Positions 1-64,000 of a DNA stretch of 64,000 bases are shown one piece after another (position 1 is the first letter of the stretch; every line of letters starts with the position of its first letter). The notes below the pieces were generated by a model. It was given only the letters and a program-made list of their open reading frames with translations. It was not told the origin of the DNA and searched no databases. Made by a program: the position numbers and the translations under genes. The stretch is from positions 192,030 to 256,029 of the IMG/VR virus record IMGVR_UViG_3300027816_000052; one strand, written 5' to 3'.

Positions 1-19
1 CTATGTTAATCCAATTGGG

Positions 20-289
20 TTGTGTTTTAACTCAATAGATTCGGAATGTCCATGTCCTGATTGCGAATGTGTTACATATACTTTAAGCAATTATTCTACA
101 CTTGAAGTACCGTTTACTTATATTGATTGTAATAACACATTAATAAATTCAATATTAGGTAGAGGTGGTCTTGGTCCATCGACAACAACTGTCACAATTT
201 GTGCTTGTTTAAATACAATAGTTATTGATGAAAATATCAATCCTAATTTTGTTAATATAACAACAGATCAAACCCCTTGTGAATCATGA
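20..289 (+). CDS. small Cys-rich protein, probably virion structural (may be 5'-truncated by the window edge)
   Basis: ORF track; Cys-rich; precedes a block of large structural-type genes. Confidence 0.4.
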   Translation: MCFNSIDSECPCPDCECVTYTLSNYSTLEVPFTYIDCNNTLINSILGRGGLGPSTTTVTICACLNTIVIDENINPNFVNITTDQTPCES

Positions 290-498
290 TACAAGTAACA
301 ATAAATAATATAACAGGTCAGACACCATATGATATTTATGTTTGTGATTCTGATGAAGATAACTGTTTTTGGATAGCAACAATTTCATCATTACCATATG
401 ATTTTATTATACCACCACCGTATGATATTATGGAAACTTTTTGTATTAAAGCGGTGGATGGTAATGGATGTGAAATAATAAATTGTCAAACACCATAA
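286..498 (+). CDS. small Cys-rich putative virion protein
   Basis: ORF track; coupled to neighbours; beta-rich TGQTPYDIYVCD segment. Confidence 0.45.
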   Translation: MIQVTINNITGQTPYDIYVCDSDEDNCFWIATISSLPYDFIIPPPYDIMETFCIKAVDGNGCEIINCQTP

Positions 499-499
499 A

Positions 500-2401
500 A
501 TGGGATTAATAGGTAGCGGAACAACTAATGAATGTAAAGTGGTAACAATTTTTCCACTGGGTGTTGAGTGTAATACAACAAATCCGTCAACATCACTTGC
601 ACTTGACGGTATCGCGTCATTAATAATTACAGGGGGAACAGCACCATATAATATACAATGGAGTAATGGTGCAACAAGTCAAACTTTATATGGTCTTGGT
701 GGTGGTGAATATACCGCAACCGTTACAGATTATTACGGTGATTTTACCTCAGTTACCACTTGTGTTTTAATACAACCAACAACAACCACAACAACATATA
801 CAACAACGACAACAACAATACCTTATACCTCAGGTGTTACTTTTTGTTTAAGTAGATGTAAAACTAATATCTGTGATAATTTTACATTCCAAGCCGGAAA
901 TATTATAAATGGATATAATTCTTGGACATCAAGCACATTAACAGTTTATTATGATATAATAACTAATAGATGGATTTTTGATGGTTATACCGCACCATTA
1001 GGCTACAATGCTGGTATTACATATGCAAATGACCCACCAACGGCTAATCCACCATTATCTTGGTTGGTTGAAGGTTCAAATTATAGACCTGAGGTTTATG
1101 CTGTGGTGGGAAATTGCGGTTCTCAGACAGCAACATTTTCTAGGTCGATAACAAATTCAGCTTGTCAATCTTCAAAAGACGGATCAATAATTGTAACCCC
1201 TAATGGTGGTTCCGGTTCTTATTTATTTTCAAAAAATGGTGGATTAACCTATCAATCATCTCCTGTTTTTAGTAATTTAGATTCTGGGTCATATACAATA
1301 GTAATTAAAGATACTGTAACAAATTTAACAAAATCTGATGTTGTGGTTGTATCGAACACAACAAATACAAGAACTTTTAGTTTGAACTTCTCAACAACAA
1401 GTCCAACAACAGTATATACACCACCAACTAATGTTTATGATATAATTCAGCAATTCTCACAAACGAAAGAAATTATACCATTTGTAATCACACCAAACCC
1501 AATATTACAAGTTGGTGAAACTTTAACTTTTGATTTTGACTTTAGAACTAATACTAGTTTTCAGTCTCCGGGTAATGCTGTATTTACAAATAACTTATTA
1601 TTATATAAAAACGGTAATTTATTAACAGGTTTAACGTCTACAATAACTAATACCACCGTTGGTTCCGGCGTTTGTTCAGCAAATACACTAACATCTGTAA
1701 CGTCTATAACACAATATAATTCTGTTTCATTAACATATGGTGATACATTAAGTGGTAGTGTATATTCAAACACATCATTATCAGCAACATCGTCTGTATT
1801 AGGTTGTACATCGTCAGCAAATAATCTTGTGTCATATGGAACTAAAAATTTAACAATCACACCACAAAAATGTCGCTCAATTAGTTCCGGATTGGTAAAA
1901 AATACACAATTCACAAACAATTTAAATTATATTTTACCGCCATTAAATATATCATTTACAAACAAATGGTTAACAAATACCGAATCAGCACTTAGTGGAT
2001 TTACATATGGCGGAAATGTAAATAACCCAACATCTCCGGGTACAACACCAAAAATATCATATAATTTTACAACAGGTTGTTTAATACAAAATACTAGTTG
2101 CTTCCCATTAGCAAATACTGTAAATGGTGGACCATTAACCGGAGTTACCACAAATCAATTAACGGTACAAGCTGGAACAAGAGGGGGTATTATAAATTTA
2201 TGGTTACAATTAGGTGGGCTTTTAAGTGGTGGTGCATGTGCAAAAATATTTGGAACATTAAAGGTTTCTATAAATTCTGGCGCATATACTACTTTAACGA
2301 CATTAAATGGTGGTTTAGGTACATGCTCAACAACATATTCATATGTTATTCCATTAAATGCAAATTCTATTGAATTTTTATGGGAACAAACGAGAATCTA
2401 A
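500..2401 (+). CDS. Thr/Ser-rich tail-fibre/adhesin-like protein with SprB-like repeats
   Basis: ITGGTAPYNIQWSNG and NGGSGSYLFSKNGG resemble SprB repeats; poly-Thr linker; beta-rich composition. Confidence 0.55.
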   Translation: MGLIGSGTTNECKVVTIFPLGVECNTTNPSTSLALDGIASLIITGGTAPYNIQWSNGATSQTLYGLGGGEYTATVTDYYGDFTSVTTCVLIQPTTTTTTYTTTTTTIPYTSGVTFCLSRCKTNICDNFTFQAGNIINGYNSWTSSTLTVYYDIITNRWIFDGYTAPLGYNAGITYANDPPTANPPLSWLVEGSNYRPEVYAVVGNCGSQTATFSRSITNSACQSSKDGSIIVTPNGGSGSYLFSKNGGLTYQSSPVFSNLDSGSYTIVIKDTVTNLTKSDVVVVSNTTNTRTFSLNFSTTSPTTVYTPPTNVYDIIQQFSQTKEIIPFVITPNPILQVGETLTFDFDFRTNTSFQSPGNAVFTNNLLLYKNGNLLTGLTSTITNTTVGSGVCSANTLTSVTSITQYNSVSLTYGDTLSGSVYSNTSLSATSSVLGCTSSANNLVSYGTKNLTITPQKCRSISSGLVKNTQFTNNLNYILPPLNISFTNKWLTNTESALSGFTYGGNVNNPTSPGTTPKISYNFTTGCLIQNTSCFPLANTVNGGPLTGVTTNQLTVQAGTRGGIINLWLQLGGLLSGGACAKIFGTLKVSINSGAYTTLTTLNGGLGTCSTTYSYVIPLNANSIEFLWEQTRI

Positions 2402-2420
2402 ATAATTATAGTAAAGGATA

Positions 2421-4760
2421 TTGATGTCATATATTTTAAAAAATACAAATAAAATAGTAAATACCCAGATTACAGATGTGGGTAGAAGAAAACTATCACA
2501 AGGGAAATTTAAAATAAAATATTTCCAAGTCGGTGATAGCGAGATATTTTATAATGCCATTTCTGGATATAATCAAAGTGATAATTTTATTTTACAACCA
2601 CAATTTAATTCACAAAATGACACAGGTATACCTGAAAGTAATAAAGCAAATATTAAATATCCGTTTTATTTAGATGAAAATCTAAATAATACTTATGGTT
2701 TACCTTATATGAGTTCAGACTTTGATTCTGTATTTGAAAATGTCCCATCTAGAGGATTTTTTACTGGTTCTAGTGGGTCTTGGTCTGCAATAACTCAAGC
2801 GGGATATTTAGTAACATCAAATTATTATATTGATTTATCCTCAGTAACCGGAGGAACAAAAATAACAGTAATTAGTGGGTTTTGTAATACAACAACACCA
2901 ATTGTCTTTACCGGTTGTTGTGATCCAATAACATCAACAACCACAACGACAACAACGTCAACAACCACTCTTGGTCCTTGTGATTTAACCGGTACAACAG
3001 CAACAACTACTTGTGTAATAAGTGGTAATACAAGAGAAGAGGGTGTACCCATCGTTGGTGATTTTGTAACGATTATTTTTGATTGTAACGCTGATTGTGG
3101 TGAACTTGGTAGTTATCCAATCTTAACATATAGAATATGTTGTATATTAAATGATGTTTTTGTATTGGATAGGGAAATACCTGACTTAGCATCATTAGGT
3201 TATACTGGACAAGCACAATTATTAATTTATCCATCTGGGTTTACGGGATTTTATGATTACGAAACACCCGAACAATATTGGAATCCTGAAACTATAAATT
3301 TTGAAAGTAGTTGTGACATCTCTAATGATTATGTTAAGATTTGGAATATGGCAATTCCTTGGAGTGAATCGCCAGCAGGTATTTTTTCTTCAAAAACAAA
3401 AGATGTTAATTATTTTGCTAGTAAAAATTATCTAGGTTCAAAAGAATATTTTGGATATCAAACAAACTCTGGTCAAAAATTTATTAATTCTTCTGGAATT
3501 ACCACCACAACGGATACTTTTTACTACAATTCTTTTGATGAACAAATTTATGTTGAACCAAAAGACCAGAAAGCAATTGCAATAATTCATTATACAAATC
3601 AAGGAATTGATTTTGAATATGGTGAAAAATTTGCAACACAAGAACTTAATGCTGAAACATCTGGAACAACAGGATTAGCACAAAACTTTAAATTAGATAT
3701 TCCTTGGTTATTATGGCACAAAACAACAGGTAACACAATTGGTGAAACATTCTATATTGATCCTCCGGGTTATAGTGGATTAAATGTTTGTTATATGGTA
3801 ACTGAAAGGTATGATATGGTTTCTCAGGGTATGAGGTATTACCATCTTTGGGATTTAAATCCAGATTCGAATGGTAATTTGAATAGGGTTGGGAAGGTTT
3901 ACCCGGATTCTAAAATGGTAATCATTGATGATGAAGAAATTATTGCTGCAATGTCTTATAAAGCAAACAGAAACTGGACATTACCAGCACCGAATATTAG
4001 TTTACTTTCACCAAATTTATGTCAAAACTATTCATCAATTAATGAGGGGTTATTAACTAATAATCAGGAATATTTGTGGTTAACATATCGTTTTGATAAT
4101 AGTACTTTTACAAATTCATTGCATTGTAACTATTATAGTGTAATACAAGGACCAGACCAAGAATGTGACCCAACACAAAAAAATATTGTTGTTAGATTTG
4201 GTGACGAATTTCCATTCTTAAGAACTGGTACAACATGTAATACCGGATTTTATGCTGAAAAAATAATAATTTTAGCTCAAAAAGTTATTGGAAATCAGAG
4301 ACCTTCCCCAACTAACTGGAAAGAAATTGATGTTACTAATCAAGTTTCCGCTTCAACTTTATCATCTGGATATTTAACAGTTAATTCATTAACTACAACT
4401 TCATTTATAATTGATAAGATGTTATATGATAATGGTGCAACATATAATTTAGATTCATACATTTCATTACCCGACCTTAATGAAACCAGTAATTGCTTAA
4501 ATTTTGGTGATGAATATTATTTCTATGGTAATATTGAAACAGATATACAATCAACCATTTATCAGATGAAATATGTTGTTAATTTAACAAATAATCAGTT
4601 TAAAATTAGTAGTAACCCAACATGGTCAGCAAATACTTCAACATATGTTACTGAAATTGGTTTATATGATGAGGATAAAGATTTAGTGGTTATTTCTAAA
4701 TTACAGTCGCCACAAGTAAGAGAAGGCATACAACAATTCGCAGTTTCATATATATTTTAA
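2421..4760 (+). CDS. large virion structural protein (baseplate/tail-associated), paralog 1
   Basis: C-terminal TEIGLYDEDKDLVVISKL resembles tail-collar/baseplate fibre domains; near full-length paralog follows. Confidence 0.55.
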   Translation: MMSYILKNTNKIVNTQITDVGRRKLSQGKFKIKYFQVGDSEIFYNAISGYNQSDNFILQPQFNSQNDTGIPESNKANIKYPFYLDENLNNTYGLPYMSSDFDSVFENVPSRGFFTGSSGSWSAITQAGYLVTSNYYIDLSSVTGGTKITVISGFCNTTTPIVFTGCCDPITSTTTTTTTSTTTLGPCDLTGTTATTTCVISGNTREEGVPIVGDFVTIIFDCNADCGELGSYPILTYRICCILNDVFVLDREIPDLASLGYTGQAQLLIYPSGFTGFYDYETPEQYWNPETINFESSCDISNDYVKIWNMAIPWSESPAGIFSSKTKDVNYFASKNYLGSKEYFGYQTNSGQKFINSSGITTTTDTFYYNSFDEQIYVEPKDQKAIAIIHYTNQGIDFEYGEKFATQELNAETSGTTGLAQNFKLDIPWLLWHKTTGNTIGETFYIDPPGYSGLNVCYMVTERYDMVSQGMRYYHLWDLNPDSNGNLNRVGKVYPDSKMVIIDDEEIIAAMSYKANRNWTLPAPNISLLSPNLCQNYSSINEGLLTNNQEYLWLTYRFDNSTFTNSLHCNYYSVIQGPDQECDPTQKNIVVRFGDEFPFLRTGTTCNTGFYAEKIIILAQKVIGNQRPSPTNWKEIDVTNQVSASTLSSGYLTVNSLTTTSFIIDKMLYDNGATYNLDSYISLPDLNETSNCLNFGDEYYFYGNIETDIQSTIYQMKYVVNLTNNQFKISSNPTWSANTSTYVTEIGLYDEDKDLVVISKLQSPQVREGIQQFAVSYIF

Positions 4761-4763
4761 GAT

Positions 4764-7115
4764 ATGGCATATATAATTAAAAATACTTCAGGTTTATTAA
4801 ATACAAGATTAACTGACGTTGGTAGAAGAAAGTTATCGCAAGGTAATTTTGTAATTAAGTATTTTCAAATTGGTGATAGTGAAGTTTGTTATGATTGTGT
4901 TCAAAATTTAAATCCAAAAAATAATTATGTAATTGAGCCAGCGTTTAATTCACAAAATAATGTTGGTGTTCCGGAAAGTAATAAACAAAATATTAAATAT
5001 CCCTTTAAACAAAGTCCAACAACAACAAATACTTTTGGTATTGGTAATTTTGATTCTGTCGTTTCACCAATATATAATAGTGCAGCACCTAGAGGATTTT
5101 TTAAAGGTGAAGAAGGTAGTTGGTCAGCAAATACTGATTATGGATATTTGGTAACACCAAATTATTATATTGATATTACAACATTAACTGGGGGAACGAA
5201 TCAAATATTGCTAATTAGTGGTACTTGTGATACATTAATACCACCAACATCAGATGATTGTTGTTCACCCACACCAACACCAACTCCTCCACCAACTCCT
5301 CCACCAACTCCAACATCCATTTGTGATACGCCAACACCAACACCGTTTTGTACAACAGGACCATCACCGGGAGTTGGAATACCGCAAGTGGGTGATTTTA
5401 TTACCATAATTTATGATTGCTGCGGTGATTGTGGAAAGATTAGAAATGGTTATACTATATTAACCTATAAAATATGTTGTTTAGATAATTTAGGTACAAC
5501 CCTAACTTTAGATAGGGATTTACCCGATTTCGCAAGTTTAGGTTTTACGGGTGATGCTAGAGTCTTAATTTATCCATCTGAAATATCAGATTTTTATGGT
5601 ACGTTTATTCCAAATGAAATTACTGACCAAGATTTAATTAACTATGAAATTCCTTGTGATATTTCAGATGGTGTAATAAAAATATGGAATATGAATATTC
5701 CTTGGAGCGAATCACCAGCGGGTATTTTTTCATCGGTAACTCAGGATTATACAACATATAATAGTAGAACTTATTTAGGGTCAAAAGAATATTTTGGATA
5801 TCAATCGGCTAATGGACAAACATTCCTAAACTCATCATATGAAAAATTTAGTTCAGATACGTATTACTATAATTCGTTTGATGAGCAAGTTTATCTCCAA
5901 CCCAAAGACCAAAAAGCAATATCGCTAATTCACTATACGAATAATTCTGTGGATTTAATCTACGGTGAAAAATTTGCGATGAATCCTATTGACCCAACAG
6001 ACGAGGGCGCAACAGGTCAAGCAATAAATTTTAAATTAGAAATACCTTGGTTATTGTGGCATAAATCAACTGATGGTAAAATAGGTGAAACCTTCTATGT
6101 AGATCCACCGGGTTATAATAAATTAAGTGTAAATTACATGGTATCATCTAAAAATGATGATATGAATGATCCGGGTTTAAGATATTATCATCTTTGGGAC
6201 ATAAATCCAGATTCAAATGGTAATTTGAATAGGGTCGGTAAAGTTTTTCCCGACTATAAGATGGTAATTATTGACGATGAGGAAATTATTGCAGCTATGT
6301 CATACAAAGCAAATAGAAATTGGACATTACCGGCACCTAAACTATCCTTAATTAATTCAAATATTTGTGATGGTGATATGGGTACAACAACAGGTATTTT
6401 AGAAAATGATAATGAATATCTTTGGGTTACATATCGCTTAGGTAATCAAACAACAAGTGCGTTTACAGAATCTTTACACTGTAATTATTATACATCAATA
6501 CAAGGACCAAAGACCGGTTGTACAATAAATAGTCAAGATGTTTCTATTAGGTTTGGATTAGAATTTCCATTTTTAAATCAACCGACCGGTAGTTGTACAT
6601 ATGGTTTTTTTGCTGATAGCATGAGTATTTTAGCTCAAAAAGTTACTGGTGATACTAGACCAAACTCTGAAAATTGGATTGAAATTGATGTAACAAATCA
6701 ATTAACATCGAGTATGATTGGTGGTTATATTACACAATCAGGACTTACTGCGACAACATTTGTTGTCGATATTGATTCATATACCGGAGGAACCACATAT
6801 GAACTCAATTACGTAAACTTACCATCATTAAATGATAATGGCGAATCCTGTTTAAATTTTGGTGATGAATATTATTTCTATGGTAATCTAAAAACAGATA
6901 TTGAAGCAACCATTTATGAGATGCGTTATGCGGTTAATTTACCAAATCAACAATTTACTGTAAGTACTAATCCAACTTGGGGTAATGAAAAAAAATCATT
7001 TATTTCAGAAATTGGGCTTTACGATGAAAATAAAGATCTTATACTTTTAACAAAACTACAATCACCACAATTAAGACAAGGTGAGCAGCAGTTTTTGATA
7101 AAACTTGATTTTTAA
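4764..7115 (+). CDS. large virion structural protein (baseplate/tail-associated), paralog 2
   Basis: Colinear with 2421..4760 (TDVGRRKLSQG, WNMxIPWSESPAG, MSYKANRNWTLPAP, EIGLYDE); Pro-Thr linker. Confidence 0.55.
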   Translation: MAYIIKNTSGLLNTRLTDVGRRKLSQGNFVIKYFQIGDSEVCYDCVQNLNPKNNYVIEPAFNSQNNVGVPESNKQNIKYPFKQSPTTTNTFGIGNFDSVVSPIYNSAAPRGFFKGEEGSWSANTDYGYLVTPNYYIDITTLTGGTNQILLISGTCDTLIPPTSDDCCSPTPTPTPPPTPPPTPTSICDTPTPTPFCTTGPSPGVGIPQVGDFITIIYDCCGDCGKIRNGYTILTYKICCLDNLGTTLTLDRDLPDFASLGFTGDARVLIYPSEISDFYGTFIPNEITDQDLINYEIPCDISDGVIKIWNMNIPWSESPAGIFSSVTQDYTTYNSRTYLGSKEYFGYQSANGQTFLNSSYEKFSSDTYYYNSFDEQVYLQPKDQKAISLIHYTNNSVDLIYGEKFAMNPIDPTDEGATGQAINFKLEIPWLLWHKSTDGKIGETFYVDPPGYNKLSVNYMVSSKNDDMNDPGLRYYHLWDINPDSNGNLNRVGKVFPDYKMVIIDDEEIIAAMSYKANRNWTLPAPKLSLINSNICDGDMGTTTGILENDNEYLWVTYRLGNQTTSAFTESLHCNYYTSIQGPKTGCTINSQDVSIRFGLEFPFLNQPTGSCTYGFFADSMSILAQKVTGDTRPNSENWIEIDVTNQLTSSMIGGYITQSGLTATTFVVDIDSYTGGTTYELNYVNLPSLNDNGESCLNFGDEYYFYGNLKTDIEATIYEMRYAVNLPNQQFTVSTNPTWGNEKKSFISEIGLYDENKDLILLTKLQSPQLRQGEQQFLIKLDF

Positions 7116-7119
7116 TTTC

Positions 7120-7719
7120 ATGGCAAAAACAACAAAAAATAGCCCAAAAGTTCTTGGTTTAGATGTATCAACAAAGACAATTGGATGGGCGTTATTTGAT
7201 ATAAAAAATAAAGAGCTTTTAGAATTAACACATGTTTCACCAATAGTTAAAGAAAAAACTGAAGATAAAGTTAGAGAGCTATTACTTAAAGCGGACGTGT
7301 TTAAAACAAAATTAATTGAATATAAAAATATTGGAATTACTAAAGTAGTAATTGAAGAACCTCTATTAAATAGTAATAATATTTATACCATTGGGATATT
7401 ACTAAGATTTAATAGTTTTATTACAAAAATAATTTATGATGAACTTGGAATTACCCCAGAATTCATTTCAACATATGACTCAAGGAAATTTGCATTTCCT
7501 GAATTAGTTAAACAAAATGATAAGGGTAAGTTTGTTCTATTTGGTGGCTTACCTAAAGATATTGATAAAAAACAAATAATTTGGGATTTAGTATCCAGAA
7601 GAGAACCTCAAATTACTTGGTTATACAACAAAAAAAATCTAATAAAAAAAGAGTGTTATGATATGAGCGATGCTTATACCTGCGTTTTAGGTAAAATGAA
7701 TGAGTTGAAGATTTGGTAA
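7120..7719 (+). CDS. RuvC-like Holliday junction resolvase
   Basis: LGLDVSTKTIGWALFD, IEEP and DMSDA acidic motifs of the RNase H/RuvC fold; ATG at 7120 preferred over TTG at 7105. Confidence 0.7.
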   Translation: MAKTTKNSPKVLGLDVSTKTIGWALFDIKNKELLELTHVSPIVKEKTEDKVRELLLKADVFKTKLIEYKNIGITKVVIEEPLLNSNNIYTIGILLRFNSFITKIIYDELGITPEFISTYDSRKFAFPELVKQNDKGKFVLFGGLPKDIDKKQIIWDLVSRREPQITWLYNKKNLIKKECYDMSDAYTCVLGKMNELKIW

Positions 7720-7747
7720 TTTAGACTTTCTTTTCTATATTTTATTT

Positions 7748-8665
7748 ATGGAAAATGAAAAAGATGTATTATTAGAGATACTAAGAACTATTTTAGGTAA
7801 AGAAAAGAATTATTATAATCTTAAACACCAAATTACTTTTGACTGTCCTGTTTGTAGTTATGAAATTAAGGGGTTAGAACAAGGTGATGGAAAGGGTAAT
7901 CTTGAAATAAACACTGAAAGACTTATTTATAAATGTTGGTCATGTGGTGATAGTCACGGTACACACGGTCCAGTAGGTAAACTAATTGATTTATGGGGTA
8001 ATAAAAAACAAAAAAAGATTTTTGATTTAATTAGACCTAAAGATGATGAGACAGTAAAGCCAATAATTCAAAAAATTAGGTTACCTGAAGGTTATATTAA
8101 ATTTAAAGATTCCAATCCGATTCTTATAGCACATAAAGAAGCATATAATTATCTAAAAAAGAGAGGTGTTACAGATGATATAATTGAGAAGTTTGATATT
8201 GGGTATACAGTAGATGGGGACTTTAAAAATAGAATAATAATTCCTTCATATGATTCAAATAATAATTTAAATTATTTTATTGCAAGGTCTTGGGTTAAGA
8301 CGAAAATGAAGTATAAAAATCCTACAATACCTAAAGAAACTATAATTTTTAATGAAAGTAGGGTTGATTTTAATAAAGATATTTATCTTTTAGAGGGTGC
8401 TTTCGACTCTATTTTTGTTGATAATAGTATACCTTTATTGGGTAAACATGTTAGTCCGTTACTTTTTGAAAAACTTTATAATGATGCTAAGAAAAATATT
8501 ATTATCGCATTAGACGGGGACGCATTTAATAATGCACAAAAGTTATTTCATGAATTAAATGGGGGTGTTTTATTTGGTAGAGTTAAATTATTAGAATTAC
8601 CAAAAGATAAAGATGTTGCGGATTTAAGGGGACAAATAAATGAATTTGAAATTTTTATAAAGTAA
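7748..8665 (+). CDS. DNA primase (Zn-binding domain + TOPRIM)
   Basis: CPVC...CWSC zinc motif; YLKKRG, RIIIP, LLEGAFD, IIALDGD, KDVAD TOPRIM motifs. Confidence 0.85.
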   Translation: MENEKDVLLEILRTILGKEKNYYNLKHQITFDCPVCSYEIKGLEQGDGKGNLEINTERLIYKCWSCGDSHGTHGPVGKLIDLWGNKKQKKIFDLIRPKDDETVKPIIQKIRLPEGYIKFKDSNPILIAHKEAYNYLKKRGVTDDIIEKFDIGYTVDGDFKNRIIIPSYDSNNNLNYFIARSWVKTKMKYKNPTIPKETIIFNESRVDFNKDIYLLEGAFDSIFVDNSIPLLGKHVSPLLFEKLYNDAKKNIIIALDGDAFNNAQKLFHELNGGVLFGRVKLLELPKDKDVADLRGQINEFEIFIK

Positions 8666-9522
8666 TGATTGATTTAATTACAGTAAGAGAAGAAATAATA
8701 GATATTTTAAAAAATAAGTATGAAAGTCAAAAACTTTCTTTTTTAGAGGAAAATCACATTTATTTTATGAATGATATTGACGGTAATTTAAGAAATGATT
8801 GGCCTTCAGTGTCAAAAGTTCTTAAATATTTTTATGATGAATTTGATGCAGAATCAATTGCTCATAAGAAAAGTAAGGGTGATTTAGCAGTTAAACAAGC
8901 ATTATTAGATGAATGGAGTAAATCGGGTGAATTAGCGGTTAATATGGGTTCTAGGGTTCACTATCTTCTAGAAAAAGAATCGCTTAAAATTTTCAACATT
9001 GAAAAAGAAGTTAGACAACCAACATTTGATTGTGATTTTGACCAAATATTAAAAAGTGATGCTATGATTCAGGGCGGAATTAAATTTCTTAATTTAATGA
9101 AAGAGCGAGGCGCTGTTTTATTAGATACCGAGGTCGTTTTAGGTTCGGCTGAATTAGGATATGTTGGTCAAGCAGACAAAATTTGGCTAATTGAAAATAA
9201 AAATAAAGACGGGTTTGGGGTTATTGTTTCTGACTATAAGAGTAATAAACCAAAAAATTTTATACCAAATAGTTTTACTAAAAAAATGAAATTTCCATTT
9301 ATCTTTTTAGATGATACAGCATTGGGTCATTACTCGGTTCAATTACCACTATACGGTAAACTTTTTCTAAAAATGTTAGAGGGTACAAAATACGAAAATT
9401 TAAAACTCTACGGCTGTATAATAGTACTACTTAAGGACGATTCAGATTTTGAAGAATTTAGAGTCGGTAAAGGTGCTATGGATACCGCATTAACTATGGA
9501 CGTAAAAAAATACCTGAAATAG
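8665..9522 (+). CDS. PD-(D/E)xK exonuclease
   Basis: GSRVH, GYVGQADKIW, VSDYKS, QLPLY motifs. Confidence 0.7.
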   Translation: MIDLITVREEIIDILKNKYESQKLSFLEENHIYFMNDIDGNLRNDWPSVSKVLKYFYDEFDAESIAHKKSKGDLAVKQALLDEWSKSGELAVNMGSRVHYLLEKESLKIFNIEKEVRQPTFDCDFDQILKSDAMIQGGIKFLNLMKERGAVLLDTEVVLGSAELGYVGQADKIWLIENKNKDGFGVIVSDYKSNKPKNFIPNSFTKKMKFPFIFLDDTALGHYSVQLPLYGKLFLKMLEGTKYENLKLYGCIIVLLKDDSDFEEFRVGKGAMDTALTMDVKKYLK

Positions 9523-9572
9523 TTTTTTTTGTTAGAGATTTTTTCATATCTTTGTAGTTCAAAAAATAAATT

Positions 9573-10439
9573 ATGTCAAAAGTATCTGAACTTCAAACAA
9601 AATACGCTAAACAAGTTAGTGCAGCTATTTTCCAAAGTTTCTTACATGCTGATAAAACAGAAACTAAGAAATATTTGGAATTTATGTGTAAACTTTGGTC
9701 GAATAGAGATAAGAACAAACTAACTAGGTCGGCTAAAGTAATTGAACTTGTTAATGATTTTGATAGTTGTTTAAGTTATCTTACAAATAAAGATATTTAC
9801 TCTCCTGAATACACTAATCTTAAAATTCTTCAAGATAGGATTGATGATGCGATGAGTCGCAAATTAGAAAAAGAATTTGAACCCAAAAAACATGGGACAA
9901 AAATTTATGAGACCGAAAATATTTTAATTGTAAGACCGTTAACCCAAGAGGGTTCAGATAAATGGGGGGCAAACACCAAGTGGTGTACTACCGGTAAAAA
10001 TAGCAGGTTTAAAGAATATTTTAGACGAGGCGTTATCATCTATTTAATAGATAAAAAAGCATCAAGAAATAGTGGATATAATAAAATAGCTTTTTATATT
10101 AATTGGAATAACCATTCTGTTTTTACGAATGATATTGAAGTATATAATCAACTTGATTCAAGAATTTATGATAAACATATGTTAAATTCGGGATGGAATA
10201 GACAAGATATTATTACAATTTTTAATATTATTAGAACATATATGTTTAATCTTGAGTTCGTTTTTAAAGCAAAAGAAAATGTGTCAAACACAATCAATAC
10301 ATTAAATAATATTGATATTGATAAATTAATGGAATCTATTCATCTCATTAGTGAGTCAAATGTTGAAGATAGAGATTATGTTTTAGAAATTAAAAATAAC
10401 ATTGATTTCATTACAAATAAATTAAAGGAAATTATTTAA
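9573..10439 (+). CDS. hypothetical protein, GxxTKWC-motif family copy 1
   Basis: PLTQEGSDKWGANTKWCTT motif shared with 11722..12645 and 25866..27854. Confidence 0.6.
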   Translation: MSKVSELQTKYAKQVSAAIFQSFLHADKTETKKYLEFMCKLWSNRDKNKLTRSAKVIELVNDFDSCLSYLTNKDIYSPEYTNLKILQDRIDDAMSRKLEKEFEPKKHGTKIYETENILIVRPLTQEGSDKWGANTKWCTTGKNSRFKEYFRRGVIIYLIDKKASRNSGYNKIAFYINWNNHSVFTNDIEVYNQLDSRIYDKHMLNSGWNRQDIITIFNIIRTYMFNLEFVFKAKENVSNTINTLNNIDIDKLMESIHLISESNVEDRDYVLEIKNNIDFITNKLKEII

Positions 10440-10441
10440 AT

Positions 10442-11221
10442 ATGATAAATAAAATTATTCATTTTAGTGACCTACACATTAGGTTATTTAAGGATCACGA
10501 TTTGTATCGTGAAATTATGTCTGATGCTTTTAAACAGTGGAGAGATATAAAACCAGATAGAATTGTTTTTACTGGTGATTTGGTTCATAGTAAGAATCAA
10601 ATGACACCAGAACTTGTAGAAATGATTCGTTGGGTTTTGACCGAATGTTCAAGTATTTGTAAAACAATTCTAATTCCGGGAAACCATGATTTTCTTGAAA
10701 ACAATATGTCGAGACTTGATGCAATTAGTCCTGTTCTTGACGCACTAAATGATTCAAATATTGTTTATTACAAAACAAGAGGTGTTTATGAAGATGATAA
10801 CATTGATTGGGTTGTATATTCATTGTATGAACATAATATACCTCCGGTAATTGAAAAAAATGATAGACTAAAAATTGGATTATTTCATGGACCAATTGTT
10901 GGATTAAAGACTGATGTTGGTTATGAGTTTGATTCGGGTTTTGATAAGAATGGATTTGATGGGTGCGACCTCGTTTTATGTGGGGATATACACAGGAGGC
11001 AAATTTTTGATATCCCAAATGGAAGAAAAGCATATATGATTGGCTCATGCGCTATGCAGAATTTTGGTGAGAAAATATCCAATCATGGTTATGGGGTTTA
11101 TGATGTAAAACAAGATAAATATACTACTCACGATTTGACAAATAAGAGACCATTTCTTAAATTTAAGATATCGTCAATCGATGATATTGAAAATGGTAAT
11201 GAAATTTTAGTAAATGAATGA
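10442..11221 (+). CDS. SbcD/Mre11-like metallophosphoesterase nuclease (gp47-like)
   Basis: SDLH, GDLVH, GNHD, FHG, GDIH motifs; SbcC-like gene nearby. Confidence 0.85.
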   Translation: MINKIIHFSDLHIRLFKDHDLYREIMSDAFKQWRDIKPDRIVFTGDLVHSKNQMTPELVEMIRWVLTECSSICKTILIPGNHDFLENNMSRLDAISPVLDALNDSNIVYYKTRGVYEDDNIDWVVYSLYEHNIPPVIEKNDRLKIGLFHGPIVGLKTDVGYEFDSGFDKNGFDGCDLVLCGDIHRRQIFDIPNGRKAYMIGSCAMQNFGEKISNHGYGVYDVKQDKYTTHDLTNKRPFLKFKISSIDDIENGNEILVNE

Positions 11222-11718
11222 CGATTCCAAAAAACATAAAAGATGAAATTAATCAATATTGTAAATTAAATAATATTGAAAATGTTGATTCTTTTTTTAT
11301 TAAAATAATTAAAAGCGGTTTTGATATTGAAAAATATGGTCTTTTGAATGACGTTGAACCAAAAATTATTGAAAAAGAAATAGAAAAAATAGTTTATCGT
11401 GATGTTATAAAAGAAGTACCTGTAATTGAATATGTTGAGATTGAAAAACCGGTTGAAGTTATAAAAGAAGTGACAAAAGAAATTCCTGTTGAAAATCAAG
11501 TTATTAAAGAGGTAATTGTTGAAAAAGAAATTATTATTGAAAATAAAGAAAAACAAAAAGCTCTGGAAGCAACAATACAAAAACTTAGAAACGAATTAAA
11601 TGAGAAAAACAAAAAAATTGGTGAACTAGAAAATACGTTAAACGAAATTAATACAGTTTACAGTAAACCGGCAATTTTTTTGAATGGCTCAAACTTAAAC
11701 AATCCAATAAAAAAATAA
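11218..11718 (+). CDS. coiled-coil protein with EVIKEV-type repeats
   Basis: Repeated (V/I)IKEV units then a coiled coil. Confidence 0.5.
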   Translation: MTIPKNIKDEINQYCKLNNIENVDSFFIKIIKSGFDIEKYGLLNDVEPKIIEKEIEKIVYRDVIKEVPVIEYVEIEKPVEVIKEVTKEIPVENQVIKEVIVEKEIIIENKEKQKALEATIQKLRNELNEKNKKIGELENTLNEINTVYSKPAIFLNGSNLNNPIKK

Positions 11719-11721
11719 ATT

Positions 11722-12645
11722 ATGTCTAAAATCGAAGAATTAAAAAAACAAAACCCCAATCTTATAATTGATTTTGTTGATGTTATTAAACTTTTATTAG
11801 AAAAACCAAAATATGTTGAATTAATGGTTAACTTATCTAAGAAAGATAAAAAATTTGATTCGGAAAAACCTTATATTAAAAATAATTTAAGAGAAAATTT
11901 TTATATTTCGGAAGAAAAAACTAAAGATAAATCATCAATTGAACTTATAATAATTAATTATTTCGTAGAAACATTTATTGGTAAAGACAATTACGAAATA
12001 TTTTATGATTTTATGTCATATAATGAAAGAAAATTAATTGAGAATAACGATTTAAGTAAATATTCATCTTTTGATGATGTTAGAAATGCGGTTGCTATTG
12101 CCGAATTAAAATCAAATACAAAAGAATTTGAAAAAGAAATTGTTAAATTATATGAAACAAATGAGTGGTTGGTTTTAAAACCATTAAGCTGGGAAGCATC
12201 AAAAAAATATGGTAATAGTACGAAATGGTGTACAGCAGCTAGAGGCGAATATTATCAATTTTACCGATACTCTAAACAGGGTATTCTAATTTATTGTTTA
12301 AATAAATTAACAGGTAAAAAAGTTGCGTTCTTTAAAGAACTTGATAATGAAATTTCTTTTTGGAATGCTGAAGATAGAAGAATCGATTCAATTGAATCTG
12401 GATTATCTATAGATGTTCTTGATATTATCAAAAACGAAATTCATAATTGTAAAAATTCTAATTTTTCTTTGTTTAGTCAAAATGAAATTCTAAATTATAA
12501 TTCTTTAATGGAGGATAACGTTAAAGATGTGAGTAATGAACTTCAAGTATACGATGAAAATCATTTTAGAAACAATACAGCGGAATACGTTGTACGGGAT
12601 GAGCCAAGAAATCAACTTAGAATTGTATATCCACCAAATAATTGA
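11722..12645 (+). CDS. hypothetical protein, GxxTKWC-motif family copy 2
   Basis: PLSWEASKKYGNSTKWCTA motif. Confidence 0.6.
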   Translation: MSKIEELKKQNPNLIIDFVDVIKLLLEKPKYVELMVNLSKKDKKFDSEKPYIKNNLRENFYISEEKTKDKSSIELIIINYFVETFIGKDNYEIFYDFMSYNERKLIENNDLSKYSSFDDVRNAVAIAELKSNTKEFEKEIVKLYETNEWLVLKPLSWEASKKYGNSTKWCTAARGEYYQFYRYSKQGILIYCLNKLTGKKVAFFKELDNEISFWNAEDRRIDSIESGLSIDVLDIIKNEIHNCKNSNFSLFSQNEILNYNSLMEDNVKDVSNELQVYDENHFRNNTAEYVVRDEPRNQLRIVYPPNN

Positions 12646-12654
12646 TAAAATAGT

Positions 12655-12999
12655 ATGATAACAAAATTAATTTTATGGAGTATATTAAGTTACGGCTTAA
12701 TGAATATAATGGTTTACGGTTCAATCTTTTCCGGATTAAGAAATGACTTAGAATCGTGGGGTAATAGTAAATTACCGCTTAATGAACTTGCTAATTTTAT
12801 AAGCGGAATACTATCATGTCCGATGTGTTTCTCGGTCTGGGGTGGGTTTTTTCTAGGTGTATTTGTATATTCACCAACAAATGAGTTGTTTGATATATCA
12901 AAATATATTTCATGGTTTTTCGATGGAATTTATTCATCCGGAATTGTTTGGTCAATAAACGCCATTGTTGAATGGTTTGAAGAATCTAAAAATAAATAA
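12655..12999 (+). CDS. membrane protein with CxxC
   Basis: Hydrophobic helices around SCPMCFSVW. Confidence 0.55.
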   Translation: MITKLILWSILSYGLMNIMVYGSIFSGLRNDLESWGNSKLPLNELANFISGILSCPMCFSVWGGFFLGVFVYSPTNELFDISKYISWFFDGIYSSGIVWSINAIVEWFEESKNK

Positions 13000-13000
13000 A

Positions 13001-13186
13001 ATGGGACAAAAAAAGAAAGAACATAGAAAAAAAATTAAAGCACGTAATGAACGTATTAAACAAGAACGTAATCGTGTTGAGAAAATATACAGTGAAATGT
13101 ATAAAAAAGTAATGATGGAGAGAATTAAGGAGATTAGTGCTAAAACATCAGGTGATACACAAAATGAAGAGCAAAAAACTATTTAA
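13001..13186 (+). CDS. small basic hypothetical protein
   Basis: ORF 12965..13186; MGQKKKEHRKK start near 13001 preferred. Confidence 0.4.
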   Translation: MGQKKKEHRKKIKARNERIKQERNRVEKIYSEMYKKVMMERIKEISAKTSGDTQNEEQKTI

Positions 13187-13189
13187 CGA

Positions 13190-15517
13190 ATGAATATTTC
13201 AATAGAAAAATTAGATAACCCCTATGTACAGATTGTTTGGGAGGATTCACCAGAAAATTTCACGCAGGAAAGAATTAAGCGTGTCAAAACATATTTTTCA
13301 AAGAAGTATAATACCTCTAATGTTAACATTGTTTTAAAAACAATCCTTGAGAAAGAAGAAGAGGATACAACTGTTGACACCTCTTTTAACATTCTAGATA
13401 AAAATTATCAACTTGATGTTGTTAAAAATTATTTAACTCAAAAAGGTCTTGAGAATTCTTATGAGGATGTTGTTGGAATAAACAACATTGTTGAAAATAA
13501 TTTGGTATTAAGTAACCCAGATATTTCACCATTTAAAAAATGGTATATCAAAAAAATTGAATTTTCAAATTTTTTATCGTATGGTGAGGACCAAGTTTTG
13601 GATTATGAAACATTAAGAGGTATTAGTGTTATTGAGTCGAATCCAAAAAATTTCGGGGGTAAAACAATTTTAGGGCTGGAATTACTTTTATATCTATTTT
13701 TTAACTCAACATCTAGAACTTCAAAAGCTGAAGATATCTTTAATAAATTCTCAGATAAGAATAAGGTCACTGTAAAGGGAACTATTAATATTGATGGTGA
13801 AGATTATGTGATTATTAGAACCGCAGAAAGAAAATTAAATAAAACAGGTGAGTGGAATGTAAAAACCGAACTTGATTTTTTTAAAGTTCTTCCAGATGGT
13901 GAGCTTCAAAATTTCACAGGAGAACAAAGAAGAGAGACTGAGAAATTTATAAAAACATCAATTGGTGAACAAGAAGATTTCTTAATGACTATTCTAACAA
14001 CATCTTCCAATCTAGAAGAACTCTTAGAAGCAAAACCCACCGCTAGAGGTCAAGTTTTAAGTAGATTCCTTGGGTTAGATGTTCTTAAGAAGAAAGAAGA
14101 AATAGCTAAAGAGCTTTACTCGAATTATTCAAAAGGAATGCTTTCAAATGTGTTTAATGTTGAGCAATTAAAAAATGACAATATTGAACATGAAAAAATG
14201 ATTGGTATTTTAAACGATTCTAATAAAGAACTTGATGTTAAATTAAATGAGGTTATCGAGAAGATTAAAATCGGTGAAAAATACCGCGAAGATTTATTAA
14301 AAACAAAACATTCTGATATTGACAAAGATTTGATTATCTTTGAACCCGAAAAAGCTAAAAACGACATTATAAAGATAACCAAAGAAAAGACTGATTATCA
14401 AAAAGAATTATCCGTCCTTAAAGTAGTTGAACCATCGGAATTTTATCATGAGGATAAACATGATGAAGTTAAAGAAAAAATCACAACTAGAAAAAGTGAA
14501 GTTGCTGTTATAGGTAGTCAATTACGAGAAATTGATTCATTAATGTCTAAGTACTCAAATGGGATAAAATGTGAGCACTGCGGAATTGAATTAATAAATG
14601 CAACATATACGCAGGAAAAAATTTCTAGAAAAAATGATTTAACCGACAAATTAAATTTAATTAATAATGAACTAAATTCATTATCTGTTAGTGAACAAAG
14701 TTTTACTAAATTAAAGAAAGAATTTGATGAATATGAAAAAGCAAAATTAATTAAGGAGAAATTTGAAGTTAGTATTGATGCTTGCGATATTAAAATAAAC
14801 TCTATTGAGGAAAAAATTAATCGATATAATGATGCACAAAGTAAAATTGCAGATAATCAAAAGATTGATGGTCTGCTAATAAAAGCAAAAGTTAGGATTG
14901 ATGAATTAAATTCGGATAAAGATAGGGTAAACAAAGAAATTAATAACAACAATTTCCAGATTAAATCTTATCATCAGAAAATAGATGAGAACAATAAGAG
15001 AATTATTAAAATTGCTGAAGAATTTGAAAAAGAGAAAATATATAAAATATATCTTGATATTTACGGTAAAAATGGAATTTCAAAAATTATAATGAAATCT
15101 ATGATTCCATTAATTAATTCTGAACTCCAAAGACTTCTTGAGGATTCCGCATTATTTACTCTTCAAATTAAAATAAATGATAAAAATGAAGTTGAGTTCT
15201 GGATGACGGATAACTCAAGCGGAATTGAAAAACTTATGGTCACAGGTTCTGGTTATGAAAGAACAATTGCAAGTCTAGCCCTTAGGTCCGTTCTGTCAAA
15301 AGTTTGTTCATTACCGAAACCGAATATTATAGTATTCGATGAGATTTTTGGTAAAGTATCTGATGATAATTTAGAAATGGTTGGAGAGTTCTTCAAGAAA
15401 ATAAAGGAGTATTTTGACAAAATCTTAATTATTACACATAATCCATTAGTATCAAATTGGGCTGATAGTATAATTAAAATTAAGAAAGAAAATAACATTA
15501 GTAAGATTGTTAATTAA
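13190..15517 (+). CDS. SbcC/Rad50-like ATPase (gp46-like)
   Basis: Walker A NFGGKT, coiled coil with CEHCG zinc hook, signature-like GSGYE, Walker B IVFDE, ITH. Confidence 0.9.
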   Translation: MNISIEKLDNPYVQIVWEDSPENFTQERIKRVKTYFSKKYNTSNVNIVLKTILEKEEEDTTVDTSFNILDKNYQLDVVKNYLTQKGLENSYEDVVGINNIVENNLVLSNPDISPFKKWYIKKIEFSNFLSYGEDQVLDYETLRGISVIESNPKNFGGKTILGLELLLYLFFNSTSRTSKAEDIFNKFSDKNKVTVKGTINIDGEDYVIIRTAERKLNKTGEWNVKTELDFFKVLPDGELQNFTGEQRRETEKFIKTSIGEQEDFLMTILTTSSNLEELLEAKPTARGQVLSRFLGLDVLKKKEEIAKELYSNYSKGMLSNVFNVEQLKNDNIEHEKMIGILNDSNKELDVKLNEVIEKIKIGEKYREDLLKTKHSDIDKDLIIFEPEKAKNDIIKITKEKTDYQKELSVLKVVEPSEFYHEDKHDEVKEKITTRKSEVAVIGSQLREIDSLMSKYSNGIKCEHCGIELINATYTQEKISRKNDLTDKLNLINNELNSLSVSEQSFTKLKKEFDEYEKAKLIKEKFEVSIDACDIKINSIEEKINRYNDAQSKIADNQKIDGLLIKAKVRIDELNSDKDRVNKEINNNNFQIKSYHQKIDENNKRIIKIAEEFEKEKIYKIYLDIYGKNGISKIIMKSMIPLINSELQRLLEDSALFTLQIKINDKNEVEFWMTDNSSGIEKLMVTGSGYERTIASLALRSVLSKVCSLPKPNIIVFDEIFGKVSDDNLEMVGEFFKKIKEYFDKILIITHNPLVSNWADSIIKIKKENNISKIVN

Positions 15518-15915
15518 AATTTAGCATCAAATGGATTTGTTAAATCACCAGTTTTAAATGCAACACCGCCCACATAATTATTTTCTTTAATTTGGCTGGC
15601 AAAATATTCCATCATTTTCATGGCAACATTACGATCAAATTCTTTATCGTCAGTTTCAGGAACAAATAAATCAACATATATCGAGCCTCTAGCTCTTCTA
15701 TGTGGCTTACCATCTGAATCAATATCATCAATGACAGCTTCATCAAATTCATCATTAGAATCTATTAATTGCTTTAATTTATTAATTAATTCTTGTCTTG
15801 GATTATAGTCATCAATCTCTTCATCATTAAACTCATCATTATCAGATTGCTCTAATAAAAATTTTTTTAATTCAGTAATTAATTCAGATTCGGTTAATTT
15901 AATTTTTTTAGACAT
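15514..15915 (-). CDS. acidic putative virion-internal protein with KIKLTESEL N-terminus
   Basis: N-terminal motif shared with 34918..35490, 33344 and 54479; upstream GATATTTAT on the minus strand. Confidence 0.5.
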   Translation of the reverse strand: MSKKIKLTESELITELKKFLLEQSDNDEFNDEEIDDYNPRQELINKLKQLIDSNDEFDEAVIDDIDSDGKPHRRARGSIYVDLFVPETDDKEFDRNVAMKMMEYFASQIKENNYVGGVAFKTGDLTNPFDAKF

Positions 15916-15954
15916 ATTAAATAGTTTTAAACATAAATATCAGAAAAAAATAAA

Positions 15955-16518
15955 ATGGAAACATACTTATTGTTTATTTATTCGGATTTTAAAGATAACG
16001 AAAATAAAATTACTTTAATTACCGAATGTCTTTCACCGATTGTTGTTTCACCAAAATTAAAATTTAATTATGGTGATAATTCTATGATTATAAATTTTAA
16101 AACTGATTTAGAATTTAATGAATTAAAGGATTATGTTTCTGAAGTTCTCGCATTATTAGTAAATCAATATTTTTTATTAAATTATTCTGACAAGTTGTCA
16201 GTAAATATGCCAAAAAATTTATATAATCATTTATTTGATTTAGAGAACGAAACAGAAAATGTTGATTTGGACACTAGAAATTTTATTCCAGAAAAAAAAG
16301 GAGTTGGACCAAATTTTTCTATTTTTGAAGGGGAAATTTCATTACCTTTGCCGATAAGCGGCACAACTTTTGGTGTCACAATTTTTACACCACAAGACAA
16401 TACCGAAAGTCAAAAAATAAATTATACAATTGATGACATTTTAGATAAGATAAATAAAACTGGTTATGAATCATTAACCGAAGAAGAAAAAAATTTTTTA
16501 AAAAACTCAAAATATTAA
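15955..16518 (+). CDS. hypothetical protein with C-terminal IDDILDKI..GYESLT.EE (DUF6576-like) module
   Basis: C-terminal IDDILDKINKTGYESLTEEEKNFL motif. Confidence 0.5.
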   Translation: METYLLFIYSDFKDNENKITLITECLSPIVVSPKLKFNYGDNSMIINFKTDLEFNELKDYVSEVLALLVNQYFLLNYSDKLSVNMPKNLYNHLFDLENETENVDLDTRNFIPEKKGVGPNFSIFEGEISLPLPISGTTFGVTIFTPQDNTESQKINYTIDDILDKINKTGYESLTEEEKNFLKNSKY

Positions 16519-16522
16519 TAAA

Positions 16523-17323
16523 ATGAAAGACAAAAACACTACAGTTTCAATTAACCAAGAAGAAATTTATGGGTACTTAAAAGATATCCGTAAATTTAAA
16601 GTAATGACTCCTGAAAGGGAAAGAGAGCTTTCTGAAGTAATGAATAGCGGCATCGCAAATAAAGAGCAGATAGATGATATTAAAAAAGAACTCCTTGAGG
16701 GTAACTTACGGTTTGTCATTAGTGTGGCAAAACAATATCAAAATCAAGGACTGGAATTGGGTGACTTAATTGCTGAAGGTAATTTGGGTTTGATTAAGGC
16801 AATTGATAGCTTTGATTGGACCAAAAAATTAAGATTTATTTCATATGCTGTTTGGTGGATTAGACAATCAGTAATTCAATCATTAAATGAAAAATCTAGA
16901 TCAATTAGAATTCCTGTAAACGTAATTCAAGATTTACAAAAGGAAAAGAAAAAGTCTGAAAAAACTGGTGATAACCTGTCAGATAGATTTTCTTCATTAC
17001 CGTCAATTGTTAAATTAGATATGAATATTAATGAAGATGGTGATTCATTGATTGATGTAATTGTAAACCCAAATGCGTTATCACCCGACTCAGGGTTCTC
17101 AACTCAGGACACATTAAAACAAAAATTATTTGATGTTATGAATATTCTTGATGAGAGGGAGAAAGTTATTATTGATGATTATTTTGGTTTAAGTGGATCA
17201 ACAAGAACACTTGAGGAAATTGGAAATGATTTTAATCTTACCAAAGAACGTATTCGTCAAATAAAAGAAAGAGCATTGAGAAAGCTTAGAAACCAATCAT
17301 CAGAGTTATTTGAATATATGTGA
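16523..17323 (+). CDS. RNA polymerase sigma-70 factor, RpoD/SigA-like
   Basis: Region 2 NLRFVISVAKQY...DLIAEGNLGL...YAVWWIRQ; region 4 TLEEIG...LTKERIRQIKERALRKLR. Confidence 0.93.
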   Translation: MKDKNTTVSINQEEIYGYLKDIRKFKVMTPERERELSEVMNSGIANKEQIDDIKKELLEGNLRFVISVAKQYQNQGLELGDLIAEGNLGLIKAIDSFDWTKKLRFISYAVWWIRQSVIQSLNEKSRSIRIPVNVIQDLQKEKKKSEKTGDNLSDRFSSLPSIVKLDMNINEDGDSLIDVIVNPNALSPDSGFSTQDTLKQKLFDVMNILDEREKVIIDDYFGLSGSTRTLEEIGNDFNLTKERIRQIKERALRKLRNQSSELFEYM

Positions 17324-17349
17324 TATTTATTAAAAAAAACAAAAAAAAA

Positions 17350-17628
17350 ATGAAAATAATTGAAAAATATTTTAATATTATTGTTCTGGTATTTCTATTT
17401 TTAATCTTCTTTAGAAGCTGTGGTGCTGGTAGCGAAATTTCTAGAGTTAATAAAAAAATAACGATAATTGAGAATAAAATAGATTCTTTGGAAAAAAGAA
17501 CAATCACTGAAAAAACATTAAATAAAAACCTACAAAATAATATGTGGGATTTTCTTGAATTGGAGGAATTGAGCGATAAAAATAAAATACCCATTAATCA
17601 ATTAAAAAATGAAAGACATAAAAAATAA
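17350..17628 (+). CDS. membrane-anchored small protein
   Basis: N-terminal hydrophobic helix ending RSCG; GATATTTAT upstream. Confidence 0.45.
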   Translation: MKIIEKYFNIIVLVFLFLIFFRSCGAGSEISRVNKKITIIENKIDSLEKRTITEKTLNKNLQNNMWDFLELEELSDKNKIPINQLKNERHKK

Positions 17629-18040
17629 TGTTTGGATTCCAAATGTTGGTGAGGGAATATTCATAATCGAAACAAATGAATGGTATATTGTAAAAAGATT
17701 ATTAACATTAAATTCTTGGCCCATATATACACCATCATTAGAAGATGAAGATAACGCCATAATTGGTGTTGAAGTGATCAATAATGCTGGTCGTAAATTA
17801 AAATATAGGTTAGATGAAATAAGACAAGAAACATTTTGTCAGTACTTAAAAAGACCGACAGGTGTTGGAAGAACACCTTGGACAAAAGTAATTATTATGT
17901 CCATGATAATGATTTTTGGTCATATCACATCTATTATTACTTGGAATGAGAATGGTTGGGTTGGAACATTGTTATTAATTATCACTTTAATTGTTTGGTT
18001 CTATTCGACATGGCGCAATTATAAAAATATAAATCAATGA
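17609..18040 (+). CDS. hypothetical membrane protein
   Basis: Two C-terminal hydrophobic helices. Confidence 0.5.
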   Translation: MKDIKNNVWIPNVGEGIFIIETNEWYIVKRLLTLNSWPIYTPSLEDEDNAIIGVEVINNAGRKLKYRLDEIRQETFCQYLKRPTGVGRTPWTKVIIMSMIMIFGHITSIITWNENGWVGTLLLIITLIVWFYSTWRNYKNINQ

Positions 18041-18041
18041 C

Positions 18042-18782
18042 ATGAAAAATTGGATACAAAATAACTTGAAAAACATAATAGTAACTTGCTTTATAATACC
18101 AATTTTATTGGTTGCATTTGTTTCTATTTCTCATGTAACAACTATGTATGAATTATCAAATCCAATTGTTTGGTCTATCTATTTATCAATAGCAATTGAA
18201 ATCGCTGCACTATCTGCATTAGCCGCAGTTTCTGTTAAAATGGGTAGATTTATTTATATACCATTTATAATCGTAACAATAATCCAATTTCTAGGTAATC
18301 TTTTTTTTGCCTACTCATTTATTGATGAAACATCAGTTGCATTTAAAAATTGGGTTGAATTAATTGGCCCTTTATTTGAACCTATGGGAATTGAGTTGTT
18401 AGATATACCATCTCAGAAAAGAATATTAGCTTTCTTTACCGGTGGGTTATTACCATTTATTTCATTGACTTTTGCACACATGCTGGTTGTTTTTACTGAA
18501 AAACAAAAAGAAGATAAAGAAGTTAAAACTAATGATATTAATACCAAATCAATCCAACAAGATACGCAAGATATTGAGGAATTGAGTAAAAAGTTATCAA
18601 AGTGGGAGAACGAACAACTCCCAGAAGAAAAACCGATTAACCCAACAGAAGAAGAAATTAAAAAAATGGAGGAAATTTTATTAAAAAAACAATCAATCAC
18701 AGAAGATTCAGTCATTGATGAAACTCAAAATCAAACAGAACCAACAATAAAAAAATTAGTCTACACCAAAAATGGTGAATAA
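18042..18782 (+). CDS. multi-pass membrane protein with acidic tail
   Basis: Several TM helices followed by a charged C-terminus. Confidence 0.55.
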   Translation: MKNWIQNNLKNIIVTCFIIPILLVAFVSISHVTTMYELSNPIVWSIYLSIAIEIAALSALAAVSVKMGRFIYIPFIIVTIIQFLGNLFFAYSFIDETSVAFKNWVELIGPLFEPMGIELLDIPSQKRILAFFTGGLLPFISLTFAHMLVVFTEKQKEDKEVKTNDINTKSIQQDTQDIEELSKKLSKWENEQLPEEKPINPTEEEIKKMEEILLKKQSITEDSVIDETQNQTEPTIKKLVYTKNGE

Positions 18783-19368
18783 TGAGTTTAAATTAACAAC
18801 AGATATCTTTGAGAAAAATGAAAGTAAAAAACAAATATTACTTTCAAACTCCTTTAGATATTTTGATGATTTCAAAAATCAACTAATTTATAGATTTAAC
18901 GGTAAAAGCAAAAAAATACCTCACTATTTTATAAAGAAAAATGGTGAGATTTTTTGTTTTATAAGCCCAGAGTGTATTTCTGAATATTTTTTATCAAGTA
19001 ATAAAAATGATTTAATACATATATGTTTAGAAAATATTGGTTGGGTTGAGAAAGTTCCTATGAAAGATTATTATTCAAATTGGTTGGGAATTATTAAAAA
19101 ACAAGATATTTATGAGAAGAAGTGGAGAGATTATTTTTTTTGGGATACTTATACCGACGAACAAATAAACTCATTAATTGAATTATGTAAAAATATAACA
19201 ATGGAAATGTCAATGAAATATAAATTTATTGGACATAATACAAAATCTGTTTCAGTTGAAACTTACGAAGGAATTACTTGTAGGAGTAATTATAACTCAT
19301 TTTATACCGATTTAAACCCATCGTTTCCCTTCTCAACCTTTATTAAAAAATTAGAATATGAAAAATAA
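18772..19368 (+). CDS. Amidase_2-like protein, probably catalytically degenerate
   Basis: PHYFIKKNGEI, ICLENIG, YTDEQINSLIEL and DLNP motifs; expected Zn-ligand His positions replaced. Confidence 0.6.
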   Translation: MVNNEFKLTTDIFEKNESKKQILLSNSFRYFDDFKNQLIYRFNGKSKKIPHYFIKKNGEIFCFISPECISEYFLSSNKNDLIHICLENIGWVEKVPMKDYYSNWLGIIKKQDIYEKKWRDYFFWDTYTDEQINSLIELCKNITMEMSMKYKFIGHNTKSVSVETYEGITCRSNYNSFYTDLNPSFPFSTFIKKLEYEK

Positions 19369-19942
19369 TTACGACGAAATAAAAGAATTACTTAAAAAAT
19401 CTAGATCATTACAGAAAAATGATTTGGTAATGGAAGATATTAAAAAAATTTGGAATAATGCTTCTTTAATTTCTGAACAAGAAAGAATTAATATGGCTAA
19501 AGAAATTGAAAAAGATATCGAAGATGATGAATTACGTGATGAAGTCACACCTAAGGATAAACAACAGAAATATAGAGTTTCTGGTGGGTTTATTGTTGTT
19601 CATGGTAAAACAAATTCCGATTTACAGTTAACTATCGATGAAAAAGCTGCATTTCAAGATACAATGAATGAATTCATAGAGGAAGTTTCAAATCTAGTTG
19701 AATTTTATCCTCTTAATTTATACTCTAGCGATGTTGAATGGTCAGGTAAAATAATTGATATGGATTTAGAATTTATTTTTTCTGTCGGTGAAACAAACGG
19801 GATTTATGTAAATGGCACTATGAATAAAGTAGATGAAGAATATTTGGCATTTATCGATAAACTTCAAAAATTTTATGATAAATTTAAAGTTAGATGGGGT
19901 AAAATAATTACAATAAGAAAAAAAACTGAACCTTTAAAATAA
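19358..19942 (+). CDS. hypothetical putative virion protein
   Basis: ORF track; LISEQ-type motif. Confidence 0.45.
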   Translation: MKNNYDEIKELLKKSRSLQKNDLVMEDIKKIWNNASLISEQERINMAKEIEKDIEDDELRDEVTPKDKQQKYRVSGGFIVVHGKTNSDLQLTIDEKAAFQDTMNEFIEEVSNLVEFYPLNLYSSDVEWSGKIIDMDLEFIFSVGETNGIYVNGTMNKVDEEYLAFIDKLQKFYDKFKVRWGKIITIRKKTEPLK

Positions 19943-19948
19943 TATCAC

Positions 19949-20194
19949 ATGGCACTAACCGATACCGATAAAAGAGATATTGAAGTAATGATTAGAAAAG
20001 AAATTAAAGATTTCTTAAATTCTAACACACTAAATCAGTTTGAGGATAAAATGATTGATGTGATTAGAAAAGAAATTTCTAGAGGTAAGATTGAAAGCGA
20101 TGTTAAGGACATTGTTGTAAGAATGTTACGTGAATTTTATGGATTCATGTATACCCAGAGATCTTACTGGGAATCAAGAATAAAATCAGCATAA
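19949..20194 (+). CDS. hypothetical protein
   Basis: ORF track; operonic. Confidence 0.45.
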   Translation: MALTDTDKRDIEVMIRKEIKDFLNSNTLNQFEDKMIDVIRKEISRGKIESDVKDIVVRMLREFYGFMYTQRSYWESRIKSA

Positions 20195-20198
20195 TATA

Positions 20199-20969
20199 AT
20201 GGCAAACATTAAAGATACAATAGATAGCGCATTTTCACAAGCAGCAGCACAAAGTGATGTTTCTAGAGGTGAAATGGCAATAAAAGCATCAGATTTAAAA
20301 AATCAGATGAAAGTTAATGCTAACGAAGAAAAAAATAAAAAAACTAAAAAACGAATAACAAAAGAAGCGACAACATCGGGGTCATCTGGTGCATATATTC
20401 AGTCACTTTCTAATGGTGAAACCAAAGAAGAGACCCTTAAAGGTGGTATGGCAGATAATAAAACGTTAAATCAATTAGCAAAAAAACATAATGTTAAAAA
20501 AACGACATTAGAAAAACAATTAAAGAAAGGTATGAATGTTGAAAAAGAACATGTTAGTAAAACTGGTTCTAGAAAAGAAATTGCTATGGATCATCTTACC
20601 GAAGATCCAAAATATTACGATAAATTAGAAAAACTGGAAAAAAAAGGAAAGAAAACCGAAACAAAAGAAGCTACTGGCGCATCATCTGCTGGTCAGTATT
20701 CGGGTCCAGCATTCTTAGCTAAAAGCATGAATAAAAAAGATTGGAGAGGAGCCTCTAAAACACAGTACCCCGGTGGTAAATTTGTTGAAGTTAAGAAAAA
20801 ATGTAAGACCTTTCCATACTGCAATCAAGGCAACATTAAGTCGTTGAAGTTATTTGAAAATGAACAACTTAATAATATTATTAAAAAGATTTCTGAAAAA
20901 CATAATATATCTGAAAATATAATTAAAAATATTCTCATTTATGAAATGCAAAAAAAAGGAATAATTTAA
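20199..20969 (+). CDS. putative virion-internal protein containing a DUF5661-like module
   Basis: KGMNVEKEH...EIAMDHLTEDPKYYDKL; two KEATxxSSxG motifs. Confidence 0.55.
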   Translation: MANIKDTIDSAFSQAAAQSDVSRGEMAIKASDLKNQMKVNANEEKNKKTKKRITKEATTSGSSGAYIQSLSNGETKEETLKGGMADNKTLNQLAKKHNVKKTTLEKQLKKGMNVEKEHVSKTGSRKEIAMDHLTEDPKYYDKLEKLEKKGKKTETKEATGASSAGQYSGPAFLAKSMNKKDWRGASKTQYPGGKFVEVKKKCKTFPYCNQGNIKSLKLFENEQLNNIIKKISEKHNISENIIKNILIYEMQKKGII

Positions 20970-21000
20970 AATATAACGATATTTATAATTAAAAATAAAA

Positions 21001-22392
21001 ATGGAGAACGAAAAAAAATATATCACATCCTTAATAAATCAAGTTCTTGAAGAATCCATCCAAGAAAAAGCTGAATCAATTGTTAAAAAATTAAAAACAG
21101 ATATGGGTAAAGAGGTTGAAGAAGGTAATGCGTTTACTGGAGCACTAGCCACCGCAAGAAAAGAAAATAAAAAAGAATTTCAAGTTGACGGTAAAAAATT
21201 TAAAGTTGAAGAATATTCCGAATTAGATGAGAAGTGGAAAGGTGATGTTGATGTTGAACAGACGGGTGAATATGTCGATATGTCAATTTCTGAACTTGAT
21301 GCTGCAATTAAGAAGTTAAAAAATCAAAATGAAAAATATAAAGAAGAAGGTAAAAAAGTTCCTGATTCAAACAAAACTAAAATGAGTCAGCTTTATTTTG
21401 CTAAAAGAGCTAAACAAGGTTGGAAAGGTAAAGGAAAAGCTAAAGTTAGTGAATCCATTGAAATAATTAATGAAATTTCTAAAGAAAAGGAATATAATAA
21501 TTTAATCAAGTATTTTGAAAAAATTTTAAAGTTCGATATCAGCGAATTAAAAAGCGGTCATAGAATTTGCCCACCTAAAGAATCAAATGTTGATTGTATC
21601 ACAACACATAGAAGTGGTGGTGGTTTGAACGATATGTATCGTTTAGTTGGTAAAGTTTATGATGTTACTAGACTTGAGGCAGAAAAAGCTTTTAAAGATA
21701 ATAGAAAACCTAAAAAGAGTGATAAAGTTACAATGACAGAAGAAGAAATGGTCACATTTATCGAAAATATTGTAAACGAACAAAAATCTGCTAAGGGTTT
21801 AGATGTTTATAAAAAATCACATAAAGAGTCTGGTAAAGAAAATGATGACTACATTAAATCGGTCACAAAAAAGTTTAAAGAATATTTAAAAGACGGTTCA
21901 AAAGGTGATTTTGATATGAACCCTAAAACATTTCCAAAAGGAAACGGTCAATTGACTAAAATGACTAAAAAGGCATATACCCCCTCAAAAGCGGTTGATG
22001 AATATATTGAAAACTTTGCACAGACCGCAGGTATGGAGAATATAGACTATGATGAAATTAAACCTAATGAAGAGTGGGTTGAGATGAACATCAAAGGTTC
22101 GTCAAAAACAGGAAATTCGTCAGATTATGCAAATGCTGAAAAAACAGACTTAGGTGAAAAAATAAATGAAAAGAGAAAAAAGAATTATTTAGCAGCATTA
22201 AAGCGACAGTCATATAACAAAGCACCTCAACCGGTAACTGATTTTGCTGGTGAAACTGATGCAAAAAAAGGAATGGAAGTTAATAAAATCTTTAAAACAT
22301 TAGAATCAACTGAGGATTCTAAAAAAGATAAAATTAACGAAGAAATGAATAAAATCTTTAAAATGATTAATTATAATCAAAAAACACAATAA
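21001..22392 (+). CDS. large charged putative virion-internal protein
   Basis: LINQVLEES N-terminus; EGNAFTGALATAR module; GATATTTAT upstream. Confidence 0.5.
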   Translation: MENEKKYITSLINQVLEESIQEKAESIVKKLKTDMGKEVEEGNAFTGALATARKENKKEFQVDGKKFKVEEYSELDEKWKGDVDVEQTGEYVDMSISELDAAIKKLKNQNEKYKEEGKKVPDSNKTKMSQLYFAKRAKQGWKGKGKAKVSESIEIINEISKEKEYNNLIKYFEKILKFDISELKSGHRICPPKESNVDCITTHRSGGGLNDMYRLVGKVYDVTRLEAEKAFKDNRKPKKSDKVTMTEEEMVTFIENIVNEQKSAKGLDVYKKSHKESGKENDDYIKSVTKKFKEYLKDGSKGDFDMNPKTFPKGNGQLTKMTKKAYTPSKAVDEYIENFAQTAGMENIDYDEIKPNEEWVEMNIKGSSKTGNSSDYANAEKTDLGEKINEKRKKNYLAALKRQSYNKAPQPVTDFAGETDAKKGMEVNKIFKTLESTEDSKKDKINEEMNKIFKMINYNQKTQ

Positions 22393-22445
22393 AGACTTTA
22401 AAACTTTATTAAATTAACTATAAATTCTCCATATGATAAAAACAT

Positions 22446-22922
22446 ATGGAGAATTTTATTAACTGGATATCTAAACCATTAAATCCTGAGGATATTACTC
22501 TTTGGTTTAATATGAATAATATTATTATTGAAAAACTTGATTTGTTTTTCGATTTTACAATTAGTTTAACCTCTTTAATACAGGAAACGTATTTGGGTAG
22601 TTTTGATGAAAAAACCGAAACAACAATTATCTTAAATGATGATGAGAAAATTAAACATTTCGAATGGTGTTGGAATAAAACTGTTCAAAATTTTAAAAAA
22701 GAAAAAATAATCTTTAATTTAACCGGTGAACATAAAGAATATTTTTATAGTTTTTTTATTGACGCATTTTATACCCAAAAAAATGAAATAGTTAGAGATT
22801 CAATAGATAAATTTTATCATAATATTTTTGATATTAATGCACAATATACAAAATCTGATTTGGATATGTTAACCGAATTATATAAAAAATTGGATAAAAA
22901 CTTAAATATTGTTTACCTTTAA
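22446..22922 (+). CDS. hypothetical protein
   Basis: ORF track. Confidence 0.55.
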   Translation: MENFINWISKPLNPEDITLWFNMNNIIIEKLDLFFDFTISLTSLIQETYLGSFDEKTETTIILNDDEKIKHFEWCWNKTVQNFKKEKIIFNLTGEHKEYFYSFFIDAFYTQKNEIVRDSIDKFYHNIFDINAQYTKSDLDMLTELYKKLDKNLNIVYL

Positions 22923-22971
22923 CCTAAAAATCTTATTTTTATATAAATAAACTAAAAAAAGATTAAAAAAA

Positions 22972-23151
22972 ATGGATACTATTGAAATAATTAAGCAATT
23001 AGTTGCTGAACTTGAATTGGATACCAATAAATTTTTCCAAAAAGGAAATAACTCTGCGGGTACAAGAGCAAGAAAAACAGCACAATCAATTAAAGCGACC
23101 CTCCAACAACTAAGAGAGGAAATTATTAATCATCGTAAAGCCGAAGCTTGA
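22972..23151 (+). CDS. Hc1-like (histone H1-like) small DNA-binding protein, 59 aa, absent from the ORF track
   Basis: Manual translation MDTIEIIKQLVAELELDTNKFFQKGNNSAGTRARKTAQSIKATLQQLREEIINHRKAEA; KGNxxAGTRARK is the Bacteroidota Hc1-family signature. Confidence 0.75.
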   Translation: MDTIEIIKQLVAELELDTNKFFQKGNNSAGTRARKTAQSIKATLQQLREEIINHRKAEA

Positions 23152-23330
23152 TGATATTTGATGTTGAAAAATTCTTATTTGTATTTTCAACATTAGTCCT
23201 CATAAGGACAATATTAAACTTTGTGAGTTCCCTACTACAAACTCCACCTAAGAAAATGGATTTTCGTAGTAGGGAACTTATCTTCATCGGGACTTGCATT
23301 AGTTATTTCATAACCTATATAACATCATAA
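23151..23330 (+). CDS. small membrane protein
   Basis: Two hydrophobic segments; coupled to the previous stop. Confidence 0.45.
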   Translation: MIFDVEKFLFVFSTLVLIRTILNFVSSLLQTPPKKMDFRSRELIFIGTCISYFITYITS

Positions 23331-23333
23331 AAT

Positions 23334-23750
23334 ATGGATTTCTTTAAAGAATTAAATAATATATTTGAATTTCTATTTTCAATAAGAAAATTAGAGAAAT
23401 ATCTAGCAATAGATGTAAAATTTCCATCTAAATGGGTTATACCAAAATCAGTCATTGAGGATTCTAAAGTTGTTGAAAATGAGAATCAAGATAGTGAGTT
23501 TAGATTTTTTTCATTTGTTTCAGAATTTAAGGAAGAGTCTTTAAGTAATACGCTTAAGAATATAAAAACAATAATTAGGATAAATAGGGAACGTGAAGAT
23601 AAAGAAAAATTATTTAAAAATAAAGTTAATGAATTGAAAGCTTTGTTTGATCAAAATAATTTAGATTCTTTAAAATTATTGAAAATTGAAGTTATAAAAG
23701 AAATATCCGAAGACGATGGAGAACTCAAAATTGATGACGTGGTACAATAA
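23334..23750 (+). CDS. hypothetical protein
   Basis: ORF track. Confidence 0.5.
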   Translation: MDFFKELNNIFEFLFSIRKLEKYLAIDVKFPSKWVIPKSVIEDSKVVENENQDSEFRFFSFVSEFKEESLSNTLKNIKTIIRINREREDKEKLFKNKVNELKALFDQNNLDSLKLLKIEVIKEISEDDGELKIDDVVQ

Positions 23751-23895
23751 CCAGATTGAGAAAGATAAAATTGAGCTTGAATTTGAAAAGCAAAAAATTA
23801 TCCAACAACTAAAATTAGTGAAAAAAGAAGAATTAATTCATAAACAAAAACCAATCTCAATATGGAATCGAATAATAAAAGTACTAGGATTTTAA
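23734..23895 (+). CDS. small hypothetical protein (53 aa, not in track)
   Basis: Manual translation MTWYNNQIEKDKIELEFEKQ...IWNRIIKVLGF fills the gap between annotated ORFs. Confidence 0.4.
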   Translation: MTWYNNQIEKDKIELEFEKQKIIQQLKLVKKEELIHKQKPISIWNRIIKVLGF

Positions 23896-24083
23896 ATGAT
23901 TTAGCAGAAATAACAGATAAACTTCAGAACTTACTGGAGGGTAAAACAACCGTTGTTTTTGAACTAAAAGAAGGTGTTTACAATAGTGTCTTAACTGAAT
24001 TAAATGGAATGGTAATAACAAATAATCAATTTAAAATCGATATTTCAGGTACTGATTTCATTTTTTTGAAGGATGAGTTGTAA
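23862..24083 (+). CDS. hypothetical protein
   Basis: ORF track. Confidence 0.4.
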   Translation: MESNNKSTRILNDLAEITDKLQNLLEGKTTVVFELKEGVYNSVLTELNGMVITNNQFKIDISGTDFIFLKDEL

Positions 24084-24699
24084 ATTTTCTATATAATGCT
24101 TGTTTATCATAACCAGCATCAATTAATAGGTTATATAAATACTTTCTTTGTAGTGTATCTATATCTCTAACAAAAAGAGTATCAACTCTTCGATTCTCCA
24201 AAAAAATAGAGCTTAATATTAATATAAATCTATTAGCATCATCTTCACTTTTTAATGAAAAAAGATTAATTTTTTCTTCATTTTGAACAATAATTTTATG
24301 GTTTAGTTTGGAAACCATTTTTATATTTTTTTTAGGTAAATACCGGCCTATAAACTCAGTTAAAAATATTCTTTTTTGATTTTTAATATCAAAAATTTGT
24401 TCTTCTAAGTTATACGGACTTAACTCTATAATTTCTCTTGTATTATCCTCCAACTCAATTTTAATTGACCTACCCACAGAATCTCTTTTATATAATATAT
24501 TATGTTTTGTGTTTTTAATTCCAACAATAGCTAATTCGTGCTCTATTGGTCGTCCAGTTTCAATTAATTTCGGAAATTTAATTAATTCACTTTCTTTTAT
24601 TTTTTTCTTAAAAAAATCTTTTGCGCGATTGAAAGTGTTAAATTTCTTTATTATTTTTCTTTGTTTTTTATTTTTAAATAAAACTATTAAGTAATTCAT
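24058..24699 (-). CDS. hypothetical protein
   Basis: ORF track 24058..24720; ATG at 24699 (MNYLIVLF) preferred. Confidence 0.55.
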   Translation of the reverse strand: MNYLIVLFKNKKQRKIIKKFNTFNRAKDFFKKKIKESELIKFPKLIETGRPIEHELAIVGIKNTKHNILYKRDSVGRSIKIELEDNTREIIELSPYNLEEQIFDIKNQKRIFLTEFIGRYLPKKNIKMVSKLNHKIIVQNEEKINLFSLKSEDDANRFILILSSIFLENRRVDTLFVRDIDTLQRKYLYNLLIDAGYDKQALYRKFTTHPSKK

Positions 24700-24702
24700 A
24701 TC

Positions 24703-25629
24703 ATGAAAGATTATTATCAAATTTTAGGAGTACCAGAAACAGCATCAGTTGACGAGATAAAAAAATCTTATCGTAAAATGAGTAAACAATATCATCCAGA
24801 TGTAAATCCAAATGGTGCTGATAAATTTAAAGAAATTAGTGAGGCGTATGAGAATTTATCCGATTCAGAAAAAAGAAACGTGTATGATAATCAAAGGAAA
24901 AATCCATTTGGTTTTTCTAGTGGTGCTGGAGATATTAACGATTTATTAAATCATCTATTTAATCAAAATAGAACCAGAAGACCTTCTGCACCTGAGAAAA
25001 TTATTACTGTTTCTATCGGTGTTGTTGATTCTTTTTTGGGGATAAATAAACCAATTACATATTTAAGAAATATTGCATGTAATTCTTGTAATGGAAATGG
25101 TGGAGAACGAAAAAAATGTTCAGATTGTTCCGGTTCCGGTACCAAACTAAAAAGAACTGGAAACGGATTTTTTTCACAAACAATCCAAACAATATGTGAT
25201 ACTTGCTCCGGTAATGGATCTACCATTGTTAATCCCTGCTTTAGTTGTTCAGGTAATGGATTTAAAACACAGACAGATAATCTTAATATGAATTTACCAA
25301 TTGGTGTTCAAAACGGGTCACTATACAGAGTTCAAGGTAAAGGAGATTTTAAAAATAGTATGTATGGAGATTTAATAATTAAAGTTAATATTGAACCTCA
25401 AAATAATTTTGAACGTATAGATAATGATCTTGTTTATACTAAAATCTTTACATTAGACGAGTTAAATCTGGATAAGATAGAAATACCTCACCCAAGCGGT
25501 AATCTAACGATTACGCTACCGGAAACATTCGACACGTCAATTCCTCTAAGAGTTAAGGGTAAGGGTTTTAGAGGAAGTGGACATCTAGGTGACTTATTGA
25601 TAAAGAAAGTCGTTAGATTTAAAAAGTAA
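24703..25629 (+). CDS. dnaJ: DnaJ co-chaperone
   Basis: J-domain with HPD; four CxxCxGxG zinc-finger repeats; DnaJ C-terminal domain. Confidence 0.92.
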   Translation: MKDYYQILGVPETASVDEIKKSYRKMSKQYHPDVNPNGADKFKEISEAYENLSDSEKRNVYDNQRKNPFGFSSGAGDINDLLNHLFNQNRTRRPSAPEKIITVSIGVVDSFLGINKPITYLRNIACNSCNGNGGERKKCSDCSGSGTKLKRTGNGFFSQTIQTICDTCSGNGSTIVNPCFSCSGNGFKTQTDNLNMNLPIGVQNGSLYRVQGKGDFKNSMYGDLIIKVNIEPQNNFERIDNDLVYTKIFTLDELNLDKIEIPHPSGNLTITLPETFDTSIPLRVKGKGFRGSGHLGDLLIKKVVRFKK

Positions 25630-25865
25630 TACTAAGATAATTAATTAATTTTTTAAAAAATAAATAATTACCATAAATCGATGTTAGTGATATGTAAATG
25701 GCAAGTAAAACCAACGGGTTTTGGAACTTCACCGGCGATTTCTTACATTTGCTACAAGTTTTTTTATTTGTTTCCATTTTTTTATAAAAAAATATTTATT
25801 TATATAAAAATTTAAAGGGAAATGCTAATATTTATTAATAAATTAATTTAAAATTATAAAATCTA

Positions 25866-27854
25866 ATGAAAACATTAGAAGTTCTTAAAAAAATTCTAGT
25901 ACAAGAATCCACCATTTTGTTAAATGAATTGTCTAGTGGAATTAAAAAAACGATGTTAGACAAATTTAAACAAGAAACTGATGATTCCGATGAAAATATC
26001 GTTAATATTATTAATTCATTTGAGAATTACCAACAATCACTAGAACCATCACAGAGAGATATTACTAAATATAACTATGAGGATTTAAAATCATTAGTTA
26101 AAGAAAAAGAAAGTGAAAAAGAATCAAAAAAACAAAAAGAAAATATTATTTCTTACTTTAAGAAAGTAATGGGCGGAACGGTTGACCCAATGCTAAAGAA
26201 AACTGTAAAATATTTTAATGAAATTAAAGACGAATTATCTGAAAAAGATTCGAACTTTAAAAATTTTAAAGATTTTGAATCTTTTAAAGAAATGGTTCAA
26301 AGTAACTATTCAAAAATAATCTATGATAAGATTTCAAAAAAAATAAAAAATATAGACGAAAACATATTACTTGCAAGTATAAGTTTTTTTACTGAAAATA
26401 TGTTTAGTATACCTCTTGAAGCAAAAAGTTTATTAGACTTTAAAAACGAGCAAGAGTTTGAATATTTTTTTGATGATTTATATCGAACTTTTGGGCAAAC
26501 TAAAAAAAGTGATTTTTCAGGTGAAGAAAAATATAGTAGTATAAAAAAAATATATAATAAAGATAATTTACTTATCTTTGAACCAGAAAGCAAAGAGCAG
26601 TGTGTTAGATTAGGTTCCGATAAAGCATCTTGGTGTATATCTAGACCACCTCAAGACTCAAATTATTATTATTCATACAGATTTGGTTCGATGGGTAAAG
26701 AAAGAACAATGTACTTTGTTTTTGATTTAAATGAGGAAGAGCCAATAAATAAATATTTTGTTATTTTAGTTGACGATGATACTAATTATTATCTTGCTGA
26801 CATAACAAATAGTGGTAATTTCTCAGGAAGTCGCATTACCAGTTGGGATACGATTGTAGAAAAAATACCAAGAATTAAAAATTTAAGAAATTTATTTATT
26901 TGGAGACCATTTAGTGAAGAGGAATTAATTATGGTTAATAGACTTCAAAATATATCTAGTTCAGCGGTTGGAGAAAATCCTATCGAATATTTTAATAGAA
27001 TAGCGGCGGAAGTTAATAAAAAACCGGAGGAAGTAACGGGAATGTGGCTTGAAATAGGTTCACCAACTTTAACTACGGAACAATATTTAAATTTAACATC
27101 GGATTTAATGAAAAAATATTTATCCTATGCTAATGATAGAAATATTACTAAAGAAATGATTTCTGGAAGTCCATCTACTGTTAGAAGTTATTATATCAAT
27201 AGACGATTTGAGCATATTAAACATGCATCAATAAAAGATTTAACACCTAGCGATTTTGTTCTACTTAAACTGAACCTTCCAAAAATGAAAGAACTTAGAC
27301 TTCAGAAAATAAAAGAACTAGCCAACTCGATTAAAACCTCATCAAATAAATTAAGTTCAAATGAAATTGAATTCTTATTATTACCAGAAATGGCAACAAT
27401 AAAAAACTCAATGAGGAAGGAAATAATATCAAGTATTTCAGAATTTAATACTAATAGTGTTGATATAAAATTACCGGACGCTGAAATTACAAAAGTAATT
27501 AGATTATACCCTGATTACAATATATTTGAAACAATCCCAGAAAGTGTTGAAATTATTAATATTGAAAACAATGATAAAAATATAAATATAGCTATAGATA
27601 TTCCAGATAATATTGGTAACTTTACTAACTTAAGAATTTTAACTCTAAGGAGAGTTTTGAAAACTTTACCAGAAACAATTGTAAATTGTGAAAATTTAGA
27701 ATTTTTTAGCATATCAGATAATCCAAACCTAGTAAAATTACCCGAATCGCTATTAGAAATGAAATCTGTTCAATGGGTGGATTTAGCGGATTTACCTAAT
27801 TTGGATAAAAGAAGTGAGGAAATTAAAAACATATTAGTTATTAAATATGCATAA
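25866..27854 (+). CDS. GxxxWC-motif family copy 3 with C-terminal leucine-rich repeats
   Basis: EQCVRLGSDKASWCIS motif; C-terminal IPDNIGNFTNLRILTL...LPETIVNCENLEFFSISDNPNLVKLPESL LRRs. Confidence 0.6.
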   Translation: MKTLEVLKKILVQESTILLNELSSGIKKTMLDKFKQETDDSDENIVNIINSFENYQQSLEPSQRDITKYNYEDLKSLVKEKESEKESKKQKENIISYFKKVMGGTVDPMLKKTVKYFNEIKDELSEKDSNFKNFKDFESFKEMVQSNYSKIIYDKISKKIKNIDENILLASISFFTENMFSIPLEAKSLLDFKNEQEFEYFFDDLYRTFGQTKKSDFSGEEKYSSIKKIYNKDNLLIFEPESKEQCVRLGSDKASWCISRPPQDSNYYYSYRFGSMGKERTMYFVFDLNEEEPINKYFVILVDDDTNYYLADITNSGNFSGSRITSWDTIVEKIPRIKNLRNLFIWRPFSEEELIMVNRLQNISSSAVGENPIEYFNRIAAEVNKKPEEVTGMWLEIGSPTLTTEQYLNLTSDLMKKYLSYANDRNITKEMISGSPSTVRSYYINRRFEHIKHASIKDLTPSDFVLLKLNLPKMKELRLQKIKELANSIKTSSNKLSSNEIEFLLLPEMATIKNSMRKEIISSISEFNTNSVDIKLPDAEITKVIRLYPDYNIFETIPESVEIINIENNDKNINIAIDIPDNIGNFTNLRILTLRRVLKTLPETIVNCENLEFFSISDNPNLVKLPESLLEMKSVQWVDLADLPNLDKRSEEIKNILVIKYA

Positions 27855-28119
27855 AAATATTGAGGTTGAAATTTATTTAAATAATATAATTAATTTTTTT
27901 GAAAAAAATCCTAATGATTTATTGGCTTTAATTGGTGAGTCCGATAGAGAAAAATTTTATGAAGAAATCAAGAATAAATCCTATGAAAATTATGCAGAAA
28001 CCAAAGAAGCCGAATTAACCAAAAAACAATTAATTGAAATTGTGGTCGCATTAACCACAAACAAAAAAATAGACAAGACATTCATTTCAACTAAGATTGG
28101 TCAAATTTGTTTAAATTAA
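27847..28119 (+). CDS. hypothetical protein
   Basis: ORF track. Confidence 0.45.
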   Translation: MHKNIEVEIYLNNIINFFEKNPNDLLALIGESDREKFYEEIKNKSYENYAETKEAELTKKQLIEIVVALTTNKKIDKTFISTKIGQICLN

Positions 28120-28490
28120 TTAAAATGTATAACGAAACTACCACTTTATTTTTTAAAAATGATTATGAAATATTGAATCTATTAAAGGGAAATGATAAAT
28201 TTTTTCATTCCGTCATTAGTTTTGGTGAAAGTTTTAAAATCAAATATCAAGATTTATTAAAGAACGATAATAAGTTATATTTTGAATATAAAAATGTTAA
28301 TAGTATTAATGAATTTAAAATTGATAGTGAGGAGATAATCATAAAAACAACTCAAAATCTGTTTATATACTTTAAGTCAATTAATGGTGAAACGAAAATT
28401 AAAATTTTTTATAAACCAGAAAATATTAATGATTTAAATCTATTCATAATGGGTTTAAAAAAAATTGCAAAAAATAATGAAAACAAATAA
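28107..28490 (+). CDS. hypothetical protein
   Basis: ORF track. Confidence 0.4.
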   Translation: MFKLIKMYNETTTLFFKNDYEILNLLKGNDKFFHSVISFGESFKIKYQDLLKNDNKLYFEYKNVNSINEFKIDSEEIIIKTTQNLFIYFKSINGETKIKIFYKPENINDLNLFIMGLKKIAKNNENK

Positions 28491-28755
28491 AATATTGGTT
28501 GTTTATACAATGAAAGGTTGTCCTTTTTGCGACATAATGAAAAATATGTTATCTGAGAATAATATTACATATCATGATTTGGATATTGATGAAAATGAGT
28601 TGGAATATGATTTGTTTAAGGAGGTAACACAAAACGAGTTTGTTCCCGCGTTTATGATAATTGAAGAAGGTACAACAAAAGCAGAACTTTTTGCTCCAAG
28701 TAGAGATTATAATGAAATAAGTGAGGCTATTGAAATTATTAAAAAAAGAATTTAA
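28477..28755 (+). CDS. glutaredoxin/thioredoxin-like protein
   Basis: VYTMKGCPFC active site; FVPAF cis-Pro loop. Confidence 0.8.
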   Translation: MKTNKILVVYTMKGCPFCDIMKNMLSENNITYHDLDIDENELEYDLFKEVTQNEFVPAFMIIEEGTTKAELFAPSRDYNEISEAIEIIKKRI

Positions 28756-28758
28756 TTT

Positions 28759-29517
28759 TTAGTCTTCTTTTCTCTTGTTCTGATATATATAACTCATAAG
28801 TTTTCTTTTAAAAATGGGGGCCAGCGTACCAGAAACAGGGAAGTTCTGTGTTGAAAACATTTCAATAACTGGTAGTGAGTTAACAACTTCTTGATTAAAT
28901 GTTGTGTATTTTTTTATAGTTCTTAGTGGACTCTTAATTTCAGTTTCAATCTCAAGAATTAAATTAAATATACATTTGTTATCTATACTTTTTATTTCGT
29001 TTTCAATTGAGTATTCCCAAATATAATTTTTCTTATTAAATAAATTCTTATAAATAACAAAACCTTTATTCAAATCACAATTTGATTTATTTCTTTTAAA
29101 TCTTAAGTTTGTGGATTCAAACGCTAATGTCCACATTGATTTTGCAACAGAAAAATATTCATAAATTCTGAGTCCAAAAAATTTATTTATTTTTATTAAT
29201 TCTAAATTCTCATTTGGTGAAAAATCTGGAATTTTAATACTCTTTAATTCATTTATCAAAAGTTCATCATCCGCAGATTTGAATACTTTATCTGTATAAA
29301 ATATTTTGTGTTCTTTTTCAAGAACATGAGCATTTGCAAAATGTAATGACAATTCTATAAAATATGGATAAATTTCACCTTGACTGAATTTTTCCTCACA
29401 TTTCTTTAAAAATGATAAAAGGACATATTTTTTATGTTCAAAATCGATTGGTTGTTGAATAATCCAATCAGGACTCAACATGAAATTTACTTTAGATTCT
29501 TCTTTTTTTGTTTCCAT
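28759..29517 (-). CDS. hypothetical protein
   Basis: ORF track; long ORF. Confidence 0.6.
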   Translation of the reverse strand: METKKEESKVNFMLSPDWIIQQPIDFEHKKYVLLSFLKKCEEKFSQGEIYPYFIELSLHFANAHVLEKEHKIFYTDKVFKSADDELLINELKSIKIPDFSPNENLELIKINKFFGLRIYEYFSVAKSMWTLAFESTNLRFKRNKSNCDLNKGFVIYKNLFNKKNYIWEYSIENEIKSIDNKCIFNLILEIETEIKSPLRTIKKYTTFNQEVVNSLPVIEMFSTQNFPVSGTLAPIFKRKLMSYIYQNKRKED

Positions 29518-29547
29518 AAAAACAAAATAATTTTTTTGTTAAAAAAA

Positions 29548-30597
29548 TCAATCTATTCTCGCAATATAATAGTCGTTTAAATTAATTCTTTGTTCACCAA
29601 TATTATTGTAATATTGATCTAAGAAATCAAAACCATCACTTTCTATAATATCAGCAACAAAATCCTTAAGTATTAAGTAATCATTTATCTTATTTTCCAT
29701 ACCATTATCCTTATAAAATTGAATAATATCTTCTCTAGCCAATTCAGAATAAAAATCAATTCTTTCTGAAATTACATCTTCATTATATCCACCATCTTCA
29801 TCAATATCATCAGGATCAATTCCCCATCCTTCTGGGTCATCATATATTGCATCTGAAATATATTCTAATGCGTCTTTTAACATTTGTTTTTTATTTAAAT
29901 ACGGTTCAATCACATCAATATCAAGACTATCAACAATGGTTTCAATTTCATCTTTTTTAAATTCTATTGCTGTACCTTCTGTTTCATAATATGTTCCAAC
30001 CGCCCACTCACTATTATCTAATTTTGGTATTTCAAATCGAAACATTTTTTCGTATTTAGTTGGTTCTGGAATGATATCATAAACATCAAAATTATTGATA
30101 TTATCAAATTCTGAGTCATCAAAGGTTTTGGTTATATATTTGTATAAAGCATTTGCTCTTTCTCCAACACTATCTTTAGCTACTAAATCAAGATTCCATT
30201 CATTATTGTCTCTTCTTTTTTTACTTCCCAACTCTATACTAGGATAAAAATTACCTCTTATTAATGTTACATCTTCAGGTAAATTGACAATACTTGTGTC
30301 TCTAGCGTCTATATTTCCACGAACCGTTAAATTTTTTGGTAACTCTATTAAATTTTTTGCCATTAGTATCAAACTACCATTTATATTTAAGTTATCCGGT
30401 AATTTTGTTAGTTCATTGTTATAAATTGATAAAGACATCGGAATATCAATTCTATCATAATTTTTTTTGTTTAAAAAGTTAATTATTTTATTAATATCAT
30501 TGTTAAACACCGTCCACATAGGCTGGTTTAGTACAAAAACATTTTTATTGAATTCCTCTTTAATCGCTTCTTTAATTAATTTTAATCTCTCTTTCAT
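29548..30597 (-). CDS. putative virion-internal protein with short LPxNL repeats
   Basis: LIKEAIKEE N-terminus; LPDNLNINGSL / LPKNLTVRGNI repeats; GATATTTAT upstream on the minus strand. Confidence 0.55.
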   Translation of the reverse strand: MKERLKLIKEAIKEEFNKNVFVLNQPMWTVFNNDINKIINFLNKKNYDRIDIPMSLSIYNNELTKLPDNLNINGSLILMAKNLIELPKNLTVRGNIDARDTSIVNLPEDVTLIRGNFYPSIELGSKKRRDNNEWNLDLVAKDSVGERANALYKYITKTFDDSEFDNINNFDVYDIIPEPTKYEKMFRFEIPKLDNSEWAVGTYYETEGTAIEFKKDEIETIVDSLDIDVIEPYLNKKQMLKDALEYISDAIYDDPEGWGIDPDDIDEDGGYNEDVISERIDFYSELAREDIIQFYKDNGMENKINDYLILKDFVADIIESDGFDFLDQYYNNIGEQRINLNDYYIARID

Positions 30598-30668
30598 CGT
30601 TTAATCTTTATTTATTCCAAATCCTAGAATATTTATTATATAAATAAATATCTTAAAAATAATTAAAC

Positions 30669-30806
30669 ATGGGCTGCGGATGCAAAAATAAGACAACAAC
30701 TCAACAACAACAGACACAACAGCAAGTTCAACAAGCTGTTCAATCAAATTCTAAAGTTGTAAGTGAATCAATTAAGAACACAATTCAAAAGTACTATAAG
30801 CGTTAA
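30669..30806 (+). CDS. 45-aa MGCGC peptide (not in track)
   Basis: Manual translation MGCGCKNKTTTQQQQTQQQVQQAVQSNSKVVSESIKNTIQKYYKR; stop overlaps the next ATG; AATATTTAT upstream. Confidence 0.6.
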   Translation: MGCGCKNKTTTQQQQTQQQVQQAVQSNSKVVSESIKNTIQKYYKR

Positions 30807-31630
30807 TGGGTGACACAATACGTCATAGATTGGATATTGCGACAAAACGCAATATTAAAAACTTAATTCCCAAAATTTTTAAACTTAAAAAGAAAAAAAA
30901 AGTTTTTAATCGGGAAAAAGTTGATGATATTGTTGTTAGGGTTGACGATGGGACAATGTATGAGGTTACTGTTTATTTGGACACATCTATAAATCATTAT
31001 GCTCACGTTCAAGATGTAAGTACAAATAAAAAATTGTTTGATATTGAACTTATTGTAAATCCTTTACTAATTAAATCTGATAAGGATTTATATAATAAAC
31101 TATATCATGAGTTTTTACATGCAACGGACCCTGATTTAACAACGTCACAAACTGATGAGTATTTAAGTTATTATGATAGTAAAAACGTTGAAACTTATTA
31201 CGGTACCAGCATAGAATTTAGAGCGTGGACGGGCGAAATTCTAGAAGCATTACATAATGAAATTTTGAATGAATTAAATTATGTTAATAATAGAGAAGAA
31301 TTAAATGATTTAAAAAATACTCTAAAAAACATTGTTGTACATCTTGCTGAAGGATATGAAATACTACCAAAAGCAAAAAAAATAATAAGAAAAATGTCTG
31401 GTAGAGAGGAAAATGTTGACGATTTTACTAATTTACTTGAAAAGCTAAAGTTAACATCTGAATTTCAACACCTAATTGAACCATTTGATGATGAAATTAT
31501 ACCAGAATATTTAGTCGTTTTAAATTTATTTAAAGAATATAATCAACCTTTATGGGATAATTTTATTAAACAATTAAAACATTTATATGATGAGTTATCC
31601 GAAATAATTGATAACTTTGAATTTAGTTGA
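30806..31630 (+). CDS. HExxH zinc-metalloprotease-like protein
   Basis: LYHEFLHATD plus a downstream Glu (IEFRA). Confidence 0.55.
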   Translation: MGDTIRHRLDIATKRNIKNLIPKIFKLKKKKKVFNREKVDDIVVRVDDGTMYEVTVYLDTSINHYAHVQDVSTNKKLFDIELIVNPLLIKSDKDLYNKLYHEFLHATDPDLTTSQTDEYLSYYDSKNVETYYGTSIEFRAWTGEILEALHNEILNELNYVNNREELNDLKNTLKNIVVHLAEGYEILPKAKKIIRKMSGREENVDDFTNLLEKLKLTSEFQHLIEPFDDEIIPEYLVVLNLFKEYNQPLWDNFIKQLKHLYDELSEIIDNFEFS

Positions 31631-31670
31631 CAATTTAAGTTGTTTTTTTTATTTTTCTGTAAAATTTTAG

Positions 31671-31904
31671 ATGGAAAATAAAGAAATGGTTAACCACCCA
31701 AATCATTATGGTGGAAAAGAAAATGTCTATGAAGTGATAAAAGTTTGTGAAGCATGGTCTTTGGAAAAAGACGCTTATCTTTTTAACGTAGTTAAATATG
31801 TCGCTAGATCAGGTAAAAAAGACCCCAATAAAGAGTTAGAGGATTTAAAAAAAGCAAAATTTTATTTGGAAAGGAAAATTTATCTTTTGGAAAATAAAAA
31901 TTAA
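31671..31904 (+). CDS. DUF3310 family protein
   Basis: VNHPNHYG...KYVARSGKK...EDLKKAKFYL. Confidence 0.85.
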   Translation: MENKEMVNHPNHYGGKENVYEVIKVCEAWSLEKDAYLFNVVKYVARSGKKDPNKELEDLKKAKFYLERKIYLLENKN

Positions 31905-31946
31905 TAAATTATTCATAACGTCAGTATATTTATACAAAAAGATGTT

Positions 31947-32975
31947 ATGAAAGAATTAGAAATAAAATGGGGTTTACTATCTCTAGCTGAAAGAGAGTTT
32001 GTAGTTGAGACATTATTCTTATTACATCCAGAAAAGAAACAAGTAATTACCGAAGCTGCTTGGTGGAACACGCTAGGGGATGTTGTAGGTATTTTTGACC
32101 CAACTGGGGTTGTTGATATTGTAAATGGGTTAGATTATATTCGACAAGGTGACCATTTATTTGGTATGTTGTCGATGATTTCAGCAATTCCCTATCTTGG
32201 AGATGTGTTTGCAAAACCCGTAATTGGTGTACTTAAACTAGGTGGTGAAGGAGCGAAGATTTTAAGAGGTGCTAAAACTAGTTCTGATTTAGCAAATGCT
32301 GGTAGAAAAGTACCTGAATTTGGTAAGTTGTTAAAAAATAGCGATGAAATCTTACCGAGACTTATTCAAATTCTAAAGAAAGGCGAAAAAATACCCGTCA
32401 TTGGTGGTCTTATGAAGGTTATTAATGAATGGATTACTCTTTTAGCGAAGGGTGCTAAAGAATATAAATTAGGTACAACCACAACTAAAACCGCAGCAAA
32501 AGGTGCGGTCGCTTCTGGTGAAAAAATAAGTCTTTTAAATACTATAAAAGATATTTTAAAACCCGGAGCAAAAACAAAAACGTTTAGAACGTACAAAGAT
32601 TTAGACCCATCATTATGGTCAAAATATGTTGTTGGTGGGGTTGGTAGAATTTGGGGTAATAGATCAGTTAGATCTTTGATGAGAAGAACTAAATGGTATT
32701 TAGGTTTACTTGATTATCTAGGTGTGGCTAATTTTATTGGTCCAGATGAGCTAGAAGCAAAACTTGGAAAAAACACAGTCCTTAACGGAATTGAAAAATA
32801 TGCATCGACACCACAATCTACACAAGCTTGGAATAGTGATTTTTCTGGCTCTGAGATGACTAAAGATTTAGATGTTGATAAGGAAGTAAAACCAGAAAAA
32901 GAACAAGAGAAATCTAGTTTAATACCTCAGACTGATGATATTCTTGGTATGATAATAAAACAATTATTTTTATAA
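31947..32975 (+). CDS. putative virion protein with a pre-toxin TG-like helical module
   Basis: GIFDPTGVVDIVNG...GMLSMISAIPYLGD resembles PT-TG segments of polymorphic toxins. Confidence 0.45.
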   Translation: MKELEIKWGLLSLAEREFVVETLFLLHPEKKQVITEAAWWNTLGDVVGIFDPTGVVDIVNGLDYIRQGDHLFGMLSMISAIPYLGDVFAKPVIGVLKLGGEGAKILRGAKTSSDLANAGRKVPEFGKLLKNSDEILPRLIQILKKGEKIPVIGGLMKVINEWITLLAKGAKEYKLGTTTTKTAAKGAVASGEKISLLNTIKDILKPGAKTKTFRTYKDLDPSLWSKYVVGGVGRIWGNRSVRSLMRRTKWYLGLLDYLGVANFIGPDELEAKLGKNTVLNGIEKYASTPQSTQAWNSDFSGSEMTKDLDVDKEVKPEKEQEKSSLIPQTDDILGMIIKQLFL

Positions 32976-32978
32976 AAA

Positions 32979-33344
32979 ATGAAAGACACGATAGTTTTGA
33001 CATTCGTTGAATTACAACAACAATTAAGAATTTTACATTGGCAAACAAAATCTTATGCAAAACATAACGCATATGGTAAAACATATGATGAATTAAGTGG
33101 TTTGATTGATGACTTTGTTGAAATCTCTATGGGTAAATATGGAAGATTTGAATTAACAGATGGTACAATTGAGTTGTTTGACATAAAAAATATGTCACTT
33201 CAAGACTTTATAGATTCAGCAGTTGAGTTTTTAATTTCGTTAAGTGGTGAATTTTCAGGCGAAACAGACACTGACTTATTAAATATAAGAGATGAAATGC
33301 TTGGTCAATTTAATAAACTAAAATATCTATTAACATTAGAATAA
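32979..33344 (+). CDS. ferritin/Dps-like four-helix protein (DUF5856-like)
   Basis: LHWQTKSYAKHNAYGKTYDELSGLIDDFVE...NIRDEMLGQFNKLKYLLTLE. Confidence 0.75.
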   Translation: MKDTIVLTFVELQQQLRILHWQTKSYAKHNAYGKTYDELSGLIDDFVEISMGKYGRFELTDGTIELFDIKNMSLQDFIDSAVEFLISLSGEFSGETDTDLLNIRDEMLGQFNKLKYLLTLE

Positions 33345-33691
33345 TGGCTAAAATTATAATAACAGAAAAACAATTAATTGATTTAAGAAAATCAATTGTT
33401 AATGAAGATGCAACCGGATTAAAACCGGGGGAACATCGTATTTGCAAGGGCGGTTATTCAGAATCTTGCTTAATGGAAACCGGTAATTTAAAATATAATG
33501 TAAAAGGCGATAAACCATATTTTGCATTAATATATAAAGTCGCATCTGGTGACACTATGAGCGGTATTTTATCAAAGTTAAATAAAAAGGGTAATTTTAT
33601 TATTAAGAATCCGATGGAACTCAATACACTTTTAAAGAATGAAAATGATTTAAAACCTAATGATGTTCTTCTTTTTAATTTTGAGGTTTAA
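33344..33691 (+). CDS. LysM-domain protein with ITEKQL N-terminus
   Basis: YKVASGDTMSGI...N.LK....LKPNDVL LysM pattern. Confidence 0.6.
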   Translation: MAKIIITEKQLIDLRKSIVNEDATGLKPGEHRICKGGYSESCLMETGNLKYNVKGDKPYFALIYKVASGDTMSGILSKLNKKGNFIIKNPMELNTLLKNENDLKPNDVLLFNFEV

Positions 33692-34229
33692 TCCACATTT
33701 TCTTATAATCTTTAGTATTTGAGCAATACATAGCATAATCGTTTACAAGTACTTTACCAGTATTATAAACACCACAAACAATATCCCACTTTTTGTATTT
33801 ATTGTGGAGATAGCGTAATAACTTCATACTAGTACGCACATTATATTCAATATCGGTTTTTAGCTTTTTTCCGCCAATTGGTTCTTTATTAATAAATTCA
33901 GATGTTGCTGGCATAATTTGCATAGGACCAAGAGCACCGGCTTTTGAACCTTGTGCGTGATTATAACCCCAATGAAATGGACCCAAATATCTAGTTTCTT
34001 TGTATGCTACATTGTATGCGATATATTTTGGGATATTATATTCATCCGAATACTTCTCGATGAAGTAATACATCTTTAAACAATTTGGGGAATTATCTGT
34101 TTCCGCTAGATAAAATAAATCACCATCATCTAATGTAGTTTTTTCCTCAGGTTTAATTATGAAAAACATAAAGATGGTGAAACAAATAATAATATAGACC
34201 CAAACATTTAAGTAAAATTTATGGTTCAT
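33675..34229 (-). CDS. soluble lytic transglycosylase (SLT) with N-terminal membrane anchor
   Basis: AYKETRY catalytic Glu, GALGPMQIMPAT, NVRTSMKLL, GVYNTG motifs. Confidence 0.85.
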   Translation of the reverse strand: MNHKFYLNVWVYIIICFTIFMFFIIKPEEKTTLDDGDLFYLAETDNSPNCLKMYYFIEKYSDEYNIPKYIAYNVAYKETRYLGPFHWGYNHAQGSKAGALGPMQIMPATSEFINKEPIGGKKLKTDIEYNVRTSMKLLRYLHNKYKKWDIVCGVYNTGKVLVNDYAMYCSNTKDYKKMWIKPQN

Positions 34230-34530
34230 TTTTTGTCATGATTTGGTTTGCATAACTATTGAAAATTGATTTTCCTACACTGTCTGAGTAAATCACATAA
34301 TCACCACTAAAGTTATCAATCAAAATCAATCTATTTCCCTCATCTATTGCAATATTAACATCTTTTTTATTAACATATTTGATTTTTGTTTTTGGTTGAG
34401 GAACAATTTTATTGTAATTAATACCGACCAAAAAACCAACTGTGATTCCACCAGCAACCGCAACAACAAATAACATATGATTAATAATACGCTTAATGGT
34501 TGTGAAAGTTTCTTTGAATTCTAATTTCAT
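34219..34530 (-). CDS. membrane-anchored hypothetical protein
   Basis: One TM helix; coupled to SLT. Confidence 0.5.
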   Translation of the reverse strand: MKLEFKETFTTIKRIINHMLFVVAVAGGITVGFLVGINYNKIVPQPKTKIKYVNKKDVNIAIDEGNRLILIDNFSGDYVIYSDSVGKSIFNSYANQIMTKNEP

Positions 34531-34561
34531 GTTTCTTAATTTTTTAGGTTAGACCGCAAAA

Positions 34562-34918
34562 TTAAGAAGATTTTTTGAAATATGCAACTTTATCACCAAC
34601 TTTTATATCATGATGCGAACAAGAACCTCCGGGTAGCTCAAGAACTATGTTACCTTGACCTGAATATGTTGGACAGTCATTTGATTTGCAAGGAGGACAA
34701 TTTTCATGAATTTTTGATATAGTATCATTTACTATAAATATGATATCAAGATTTACAATGCAATTTTTCATCCAAAATGATTGTTCTTCATTTTTGTCCA
34801 TTATAAATAACATTCCATCAAAACCATTAAATCGTTTACCCATCATACCTTCAGTTCTTCCTTCTACAGAAGTTTTAAGTATTACGTTAAAGTTTTTGTT
34901 ATTTATTTTTATTTTCAT
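34562..34918 (-). CDS. DUF192 family protein
   Basis: GMLFIM...FWMKNCIVNLDIIF...VLELPGG...IKVGD. Confidence 0.85.
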   Translation of the reverse strand: MKIKINNKNFNVILKTSVEGRTEGMMGKRFNGFDGMLFIMDKNEEQSFWMKNCIVNLDIIFIVNDTISKIHENCPPCKSNDCPTYSGQGNIVLELPGGSCSHHDIKVGDKVAYFKKSS

Positions 34919-35490
34919 TATTTAACAATTATATATTTTTTTCTATAGTTCGCAACTAATTCATCATTTTTACTTAATGGTGTATTGATAATATCAATTT
35001 CTAATCCAGTCCTAAGATTATCCGGTAAGGATTGAATTGGTGTTCCATTTAACCACAAACTTCCCCCAACACGAAGATTATCCGGTAAGGATTGAATTGG
35101 TGTTCCTCTTAAATCCAACAATCCCTTAACGTCAAGATTATCCGGTAAGGATTGAATTGGTGTTCCTCGTAAATACAAACTTCCCCCAACATGAAGATTA
35201 TCCGGTAAGGATTGAATTGGTGTTCCATTTAACCACAAACTTCCCCCAACTTTAAGATTATCCGGTAAGGATTGAATTTGTGTTTCACTTAAATCCAAAT
35301 GCCCATTAACAACAATCTCATCATATTTGTTATTAAGATGTTTAACAAATCTTTCACCTGATGATGATGTTATAAAAGATGCAAATGCTCCCGGAGAAAA
35401 TGTAAAACTTCTCTTTTCTTCCTCCTGTTCAAGAAGAACCTTTCTAACAATTCTATATAAATCCGATTCTGTTAATTTTATCTTTTTCAT
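34918..35490 (-). CDS. tandem 20-aa repeat (LRR-like) protein with KIKLTESDL N-terminus
   Basis: Five LPDNLxVxGxLxLxGTPIQS repeats; ATG at 35490. Confidence 0.7.
   Translation of the reverse strand: MKKIKLTESDLYRIVRKVLLEQEEEKRSFTFSPGAFASFITSSSGERFVKHLNNKYDEIVVNGHLDLSETQIQSLPDNLKVGGSLWLNGTPIQSLPDNLHVGGSLYLRGTPIQSLPDNLDVKGLLDLRGTPIQSLPDNLRVGGSLWLNGTPIQSLPDNLRTGLEIDIINTPLSKNDELVANYRKKYIIVK
35014..35286. repeat. 60-bp-period coding tandem repeat, 5 copies
   Basis: 33-bp core AAGATTATCCGGTAAGGATTGAATTGGTGTTCC at 35014, 35074, 35134, 35194; degenerate copy at 35254. Confidence 0.9.
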
Positions 35491-35552
35491 AACCATAAAT
35501 ATCATTAAATTGACATTGTACTGAAATTATCGTATCTTTACCAAAAAAAAAC

Positions 35553-35957
35553 ATGAAAATTTACTTGGATGATATTCGTACACCATTAGATGGTGGTTGG
35601 GAAGTTGTTAGAACTTGCGACGAATTTAAGAATTTAATTAAAAAAATTGAACTTAAAGATGTTGAGTTAATTTCTTTGGATCACGATCTTGGTCCCGAAT
35701 CAATGAAAGAATATTTTAAAAATGTTGCAACCAATTACATATTAGATTACGATAACATTAATGAATGCACTGGTTATGATTTAATTAAGTGGTTAATTCA
35801 TCATGTTGAAGATACAAACCAAGAACTTCCATTGGTATATTCACATAGCGCAAATCCGATTGGTGCGAGTAATATAATCGGGGTGGTTAATAATTATTTG
35901 AAAAATAAACGTAGACCACAAACTTCAATAAGACATAATCCACCTCATACAACATGA
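35553..35957 (+). CDS. cyclic-phosphate-processing receiver-like domain protein
   Basis: IYLDDIR, ISLDHDLG, TGYD and HSANPIG motifs; next to an RNA ligase. Confidence 0.7.
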   Translation: MKIYLDDIRTPLDGGWEVVRTCDEFKNLIKKIELKDVELISLDHDLGPESMKEYFKNVATNYILDYDNINECTGYDLIKWLIHHVEDTNQELPLVYSHSANPIGASNIIGVVNNYLKNKRRPQTSIRHNPPHTT

Positions 35958-36370
35958 AGAAAAATAAAAGATATGCTGGAATTTTGGTCAAATGTGATGA
36001 CAAAGTTCTTTTATGTAAACGCTCTTTAAAAAAAATAAGAGGAGGTGAATGGAGTATACCATCTGGAGGAATTGAAGAAGATGAAGCACCAATCGATGCA
36101 GCATATAGAGAATTTTTTGAAGAAACTGATATTGAAATAAACGAAGATATTGAATTAATTTCATTAATTGCAAAAATGACAAGGAATGGCGAAAAAATGA
36201 AAGGTCTTTTGTATGTTTATTTTTGTGAGGTTGATAATGAATTTGATGTTAATTTGGAAACAGCACAAGATGGTCATGAACATTCACAGTGTGGTTGGTT
36301 TGGAATAGATAACCTACCAGAACCAATTGGTGAGCAGTTAAGAAAAATTGTTATAAAAAAATTATCGTGA
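35954..36370 (+). CDS. NUDIX hydrolase
   Basis: GGIEEDEAPIDAAYREFFEETDI Nudix box. Confidence 0.9.
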   Translation: MKKNKRYAGILVKCDDKVLLCKRSLKKIRGGEWSIPSGGIEEDEAPIDAAYREFFEETDIEINEDIELISLIAKMTRNGEKMKGLLYVYFCEVDNEFDVNLETAQDGHEHSQCGWFGIDNLPEPIGEQLRKIVIKKLS

Positions 36371-37440
36371 ATCATAATAAAATAAAGCAATATGTTATTG
36401 ATGGTTGGGTAGAAGAAACAAAACACCCAACCAAAAATCTTTTTATTTATAATTACTCAAGAAAAACTCAGTTTGATAATAAGTGGGACGATATTACGCT
36501 TAATTGTCGTGGTCTCATTCTTGATGAGAACGGTAATTTAATTGCTAGAGGATTCTCAAAGTTTTTTAATTATGAAGAATTACCACAAAATCACTCCGCG
36601 TTTAATATTATTGTAAAAGAAAATCCGATTGTGCAAGATAAATGTGATGGATCACTTGGAATTATTTATTATTATGATAATAAGTGGAATGTAGCAACCA
36701 GAGGTTCTTTTATGTCTGAACAAGCGCAAAAAGCTGAGGAAATATTACATAATTTGTATCGTGTTGATTTGTTAAATCCGGAATACACATATCTAGTTGA
36801 AATAATTTATGTTGAAAACACGATTGTTGTGGTTTATAATGAGGAAAAACTATTTTTCTTATCCATCTATCATAAAGATAAGGAACTTTCTTGGTCTCAG
36901 TGCAAAGAAGAATTTAATCGTTGTCAAATACCCAATTCACATATTGTTAAAGAATATGGAAATGTATTTGATTATAAATCATTAAAGAATTCTTTTGAAG
37001 AAAATAGAGAGGGTTATATTATTAAATTTGAACCATCTAACTATCGAATCAAAATTAAATTTGATGAATATGTTCGTTTGCATAAATTAATAACCAATTT
37101 TTCAAACGTTGATATTTGGGAATGTTTGAAAAACGAAGATGATATTTATGCGTTCTTGAATAAAGTTCCAGATGAATTTGATAAGTGGGTTAGAGGTAAG
37201 ATATTTGACTTGAACAAGTCTTTTGATTACATTTTATCAGTCTGCAATACAAAAAAAGATGAACTCAATAATCAACAACTTGAAAATAGAAAAGATAAAG
37301 CATTATGGATACAATCGAATGTGATTCCAAGATATCAAAAAATATTGTATTCGATGTTGGATAATAGAAATTATAAACCACTAATTTGGGATTTGGTAAG
37401 ACCAAAATATCAAAAACCTTATTGGAATAAAGAAGATTAA
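36367..37440 (+). CDS. T4 Rnl1-family RNA ligase
   Basis: CRGLI, KFFN, motif I KCDGSLG, ATRGSF, EGYII, KIK. Confidence 0.88.
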   Translation: MNHNKIKQYVIDGWVEETKHPTKNLFIYNYSRKTQFDNKWDDITLNCRGLILDENGNLIARGFSKFFNYEELPQNHSAFNIIVKENPIVQDKCDGSLGIIYYYDNKWNVATRGSFMSEQAQKAEEILHNLYRVDLLNPEYTYLVEIIYVENTIVVVYNEEKLFFLSIYHKDKELSWSQCKEEFNRCQIPNSHIVKEYGNVFDYKSLKNSFEENREGYIIKFEPSNYRIKIKFDEYVRLHKLITNFSNVDIWECLKNEDDIYAFLNKVPDEFDKWVRGKIFDLNKSFDYILSVCNTKKDELNNQQLENRKDKALWIQSNVIPRYQKILYSMLDNRNYKPLIWDLVRPKYQKPYWNKED

Positions 37441-37443
37441 AAA

Positions 37444-37722
37444 ATGATTGATAAAAATTTAGTAAATTACTATAAAGATGAATTAACTAATATTGAGGGA
37501 CTTATTCGAATCTTAGAAAGATTAAATAAAATCCAATCAAATAATATAAGAATTGATATTACATTATCTGCTGATGGTATAGATGCATTTGATAAACCAT
37601 ATTGCAACCTTCATAATCAAGAAGTTGATTTCTTAAAAAGAATTTTCGAGCAATTCTTGGATACCTCTAATAAGAATATAAATGAATTGGACGAACAAAT
37701 TAAACTACAATTAAATGGATAA
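37444..37722 (+). CDS. hypothetical protein
   Basis: ORF track. Confidence 0.45.
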   Translation: MIDKNLVNYYKDELTNIEGLIRILERLNKIQSNNIRIDITLSADGIDAFDKPYCNLHNQEVDFLKRIFEQFLDTSNKNINELDEQIKLQLNG

Positions 37723-38173
37723 TCACAAAACATTAGCAGATATGTTAATTGACGGTCAATTAGCGGAAGCAAAAATTATTGACATGCTTTTTGATGCTTT
37801 CGAGAAATATGAACCGGAAATTAAACTTGATGACCTTAAAATAGGTTGTGATTATTATGATTGGAGTATTGAAATTTATTTTCGGGAATCTATTCCATAT
37901 CCTTGGGAACCATGCAAGGAAATTCGTGACATGATTTATGAAATGGGATTCAAAAATGTTTATTGGAATTTCACCAAAGATACTAGGGATGTTATGTGCG
38001 ATAGATACATCGGAGAAATAGAACAGTTGGTGAAGGACTCCAAAGATGAAATTCGCAATTGGGAACCTCGACATACGGAACACGCTAAGTGGATTGAGAC
38101 AAAGTATGGTTATGTTGATGAGCGATTTAATGAAGAGGAATGGTGCAAAAAATATAACTTCTTGCATAAGTGA
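37715..38173 (+). CDS. hypothetical protein
   Basis: ORF track. Confidence 0.5.
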   Translation: MDNHKTLADMLIDGQLAEAKIIDMLFDAFEKYEPEIKLDDLKIGCDYYDWSIEIYFRESIPYPWEPCKEIRDMIYEMGFKNVYWNFTKDTRDVMCDRYIGEIEQLVKDSKDEIRNWEPRHTEHAKWIETKYGYVDERFNEEEWCKKYNFLHK

Positions 38174-38222
38174 AATTTATTAATTATATTTGCATTAAAT
38201 TTAAACATAAAATCAAGTTAAC

Positions 38223-38837
38223 ATGCCAACAGCATTCACGGAAAGAATTGAAAAGGGTGAAATTACGAATTTTAAAGATTTTGCTAAATTATGTACAAGA
38301 GCATTCAGCGCAGCTATTCATATGCGAGATGAGTCGTTAGATTCTTCTTATCGGAAGAGATATGTTGACCCATATTATCTAGAAAGTCTTGATGAGGTTA
38401 AACATGAATTATTGTTTTTAGAACAATATCCACATGAAGCATATGAAAGTGAGAAGAAAAAAATTATTGAAGATTTAGAATTTTGTGAAAAAGAAATTAG
38501 TAAAAGGTTAGAAAATAAAAAATTAGTTGATAAAATTTTTAAAGAAGCAAATGAGTGGGTAGTACCAACTGATGAACATATTGGTTTTAGAAATTTTGTT
38601 ATGGAACAGCTTTCATATGCTCAAAAAGATTGTGATATAAGTTATTATGACGAAAGAATTTCTGAATTAAAAAATCGACTTGAAACAATGTCCTTGGATG
38701 TTTTTTTAAAAGAAAAATATGATGAATTGAAAAAAGATTTTGAATATTCTTCCAAAAAATTAAAGGAACAAGAAGAAAACTGTGAAGAGTCGAATATTTG
38801 GATTGAAGCTTTATTTAAAAGTTTGGGTGAACTATAA
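38223..38837 (+). CDS. conserved phage-type hypothetical protein
   Basis: MPTAFT...FAKLCTRAF N-terminus; TATATTTG -7 box upstream. Confidence 0.55.
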   Translation: MPTAFTERIEKGEITNFKDFAKLCTRAFSAAIHMRDESLDSSYRKRYVDPYYLESLDEVKHELLFLEQYPHEAYESEKKKIIEDLEFCEKEISKRLENKKLVDKIFKEANEWVVPTDEHIGFRNFVMEQLSYAQKDCDISYYDERISELKNRLETMSLDVFLKEKYDELKKDFEYSSKKLKEQEENCEESNIWIEALFKSLGEL

Positions 38838-38868
38838 AATAATTATAGATAAAAATATTTTAATTAAA

Positions 38869-39243
38869 ATGGAATTTATTGAATATAATGGTAAGAGCGA
38901 GGATTTTCCGGGATCTTGGGATCACGTTCTAGCTGATGATGTAAAAACGTATGTTCCGGTTGTGGAACGATTACATTGGGCATATGGATACCCAATCATA
39001 AGAAATATTTTTTATATGTTAGGCACAAATAAAAATCGTGATATATACTATGTTTATCCGGATTTTGGTAACAAATATTATATATACGCATCTGAGGATT
39101 TAAATAAGGCTAAGTTCTTTGTTGAAAATTTTATAGTAAAGGGGTTAAATAACGAATTACTAACATCAGAGACACGTATATTTGATTTACAAGAATATAC
39201 GCAAAAATTAAGTCAAATCATTAAAATTGTTGAAGAAAAATGA
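38869..39243 (+). CDS. hypothetical protein
   Basis: ORF 38782..39243; internal ATG (MEFIEY) preferred. Confidence 0.45.
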   Translation: MEFIEYNGKSEDFPGSWDHVLADDVKTYVPVVERLHWAYGYPIIRNIFYMLGTNKNRDIYYVYPDFGNKYYIYASEDLNKAKFFVENFIVKGLNNELLTSETRIFDLQEYTQKLSQIIKIVEEK

Positions 39244-39749
39244 ATATAGTAAATAAAGCAAGGGAGTTTGCAATCAAAGCACACAATGCTGTGAATCAAA
39301 AATATGATAATCAACCTTATGAGGTTCATCTTAAAATGGTCAGTGAATTTGCAAGTCAGTTCCAATATCTCCTTAAAGATGATGATTTGGAAATAGCGCA
39401 AGCATCCGCATGGTTACACGACACACTAGAGGATATTTACTTTATAAGTTACAACGACATCAAAAAGGAATTCGGTGAGCAAATTGCAGAAGCTGTCTAT
39501 GCATTAACGAATGAAAAAGGTAGGACGCGAAAAGACCGAGCGAATGCTAAATACTATCAGGGTATTCGCGATATTCCTGTTGCTAGATTCGTTAAGGTCT
39601 GCGATAGACTTGCAAATGCGAGTTATTCTATAAGTAATGATAGTTCAATGGTGAATGCGTATCGTAAAGAAAATGAGGAATTTAATCGTGAGTTATATTG
39701 CGATGAATTAAAACCCATGTTTGATTATTTAAACCAAATATTAAAATAA
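39240..39749 (+). CDS. HD-domain hydrolase, RelA/SpoT (Mesh1)-like
   Basis: AH...PYEVH, AWLHDTLED, VKVCDRLAN. Confidence 0.85.
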   Translation: MNIVNKAREFAIKAHNAVNQKYDNQPYEVHLKMVSEFASQFQYLLKDDDLEIAQASAWLHDTLEDIYFISYNDIKKEFGEQIAEAVYALTNEKGRTRKDRANAKYYQGIRDIPVARFVKVCDRLANASYSISNDSSMVNAYRKENEEFNRELYCDELKPMFDYLNQILK

Positions 39750-39757
39750 AATGTTTA

Positions 39758-40120
39758 ATGAAAGTAATAATAGCGGGTAGTAGAGACTTTAATGATTATG
39801 AATTATTAAAGAAAACTTGCGATAAAATTTTAATAAATCAAAAGGATATCGAGATAGTGAGTGGAGGCGCTAAAGGTGCCGATGCTCTTGGTGAACGATA
39901 TGCAAATGAAAGGAGATATGGTCTTAAGATTTTTTTGGCGAATTGGGATGAATATAAAAAAAAAGCTGGTTATCTTCGAAATATTAAAATGTCTGAATAT
40001 GCTGACGCTCTAATAGCATTTTGGGATGGCGAATCTAGAGGGACGAAACATATGATTGATATAGTAACTGAAAAGGGATTAAAAACTAGAATAATTAGAT
40101 ATGGAATACAAAATAAATAA
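39758..40120 (+). CDS. SLOG-family protein (YspA/DUF2493-like)
   Basis: IAGSR, VSGGAKGAD, AG..RN..M, AFWDGESRGT. Confidence 0.85.
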   Translation: MKVIIAGSRDFNDYELLKKTCDKILINQKDIEIVSGGAKGADALGERYANERRYGLKIFLANWDEYKKKAGYLRNIKMSEYADALIAFWDGESRGTKHMIDIVTEKGLKTRIIRYGIQNK

Positions 40121-40640
40121 AAGTTTCTTCATAGATAGAGATAAAAATTCCCATTATTATTTAATTAATAATGAATTTCGTGAGCAATGGGAAGAATGGA
40201 ATAATTTAAGTGAAGATGATGAAAGAAGTTGGAATATTCCAGATTTTGTAATTCCGGTTAATAAACATCCAAAACATTTAACATTTTCAGAACCAAAACT
40301 TGGTGATGAATATTTTGATGATGGTCCAATCAGAGAATTTATTAATGATAATGGTGAGGGTTTCTCAGTTTATCCAGAATATAATCATAGTGGTGGATTT
40401 TATTTTTCTTGGTTAGAAAACGGTGAAAGATGGTCAACAAAATATGGTTGGCAAGATATCATTGATATTATTAATGAACACGATGAAATGCTAAATAGAA
40501 AACCTGTTGCATGGTATGTACAAAGAACAGGAGGTCTTACAGAAAGGGAAAGAAATATTAAATACGGTCCATTTTTTAAGGAATCTGAAGCAGATGGGTG
40601 GGTTGACGAAAATCACACTAAAATTCCGTTATTTAGATAA
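40101..40640 (+). CDS. hypothetical protein
   Basis: ORF track. Confidence 0.45.
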   Translation: MEYKINKSFFIDRDKNSHYYLINNEFREQWEEWNNLSEDDERSWNIPDFVIPVNKHPKHLTFSEPKLGDEYFDDGPIREFINDNGEGFSVYPEYNHSGGFYFSWLENGERWSTKYGWQDIIDIINEHDEMLNRKPVAWYVQRTGGLTERERNIKYGPFFKESEADGWVDENHTKIPLFR

Positions 40641-41010
40641 TACTATCTAAAAATATATTTGCAACCTCGTTATAAAATAAATTAGCGATTTCATCATCTT
40701 CCATATTCTTATCTTTGATTTCATCATAACCCAAAGCATACATTAAATGCTCAATATCATAATAAGAATACGGTAAACTAATCCAACTTGGTAAACCTTG
40801 CAAATACTCAATAAATGCTCGTTTCATACCACGTCTTTTGATTTCAAAATCATATTCATTCACGAATATTTCCAAACCGGTTTTTAATGGATTTTTTGTT
40901 GGTCTAATATCATACCCATCAAAATCTATATTATCCACAATAAAATCTTTTAAATTATTTTGTCTATCCGATTCCTTTAAAAGTTTTTTAATTTTTGTTC
41001 TTATATTCAT
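40633..41010 (-). CDS. putative virion-internal protein (IKKLLKES N-terminus)
   Basis: N-terminal motif; GTATTTAT upstream on the minus strand. Confidence 0.5.
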   Translation of the reverse strand: MNIRTKIKKLLKESDRQNNLKDFIVDNIDFDGYDIRPTKNPLKTGLEIFVNEYDFEIKRRGMKRAFIEYLQGLPSWISLPYSYYDIEHLMYALGYDEIKDKNMEDDEIANLFYNEVANIFLDSII

Positions 41011-41066
41011 TTTATTTTTTATATATAAATACTTATGTTTATAAAAACATTCTTTCGCTTAAAAAT

Positions 41067-42137
41067 ATGCAAATAATAAATAACAAATTAAAATATATAT
41101 TTATAATAATTTTTGGTTTTGTTTTCAACATTAAAACTTTCTCACAAACAGATTTGGTATTTTATGATTTTAATGTATGTAATAATAATCCTGATTATAT
41201 TTTTCCATATTTTAATGCAACACCTGTGACAACAACTTTACCACTTGGTTCGGGATGTAGTAGCATTAATGATGGATGTGCAGCCGGATGCCCCGATTTG
41301 ATTTGTACAAATAACAACACATCCTTTATAACAAAATCTTGGACTAGTCCAGCAATAAATCTCGCTCATTATTATGAGTTTACAATATCAACATATCCAA
41401 ATGTTTCGTTTTATTTAAATCAATTAAGTTTTAGTTTCAGAAGATCATCCACTGGACCCACCAACCTTGCTGTATATATGAATGGTGTTTCTCAATCAAT
41501 ATTTAATTCAACATCAACAAGTTGCGTTTCACTTGGTGCGGGAATTAATCAATTGGTGACTGGTTCAGCAAATTTTAAAATTTATTTTTGGGGTGGCTCG
41601 GTCGATGGGACAGTAAGAATTGATAATGTGAAACTCACACATTCGTTTACAACTTTACCAATTGAGTTAGTTTATTTTAATGTGAGGTCAATTGAAAATA
41701 AAATTAATTTAGAGTGGTTGACATCATCAGAAGTGGATAATTCGCATTTTGAAATTGAAAAGTCATTTGATGCGTTTAATTTCTATAAAATAGCCAATAT
41801 AATTTCAATTGGTTACTCACAACAAAATATATTGTATAATTATACAGATTTTAATGTAAATAATGATAAAATAATATATTATCGCTTAAAACAAGTTGAT
41901 TATGATGGTGATTATACATATTCACCAATAGTTTCAGTTAATAATAATTTTGATGCAATTTTAATACAAAATGGATTGGTTTCATTAACCAACCAACATG
42001 AATACAAAATAGCTAATATTTGTGATATCTCTGGGAGATTTATTCATGATTTGAATAATGGATCAGTTCAGCTAAATGCTGGAATATATTTATTAAGATT
42101 AAACGATAAAACCAAAAAAATTGTTTTAAACAATTAA
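41067..42137 (+). CDS. secreted protein resembling Bacteroidota T9SS cargo
   Basis: Signal peptide (..KTFSQ); TLPIELVYF...LEWLTSSEVDNSHFEIEKS...YYRLKQVDYDG Ig-like module; CTD-like ICDISGR...AGIYLLRL..KTKKIV end. Confidence 0.7.
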   Translation: MQIINNKLKYIFIIIFGFVFNIKTFSQTDLVFYDFNVCNNNPDYIFPYFNATPVTTTLPLGSGCSSINDGCAAGCPDLICTNNNTSFITKSWTSPAINLAHYYEFTISTYPNVSFYLNQLSFSFRRSSTGPTNLAVYMNGVSQSIFNSTSTSCVSLGAGINQLVTGSANFKIYFWGGSVDGTVRIDNVKLTHSFTTLPIELVYFNVRSIENKINLEWLTSSEVDNSHFEIEKSFDAFNFYKIANIISIGYSQQNILYNYTDFNVNNDKIIYYRLKQVDYDGDYTYSPIVSVNNNFDAILIQNGLVSLTNQHEYKIANICDISGRFIHDLNNGSVQLNAGIYLLRLNDKTKKIVLNN

Positions 42138-42169
42138 TTTGTTTTTCTAAACATTTTTATTTATATTTG
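42138..42169 (+). promoter_or_regulatory. Bacteroidota-type promoter
   Basis: TTTG-N20-TATATTTG upstream of the metallophosphoesterase. Confidence 0.7.
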
Positions 42170-42185
42170 CATATAAATACAAAAA

Positions 42186-42860
42186 ATGTTAATTACAATA
42201 ATATCTGATACCCACACAAAACATCATCACATTCCGAAAGAACATCTTCCGGGTGGAGACATGATTATTCATTGTGGTGATATTTCTTCGCGTGGTTATA
42301 GAGAAGAGGTTAGATTGTTCCTTGAATGGTTTACCGATTTAGATTCCTATACACACAAAGTATTCATTGCTGGTAATCACGATTTCTTCTTTGAAGATAA
42401 CCCACTCCAATCAAAGGAATTGGTTCAAGAATATTCAAATATAATTTATCTTCAGGATAATATGGTTGAAATTGAGGGGGTCAAAATTTATGGCTCACCT
42501 TGGCAACCAGAATTTTATAATTGGGCGTTTAATCTTCCAAGAAACGGTGAAAAACTTAAAGAAAAATGGAAAGCAATACCGGAGAATATTGATATATTAA
42601 TTACACATGGTCCACCGTTTGGTTGTTTGGACAAAACAATTCAGGGACAATCCGTTGGATGCGAAATTTTGACCGAAGAAATTAAAAGAATTAATCCAAT
42701 AATTCATTGTTTTGGTCATATTCATTATTCTTATGGTTATATGCAAAGAGACAATATTAATTTTATTAATGCGTGTTCTCTTGGTGAAAATTATGTTTAT
42801 CAAAACAAACCTTTGAACATTGATTTGGATATGTCAAATAGAATGATTAGCTTTGTCTAA
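42186..42860 (+). CDS. calcineurin-like metallophosphoesterase
   Basis: ISDTH, HCGD, AGNHD, ITHGPP, FGHIH. Confidence 0.9.
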   Translation: MLITIISDTHTKHHHIPKEHLPGGDMIIHCGDISSRGYREEVRLFLEWFTDLDSYTHKVFIAGNHDFFFEDNPLQSKELVQEYSNIIYLQDNMVEIEGVKIYGSPWQPEFYNWAFNLPRNGEKLKEKWKAIPENIDILITHGPPFGCLDKTIQGQSVGCEILTEEIKRINPIIHCFGHIHYSYGYMQRDNINFINACSLGENYVYQNKPLNIDLDMSNRMISFV

Positions 42861-42871
42861 ACAAAAAACAA

Positions 42872-43018
42872 ATGAAAAAATTAATTTTTGCACTTATTAT
42901 TGTTATTTTTGCATCTTCCTGTGCATCACAAAGATGTCATGGTGTTGGAAACACAACACATGCACTTAAAGCGAAAAAGCAGCAACAACAAAGAACGTTT
43001 TCACAATTTCCTTTCTAA
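42872..43018 (+). CDS. 48-aa lipoprotein (not in track)
   Basis: MKKLIFALIIVIFASSC: signal peptide with lipobox Cys. Confidence 0.55.
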   Translation: MKKLIFALIIVIFASSCASQRCHGVGNTTHALKAKKQQQQRTFSQFPF

Positions 43019-43593
43019 TGTTTAAACATAGTTTTTCATATTATTTTAGAAATACTTGGGAATTTATCCGATGGGATATTCCAAGATTTTTTAAGAACAT
43101 TTGGAGGTTCAGGAGAGAACTTAAATCCTTTGGTGGTTGGGACCGGTATTATACTATCTCAATGCTAAGAAGGTCTTTGATTACACAGAAAGAATCAATG
43201 GAAAAGTTCAGCAATGAATATGAACCAACACTTAGATTGAAACTTTATTATATGAAGAGAGCAATTTATTTAACGGATTGCATTCTCGAAGATAAATTTC
43301 ATGATATGGCGGAAGCTAGACTTGGTTATAAAACAGTTTTTAGAGATTTTAAATTTGAACCAATTGAAGGTTCTACCAGTAAAAGATTGGTTTTTGATGA
43401 AGAAAGCGAAGAAGAAAGACAAGCGAACTGGAAAATTTTTGAGGAATCTTCAAAAATTGAGAAAGAAGTTTGGAATGAACTTTTTGATATTTTAAAAGGC
43501 GATATCTATAATGTTGATATGTATACCGAACATAAAGGTAAAGCATATGAAGATGTTCACAATGGTAAGGGTTTAATTAATTGGTGGTACTAA
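43018..43593 (+). CDS. hypothetical protein
   Basis: ORF track. Confidence 0.55.
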   Translation: MFKHSFSYYFRNTWEFIRWDIPRFFKNIWRFRRELKSFGGWDRYYTISMLRRSLITQKESMEKFSNEYEPTLRLKLYYMKRAIYLTDCILEDKFHDMAEARLGYKTVFRDFKFEPIEGSTSKRLVFDEESEEERQANWKIFEESSKIEKEVWNELFDILKGDIYNVDMYTEHKGKAYEDVHNGKGLINWWY

Positions 43594-43605
43594 AAAAATA
43601 AAAAC

Positions 43606-43920
43606 ATGTCAGGAGGTTATTTTGATTATAAAAAATATCAACTTAATGATATCATTGATGATATTGAAAGAGTTTTAAATAGACAAGGAAAAGAAAGACC
43701 AAAAGAAGAACGTTGGTGTAGTGATGAATATCTTGAAAAATATCCAGAAGAAAAATATTATCCAACCTATTCAAAAGAAATTCAAGAAAAATTGCAAGAA
43801 GCAATTAAATCATTAACAATTGCAAGAATTTATGTACAAAGAGTTGATTGGTTTTTATCGGGTGATGATGGCGATGAATCATTCTTGAGAGAATTGTCTG
43901 AAGAATTGGATAAGGTATAG
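43606..43920 (+). CDS. conserved phage-type hypothetical protein
   Basis: MSGGYFDY...VDWFLSGDDGDESF. Confidence 0.55.
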   Translation: MSGGYFDYKKYQLNDIIDDIERVLNRQGKERPKEERWCSDEYLEKYPEEKYYPTYSKEIQEKLQEAIKSLTIARIYVQRVDWFLSGDDGDESFLRELSEELDKV

Positions 43921-43943
43921 ATATTTATTGAAAAATAAAAATC

Positions 43944-44207
43944 ATGAGTACTGAAATGAGAAAACTCATAAATGAGTTTAATAACATTAACGAATCAAGT
44001 TTAAATAGAATATATAGTCATATTCAAAAATATGAATGCGCAATTATAACAGCGTTTAAAGGTAAGTTAACTAACTGTAGAACCGAAAATGATAATGAAA
44101 AAAGAATATATATTAGACAGAACAAGGATAGAAATAAACTTTTAAAATCAGCTTTATTATTTTTTGGATATCAAATTACAAAAGTAAAAGGTACTTATGT
44201 TGAATAA
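43944..44207 (+). pseudogene. probably 3'-truncated virion-type gene at the distal edge of the cassette array
   Basis: INESSLNRI...AIITAF...RNKLLK...GYQITKVKGTYVE stops abruptly and is followed at once by a half hairpin of the array. Confidence 0.45.
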
Positions 44208-44335
44208 ACCACAAACCCGCCACTTGCATATACACGCTGTTATAAGCAGGTGCGGTATTATAGCACAGAACTTGATTTGAAAGACGAAACCTTTTTCTTT
44301 TCTTTTTGTGTGGTGGGAAAATAAAATTTAAAATA

Positions 44336-46309
44336 ATGAATAAAGTATTATTACCAAAAGAAGAAATTACACAGAAGTTAGATAGAGATAAACTTACTTT
44401 ATTGAACGCTTCTATCAAAGATTATGTGAACAACTTGTATGAAAATTCAAATGATGAATACATTATACAAGATGGTGAACCATACGCCAATGGAGAATTA
44501 CATTTGGGACATTTTTTAAACAAAACCTTGAAAGATTTTGTTGTAAAATATTACTTAACAAAAGGTAAGAAAGTTAGGGTTTCATTTGGTTGGGACTGTC
44601 ATGGTTTACCCATTGAAAATAAAGCAAAAGAAATGAGTGGTGATTTAATTCAAAATGCTAAATTAGTCGCAACCAAATATTGTGATATTCAAAATAAAAC
44701 TCTTGAACTTTTCGGGATTTATCCAACTGAAGGTAGGTTTAAAACTATGGATATTGATTTTATAGAAAGAGAATTATATATATACCACCAACTACTAAAT
44801 GCGGGTCTAATTCTTAAAAAGAATAAGCCTACTTGGTACTCACCAACATTAAAAACAGTATTGGCTAACTCAGAAATTGAATATAAAAAAATAGAAGATG
44901 AATCTTTGTATTTTCTATTCAACTCTGATAGTTTTAAATTACTTGTTTGGACAACAACAGAATGGACTGTAAACGGAAATCAGGCAGTATGTTTAAGTAA
45001 TAATATAAAATATGTTAAAACTGTTGACAATATTATTTGTAGTGAAAGTTTTGCTATTGAAAATAATTTAGATTATGATTTGTTTGATGTGAGTAATATT
45101 AAGTCATATCATAACCACAATGGAGATTTATGTCCAATTATTTATGATGACTACGTTTCAGATGATAAAACAGGTATAGTACATCTTTGCGGTGGACACG
45201 GTGATGAAGATTATCGAATTTTAATGGATAATAACATAACCCCCAAAAATGTGTGCGATAAAATCGGCTTATTAAAACACATAGAAGATTTTAAAATTGA
45301 TGAAAAGTTTGTATATAAACGTGAAATTTACACACACGATTATCCAATTGATTGGCGTGAAGGGAATAAGGTGTATAAAGTATTAACGGAACAAACGTAT
45401 CTTGATTTTGATTTAAACAAAATAAAGACTTGTTTAAAAGAAATAAAGTTATCATCAAAAGACAGAAATCGTTTATCAACGACAATATTTTCACGCAAAG
45501 ATTGGTGTATTTCAAGACAAAGAAAATGGGGTGTTAAAATACCTAATAGTAATGATATATTGGATGTTTGGTTTGATAGTGGTTCTACATTTATGATGTA
45601 TGATAAACCTGCCGATATATACATTGAAGGTTCAGACCAACACAGAGGGTGGTTTCAAAGTTCGATTATATTAGCATCAATGATTGGTCGAGTACCAACA
45701 AAAAGAATAATAACACACGGATTTATTGTTGATAACACATTAGAAAAACTATCAAAATCAAAAGGTAATGGCGGAAGTTTGGAAAAGCTGTATGAAACAT
45801 ATAACCCTGATGTATTAAGACTATGGGTTTTACTGTCAGATTTTAAAAACGATATTGTCTTTTCGGAAGATTCATTAAAAAACTCTGGTAAACAATATTT
45901 TAAAATAAGAAACTTTCTCCGTTATTTATTTAATAATCTATATATATATGATTATGATGAAACAAAAGTTGATGAAAATATTTTTTTTAAAGTAAAAGAG
46001 TTGGAAAATAAATTTGATTTACTTGTCAATGAATTTGATTTGAATAAAGCAGTAAGGGGTTTTGTTGAATTTATAAACTATTATTCATCTTTGTTGACGG
46101 AGGATATTAAAAATGAATTTTATGAATCTGACACAAATTCCAATATGAGAATTAAATATGAAACAGAGTTTTACTATGTTTTAAAACACTTAAATAAACT
46201 ACTTTTTTCGATTTTACCATTTCTTTCTATGGAAATAAAAAAAGCGTGGGAAGAAAAAAGAAAAGAAAAAGATTTACATGTAGGGACTATATTTGGAAAC
46301 GAGATGTAG
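44336..46309 (+). CDS. ileS: compact isoleucyl-tRNA synthetase (cassette 1)
   Basis: DGEPYANGELHLGH (HIGH), GWDCHGLPIE, WTTT, DWCISRQR, DVWFDSGS, EGSDQHRGWF, KLSKS (KMSKS). Confidence 0.88.
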   Translation: MNKVLLPKEEITQKLDRDKLTLLNASIKDYVNNLYENSNDEYIIQDGEPYANGELHLGHFLNKTLKDFVVKYYLTKGKKVRVSFGWDCHGLPIENKAKEMSGDLIQNAKLVATKYCDIQNKTLELFGIYPTEGRFKTMDIDFIERELYIYHQLLNAGLILKKNKPTWYSPTLKTVLANSEIEYKKIEDESLYFLFNSDSFKLLVWTTTEWTVNGNQAVCLSNNIKYVKTVDNIICSESFAIENNLDYDLFDVSNIKSYHNHNGDLCPIIYDDYVSDDKTGIVHLCGGHGDEDYRILMDNNITPKNVCDKIGLLKHIEDFKIDEKFVYKREIYTHDYPIDWREGNKVYKVLTEQTYLDFDLNKIKTCLKEIKLSSKDRNRLSTTIFSRKDWCISRQRKWGVKIPNSNDILDVWFDSGSTFMMYDKPADIYIEGSDQHRGWFQSSIILASMIGRVPTKRIITHGFIVDNTLEKLSKSKGNGGSLEKLYETYNPDVLRLWVLLSDFKNDIVFSEDSLKNSGKQYFKIRNFLRYLFNNLYIYDYDETKVDENIFFKVKELENKFDLLVNEFDLNKAVRGFVEFINYYSSLLTEDIKNEFYESDTNSNMRIKYETEFYYVLKHLNKLLFSILPFLSMEIKKAWEEKRKEKDLHVGTIFGNEM

Positions 46310-46316
46310 CACTTGC

Positions 46317-46436
46317 TTATAACGGTTGCAAATATAAAACGTTTTAAACTAAACTTAAATTGAAAAACAGTATATAAATATAAACCAACAATAAATTTGG
46401 AACGCTGAAATAAATGTTTTATATTTGTTGTTATAA
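46317..46436 (-). repeat. attC-like hairpin 1
   Basis: CTTATAAC-GGTTG-CAAATATAAAACGTTT ... AAATGTTTTATATTTG-TT-GTTATAA. Confidence 0.8.
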
Positions 46437-46456
46437 ACACGTTAAATTATTTTATT

Positions 46457-46735
46457 ATGAAAACATATAATGTAAAGTATGATGTTGGACAAGAAGTATA
46501 TATACTTTTATCCAAAAAAATATTTAAAAGTAAAATTGAAAAGATTAGAATTGTTCATGGGGTACCTTATATCAAAGGCGAAACAATGGAACAAATGGAT
46601 GGAATTGAAATTGATTACTTGGTTGTAGTTAATGAACAATTCTATCCTTCAGGTGGACATTTATCTAGTTATGATTGGTATAAACAGGATGATATTTTTT
46701 TGGATAAAGATGAACTGTTGCGGAAAATAATTTAA
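46457..46735 (+). CDS. cassette 2 hypothetical protein
   Basis: ORF inside segment 46430..46746 bounded by GTTATAAACA/TGTTTATAAC. Confidence 0.6.
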   Translation: MKTYNVKYDVGQEVYILLSKKIFKSKIEKIRIVHGVPYIKGETMEQMDGIEIDYLVVVNEQFYPSGGHLSSYDWYKQDDIFLDKDELLRKII

Positions 46736-46739
46736 TTGT

Positions 46740-46793
46740 TTATAACGTCTGATGATAAACAATCGTTTTAATGTGTTTTATTTGCTGTTATAA
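46740..46793 (-). repeat. attC-like hairpin 2 (same family as hairpin 10)
   Basis: TATAAC-GTCTGATGATAAACAATCGTTTTAATG...GCT-GTTATAA. Confidence 0.7.
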
Positions 46794-46817
46794 GTATGTA
46801 ATTTACAATTTATACCT

Positions 46818-47063
46818 ATGAAAAAAACGAAAAGAAAAATACATATTGGAAATGACCTATGGTTTTATTGGGTTGGTTCTGGTAGATGGGGTGAGGTAAC
46901 TCATGTAACGATATGTTCACCAGATGAACAATATTATAAAATAGATGCAAGTGATGTTGCAAGTAGTGAAATGTATGTTGGTGCGGAAGGGTCATTTCCA
47001 ACACAAATATTACCGTCAAAAGTTAAAGAATATATTGAAAATAAAATAATAAATAAATTTTAA
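46818..47063 (+). CDS. cassette 3 hypothetical protein
   Basis: ORF inside segment 46787..47078 bounded by GTTATAAGTA/TACTTATAAC. Confidence 0.6.
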   Translation: MKKTKRKIHIGNDLWFYWVGSGRWGEVTHVTICSPDEQYYKIDASDVASSEMYVGAEGSFPTQILPSKVKEYIENKIINKF

Positions 47064-47071
47064 ATTATTAC

Positions 47072-47166
47072 TTATAACGGTTGGGTGTATGAGAAGGTTT
47101 GCTTAGATGAACTTTCAAATTAACCACTGAACTTTATAGCAAACTTTCTTATACACCTTGTTATGT
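47072..47166 (-). repeat. attC-like hairpin 3
   Basis: 20-bp stem GGTGTATGAGAAGGTTTGCT / AGCAAACTTTCTTATACACC between TAAC and GTTA. Confidence 0.85.
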
Positions 47167-47234
47167 GTAGGTGTGGTTAATTAAGGTAGAATGTTAAATA
47201 GTAGAAATGAACAAAAATTTTAAAAGAAAAATAT

Positions 47235-47645
47235 ATGAATTATAAACAAAAAATTACAACTATCAATTATTTTGAAAAGGTGGTTAAAATTTCTCTAACA
47301 AGAGAAGAGTGGAATTCATCTGGAACTTGGGTAGAGTCAATGATGAAAAAAGGTTGTGAAAGACTGAGTAAGGATTGGTTTGAAGATTTACATCACTTAG
47401 TTATGCGACCAATAAGTGACGAAATAAACTTTTCTGGTAAAAACTATACTTATGATGTGGATATAACATTTGATATACCAAGAGAATTACTGAGAATGTT
47501 TGTATATTCAATCGGTCAAATTGCTTATGATTTTGATGTTAAAGGTATAACTTCGGTTACTGCTCAAAATATAGTGGGAAAAATAAACAAACAATTAAAA
47601 GAACAACTACCAAATGATGATAAATGGTTTCATTATGGATTTTGA
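47235..47645 (+). CDS. cassette 4 hypothetical protein
   Basis: ORF inside segment 47160..47710 bounded by GTTATGTGTAGG/CTTACACATAAC. Confidence 0.6.
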   Translation: MNYKQKITTINYFEKVVKISLTREEWNSSGTWVESMMKKGCERLSKDWFEDLHHLVMRPISDEINFSGKNYTYDVDITFDIPRELLRMFVYSIGQIAYDFDVKGITSVTAQNIVGKINKQLKEQLPNDDKWFHYGF

Positions 47646-47703
47646 TTTTTCTTTTAAAATTTTCAACCGAAATGTTGATTAGAACGATGAACGGAACGCT
47701 TAC

Positions 47704-48179
47704 ACATAACGTATATCGGCTAAACGCAGTATTTAAAAACTTTTGCGAGGGAAATAATTAATCAATTAAATAATAATAATTAAAAACAAAAAGTAAAATG
47801 GAAATCAAAACAAAATTTGACGTAAACAATTTGGTGAAAAGAAAATTCGACACCAATTCAAAGAACCAGATGAGTGCTTTGGAAGTAATGGAAGTGATTG
47901 CACAAACTTGCTATGCAGGAACGCAGGTATTTTATTTGTGCAAACATGTAATTGCTCAAAAGGAATTTGTAGAAAAGTATTCTGAAAAAGGAGAATTTAC
48001 TTGGGTGATTGCTCACAGTATTTCACAAGAAGAAAATCAGGCAGGATGGAGAAAATACCGTGAAGATGAATTGATAGAAGCACCAAAAGAAGTGATTGAC
48101 ATTATACTTGGTAATTCTTAATTGTTCAATTGTGCGGTGGGAAAGTTTTTAAATATTGTCGTTTTAGCCGTTGTTATGC
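47704..48179 (-). repeat. giant attC-like hairpin 4 with a gene in its loop
   Basis: Arms CGGCTAAACGCAGTATTTAAAAACTTT (~47717) and AAAGTTTTTAAATATTGTCGTTTTAGCCG (~48142) about 400 bp apart. Confidence 0.75.
47798..48121 (+). CDS. hypothetical protein located inside hairpin 4
   Basis: ORF track; A-rich leader; lies between the two stem arms. Confidence 0.6.
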   Translation: MEIKTKFDVNNLVKRKFDTNSKNQMSALEVMEVIAQTCYAGTQVFYLCKHVIAQKEFVEKYSEKGEFTWVIAHSISQEENQAGWRKYREDELIEAPKEVIDIILGNS

Positions 48180-48244
48180 GAAGGTGTGGCAACTCCAAAA
48201 TTTCAAATTATAGACAAAACTTTCTTGCCACACTTTTGCATAAC
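48173..48244. repeat. empty 72-bp cassette segment 5
   Basis: GTTATGCGAAGGTGTGGCAA ... TTGCCACACTTTTGCATAAC with no ORF. Confidence 0.8.
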
Positions 48245-48322
48245 GGTTGTAAATATGAGAAGTAAATTTTACCTATAAAAATTAGATAAATCAAAATTTA
48301 TTTCTTATATTTGTTGTTATAA
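48238..48322 (-). repeat. attC-like hairpin 5
   Basis: TAAC-GGTTG-TAAATATGAGAAGTAAATTTT ... AAAATTTATTTCTTATATTTG-TT-GTTA. Confidence 0.8.
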
Positions 48323-48353
48323 GTATGTAAAACAAACTAAATAATAATTAAAT

Positions 48354-48584
48354 ATGAAAATTGAAGGTCAAATTACGCTAGATGGTATATTATATACACT
48401 GTTTATTTTATTCTGTTTATTTTTAACAATAGGTAGTTCTATTAGTGGGTGGTGGTATTTATCACACTTTGGATTCAGTGTAAAACAATTTTTGGTAAAT
48501 ATTTTAGTTTCGTCTTCAACTTTATTTATGATCTGGATGATTTTCACTAAAATATTTATTATAAAAATAAACAGAATAAAGTAG
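48354..48584 (+). CDS. cassette 6 two-TM membrane protein
   Basis: Two hydrophobic helices; segment 48316..48604 with a ~23-bp terminal IR. Confidence 0.6.
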   Translation: MKIEGQITLDGILYTLFILFCLFLTIGSSISGWWYLSHFGFSVKQFLVNILVSSSTLFMIWMIFTKIFIIKINRIK

Positions 48585-48597
48585 TTTGTTTTATTAC

Positions 48598-48728
48598 TTA
48601 TAACGGTTGAGTATAACCGAAGGTGGGGATTAGAAGTGCCGAACCCTGACTTACCTACAAAAGTAAATTAGAAGCACAATATCTGAATGTTGGAACTACA
48701 CCCCACTTTTGGTTATACTTTGTTAGGT
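48598..48728 (-). repeat. attC-like hairpin 6
   Basis: AGTATAACCGAAGGTGGGG / CCCCACTTTTGGTTATACT stem. Confidence 0.85.
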
Positions 48729-48748
48729 GTATGTAAATTTTACGGATT

Positions 48749-48937
48749 ATGAAAGATATACAACTGTTAATTGATATGAAAGTTTCTTTAGGTAGGGAAA
48801 CATTATTATTTCAGATACTTGGTAAGTATGGTGATAAAATACCAATGGAACTTCAAGAAGAACTACGAAAATTGGCAGAAGAAGAAAGAAACTTTGGTGA
48901 AATGAAGAAACGAACTTTGAAGGGTGTGTTGGAGTAA
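48749..48937 (+). CDS. cassette 7 hypothetical protein
   Basis: Segment 48722..48954 bounded by GTTAGGTGTA/TACACCTAAC. Confidence 0.6.
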   Translation: MKDIQLLIDMKVSLGRETLLFQILGKYGDKIPMELQEELRKLAEEERNFGEMKKRTLKGVLE

Positions 48938-48947
48938 AATTTATTAC

Positions 48948-49040
48948 ACCTAACGGTTGGGTGTATGAAACGTAGCCACGCACAATACTTAATATAAACC
49001 ACAGACCTTAATTGGCTATGTTTTATACACGATGTTAGCA
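48948..49040 (-). repeat. attC-like hairpin 7
   Basis: GTGTATGAAACGTAGCCA / TGGCTATGTTTTATACAC stem. Confidence 0.85.
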
Positions 49041-49146
49041 GTAGTACGGATTTAAACTACAAATGCTCATTCGGAGAACTGAACCTTTTTCTTTTCTTTT
49101 TTGTGGGTTGGACAAAATAAATTTGAAAAATTTAAAAATAAATAAT

Positions 49147-49380
49147 ATGAAATTAGAAACAATTGTAAAAGTTACACCAGATGGTGGAGTTGAAATTCCT
49201 TCTGATATGAAAGTTGGAACTGGATTGATGAATATGGTAAAAGAATTACGTGATAATGAATGGAGAACATTTGAACATCACGATAATTGGATTAAAAACG
49301 AACATTATCCAAATCCAACATTTGAACAACAATTTGATACAGGTAATGCTTATAAAGAAATGTTAAAAACTAAAATTTAA
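49147..49380 (+). CDS. cassette 8 gene a, hypothetical
   Basis: ORF 49063..49380; ATG (MKLETIV) after an A-rich leader preferred. Confidence 0.5.
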   Translation: MKLETIVKVTPDGGVEIPSDMKVGTGLMNMVKELRDNEWRTFEHHDNWIKNEHYPNPTFEQQFDTGNAYKEMLKTKI

Positions 49381-49384
49381 AACT

Positions 49385-49984
49385 ATGATGAAAATTGAAG
49401 CAAAAAAAGACGGTAAAGGAAACATTGTAATATCGGAAGATTCCTTTGAAATGATACTGGCTTGTTTAGATAATCAAAAATTTGTTGGTGAACAGCCACA
49501 AAATGGTGATTCGCTTTCGGTAGGCGAAGACAACTATTGGAAAGGACAAGAAGATATTCAAAACACTATTGACCATTATAATAGAGAATGTAGAAAAATA
49601 TTACATCAAAAATATGTTTTAAGAACAGAATCTGATGGTTATTTTCTTGCTAAAAAATATGAACATCAAACAGAAGATACTGAATGGACTGGTGAAGATG
49701 TTGGATTAGTGTATGAACTATTCAAAGATACAAGAATAATTTATAATGAAACAAGAGATTTATTACCATTAGATGGTAGTGAAGAAATTAAGGAAGGAAG
49801 TACTCCAATTGGTAAAACAAAAGATGGGTGGATTGCAGTTGAACAAGAATCAAGACCTTGGTTAATTGAAAGAGCATTGGGATATGATGGTGATTATTTA
49901 ACAATTTCTGAAGATGGCAGTAAGAATAGACCTTGGAAACAAGATGAAATTCGAAAAATTATAAACATATTTAATAATAAATAA
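49385..49984 (+). CDS. cassette 8 gene b, hypothetical
   Basis: ORF track; three-gene cassette 49034..50406. Confidence 0.55.
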   Translation: MMKIEAKKDGKGNIVISEDSFEMILACLDNQKFVGEQPQNGDSLSVGEDNYWKGQEDIQNTIDHYNRECRKILHQKYVLRTESDGYFLAKKYEHQTEDTEWTGEDVGLVYELFKDTRIIYNETRDLLPLDGSEEIKEGSTPIGKTKDGWIAVEQESRPWLIERALGYDGDYLTISEDGSKNRPWKQDEIRKIINIFNNK

Positions 49985-49985
49985 A

Positions 49986-50393
49986 ATGGGAATATTTGAT
50001 TGTTTAATAGATAAAGACAATGGAAAACCAAAATCTGATATGGAATATATTTACAGATTAGATATGGTTTGGATACCTAACAAACTTGAAAGTAAACCAA
50101 TTAAAATTGGAACGATAATGAATAATGTTATTCAACGAGATAATGGCAGTTATGAATTTACTTGTAAAGAAACTGGTGAAAGATTACAAGCAACTTATTC
50201 TTGGGCTTTGGCTGAAAACACACCAGAAAATGTTGAAAGAATAAAAATATATGATGATGAATATTTAAAATTCAAAGAATACGAAAGAAAAATAAATTCT
50301 TTGAGAAATAATATTATTACTCTTAAAGAGCGTGGAGAAAAAAGAAAAGAAAAAGATATTGCAGATGAAACTCAAATCGGAGAACAAATGTAG
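49986..50393 (+). CDS. cassette 8 gene c, hypothetical
   Basis: ORF track; C-terminus EKRKEKD is encoded by the cassette right arm. Confidence 0.55.
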   Translation: MGIFDCLIDKDNGKPKSDMEYIYRLDMVWIPNKLESKPIKIGTIMNNVIQRDNGSYEFTCKETGERLQATYSWALAENTPENVERIKIYDDEYLKFKEYERKINSLRNNIITLKERGEKRKEKDIADETQIGEQM

Positions 50394-50399
50394 TATTAC

Positions 50400-50458
50400 A
50401 CATAACGGTTCGGCGGGTTGCCGTTGTGCATTCAATAACGGCAACCCGACTGTTATGC
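50400..50458 (-). repeat. attC-like hairpin 8
   Basis: Perfect 12-bp stem CGGGTTGCCGTT/AACGGCAACCCG. Confidence 0.85.
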
Positions 50459-50498
50459 GGGGTCATTCTTTTTCACTCGGTAAAAAGCAAAAGGTACA

Positions 50499-50801
50499 AT
50501 GGCAAAAAGGAAGTTAGGCCCATCGAGCGGCAAGTGCTCCAAGTGCGGAGGTCACATCAGCATCAATCCACCAAGACCGTGCCGCCGCTGCTCAGGCGAA
50601 AAGCCTCAGGCGAGCTCGGAAAAGAAAGAGCGCGTGTTCACCGAGAGCGAGGTGAAGGCGATGGTGCGAGAGATTCTCGCAGAACAGGAACGACTGCATA
50701 TAAGCGATGGATCCGGAGGACACGATATTGTGTGGGCGGTCGGGATCGGAGAGGTCGAGGCGGTGTTTAAAGCGCACGGCATTGTTCTCGATCCCGCATA
50801 A
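50499..50801 (+). CDS. cassette 9 GC-rich protein with CxxC...CxxC zinc ribbon
   Basis: CSKCGG...CRRC; stop TAA inside the terminal GCATAAC; markedly higher GC. Confidence 0.65.
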   Translation: MAKRKLGPSSGKCSKCGGHISINPPRPCRRCSGEKPQASSEKKERVFTESEVKAMVREILAEQERLHISDGSGGHDIVWAVGIGEVEAVFKAHGIVLDPA

Positions 50802-50925
50802 CGGTTGACGGTATGAAAAGTTGGGGATTAAAAGATATAAACTTTCGCACCGATACAATGATAATTAATAGTACAAACCTTCGGGAACGCACACACGCCC
50901 CAATTTTTTATACCGTGTGTTATGC
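50796..50925 (-). repeat. attC-like hairpin 9
   Basis: ACGGTATGAAAAGTTGGGG / CCCCAATTTTTTATACCGT stem. Confidence 0.8.
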
Positions 50926-51369
50926 CCCGTTTTTATCCAATTTTTTATGTTACAAGACGAATTAGCATTACAATATAAATACAAAAAACTTCCATCAGAA
51001 TTATCTGACAAGGTAAGAAACCAATATTTGTCTGAAATACCAAAATGTTTGAATATCAATGGTGATTCTGAATTTGAGTTAAAAACAGCAAACGGTACAA
51101 TAATTTCAAAAGGATATGAAAGAATTGTAATTGGAGATTATGGAGCGTTTATTGAATTTAACAGAAATCAAGTTATTGACGAAAATATTTGTATTCAAAA
51201 GGGGCAAGAATATAGAATTAACGATGAAAAATATAGTAAGAATGTGAAATATTTTTGGTTGACTGCAAAAGATTCATCGTGTATAAAGATATATTTACAA
51301 CAGAAAACGGTATCATACGCAGATTATAAACCAAATATGTATTACGTGTCTCCATTTGAGGTTTTTTAA
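50917..51369 (+). CDS. cassette 10 hypothetical protein
   Basis: ORF track; true start may be the internal ATG (MLQDEL); segment 50919..51381. Confidence 0.6.
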   Translation: MLCPVFIQFFMLQDELALQYKYKKLPSELSDKVRNQYLSEIPKCLNINGDSEFELKTANGTIISKGYERIVIGDYGAFIEFNRNQVIDENICIQKGQEYRINDEKYSKNVKYFWLTAKDSSCIKIYLQQKTVSYADYKPNMYYVSPFEVF

Positions 51370-51374
51370 ATGGG

Positions 51375-51428
51375 GAATAACGTCCGATGATAAACAATCG
51401 TTTTAATGTTGTTTATCATTTGTTATGT
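51375..51428 (-). repeat. attC-like hairpin 10
   Basis: Perfect 11-bp stem ATGATAAACAA/TTGTTTATCAT. Confidence 0.85.
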
Positions 51429-51507
51429 GTAGGTGTGGATTATTAAGGTGGAATGTTTAATCGGAGAACTGAACAAAAATTTTAAAAGAAAAATTAATAT
51501 ATAGATT

Positions 51508-51732
51508 ATGGGAAACATAGTTAAAAAATTTGAAAACTTTAAAGATGGGTTATACGTCACATGTAAAAACGCACCAGAAGATAATTACCAACTTCATAAT
51601 AAAAAGGATTATTTGGTTATTAAATATGATAACCAACCGTATGGTGTTGGACGAGTAACTATATTTAACCCTTCAAGTAGAAAGGAAGAAACATATCCTA
51701 AAACTATGTTTAGTGAACCATTTAACAAATAA
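51508..51732 (+). CDS. cassette 11 hypothetical protein
   Basis: Segment 51422..51797; flanks nearly identical to cassette 4. Confidence 0.55.
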   Translation: MGNIVKKFENFKDGLYVTCKNAPEDNYQLHNKKDYLVIKYDNQPYGVGRVTIFNPSSRKEETYPKTMFSEPFNK

Positions 51733-51790
51733 TTTTTCTTTTAAAATTTTAAACATAGATGTTGATTAGAACGATGGGTGGAACACTTAC

Positions 51791-51923
51791 ACATAACGTT
51801 TCGCAGCTTGGCGAGGTGCGGGATTTACAGCACTAAAGACGATTAGAATTACAAATTTTTAAATAAAAAACAATATGTCAAACGAAGTACAAAACCCCGC
51901 ATCTTGCCAAACTGCTGTTATAT
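51791..51923 (-). repeat. attC-like hairpin 11 (contains the start of the next ORF)
   Basis: GCAGCTTGGCGAGGTGCGGG / CCCGCATCTTGCCAAACTGC stem. Confidence 0.85.
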
Positions 51924-52156
51924 GCCGCCTTTTTGATTTGGGAAGGAAAGGGTTAACATGGGATTGGTCAAAATTGGAACTGAAAAAACAATACTTTATC
52001 AGTCGTGAAGATGTTTTGAATATGAATATGCTTTGGCAACTTGCACAAGGTGGTATAACTGAACAAGCACAATCTTTGAATGCAGAAGTATTGATTTGGG
52101 AAGATGTCATAAAAAACGGATGGTACTTGTTGCTGAGACCGCAAGGTGGCATATAA
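51875..52156 (+). CDS. cassette 12 protein starting inside hairpin 11
   Basis: MSNEVQNPASCQTAVIC reads through the right arm and GTT core; stop lies in the terminal ATATAAC. Confidence 0.65.
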   Translation: MSNEVQNPASCQTAVICRLFDLGRKGLTWDWSKLELKKQYFISREDVLNMNMLWQLAQGGITEQAQSLNAEVLIWEDVIKNGWYLLLRPQGGI

Positions 52157-52284
52157 CGGTTTGCGTATTGCTGACGTTGCCAATTTGAAACACAAATGTT
52201 GAATTAAAAACAAAAAAATAAATATGAAAATCAGAGTTGAAGTTAAAGACGAAGCTGGCAATGTTCAGCAATACGTTGTTAGGC
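52151..52284 (-). repeat. attC-like hairpin 12 (contains the start of the next ORF)
   Basis: CGTATTGCTGACGTTGCCA / TGGCAATGTTCAGCAATACG stem. Confidence 0.85.
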
Positions 52285-52442
52285 GCAGTTACTTGGTCAA
52301 ATTTGTTGACCCGAAGAAAGAGTATCCTGTTACCTACACAATTAAACACGATGGCACAAGAGTAAATGAACCTGCAATGCTCAAAGGCGAAGATTTAACC
52401 GAAAATCAAATTGCACAACTTTTCTCGAAGGGTTTGTTGTAA
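52224..52442 (+). CDS. cassette 13 protein starting inside hairpin 12
   Basis: MKIRVEVKDEAGNVQQYVVRRS reads through the arm and core. Confidence 0.65.
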   Translation: MKIRVEVKDEAGNVQQYVVRRSYLVKFVDPKKEYPVTYTIKHDGTRVNEPAMLKGEDLTENQIAQLFSKGLL

Positions 52443-52446
52443 TTGC

Positions 52447-52541
52447 GCCTAACGATTGGGTGTATATGTAGTTTTTTATTTGGAAATGTCAAAACTTATT
52501 CGTACCTTTGTAAAAAAAATTACATATACACCTTGTTATGT
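52447..52541 (-). repeat. attC-like hairpin 13 (promoter in loop)
   Basis: GGTGTATATGTAGTTTTT / AAAAATTACATATACACC stem. Confidence 0.85.
52479..52510 (+). promoter_or_regulatory. Bacteroidota sigma70-type promoter inside hairpin 13
   Basis: TTTG-N20-TACCTTTG matches the -33/-7 consensus. Confidence 0.7.
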
Positions 52542-52572
52542 ATAGTTTATTCACAAATTAAAATAAAAGTTT

Positions 52573-52779
52573 ATGAAACAACCAAAAATTAAAATAACCG
52601 ACATTCACGGTAAAGACTGGGGTATTAAAAAAGTAAAAACACTTCATTGGAATTTGGACGGAAAATTAAACACAATTCAAGTTGATTTTTCTGGAACTAT
52701 GGATATGTATGATTTAGATGATGAAGGCGTTTTTACTAATCCACATGGTAATATGAAAGGCGTTATCATTTGGGAATAA
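52573..52779 (+). CDS. cassette 14 hypothetical protein
   Basis: Segment 52535..52791 bounded by GTTATGTATAGTTTATT/AATAAATTATACATAAC. Confidence 0.6.
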   Translation: MKQPKIKITDIHGKDWGIKKVKTLHWNLDGKLNTIQVDFSGTMDMYDLDDEGVFTNPHGNMKGVIIWE

Positions 52780-52784
52780 ATTAT

Positions 52785-52837
52785 ACATAACTAGTATATA
52801 TAAGTAAGTATAATCTAACCACTTAAAAATAAAGGAC
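52785..52837 (-). other. attI-like terminal site
   Basis: Last TACATAAC core has no hairpin partner; reads GTTATGT on the minus strand pointing into the array; 46 bp from the integrase start. Confidence 0.6.
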
Positions 52838-53638
52838 TTGAATAATAAAATTATTAAGATTTGTGAAGAAAAGTTTATATATTTAAACTATTCACCAAGA
52901 ACAAAAGATAATTATCTTTCACATATAAAAAATTTCTTAAATCACATTGGTAGTAAACAAGTAATACATTGTAATGCTCAAGATTTTCAATCCTATTTAG
53001 ATAATTATAAATTCACTTCAACAGCACAACAAAACCAAATCATTAACGCAATAAGATTTCTCTACAAATTTGGTCTTAATAAAAAATATGATAAAATATC
53101 GTTTAAAAGACCTAAATCTGAGAAGAAACTACCAAAAGTAATTGATTCAAATTCAATCATTGATAAATTAAATAAGATTGATAATCTCAAACACAAAGCA
53201 ATTCTCACCTTAACTTTTTCAGTTGGTCTACGAGTCTCAGAAATAATTAATCTTAAAATAGAGGATATTGATTCCAAGCGAATGTTAATCCACATTAAGA
53301 ACGCAAAAGGAAGAAAAGATAGAGTTGTTCCATTATCTCAAAATGTATTAAGACTATTAAGAACTTATTATAAAAATTATATCCCAAAGGAATATCTCTT
53401 CAATGGACAAAACAGTACTAAATATTCAATAGGTAGTTGTCAGAAAATATACAAAAAATATATTGAATCTGATGGACATATACACACACTTAGACACAGT
53501 TTTGCAACATCCTTATTAGAAAATGGAACAGATTTAAGAATTATTCAAAAAATTCTTGGTCATTCAAATGTTAAAACCACAGAAATATACACACACGTTT
53601 CAAATCAAATTTTGAACAAAATTAATTTGCCAGTTTGA
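52838..53638 (+). CDS. tyrosine recombinase/integrase (SAM-like N-domain + catalytic domain)
   Basis: YSPRT..NY, QNQIINAIRFLY, GLRVSE, KGRKDR, HTLRHSFAT, LGH, TTEIYTH. Confidence 0.93.
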   Translation: MNNKIIKICEEKFIYLNYSPRTKDNYLSHIKNFLNHIGSKQVIHCNAQDFQSYLDNYKFTSTAQQNQIINAIRFLYKFGLNKKYDKISFKRPKSEKKLPKVIDSNSIIDKLNKIDNLKHKAILTLTFSVGLRVSEIINLKIEDIDSKRMLIHIKNAKGRKDRVVPLSQNVLRLLRTYYKNYIPKEYLFNGQNSTKYSIGSCQKIYKKYIESDGHIHTLRHSFATSLLENGTDLRIIQKILGHSNVKTTEIYTHVSNQILNKINLPV

Positions 53639-53657
53639 AAAGTTTTAGTTATCTTTG
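53622..53657 (+). promoter_or_regulatory. Bacteroidota-type promoter
   Basis: TTTG-N20-TATCTTTG upstream of 53673..53954 (coordinates approximate). Confidence 0.55.
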
Positions 53658-53672
53658 TCAAAAATAACAAAA

Positions 53673-53954
53673 ATGAAAAAAGAAGTTTTTGAAATTATCA
53701 TCTGGAATGATACATTTGGAAAAGTGGTTGATGAAAGATTTGTTGATGAAACACAATTTTCGATTTTTTTGAAAGCGATTAAGGGTTGCTTGGATACAAC
53801 ACAAGATTTTAGTTATTTTAATGGAAAAAACTTTTTAATCCACATTCCTTTTGCAGTTTTGAAAAATAGCGTTATCTTTACCAAAGAAAATGAAATTGGT
53901 GTAAGTGAAATCATTAAATCAAAAGCTGAAGCTCTAACAACTAAAACAAAATAA
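53673..53954 (+). CDS. hypothetical protein
   Basis: ORF 53655..53954; ATG MKKEVF. Confidence 0.5.
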   Translation: MKKEVFEIIIWNDTFGKVVDERFVDETQFSIFLKAIKGCLDTTQDFSYFNGKNFLIHIPFAVLKNSVIFTKENEIGVSEIIKSKAEALTTKTK

Positions 53955-54097
53955 TAAAATGGGAAAACTTTTCAAAATCATTCTTGGTGTTATTTTGGTA
54001 TACATTGGCGGAAAAATGGTTTACAACAATGTAAAAGGTAAAAAAGATGAAGAATTTAATTTTAATGATTTTAAAGACTTGAAAGCAATTAAAGATA

Positions 54098-54355
54098 TTG
54101 AATTTTAAAAAAATGATAGAAAAAATTTTAGAGATATATGATGATGCTAGCTTTATGAAAGCTGACGGATTTGATAATGCAATAATCGGTATTGATGAGG
54201 TTGATATGCGATTAATATATTCGGTATCAAAATGTATTGACATTCTGAAAAAAGATGGTATGAATTATGAAGAAGCAAGAGAGTTTTTTGATTTTAATGT
54301 GAGCGGTTCTTATGTTGGTGAAAAAACACCAATATGGTGTTATGATGATTTTTAA
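54098..54355 (+). CDS. conserved phage-type hypothetical protein
   Basis: ADGFDNAIIG...EEAREFFDFNVSGSYVGEKTP. Confidence 0.6.
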   Translation: MNFKKMIEKILEIYDDASFMKADGFDNAIIGIDEVDMRLIYSVSKCIDILKKDGMNYEEAREFFDFNVSGSYVGEKTPIWCYDDF

Positions 54356-54413
54356 TTTCTTGGTTTTTTAAACCAAGTGGTGGAGCGACCTGCAAGCGTT
54401 TGGTCCCAAATAT

Positions 54414-54447
54414 AAATGGTGATAGAAATATCACCATTTTATTTTTT
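54414..54447 (+). terminator. rho-independent terminator
   Basis: AAATGGTGATA-GAAA-TATCACCATTT followed by a T-run. Confidence 0.7.
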
Positions 54448-54478
54448 TGTTATATTTATATATAAAACACTTCAAAAA

Positions 54479-54796
54479 ATGGCAAAATTCATTCTTACCG
54501 AAAAACAAATGGCGGAAGTTCTTCAGCATATTGAGAAAACAAAAAAACAAGTTAATGAAGATAAGGACGGTTCTTATATGGCAAAACAACAATTATTTAC
54601 AATTGCAACATTAGCATATAAAATGTGGGAGCAATTGGGTGATGATGAACAACTTGATGATTGGATGGAATCAAAGATAGCACAAGCTGAACAATCCGTT
54701 GTTGCTGTTGTTAAAGCATATATGTATGATGAGGTTGAAGATAAAATGAAGGGAATGGATAAGTTGGACCATAATGATTTAATTATTGGGAATTGA
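54479..54796 (+). CDS. putative virion-internal protein (ILTEKQM N-terminus)
   Basis: MAKFILTEKQM...VNED; MAKQQL...WMESKIAQA module; TATATTTAT upstream. Confidence 0.55.
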   Translation: MAKFILTEKQMAEVLQHIEKTKKQVNEDKDGSYMAKQQLFTIATLAYKMWEQLGDDEQLDDWMESKIAQAEQSVVAVVKAYMYDEVEDKMKGMDKLDHNDLIIGN

Positions 54797-54836
54797 CCTT
54801 TTGACTTTTTCTTTTTATCTTTATGGTGTTAAACCA

Positions 54837-55052
54837 ATGGAAAAAAGAAAACTAAAAATAGAATTAAACGAATATTGTTATAATTGCGCTGATGGCTGTT
54901 GTACTCATTATGGTACAATAACCAAAGTTAATGGTCAAGAATTGGAATTGCATAATGATGATACAGCAACAATACTTAAACAAGTATTGAAACATTTGGG
55001 TTATGAAGTCGAAATAACAACTAATGTAGCAGATGATTATGGGAATGTTTGA
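54837..55052 (+). CDS. hypothetical Cys-containing protein
   Basis: YCYNCADGCC motif. Confidence 0.45.
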   Translation: MEKRKLKIELNEYCYNCADGCCTHYGTITKVNGQELELHNDDTATILKQVLKHLGYEVEITTNVADDYGNV

Positions 55053-55341
55053 TGATTTATATATTGATAAAAAACATCTACCTGACGAGTTAAAAGATTA
55101 TGAATTTGGTTGGAAAACCAAAAGTCATCATAGACTTCTTAATTTATTGAAAATCGATGAAAATGGTAATCTATTATTGGTTGATGTTGATGAATATGGT
55201 AATCATGGAGAAACTGAAAAACTAAATTATACTGGTGAGATTAGATTTTATCAAAATATTAACTCAATATGGTACGAATTTGTTGCTTTTTTTGTGAAAG
55301 GTGAAATGTTAAAAATAATTAAATTAGAAGAAAATGAGTAA
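55042..55341 (+). CDS. hypothetical protein
   Basis: MGMFDDL...TK...IRFY pattern. Confidence 0.5.
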   Translation, partial: GMFDDLYIDKKHLPDELKDYEFGWKTKSHHRLLNLLKIDENGNLLLVDVDEYGNHGETEKLNYTGEIRFYQNINSIWYEFVAFFVKGEMLKIIKLEENE

Positions 55342-55543
55342 AGAACTAAAACCAGTTGAATATAAAATTACAACAAAAGCTGATGTTGTGTTATATGAAG
55401 GATTTGATATTAAATTAGCGGTTAGAGCATATTCAGATCTTAGTGCGGATAAACGGTTTGAAAGACGTGGCGATGATGAATGGAAACTAAAATTCTACAA
55501 ACCCGAAAATAATGAGTTCTTTAAACCAAAAGTTTTTAGATAA
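55334..55543 (+). CDS. hypothetical protein
   Basis: ORF track. Confidence 0.4.
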   Translation: MSKELKPVEYKITTKADVVLYEGFDIKLAVRAYSDLSADKRFERRGDDEWKLKFYKPENNEFFKPKVFR

Positions 55544-55547
55544 TCTT

Positions 55548-55579
55548 TTTGGAATTTGAAATTTTTTTTCTTAGATTTG
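55548..55579 (+). promoter_or_regulatory. Bacteroidota-type promoter
   Basis: TTTG-N20-TAGATTTG upstream of the RNA ligase. Confidence 0.65.
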
Positions 55580-55599
55580 CATAATAAAATAAGCAAAAT

Positions 55600-56580
55600 A
55601 TGAAAGACGCAACGATTGAAATTATTTCTGAAGTCAAAGCTCATCCTGATGCAGATAGACTTGATCTTGTTAAGATTCTTGGGTTTCAATGCGTTACACA
55701 AAAAGGACTTTATAAGGGTGGTGAGAAAATTGTTTATATTCGACCTGATGCGGTTCTTCCTATTGAACCTTGGACTGAAGAGTATCGAAAATATTCACCA
55801 AAACGAATCAAAGCTGTAAAACTTCGTGGCGAATTTAGTGAAGGTATTATTGTTAGGTTTGAACAACTTCCAGTTGATTTATCAAATCTTCAAGTTGGCT
55901 CTGATGTGAGTGAACAAATTGGTGTTGTTCATTATGAAGCACCACAACCACAAGATCTTCAAGCAAAAGGTTATCTTCCGGTTGGAATTGGTCCCACTGA
56001 TGAAATTCGATTTGAGAATATCATTGATGAACTTCCATTCGGTTCAATTGTTGATGTTACATCTAAAGTTGATGGACAAAGTTGTAGTTTCTATTATAAC
56101 ATTGAAACTGATGAATTTGGTGTTCTTGGAAGAAACTTGGAAATGAAGTTGGATGCGGTAAATAACTATACCGCACATGTTGCTCGTTACAACATTAAAA
56201 ATAAGCTTATTGACTATTGCAAAAAACATAATGTTTCTTTGTGCATTCGTGGTGAGTCGTTTGGTCAAGGGATTCAAAGTTCTGGAAACAATCCACATTC
56301 TCAAAAACCAAAAGGGTGGGTAATGTTTTCTGTATATAACATTAAAGAACGTAAATATCATAGAAAGAACGATAGATTCTATTTTAGAAATGTTGCGCAA
56401 GAATTGGAATTACCATTCGTTGATATCATTGAATTGGATGTCGAATTAACTAATGAGTTGATTCAAAAATATTCGGTTGGTATTGATAAAATTGAAGGTA
56501 AACCTTTTGAGGGTGTTGTAATTAATCATGAAAATGGTTCTTTTAAAGTTATTAACAAATCTTATGATTCTAAAAAATGA
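55600..56580 (+). CDS. Rnl2-like RNA ligase (DRB0094-type) with N-terminal OB-like domain
   Basis: HPDADRLDL N-terminus; motif I KVDGQS; RGESFG; EGVVI; FKVIN. Confidence 0.85.
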   Translation: MKDATIEIISEVKAHPDADRLDLVKILGFQCVTQKGLYKGGEKIVYIRPDAVLPIEPWTEEYRKYSPKRIKAVKLRGEFSEGIIVRFEQLPVDLSNLQVGSDVSEQIGVVHYEAPQPQDLQAKGYLPVGIGPTDEIRFENIIDELPFGSIVDVTSKVDGQSCSFYYNIETDEFGVLGRNLEMKLDAVNNYTAHVARYNIKNKLIDYCKKHNVSLCIRGESFGQGIQSSGNNPHSQKPKGWVMFSVYNIKERKYHRKNDRFYFRNVAQELELPFVDIIELDVELTNELIQKYSVGIDKIEGKPFEGVVINHENGSFKVINKSYDSKK

Positions 56581-56771
56581 ACAATCGAAGAAATTCATTG
56601 TTTGGTAAAAAAGTAGTTGTTGGTCCTTGGGGATGGGGTAAAATTGGCGAAGTAAGTGTTCAAAAAACAGATGTTACTGTTTTTTATTATGTGTTTGGTA
56701 TCTTAGTACATTGTGTAACAGCACATAATGTTTCTTATGATACAGCAGTAGAAATGGGTTATAAAAAATAA
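56577..56771 (+). CDS. hypothetical protein
   Basis: ORF track. Confidence 0.4.
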   Translation: MNNRRNSLFGKKVVVGPWGWGKIGEVSVQKTDVTVFYYVFGILVHCVTAHNVSYDTAVEMGYKK

Positions 56772-56775
56772 AAAA

Positions 56776-57156
56776 ATGACTGATAATAAATATATACCAA
56801 TAGTGACAGATGAGACCATTGAAAAATGGTCAGAAGGAGATAGTTTTGCTGCGGTTATTGCTGAAGAGGTTAGAGATGTTTATGAGATTCATATCTCAGA
56901 AGGTCGATTGAAGTGGGTCGAATATGTGGAAGTTCATCATCCATCAGTACCCGAAGAAGAATGGAAAAAATGGGTTGATGGTAATGATGTTGAATTTTCT
57001 ATGTTGGTGACTAAATGTTGTAATAAAAATCCTTGGATTCCACCTTGGGCATATAAAAATGCAGAATTAGACCATATTAATAAAAGAATTGTTTATCCGA
57101 ATAAGTGTTGGGTTTGTCCGGGATGTGGTAATCAAATTAAAAAACTAATAAAATGA
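56776..57156 (+). CDS. hypothetical protein with C-terminal Cys cluster
   Basis: KCC...CWVCPGCG. Confidence 0.5.
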   Translation: MTDNKYIPIVTDETIEKWSEGDSFAAVIAEEVRDVYEIHISEGRLKWVEYVEVHHPSVPEEEWKKWVDGNDVEFSMLVTKCCNKNPWIPPWAYKNAELDHINKRIVYPNKCWVCPGCGNQIKKLIK

Positions 57157-57368
57157 ATTTAAGAATCGTTGAAAGAACCTATCCAAGTGGAAATATCTTA
57201 TATGTTATACAGAAGAAACATTGGTTATTTAAAGATAAGTGGGTGGATTGTGAAATAGCTTCTTTTGGTTTTTATGAGACCGCAAGATTTAAAACTTTAG
57301 AAGAAGCAAAAAAGAATCTTTATCTATTTAGTAAAACTAAAATTATTGATAAAGTTGTTTATCCATGA
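57153..57368 (+). CDS. hypothetical protein
   Basis: ORF track. Confidence 0.45.
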   Translation: MNLRIVERTYPSGNILYVIQKKHWLFKDKWVDCEIASFGFYETARFKTLEEAKKNLYLFSKTKIIDKVVYP

Positions 57369-57510
57369 TTTGTTTTGAATCACCAAAATGTTCGGAATGT
57401 TTAGAATCCGCTGGATGGGCATTAGCTTGTGGATTCGATATTTTATTTTTTGTTGGTGGTTTATTCATCTTAATTCTAATGATAATTCGTCTTAAAAATG
57501 AAAATAAAAA

Positions 57511-57870
57511 ATGAAAAAATTTGTTATTGAAAATATAGGTTGGCAAAGTATGAATATATTTGAATATTCGCATCCAAATAAAACAAAAATTGATTTTGAA
57601 AATGATGTTAAAATTGCGATTAAGAATGCTGCTGAATTTTTAACATCTAACTCAAATGATTATTTAATTTCGGTTGATGATTTGTTAAGGATAACTGATA
57701 AAGAATTGTTAGCATTAGGATATAATCATCCACAAATACCTGATGTGATAATTTCGATTGATTCTGAAAGTTTAATTGATTCCAATTGTAAAGATATTGA
57801 GAATTTAGTTGGAAAAGAATTGTTCGATAAAATTAATTCACATAATAATGAACATAATCCATATTTATAG
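57511..57870 (+). CDS. hypothetical protein
   Basis: ORF track. Confidence 0.45.
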   Translation: MKKFVIENIGWQSMNIFEYSHPNKTKIDFENDVKIAIKNAAEFLTSNSNDYLISVDDLLRITDKELLALGYNHPQIPDVIISIDSESLIDSNCKDIENLVGKELFDKINSHNNEHNPYL

Positions 57871-57872
57871 TT

Positions 57873-58298
57873 ATGAACAAAAATTTTTTATATATAATTT
57901 TAATTATTGTTAGTTTATTGGGTATTTCTTATGTAGTTTTGCCTGATAAATGGAAGATTGTATTGGGTAAATTAAAAGAAAACGAAACAATAATTAATCT
58001 TAGAAAAGAAAATGAGGAACTTAAAAAACAAAATGAGGATATTGAAAAACAAAGAAAGGAATTGAGAGAACAAATTAAAGAAGATTCTTTATTTATTGTT
58101 AATTTACAAACGGAAAGAGTTAAAATTGATAAACAGTTAGACAAGAAAGATATTGACATTGAGAGAACAAAAGGTAAATTGAATGATGTATTGAAAGAAC
58201 AAAATATTACAAAAGAAAACATAAATAAGATTAAATCAACACCAAATGAAAAACGAGGTGAAGAGTTAATTTTTTCAATTAGCAAAAGATTAAAATGA
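57873..58298 (+). CDS. N-anchored coiled-coil membrane protein (spanin-like candidate)
   Basis: N-terminal TM followed by a long coiled coil. Confidence 0.45.
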   Translation: MNKNFLYIILIIVSLLGISYVVLPDKWKIVLGKLKENETIINLRKENEELKKQNEDIEKQRKELREQIKEDSLFIVNLQTERVKIDKQLDKKDIDIERTKGKLNDVLKEQNITKENINKIKSTPNEKRGEELIFSISKRLK

Positions 58299-58801
58299 GA
58301 AATATTTTATCAATATTATTTTTACTTTTGGTTTCATTCGGTTATTGTCAAAATATCCGGTTGGATAGGGATGAATTACCAGCTTACGTGATTAAAAATC
58401 AATCAGACACTCTTGGTATCATCTTCTCAGTTGAAAATGTTCAGAAGATTGATAAAGACCTTGAACTTCTTGAATATATTGAAAAATTAAATTCACAAGT
58501 CGATACCGTACAATATTATTATGTCAGTTTAATTAATGATTTAAATGAAAAAGTTGAATTGCAAAAATATAAAATTATTAACCTAACAAGTGAAATCTTT
58601 AAAAAAGATGAATTAATTAAAAAATTAAGAAAAGAAATTGCTTTATCTGACACAACAATTGTGAATAAAAACATTGAAATTAATAATTTAAATACAATTA
58701 TTGTTGAAAAAGATGAAGAAATTCAAAAGCAAAAGAATTTAAAAATTGGAGCAATTGTTGGTGGTAGTATTTTAGTTTTACTCGTATTAATTTTTGGTTG
58801 A
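58295..58801 (+). CDS. exported coiled-coil protein with C-terminal TM (spanin-like candidate)
   Basis: Signal peptide ..SFGYCQ, coiled coil, C-terminal hydrophobic helix. Confidence 0.45.
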   Translation: MRNILSILFLLLVSFGYCQNIRLDRDELPAYVIKNQSDTLGIIFSVENVQKIDKDLELLEYIEKLNSQVDTVQYYYVSLINDLNEKVELQKYKIINLTSEIFKKDELIKKLRKEIALSDTTIVNKNIEINNLNTIIVEKDEEIQKQKNLKIGAIVGGSILVLLVLIFG

Positions 58802-58854
58802 GAAATAAAATTTAATTAACTTAGGGTTCGTATATATTTATATAAAAAAATAAT

Positions 58855-59559
58855 ATGAGTCGATTAAGAAAAAATATTAAACGAATTTTAGAGCAAGAAG
58901 TTGGTTCTAATGAATGGATTGAAAAGAAATTAGCTAAACGAAAATCCATGTCATATGATGAGGTAAATAAATTGGGAAAAAACGTTTTAGAATTATATAA
59001 AGACAAATTTACAGTTAATTATTTCATTGAAAGAGTTCCGTTTTTAAAAGACTATAATATTATACTTGAACCGGGAAGATCCCCACATGATGATAGAGAA
59101 GATGGAATGCAATATAGAATTGAATTTGGTTTAAAAAAAGTCTCACAAAATCAAAAAGTTAATATTGGAGGGACGTATGCTGATTTTGATAAAATATTCA
59201 TGTTTTCTGATTTTACTTTTTTTCCAAATCAAAATGGCGATGCTGTTTTTTATTATTTTGTAATTAAAAATCGACTAGTTTTAGAACCAGCAAAAACAGA
59301 AGATCAAGAAACAAATCTTAAAATTAAGATATTTACACAAGCTGCGATGTTAGTGTCCCAAAAATTATCATATAATGGTCAAATAATGGTACACGGAGAT
59401 AAAGATTATTTTTTCAATCGAATAAAAAATGAATATGAATTCAATGACCCGACAGATTTTCCGGAAGACAAATTAGATAATATTATAAATGAGATTAATA
59501 AATCTCTATTTAATTTTGAGGAATTTATTTCAAATTTTGATTTAAAAATTGAAAAATAA
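58855..59559 (+). CDS. putative virion-internal protein (IKRILEQE N-terminus)
   Basis: N-terminal motif; TATATTTAT upstream. Confidence 0.5.
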   Translation: MSRLRKNIKRILEQEVGSNEWIEKKLAKRKSMSYDEVNKLGKNVLELYKDKFTVNYFIERVPFLKDYNIILEPGRSPHDDREDGMQYRIEFGLKKVSQNQKVNIGGTYADFDKIFMFSDFTFFPNQNGDAVFYYFVIKNRLVLEPAKTEDQETNLKIKIFTQAAMLVSQKLSYNGQIMVHGDKDYFFNRIKNEYEFNDPTDFPEDKLDNIINEINKSLFNFEEFISNFDLKIEK

Positions 59560-59882
59560 TGGAATTTAGAGAAGATGTAATAATTAATATAAAAAATATT
59601 TTACCAAGACTTTTTTGGTTAAGAAAAGAAAAAATTGATGGTGACACCATAAATGTTATTTGGGATAACAGAGAAGCTAATCAGATTGGTAAAGTTATGT
59701 TTAAAAAAGCAAAAAACAAGTGGAATACTAAACCACTAATGACCTCTTCTTATATTATAACTGACGCAGATTTATTTGGTGTCATTGATTTATTACACAA
59801 ACATGTTAACTTTGATGAGAGAGAATATTCCGAGATTAAAAAAATTTTGGAAACCATGTCCAAAAATATCTTAAAAAGATAA
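59559..59882 (+). CDS. hypothetical protein
   Basis: ORF track. Confidence 0.45.
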   Translation: MEFREDVIINIKNILPRLFWLRKEKIDGDTINVIWDNREANQIGKVMFKKAKNKWNTKPLMTSSYIITDADLFGVIDLLHKHVNFDEREYSEIKKILETMSKNILKR

Positions 59883-59899
59883 AAAAGTTCGTTTTAAGG

Positions 59900-59930
59900 C
59901 TTGTCAAGTGCAAAAAGTTTACTATATTTG
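59900..59930 (+). promoter_or_regulatory. Bacteroidota-type promoter
   Basis: CTTG-N19-TATATTTG. Confidence 0.55.
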
Positions 59931-59959
59931 AGTTATAAACAAATTAAAACTTTTATAAA

Positions 59960-60175
59960 ATGAAAAATCTTAATCGTACAGCAAAGTTAGCATTTTTTAA
60001 TGCACGTAGACGCGAAGGTGATGTCTCCAGAATTATCTCTGAAACCGGAATGAGTCCCAACCACACTCGCAGAATGTTAGCGGCAGAACGCAGAATTAAT
60101 GAAGAAACTGCTGATACCGCATATGAAATTAGCTACATGCGCAGAAAAAATAGCGAAATTGGTTATAGTCTTTAA
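59960..60175 (+). CDS. small basic HTH-like DNA-binding protein
   Basis: GDVSRIISETGMSPNHTRRML helix-turn-helix-like; own promoter and terminator. Confidence 0.5.
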   Translation: MKNLNRTAKLAFFNARRREGDVSRIISETGMSPNHTRRMLAAERRINEETADTAYEISYMRRKNSEIGYSL

Positions 60176-60193
60176 TAACCACAAAAATTAAAT

Positions 60194-60222
60194 AAAATCC
60201 CCACCCAAAAAGTGGGGATTTT
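60194..60222 (+). terminator. rho-independent terminator
   Basis: AAAATCCCCAC-loop-GTGGGGATTTT. Confidence 0.8.
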
Positions 60223-60277
60223 AACTTTTCTTGATATTTATAAAATGGGGATTATATTATTAATAATTAAGAATTAA

Positions 60278-60799
60278 ATGCTAGAAAAACTAATTGATTT
60301 TATTCTTGAGATTATTGAGCAGATAATTCCTTTTAAAGTCCTAAAGGATTATCAGCAAGGAGTTTTATTTAGATTCGGTAAATTTAGAAAGGTTGTAAAA
60401 CCCGGTATTCAGTTTAAAATTCCATTTTTTGATGATATTGAAATACATCCCGTTGTATATACAACAATTACATTACCACCACAAAGCATAGTTACCAGCG
60501 ATGGAATTAATGTTGTTATTAGAGGACATATAAAATATAAAATAGAAGATATTAAGATATTTGGTGTTGAAGTTTATGATGCAATTGATGCATTATCGGA
60601 TATGACCGGTGGTGTTATTTATGAGATAATAAGAACAAAAACTTGGGAAGAATCTTATACATCAAATTTAAGTTCACTCATAACAAAACAAGCAAGAGTT
60701 GAAGCTAAAAAGTGGGGAATTTATGTTGAGAAGGTAACAATTACCGATTATTCAAAAACACCTTCGTTAAGACTTTTTAATGGTGAGATATTGAAATAA
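60278..60799 (+). CDS. SPFH/band-7 domain protein
   Basis: GVLFRFGK...PGIQFKIPF...IVTSDG...WGIYVEKVTITD. Confidence 0.85.
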   Translation: MLEKLIDFILEIIEQIIPFKVLKDYQQGVLFRFGKFRKVVKPGIQFKIPFFDDIEIHPVVYTTITLPPQSIVTSDGINVVIRGHIKYKIEDIKIFGVEVYDAIDALSDMTGGVIYEIIRTKTWEESYTSNLSSLITKQARVEAKKWGIYVEKVTITDYSKTPSLRLFNGEILK

Positions 60800-60833
60800 C
60801 GAAAAAGTTTTTCTATCTTTTGGTCATAAATAA

Positions 60834-61094
60834 TTGATTATGAAAGATAAGAGGGGAAACTATAAAAAACCAACTTTGAAACAAAAAGTTGAGATGTATG
60901 AAAATGTTTTTAACCAAATGTATCTCTGTAGAAATTATTCATTAAATGACGATAGATATCGTCAAATTTTAGATAATATTAATATTTGGAGTAGAATGCA
61001 AGGAATGGAAGGACCATATCAGGGTGAAGAAAGAAATTATTATAATAATGTTTATGGTTCTTTCTGGAATCTTTTAAATGATAATCAAAAATGA
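60834..61094 (+). CDS. hypothetical protein
   Basis: ORF track. Confidence 0.45.
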   Translation: MIMKDKRGNYKKPTLKQKVEMYENVFNQMYLCRNYSLNDDRYRQILDNINIWSRMQGMEGPYQGEERNYYNNVYGSFWNLLNDNQK

Positions 61095-61405
61095 GAAATT
61101 TACTTTTTTTAATATTTTTAGCTATTGGAATTAATGTTTATTCACAGGATTACCAACCAGTTTTAATAAAATGGGTTGATATTACAGCAACAGATGGTGG
61201 ATGGAGAACATATGACGAAATGCTGGAATGGTCAGGAGCACAACAAGATACGGTAACACAACTTGGATTTATCGTTTATCAGGACGCAAATAAGCTAGTC
61301 TTAACTGATAGTTATTTTAGAAATGAGAACATGATTGGTTATTGTGTTTCAATACCAAAATCAACTATTGTATATATTAAAAAAATCTCTATTAGAGAAG
61401 AATAA
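61091..61405 (+). CDS. exported protein with signal peptide
   Basis: MRNLLFLIFLAIGINVYSQ; IKWVD...GFIV...IPK small beta domain. Confidence 0.55.
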   Translation: MRNLLFLIFLAIGINVYSQDYQPVLIKWVDITATDGGWRTYDEMLEWSGAQQDTVTQLGFIVYQDANKLVLTDSYFRNENMIGYCVSIPKSTIVYIKKISIREE

Positions 61406-61406
61406 T

Positions 61407-61437
61407 TTTGGAAATCGAAAAGGATTCCATATCTTTG
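61407..61437 (+). promoter_or_regulatory. Bacteroidota-type promoter
   Basis: TTTG-N19-TATCTTTG. Confidence 0.65.
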
Positions 61438-61462
61438 TGAAACAAATTAAAAATATTAAAAA

Positions 61463-61741
61463 ATGTATGACGCACACCTTTTTTTGGATGATGAAAAATT
61501 TGAAAAAAATGAAACTAATCTAATTGATAATGAAAGAATGACAAGATTTCTTTATGAGTCATTTTATAATGATTTAATTGATATGGGTGATGAAAGGTTT
61601 ATTAAAACAAAAGCAAGAGCTTTAACCAAAGACGTGAAAATTAAATCTTTAACCAGAGCAATTCAATATTTTTCGCAACCACACATCGAAGAATATGAAA
61701 AATGCACATACATGAAAAATATTTTGGATAAATTGATTTGA
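61463..61741 (+). CDS. hypothetical protein with UVR-like EEYEKC end
   Basis: AIQYF...EEYEKC. Confidence 0.45.
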   Translation: MYDAHLFLDDEKFEKNETNLIDNERMTRFLYESFYNDLIDMGDERFIKTKARALTKDVKIKSLTRAIQYFSQPHIEEYEKCTYMKNILDKLI

Positions 61742-61794
61742 TTCTAACACCAAATTCAACTATAATTTAATATAAAATTTTAAATCAAATAAAA

Positions 61795-62376
61795 ATGCAA
61801 AAAATTAAACTTAGAGATACTGAAAAAGTATTCAATGGAATTACAGAAATGAGCAAATTGGTTCAGGAAAATTTAATTGGTTTTAATGAAAGTATTACAA
61901 TTCAAAATGATTTTCATCCTGAAATGGATTTTGAGGTAAAACTCAATCTTAATAATGAAATTGAAGAGATTACTCTTATTTTTAAATCTTCAAATGGTGA
62001 TGATTTTAGTGTTATTATTGATGACCCATATGAAGTTCCGGAAGCGGTTGATTTCTTTCTTTTAAAAGAACAAGAACCTTTAGCTAGTATTATGAATACG
62101 TTAGACACTTTAATTGCTTTTGAAGGAGAACATGACTTAGAAGTTTCAGTTGATTTGAATAACTCAGATGAGGTAACTTTGTATTTTACTGATGAAAGTT
62201 ACGGATATAACTATAGAATACAAATTGATTCCGATTCAACTAACGTTACCAGAGATGAAACTGAAATTAATGATAATGAGGAGGAAGAAAAAAGAGAAAG
62301 ATTGGAACAGGCTAGACTTGAACTTGATGAGTTGCAAAAAGAAATTGATTATTTGGAGGAAGAATTGAATGATTAG
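61795..62376 (+). CDS. acidic hypothetical protein
   Basis: ORF track. Confidence 0.5.
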   Translation: MQKIKLRDTEKVFNGITEMSKLVQENLIGFNESITIQNDFHPEMDFEVKLNLNNEIEEITLIFKSSNGDDFSVIIDDPYEVPEAVDFFLLKEQEPLASIMNTLDTLIAFEGEHDLEVSVDLNNSDEVTLYFTDESYGYNYRIQIDSDSTNVTRDETEINDNEEEEKRERLEQARLELDELQKEIDYLEEELND

Positions 62377-62541
62377 TAGGCAACCAAATCACCAACTTAT
62401 TGTCTAACATTAAACATATATTACAATGCAATCACACGAAATTTTTATTATAGCATTTATTTCTCTCATTGGTTTATTATTTAGCGTACAAATTTTTCTT
62501 AAAAAAACGGATAAAAAATGATTTTTAAACAATAAATTAGT

Positions 62542-62826
62542 ATGAAGACGTTATTAAAGACGGTAATAATTGATAATGTAACATATGAAATTTATGGATC
62601 ATCTAATGATAGGGTTAATAAATTCGATGAGATTAAAAATTTAATTAGCGAATTAGAAAGACTTTGGGAGTTTTTGGATTCAGTTGAAAAAACACTAAAT
62701 AATAAATCTTTTATTGAAAAAGCAAATAAAGTTATTGTGGAAAAAGAAATCAAAAAATTTAATGATACGATTGATAAAATGCTCTCAATCGAGAATATAT
62801 TATATAACTATTTAATTCTAAACTAA
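62542..62826 (+). CDS. protein resembling the ValRS C-terminal coiled-coil arm
   Basis: EKTLNNKSFIEKANKVIVEKEIKK. Confidence 0.5.
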   Translation: MKTLLKTVIIDNVTYEIYGSSNDRVNKFDEIKNLISELERLWEFLDSVEKTLNNKSFIEKANKVIVEKEIKKFNDTIDKMLSIENILYNYLILN

Positions 62827-63029
62827 TGAGTGACTTAATGTGGTGGGGATATCTACATTCAAACGGTAATATCCAAGTTAAACGATGGTTTGGAGACCAT
62901 AAAGACTATACTGATGATTGTGAAGGAAATCCATTTGTGAGTGTGGTTATAACCCCATTTTATGCGAACAATCGTGATGAGGCTATAGCACACATAACAA
63001 AAAAATTAAACGAGTTTGGAGAACTGTAG
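62826..63029 (+). CDS. hypothetical protein
   Basis: ORF track. Confidence 0.5.
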   Translation: MSDLMWWGYLHSNGNIQVKRWFGDHKDYTDDCEGNPFVSVVITPFYANNRDEAIAHITKKLNEFGEL

Positions 63030-63032
63030 AAA

Positions 63033-63413
63033 ATGCTAAGGGGTGAACAACTAACACTGGAAAAGTGGGAATATACTGGATTATTGGTTAATTTATCAGA
63101 TGATGAGAAAATTAAACTTGTAAAATATTTTAATGATGCGGTTGTAAAATACAATCTTTTATCTGAAAATATTTTTGATGAAACCGGTGTCTCATATTTA
63201 ATTTTACCAATCATAAGAAGACTTTTTGATATTTTACGTAATTATAAAATTAATAAAGATATTGATTTATTAATAATTGATAAAATATATAAAGATTTAT
63301 ATAATTCAGATTGGTATAAAAAATTATATAATGAAGCTTATTATAAACTAGATAGTGAGTCGGAATTGGTTGTTAGGATAACAAAAACATATATAGAACA
63401 ACTAGAAAAATGA
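63033..63413 (+). CDS. protein resembling the N-terminus of T4-like major capsid proteins
   Basis: LEKWEYTGLLVNL...ILPIIRR. Confidence 0.4.
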   Translation: MLRGEQLTLEKWEYTGLLVNLSDDEKIKLVKYFNDAVVKYNLLSENIFDETGVSYLILPIIRRLFDILRNYKINKDIDLLIIDKIYKDLYNSDWYKKLYNEAYYKLDSESELVVRITKTYIEQLEK

Positions 63414-63700
63414 TTTATACGCTTTGGATTGATTATTTTGCGACAGGTGAAGGAAGAACAGTTTTCTTAAATATTGTTGATGCAAATACAAAAGAACAAG
63501 CTTTATCGAGCATGTCAAGACATATTGGACAACAATATGCGGATTATTATATGGTTGGTGTTAAATATGAGGAAGGATTTAATCCCAAAAATCAATATGT
63601 CGTTGAATGTCTTTCAAAAACTTTAATTGACAAATTGGAAAAAAATAAAGATAGAGCGATGATTGATATCTATTGTGAACAATATTTTAATTTTTCTTAA
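63410..63700 (+). CDS. hypothetical protein
   Basis: DYFATGEG motif. Confidence 0.5.
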   Translation: MIYTLWIDYFATGEGRTVFLNIVDANTKEQALSSMSRHIGQQYADYYMVGVKYEEGFNPKNQYVVECLSKTLIDKLEKNKDRAMIDIYCEQYFNFS

Positions 63701-63701
63701 A

Positions 63702-63965
63702 ATGAAAAATATTTATTATATTGATAAAAACACAAGAATTCGTTTTATACCATCAAATGATGGTCTGGAATATCACATTCTTGAACGTAAAACATTTGTA
63801 AAGGTTTTTAATTATATACTTTTTACCTATTGGAGAGAATGTACCACTGTAACAAATTTAATGTTTAATTTAAGTTCCGATATTAATGAATTTATAAAAC
63901 ATGTGTTAGAGAAAGAAAAGATGGAAAATAAAAAACCAACAAAATTTAAAGGTTATCCAGAATAA
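63702..63965 (+). CDS. hypothetical protein
   Basis: ORF 63663..63965; internal ATG MKNIY. Confidence 0.4.
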   Translation: MKNIYYIDKNTRIRFIPSNDGLEYHILERKTFVKVFNYILFTYWRECTTVTNLMFNLSSDINEFIKHVLEKEKMENKKPTKFKGYPE

Positions 63966-64000
63966 ATAATCTCCGTTCCTTCTCCCCCCCCCCCCCCCCC

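Follow-up and report, generated by a model that had tools for sequence, protein, structure and literature searches.

Integron integrases (IntI) carry a specific insertion that is held to be what lets a tyrosine recombinase recognize folded attC DNA, and the question raised by the locus described here is whether a compact recombinase that lacks this segment could nevertheless be the cassette integrase of a hairpin array. The locus lies in the last 64 kb (the window, i.e., the whole stretch of 64,000 nucleotides that was analyzed) of a single linear viral record of 256,029 bp, IMGVR_UViG_3300027816_000052, with a GC content of 30% and a CheckV completeness of about 85%, which is found in freshwater metagenomes. 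A preliminary description, made from the sequence alone, had proposed that a distinct recombinase clade may process attC-like hairpins without the I2 helix, and that such systems would be missed or called CALIN.

The gene in question is the following:

52838-53638, + strand: compact tyrosine recombinase (266 aa, TTG start), the putative cassette integrase, without the IntI-specific insertion.

The protein matches the Pfam Phage_integrase domain (E 1.9e-37) and the SAM-like N-terminal domain. Its catalytic residues R132, K157 (or K160), H216, R219, H242 and Y251 are all present, and they are invariant in an alignment of 35 sequences. The preliminary description was therefore correct as to the complete R-K-H-R-H-Y set and, with a slight difference in count, as to the short distance between YLFNG and HTLRH, which start at residues 186 and 216 respectively and leave 25 residues between them rather than about 27. 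The absence of the insertion is supported by several layers of evidence. Against VchIntIA (PDB 2a3v) the alignment breaks, query 17-174 pairing with chain 17-177 and query 209-257 with chain 260-308, so that about 48 residues of IntI have no counterpart. Likewise, the integron integrase profile TIGR02249 matches only over its positions 3-204 and 256-313, leaving positions about 205-255 unmatched. Furthermore, the AlphaFold model (pLDDT 87) shows an ordinary two-domain simple recombinase with no extra helix in that region, for which Foldseek ranks XerA (5hxy) and VchIntIA (2a3v, TM 0.75 on the query) as the best matches. Notably, the protein falls below the curated cut-offs of every named family: XerA (NF040815) with 195.4 bits against 220, XerC with 161 against 335, XerD with 159 against 330, and integron integrase (TIGR02249) with 161 against 265.

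The hairpin sites (TAACG...TGTTA) to which the preliminary description alluded are real. Since they are 44-128 nt long, a search for the short-gap pattern TAACG-N5-35-TGTTA sits at chance level, with 4 matches against 4.9 expected. In contrast, a scan for TAAC...GTTA pairs with complementary inner arms, which is our own heuristic, puts 10 of its 13 genome-wide hits inside a 6.2-kb stretch of the 256-kb genome, next to the integrase (binomial P about 2e-14). Three more sites were read from the sequence by eye: a degenerate short one, a short one just below the scan threshold, and one whose R and L boxes pair across 470 nt, beyond the distance limit of the scan. Altogether, 13 attC-like imperfect hairpins, of the form ATAAC-G-(GTT bulge)-stem-loop-stem-T-GTTAT, lie upstream of the integrase gene and co-oriented with it. 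They separate a run of small ORFs, all on the + strand, that begins directly after the stop codon of a class I aminoacyl-tRNA synthetase gene (44306-46309). The elements of the array are:

46320-52791, + strand: cassette array (6.5 kb), from the first hairpin to the attI-like TAAC.
46320-46433, + strand: attC-like hairpin 1 (114 nt, TAAC..GTTA).
46743-46790, + strand: attC-like hairpin 2 (48 nt, short class, degenerate stem), a paralogue of the site at 51378-51425.
47075-47163, + strand: attC-like hairpin 3 (89 nt).
47707-48176, + strand: split or long site, with R and L boxes pairing across 470 nt and ORF 47798-48121 in the "loop".
48241-48319, + strand: attC-like hairpin (79 nt); the preceding 65-nt interval, 48177-48240, is an ORF-less cassette.
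48601-48725, + strand: attC-like hairpin (125 nt).
48951-49037, + strand: attC-like hairpin (87 nt).
50403-50455, + strand: attC-like hairpin (53 nt) that opens the high-GC cassette.
50403-50802, + strand: foreign cassette, made of hairpin, 5' leader and ORF 50499-50801, bounded by AAC|G on both sides; the ORF region has about 60% GC.
50799-50922, + strand: attC-like hairpin (124 nt).
51378-51425, + strand: attC-like hairpin (48 nt, short class).
51794-51920, + strand: attC-like hairpin (127 nt); the called ORF 51875-52156 begins inside its loop.
52154-52281, + strand: attC-like hairpin (128 nt); ORF 52224-52442 begins inside its loop.
52450-52538, + strand: attC-like hairpin (89 nt), the last complete site, followed by the last cassette ORF, 52573-52779.

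Is this arrangement a local oddity or a conserved module? The protein has thousands of metagenomic relatives, the top 120 of which are 76-98% identical and 262-300 aa long, on contigs of up to 566 kb. In 80 IMG/VR loci with integrases 55-100% identical, the same scan finds 269 sites in 477 kb upstream of the integrase and 9 in 650 kb downstream, i.e., 5.6 against 0.14 per 10 kb, and 49 of the 55 loci with at least 1.5 kb of upstream sequence have a site within 1.5 kb. As the flanking genes are mostly unrelated between loci, this linkage is not inherited synteny. Most chromosomal homologs in Bacteroidota at 40-50% identity have no array, whereas the few cellular-genome contigs with homologs of at least 52% identity and sequence upstream of the integrase (loci L083, L084 and L089) do have arrays.

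Among 248 non-identical sites, which are 34-151 nt long and fall into two length classes, 80-90 and 118-128 nt, the consensus is ATTnnnnATAAC-G-GTT(g)...(c)TTATA(t)-N5-GTTAT(aa). In 240 of 248 sites a G follows TAAC and a T precedes GTTA, giving a G.T wobble on the ORF-sense strand and an A.C mismatch on the other. Interestingly, the ORF-sense strand folds more stably in 238 of 248 sites (Wilcoxon P 1.8e-40) and holds 734 G.T pairs against 180 on the other strand. This is indirect evidence of selection on one folded single strand, although the favored strand is also the mRNA sense strand, so that the G.T (G.U) bias could reflect RNA folding. The fold places three unpaired bases (GTT) on the 5' arm right after AAC-G, and the 3' arm carries an inverted repeat, TTATAc-N5-GTTATaa, which in the folded stem would yield two inverted boxes (R and L) about 5 bp apart, the architecture of a tyrosine-recombinase core site.

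Several observations indicate that cassettes are the units of exchange. The 10 nt after each GTTA match the reverse complement of the 10 nt before the next site's TAAC at 7.0 of 10 positions on average, while against the same site or a random site the figure is 3.6 (192 pairs); this is the extended R'/R'' pairing known for integron cassettes (Bouvier et al., 2009, PMC2727003). Moreover, segments shared at high identity between arrays of different phages begin at (A)TAACG and end at the next TAACG. Two of the related loci, L030 and L053, share 315 nt at 100% identity, though their integrases are only 60% identical. The high-GC cassette of the window recurs in 52%-GC contigs (L317-L320): identity starts exactly at AAC|GGTTCGG, the hairpin is 100% identical, the leader and most of the ORF are conserved, and identity stops exactly at ATAAC|G, whereas the flanks are unrelated. 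Those contigs carry further TAACG...TGTTA hairpins. A cassette is therefore a hairpin plus the ORF downstream of it, with the crossover in the 5' AAC|G box, at a resolution given by the shared 4-6 nt and not by the bond itself. The alternative arrangement, with the crossover in the 3' GTTA box and the hairpin downstream of its ORF as in canonical cassettes, was rejected, since both the shared cassettes and the junction beside the integrase gene place the boundary at the 5' TAAC|G box.

This junction corresponds to the following element:

52780-52810, + strand: attI-like site, made of a variable cassette end plus TAAC (52788-52791) followed by | TAGTATATATAAG.

In the window the array ends in this site, TAAC|TA(T/G)NATATATA, 47 nt before the integrase start. 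In essentially every locus with upstream sequence (about 70 of 70), a box (T)AAC followed by TAT-N-ATATATA, at 52788-52804 in the window, lies 40-106 nt before the integrase start. Loci L043, L044 and L046 are identical from TAAC rightwards and unrelated to its left, and hence the last cassette joins a fixed, integrase-proximal half-site at the same core where hairpins recombine.

Taken together, these data lead us to regard the locus, with good though not full confidence, as an integron-like gene-capture platform carried by a large (at least 256 kb) freshwater phage, with the 266-aa recombinase as its cassette integrase. A Bacteroidota host is likely but inferred, as homologs in cellular genomes are overwhelmingly from this phylum and the nearest integrases in isolated phages are those of Cellulophaga phage Ingeline (41%) and Polaribacter phage Freya (36%). 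The ORF-sense strand of each site would fold into an imperfect hairpin mimicking a double-stranded core site, with an R box (TTATAAC paired with GTTATAA), a conserved G.T wobble next to it, a 3-nt bulge on the 5' arm, about 5 bp, and then an L box (roughly TATAC paired with GTATG). The integrase is inferred to bind R and L, to cleave in (T)AA|C-G of the 5' box and to exchange that single strand with either another folded site or the double-stranded attI-like site (TAAC|TATNATATATA), which would excise cassettes as circles and insert them next to the integrase. That this protein is the catalyst, that the substrate is single-stranded DNA, and the exact cleavage bond are all inferred, there being no direct evidence of catalysis. 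Nevertheless, no other integrase and no canonical IntI was found in the 256-kb genome, within the limits of a record that is only about 85% complete. The proposal of the preliminary description is thus well supported by comparative evidence, the profile comparisons, the phylogeny and the survey of neighborhoods that it called for having come out in its favor.

The comparison with classical integrons (IntI, attI and attC cassette arrays, such as VchIntIA/VCR and IntI1/attCaadA7) is instructive. There, cleavage occurs in AAC of one box, the next base is usually G, R pairing extends to 9-11 nt, the extrahelical bases lie on the R''-L'' arm, and the bottom strand is the substrate (Bouvier et al., 2009, PMC2727003). 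If the ORF-sense strand is read as the "bottom" strand, the array on the 5' side of the integrase gene, the crossover in the integrase-distal box and the AAC-G strand being the integrase sense strand all fit, and a Shewanella integron shows the same geometry. One-ORF cassettes, imperfect palindromes of variable length with AAC/GTT cores, preferential folding of one strand, and a cargo of small, mostly unknown accessory genes are also shared. Three points do not fit. The integrase has no I2/intI_Cterm insertion, a segment reported as essential for canonical integron function (Smyshlyaev et al., 2021, PMC8138268); the unpaired bases form a 3-nt bulge on the arm that is cleaved instead of extrahelical bases on the opposite arm; and the cassette ORFs lie on the recombining strand and point towards the integrase (180 of 194 cassettes have their longest ORF on the integrase strand), co-directional with the rest of the phage genes, so that a Pc-type promoter cannot drive them. 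In the reverse-orientation integrons of Bacteroidota, which occur in the presumed host phylum and whose sites have AAC/GTT cores, the full-length IntI (with insertion) precedes an array that lies downstream of its 3' end, with the opposite strand signature (TAACA...CGTTA) on the integrase strand.

As for the protein itself, archaeal and bacterial Xer recombinases are the best HMM and PDB sequence matches (XerA: NF040815 at 195 bits; 4a8e at 131 bits), with the same length and two-domain fold and no insertion. However, it is encoded by a phage next to a cassette array rather than acting at a chromosomal dif site. In a quick IQ-TREE search on 106 sequences, with the insertion columns dropped, XerC/D of E. 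coli and Bacteroidota split from everything else with SH-aLRT 100, and the array-linked clade (support 92) is sister to the Ingeline/Freya integrases (91; 36-41% identity). Canonical IntI (Shewanella plus nine Bacteroidota) forms a long-stemmed clade (100), nested with weak support among compact Bacteroidota homologs and not with the phage clade. Sampling and rooting are limited: no XerA sequence was in the tree, and a plasmid IntI1 reference, a truncated ORF, was left out. The protein is thus IntI-related in the broad sense, resembling the "integron-like subgroup" of Smyshlyaev et al. in which the insertion is "not fully conserved" (PMC8138268), but it is not a member of IntI. In Ingeline and in Freya_10 the integrase follows a run of small co-oriented ORFs, and the Freya isolates differ in length just upstream of the integrase, yet no TAAC...GTTA hairpins are present in those regions.

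Among the alternatives, none of which can be excluded, the one that survives best, though we consider it unlikely, is that the hairpins are ordinary attC sites (a CALIN) serviced by a canonical, I2-bearing IntI of the host, the compact recombinase being a mere neighbor engaged in something else, such as lysogenic integration or resolution of phage genome multimers. Indeed, canonical IntI occurs in 90 of 301 sampled Bacteroidota genomes and IntI1 can recombine phage-borne attC sites (Qi et al., 2023, PMC9892861), so a host enzyme could contribute. Furthermore, the relatives in Ingeline and Freya are annotated as integrases and lack such hairpins, and Cury et al. (2016, 10.1101/030866) concluded that recombinases lacking intI_Cterm near attC sites "are not IntI". 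Nevertheless, this view does not explain the strict position and orientation of the arrays relative to this gene in non-syntenic genomes, nor the conserved recombination junction 40-106 nt upstream of its start codon, and the unpaired bases are on the arm opposite to that required by IntI.

More doubtful is the possibility that the integrase recombines double-stranded sites (Xer/dif-like or pdif-module-like), the long palindromes being incidental or acting as cruciforms. In its favor, the inverted repeat of the 3' arm alone looks like a classical core site, the attI-like site is presumably double-stranded, and the protein resembles XerA in sequence and fold. However, double-strand recombination gives no selection for strand-specific stability or for the conserved G.T (otherwise A.C) asymmetry, nor for stems whose sequences vary while their pairing is kept. 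Finally, that the hairpins are RNA-level or regulatory elements (terminators, processing or stabilizing stem-loops), with mosaicism arising from short-homology recombination at the conserved boxes, seems very unlikely, for although the stable strand is the transcribed one, G.U pairs are good RNA pairs and a fifth of the sites (52 of 248, too few for a general promoter in the 3' arm) carry a Bacteroidota-type TAnnTTTG motif, the junctions share only 4-6 nt between otherwise unrelated flanks, the complementarity between cassette ends has no RNA rationale, the linkage to a tyrosine recombinase and to a double-stranded attI-like site is unexplained, and no Rfam family matches in 45500-54500.

What is already known is that clusters of attC-type hairpins occur in virulent phages, including a Polaribacter phage, with orphan DNA methyltransferases as cargo: Qi et al. 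reported CALINs in 17 phage genomes without linking them to any integrase (PMC9892861), and the one metagenomic Myoviridae record of this type that we examined (MW202573) has no homolog of the present protein. What appears to be new is the link between a specific, insertion-less recombinase clade and the arrays, of which no description was found in the literature that we searched. Detection tools use the insertion to define an integron, and the published rule of IntegronFinder (10.1101/030866) would not call this protein IntI. If the link is functional, there would be a second solution to hairpin recognition, current surveys would undercount integron-like platforms, some CALINs would have an unrecognized integrase, the shuffling of small accessory and counter-defense genes by large phages across distant lineages would be explained, and a compact recombinase-hairpin pair would be at hand as a possible structure-specific recombination tool. 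Going further, we think it somewhat more likely than not that a widespread lineage of phage-borne integrons uses an I2-less recombinase on folded single-stranded hairpins, in which case hairpin-cassette recombination would not require the IntI insertion, either predating it or having arisen twice, and these platforms would circulate counter-defense genes among phages with very different genomes, mirroring the bacterial integrons that store anti-phage defense cassettes.

With regard to the cargo, nine of the window's own cassette ORFs have no Pfam or PHROG match. Notably, among the 20 largest cassette ORFs in related arrays stand out six orphan DNA methyltransferases, a Tad6 Thoeris inhibitor (E 4.6e-41), an RNA ligase, an Rv2179c-like exoribonuclease and a phosphatase, which points to a store of counter-defense and accessory genes.

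In one site of the array (window 47707-48176), the R and L boxes lie 470 nt apart and a whole ORF (47798-48121) occupies the "loop", whereas in two others (51794-51920 and 52154-52281) the downstream ORF appears to start inside the hairpin loop and to run through the 3′ arm; these could be functional sites, fused cassettes or miscalled starts. Interestingly, two cassettes share 5′ and 3′ ends of about 75 nt (47158-47232 versus 51420-51494, 91% identical, and 47645-47721 versus 51732-51808, 84% identical) but contain different ORFs, of 136 aa and 74 aa, the ends behaving as a conserved frame around exchangeable coding sequence.

A module of the form (A/C)(T/G)GTAGCAYTTG-nnn-ATAAC was also found to precede many 5′ boxes, the attI-like site and the left edge of the window's array (46300-46323), where its TAG is the stop codon of the synthetase gene, as well as occurring in many loci (e.g., L008, L015, L036, L044, L046, L048, and L055). 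It could be the original left half of the attI site, an accessory binding site, or a common cassette end. The synthetase in question (44306-46309) is a 667-aa class I aminoacyl-tRNA synthetase (tRNA-synt_1, E 1.1e-65), which is encoded by the phage and forms the left border of the array; no tRNA genes are present in the window.

Among the related arrays, one viral locus (L062) has, in addition to the upstream array, a second array of five hairpins located 8-10 kb downstream of the integrase (7829-10490 relative to the integrase start). The cassette cargo of related arrays includes a Tad6 Thoeris inhibitor and six orphan DNA methyltransferases of three families (loci and coordinates L020:8229-8861, L023:8430-9323, L039:5187-6029, L063:8850-9590, L073:7078-7848, L046:1831-2550, and L020:7438-8007), which suggests that the arrays collect counter-defence genes.

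In Bacteroidota genome contigs, two chromosomal homologs that are 42-44% identical and also devoid of the insertion have arrays of canonical-looking attC sites (e.g., GCCTAAC...GTTAGGT) 2.5 kb downstream of their 3′ end (L105, 6771-9094, and L123, 10637-16351). There, the strand signature is the opposite one, i.e., the geometry seen for full-length IntI in Bacteroidota. Neither genome had a full-length IntI hit. In turn, full-length TIGR02249 integron integrases, above the cut-off and carrying the insertion, were found in 90 of 301 sampled genomes of the phylum, and in three of the twelve loci retrieved for the best hits (L177-L188), attC-like sites lay downstream of intI, in reverse orientation.

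The ten isolates of Polaribacter phage Freya (Freya_1 to Freya_10, records MT732463-MT732472; loci L200, L201) differ in genome length, from 43,978 to 48,920 bp, and the integrase start lies at record coordinate 83 in Freya_1 and at 4180 in Freya_10, where it is preceded by ten small co-oriented ORFs. There are no TAAC...GTTA hairpins, but the intergenic regions hold other stem-loops, and a motif ATTGTTGCTAACACCC-n-ATAAC is shared with phage Ingeline just before the integrase. This may be a culturable relative of the system.

Elsewhere in the window, two adjacent copies of a segment about 2.34 kb long (2455-7000; repeat families D2, D3, D5-D11, and D13), which are 70-82% identical, probably correspond to tandem paralogous genes, and four to five tandem copies of a 60-nt unit, 83-88% identical (family D1), are found at 35014-35322.
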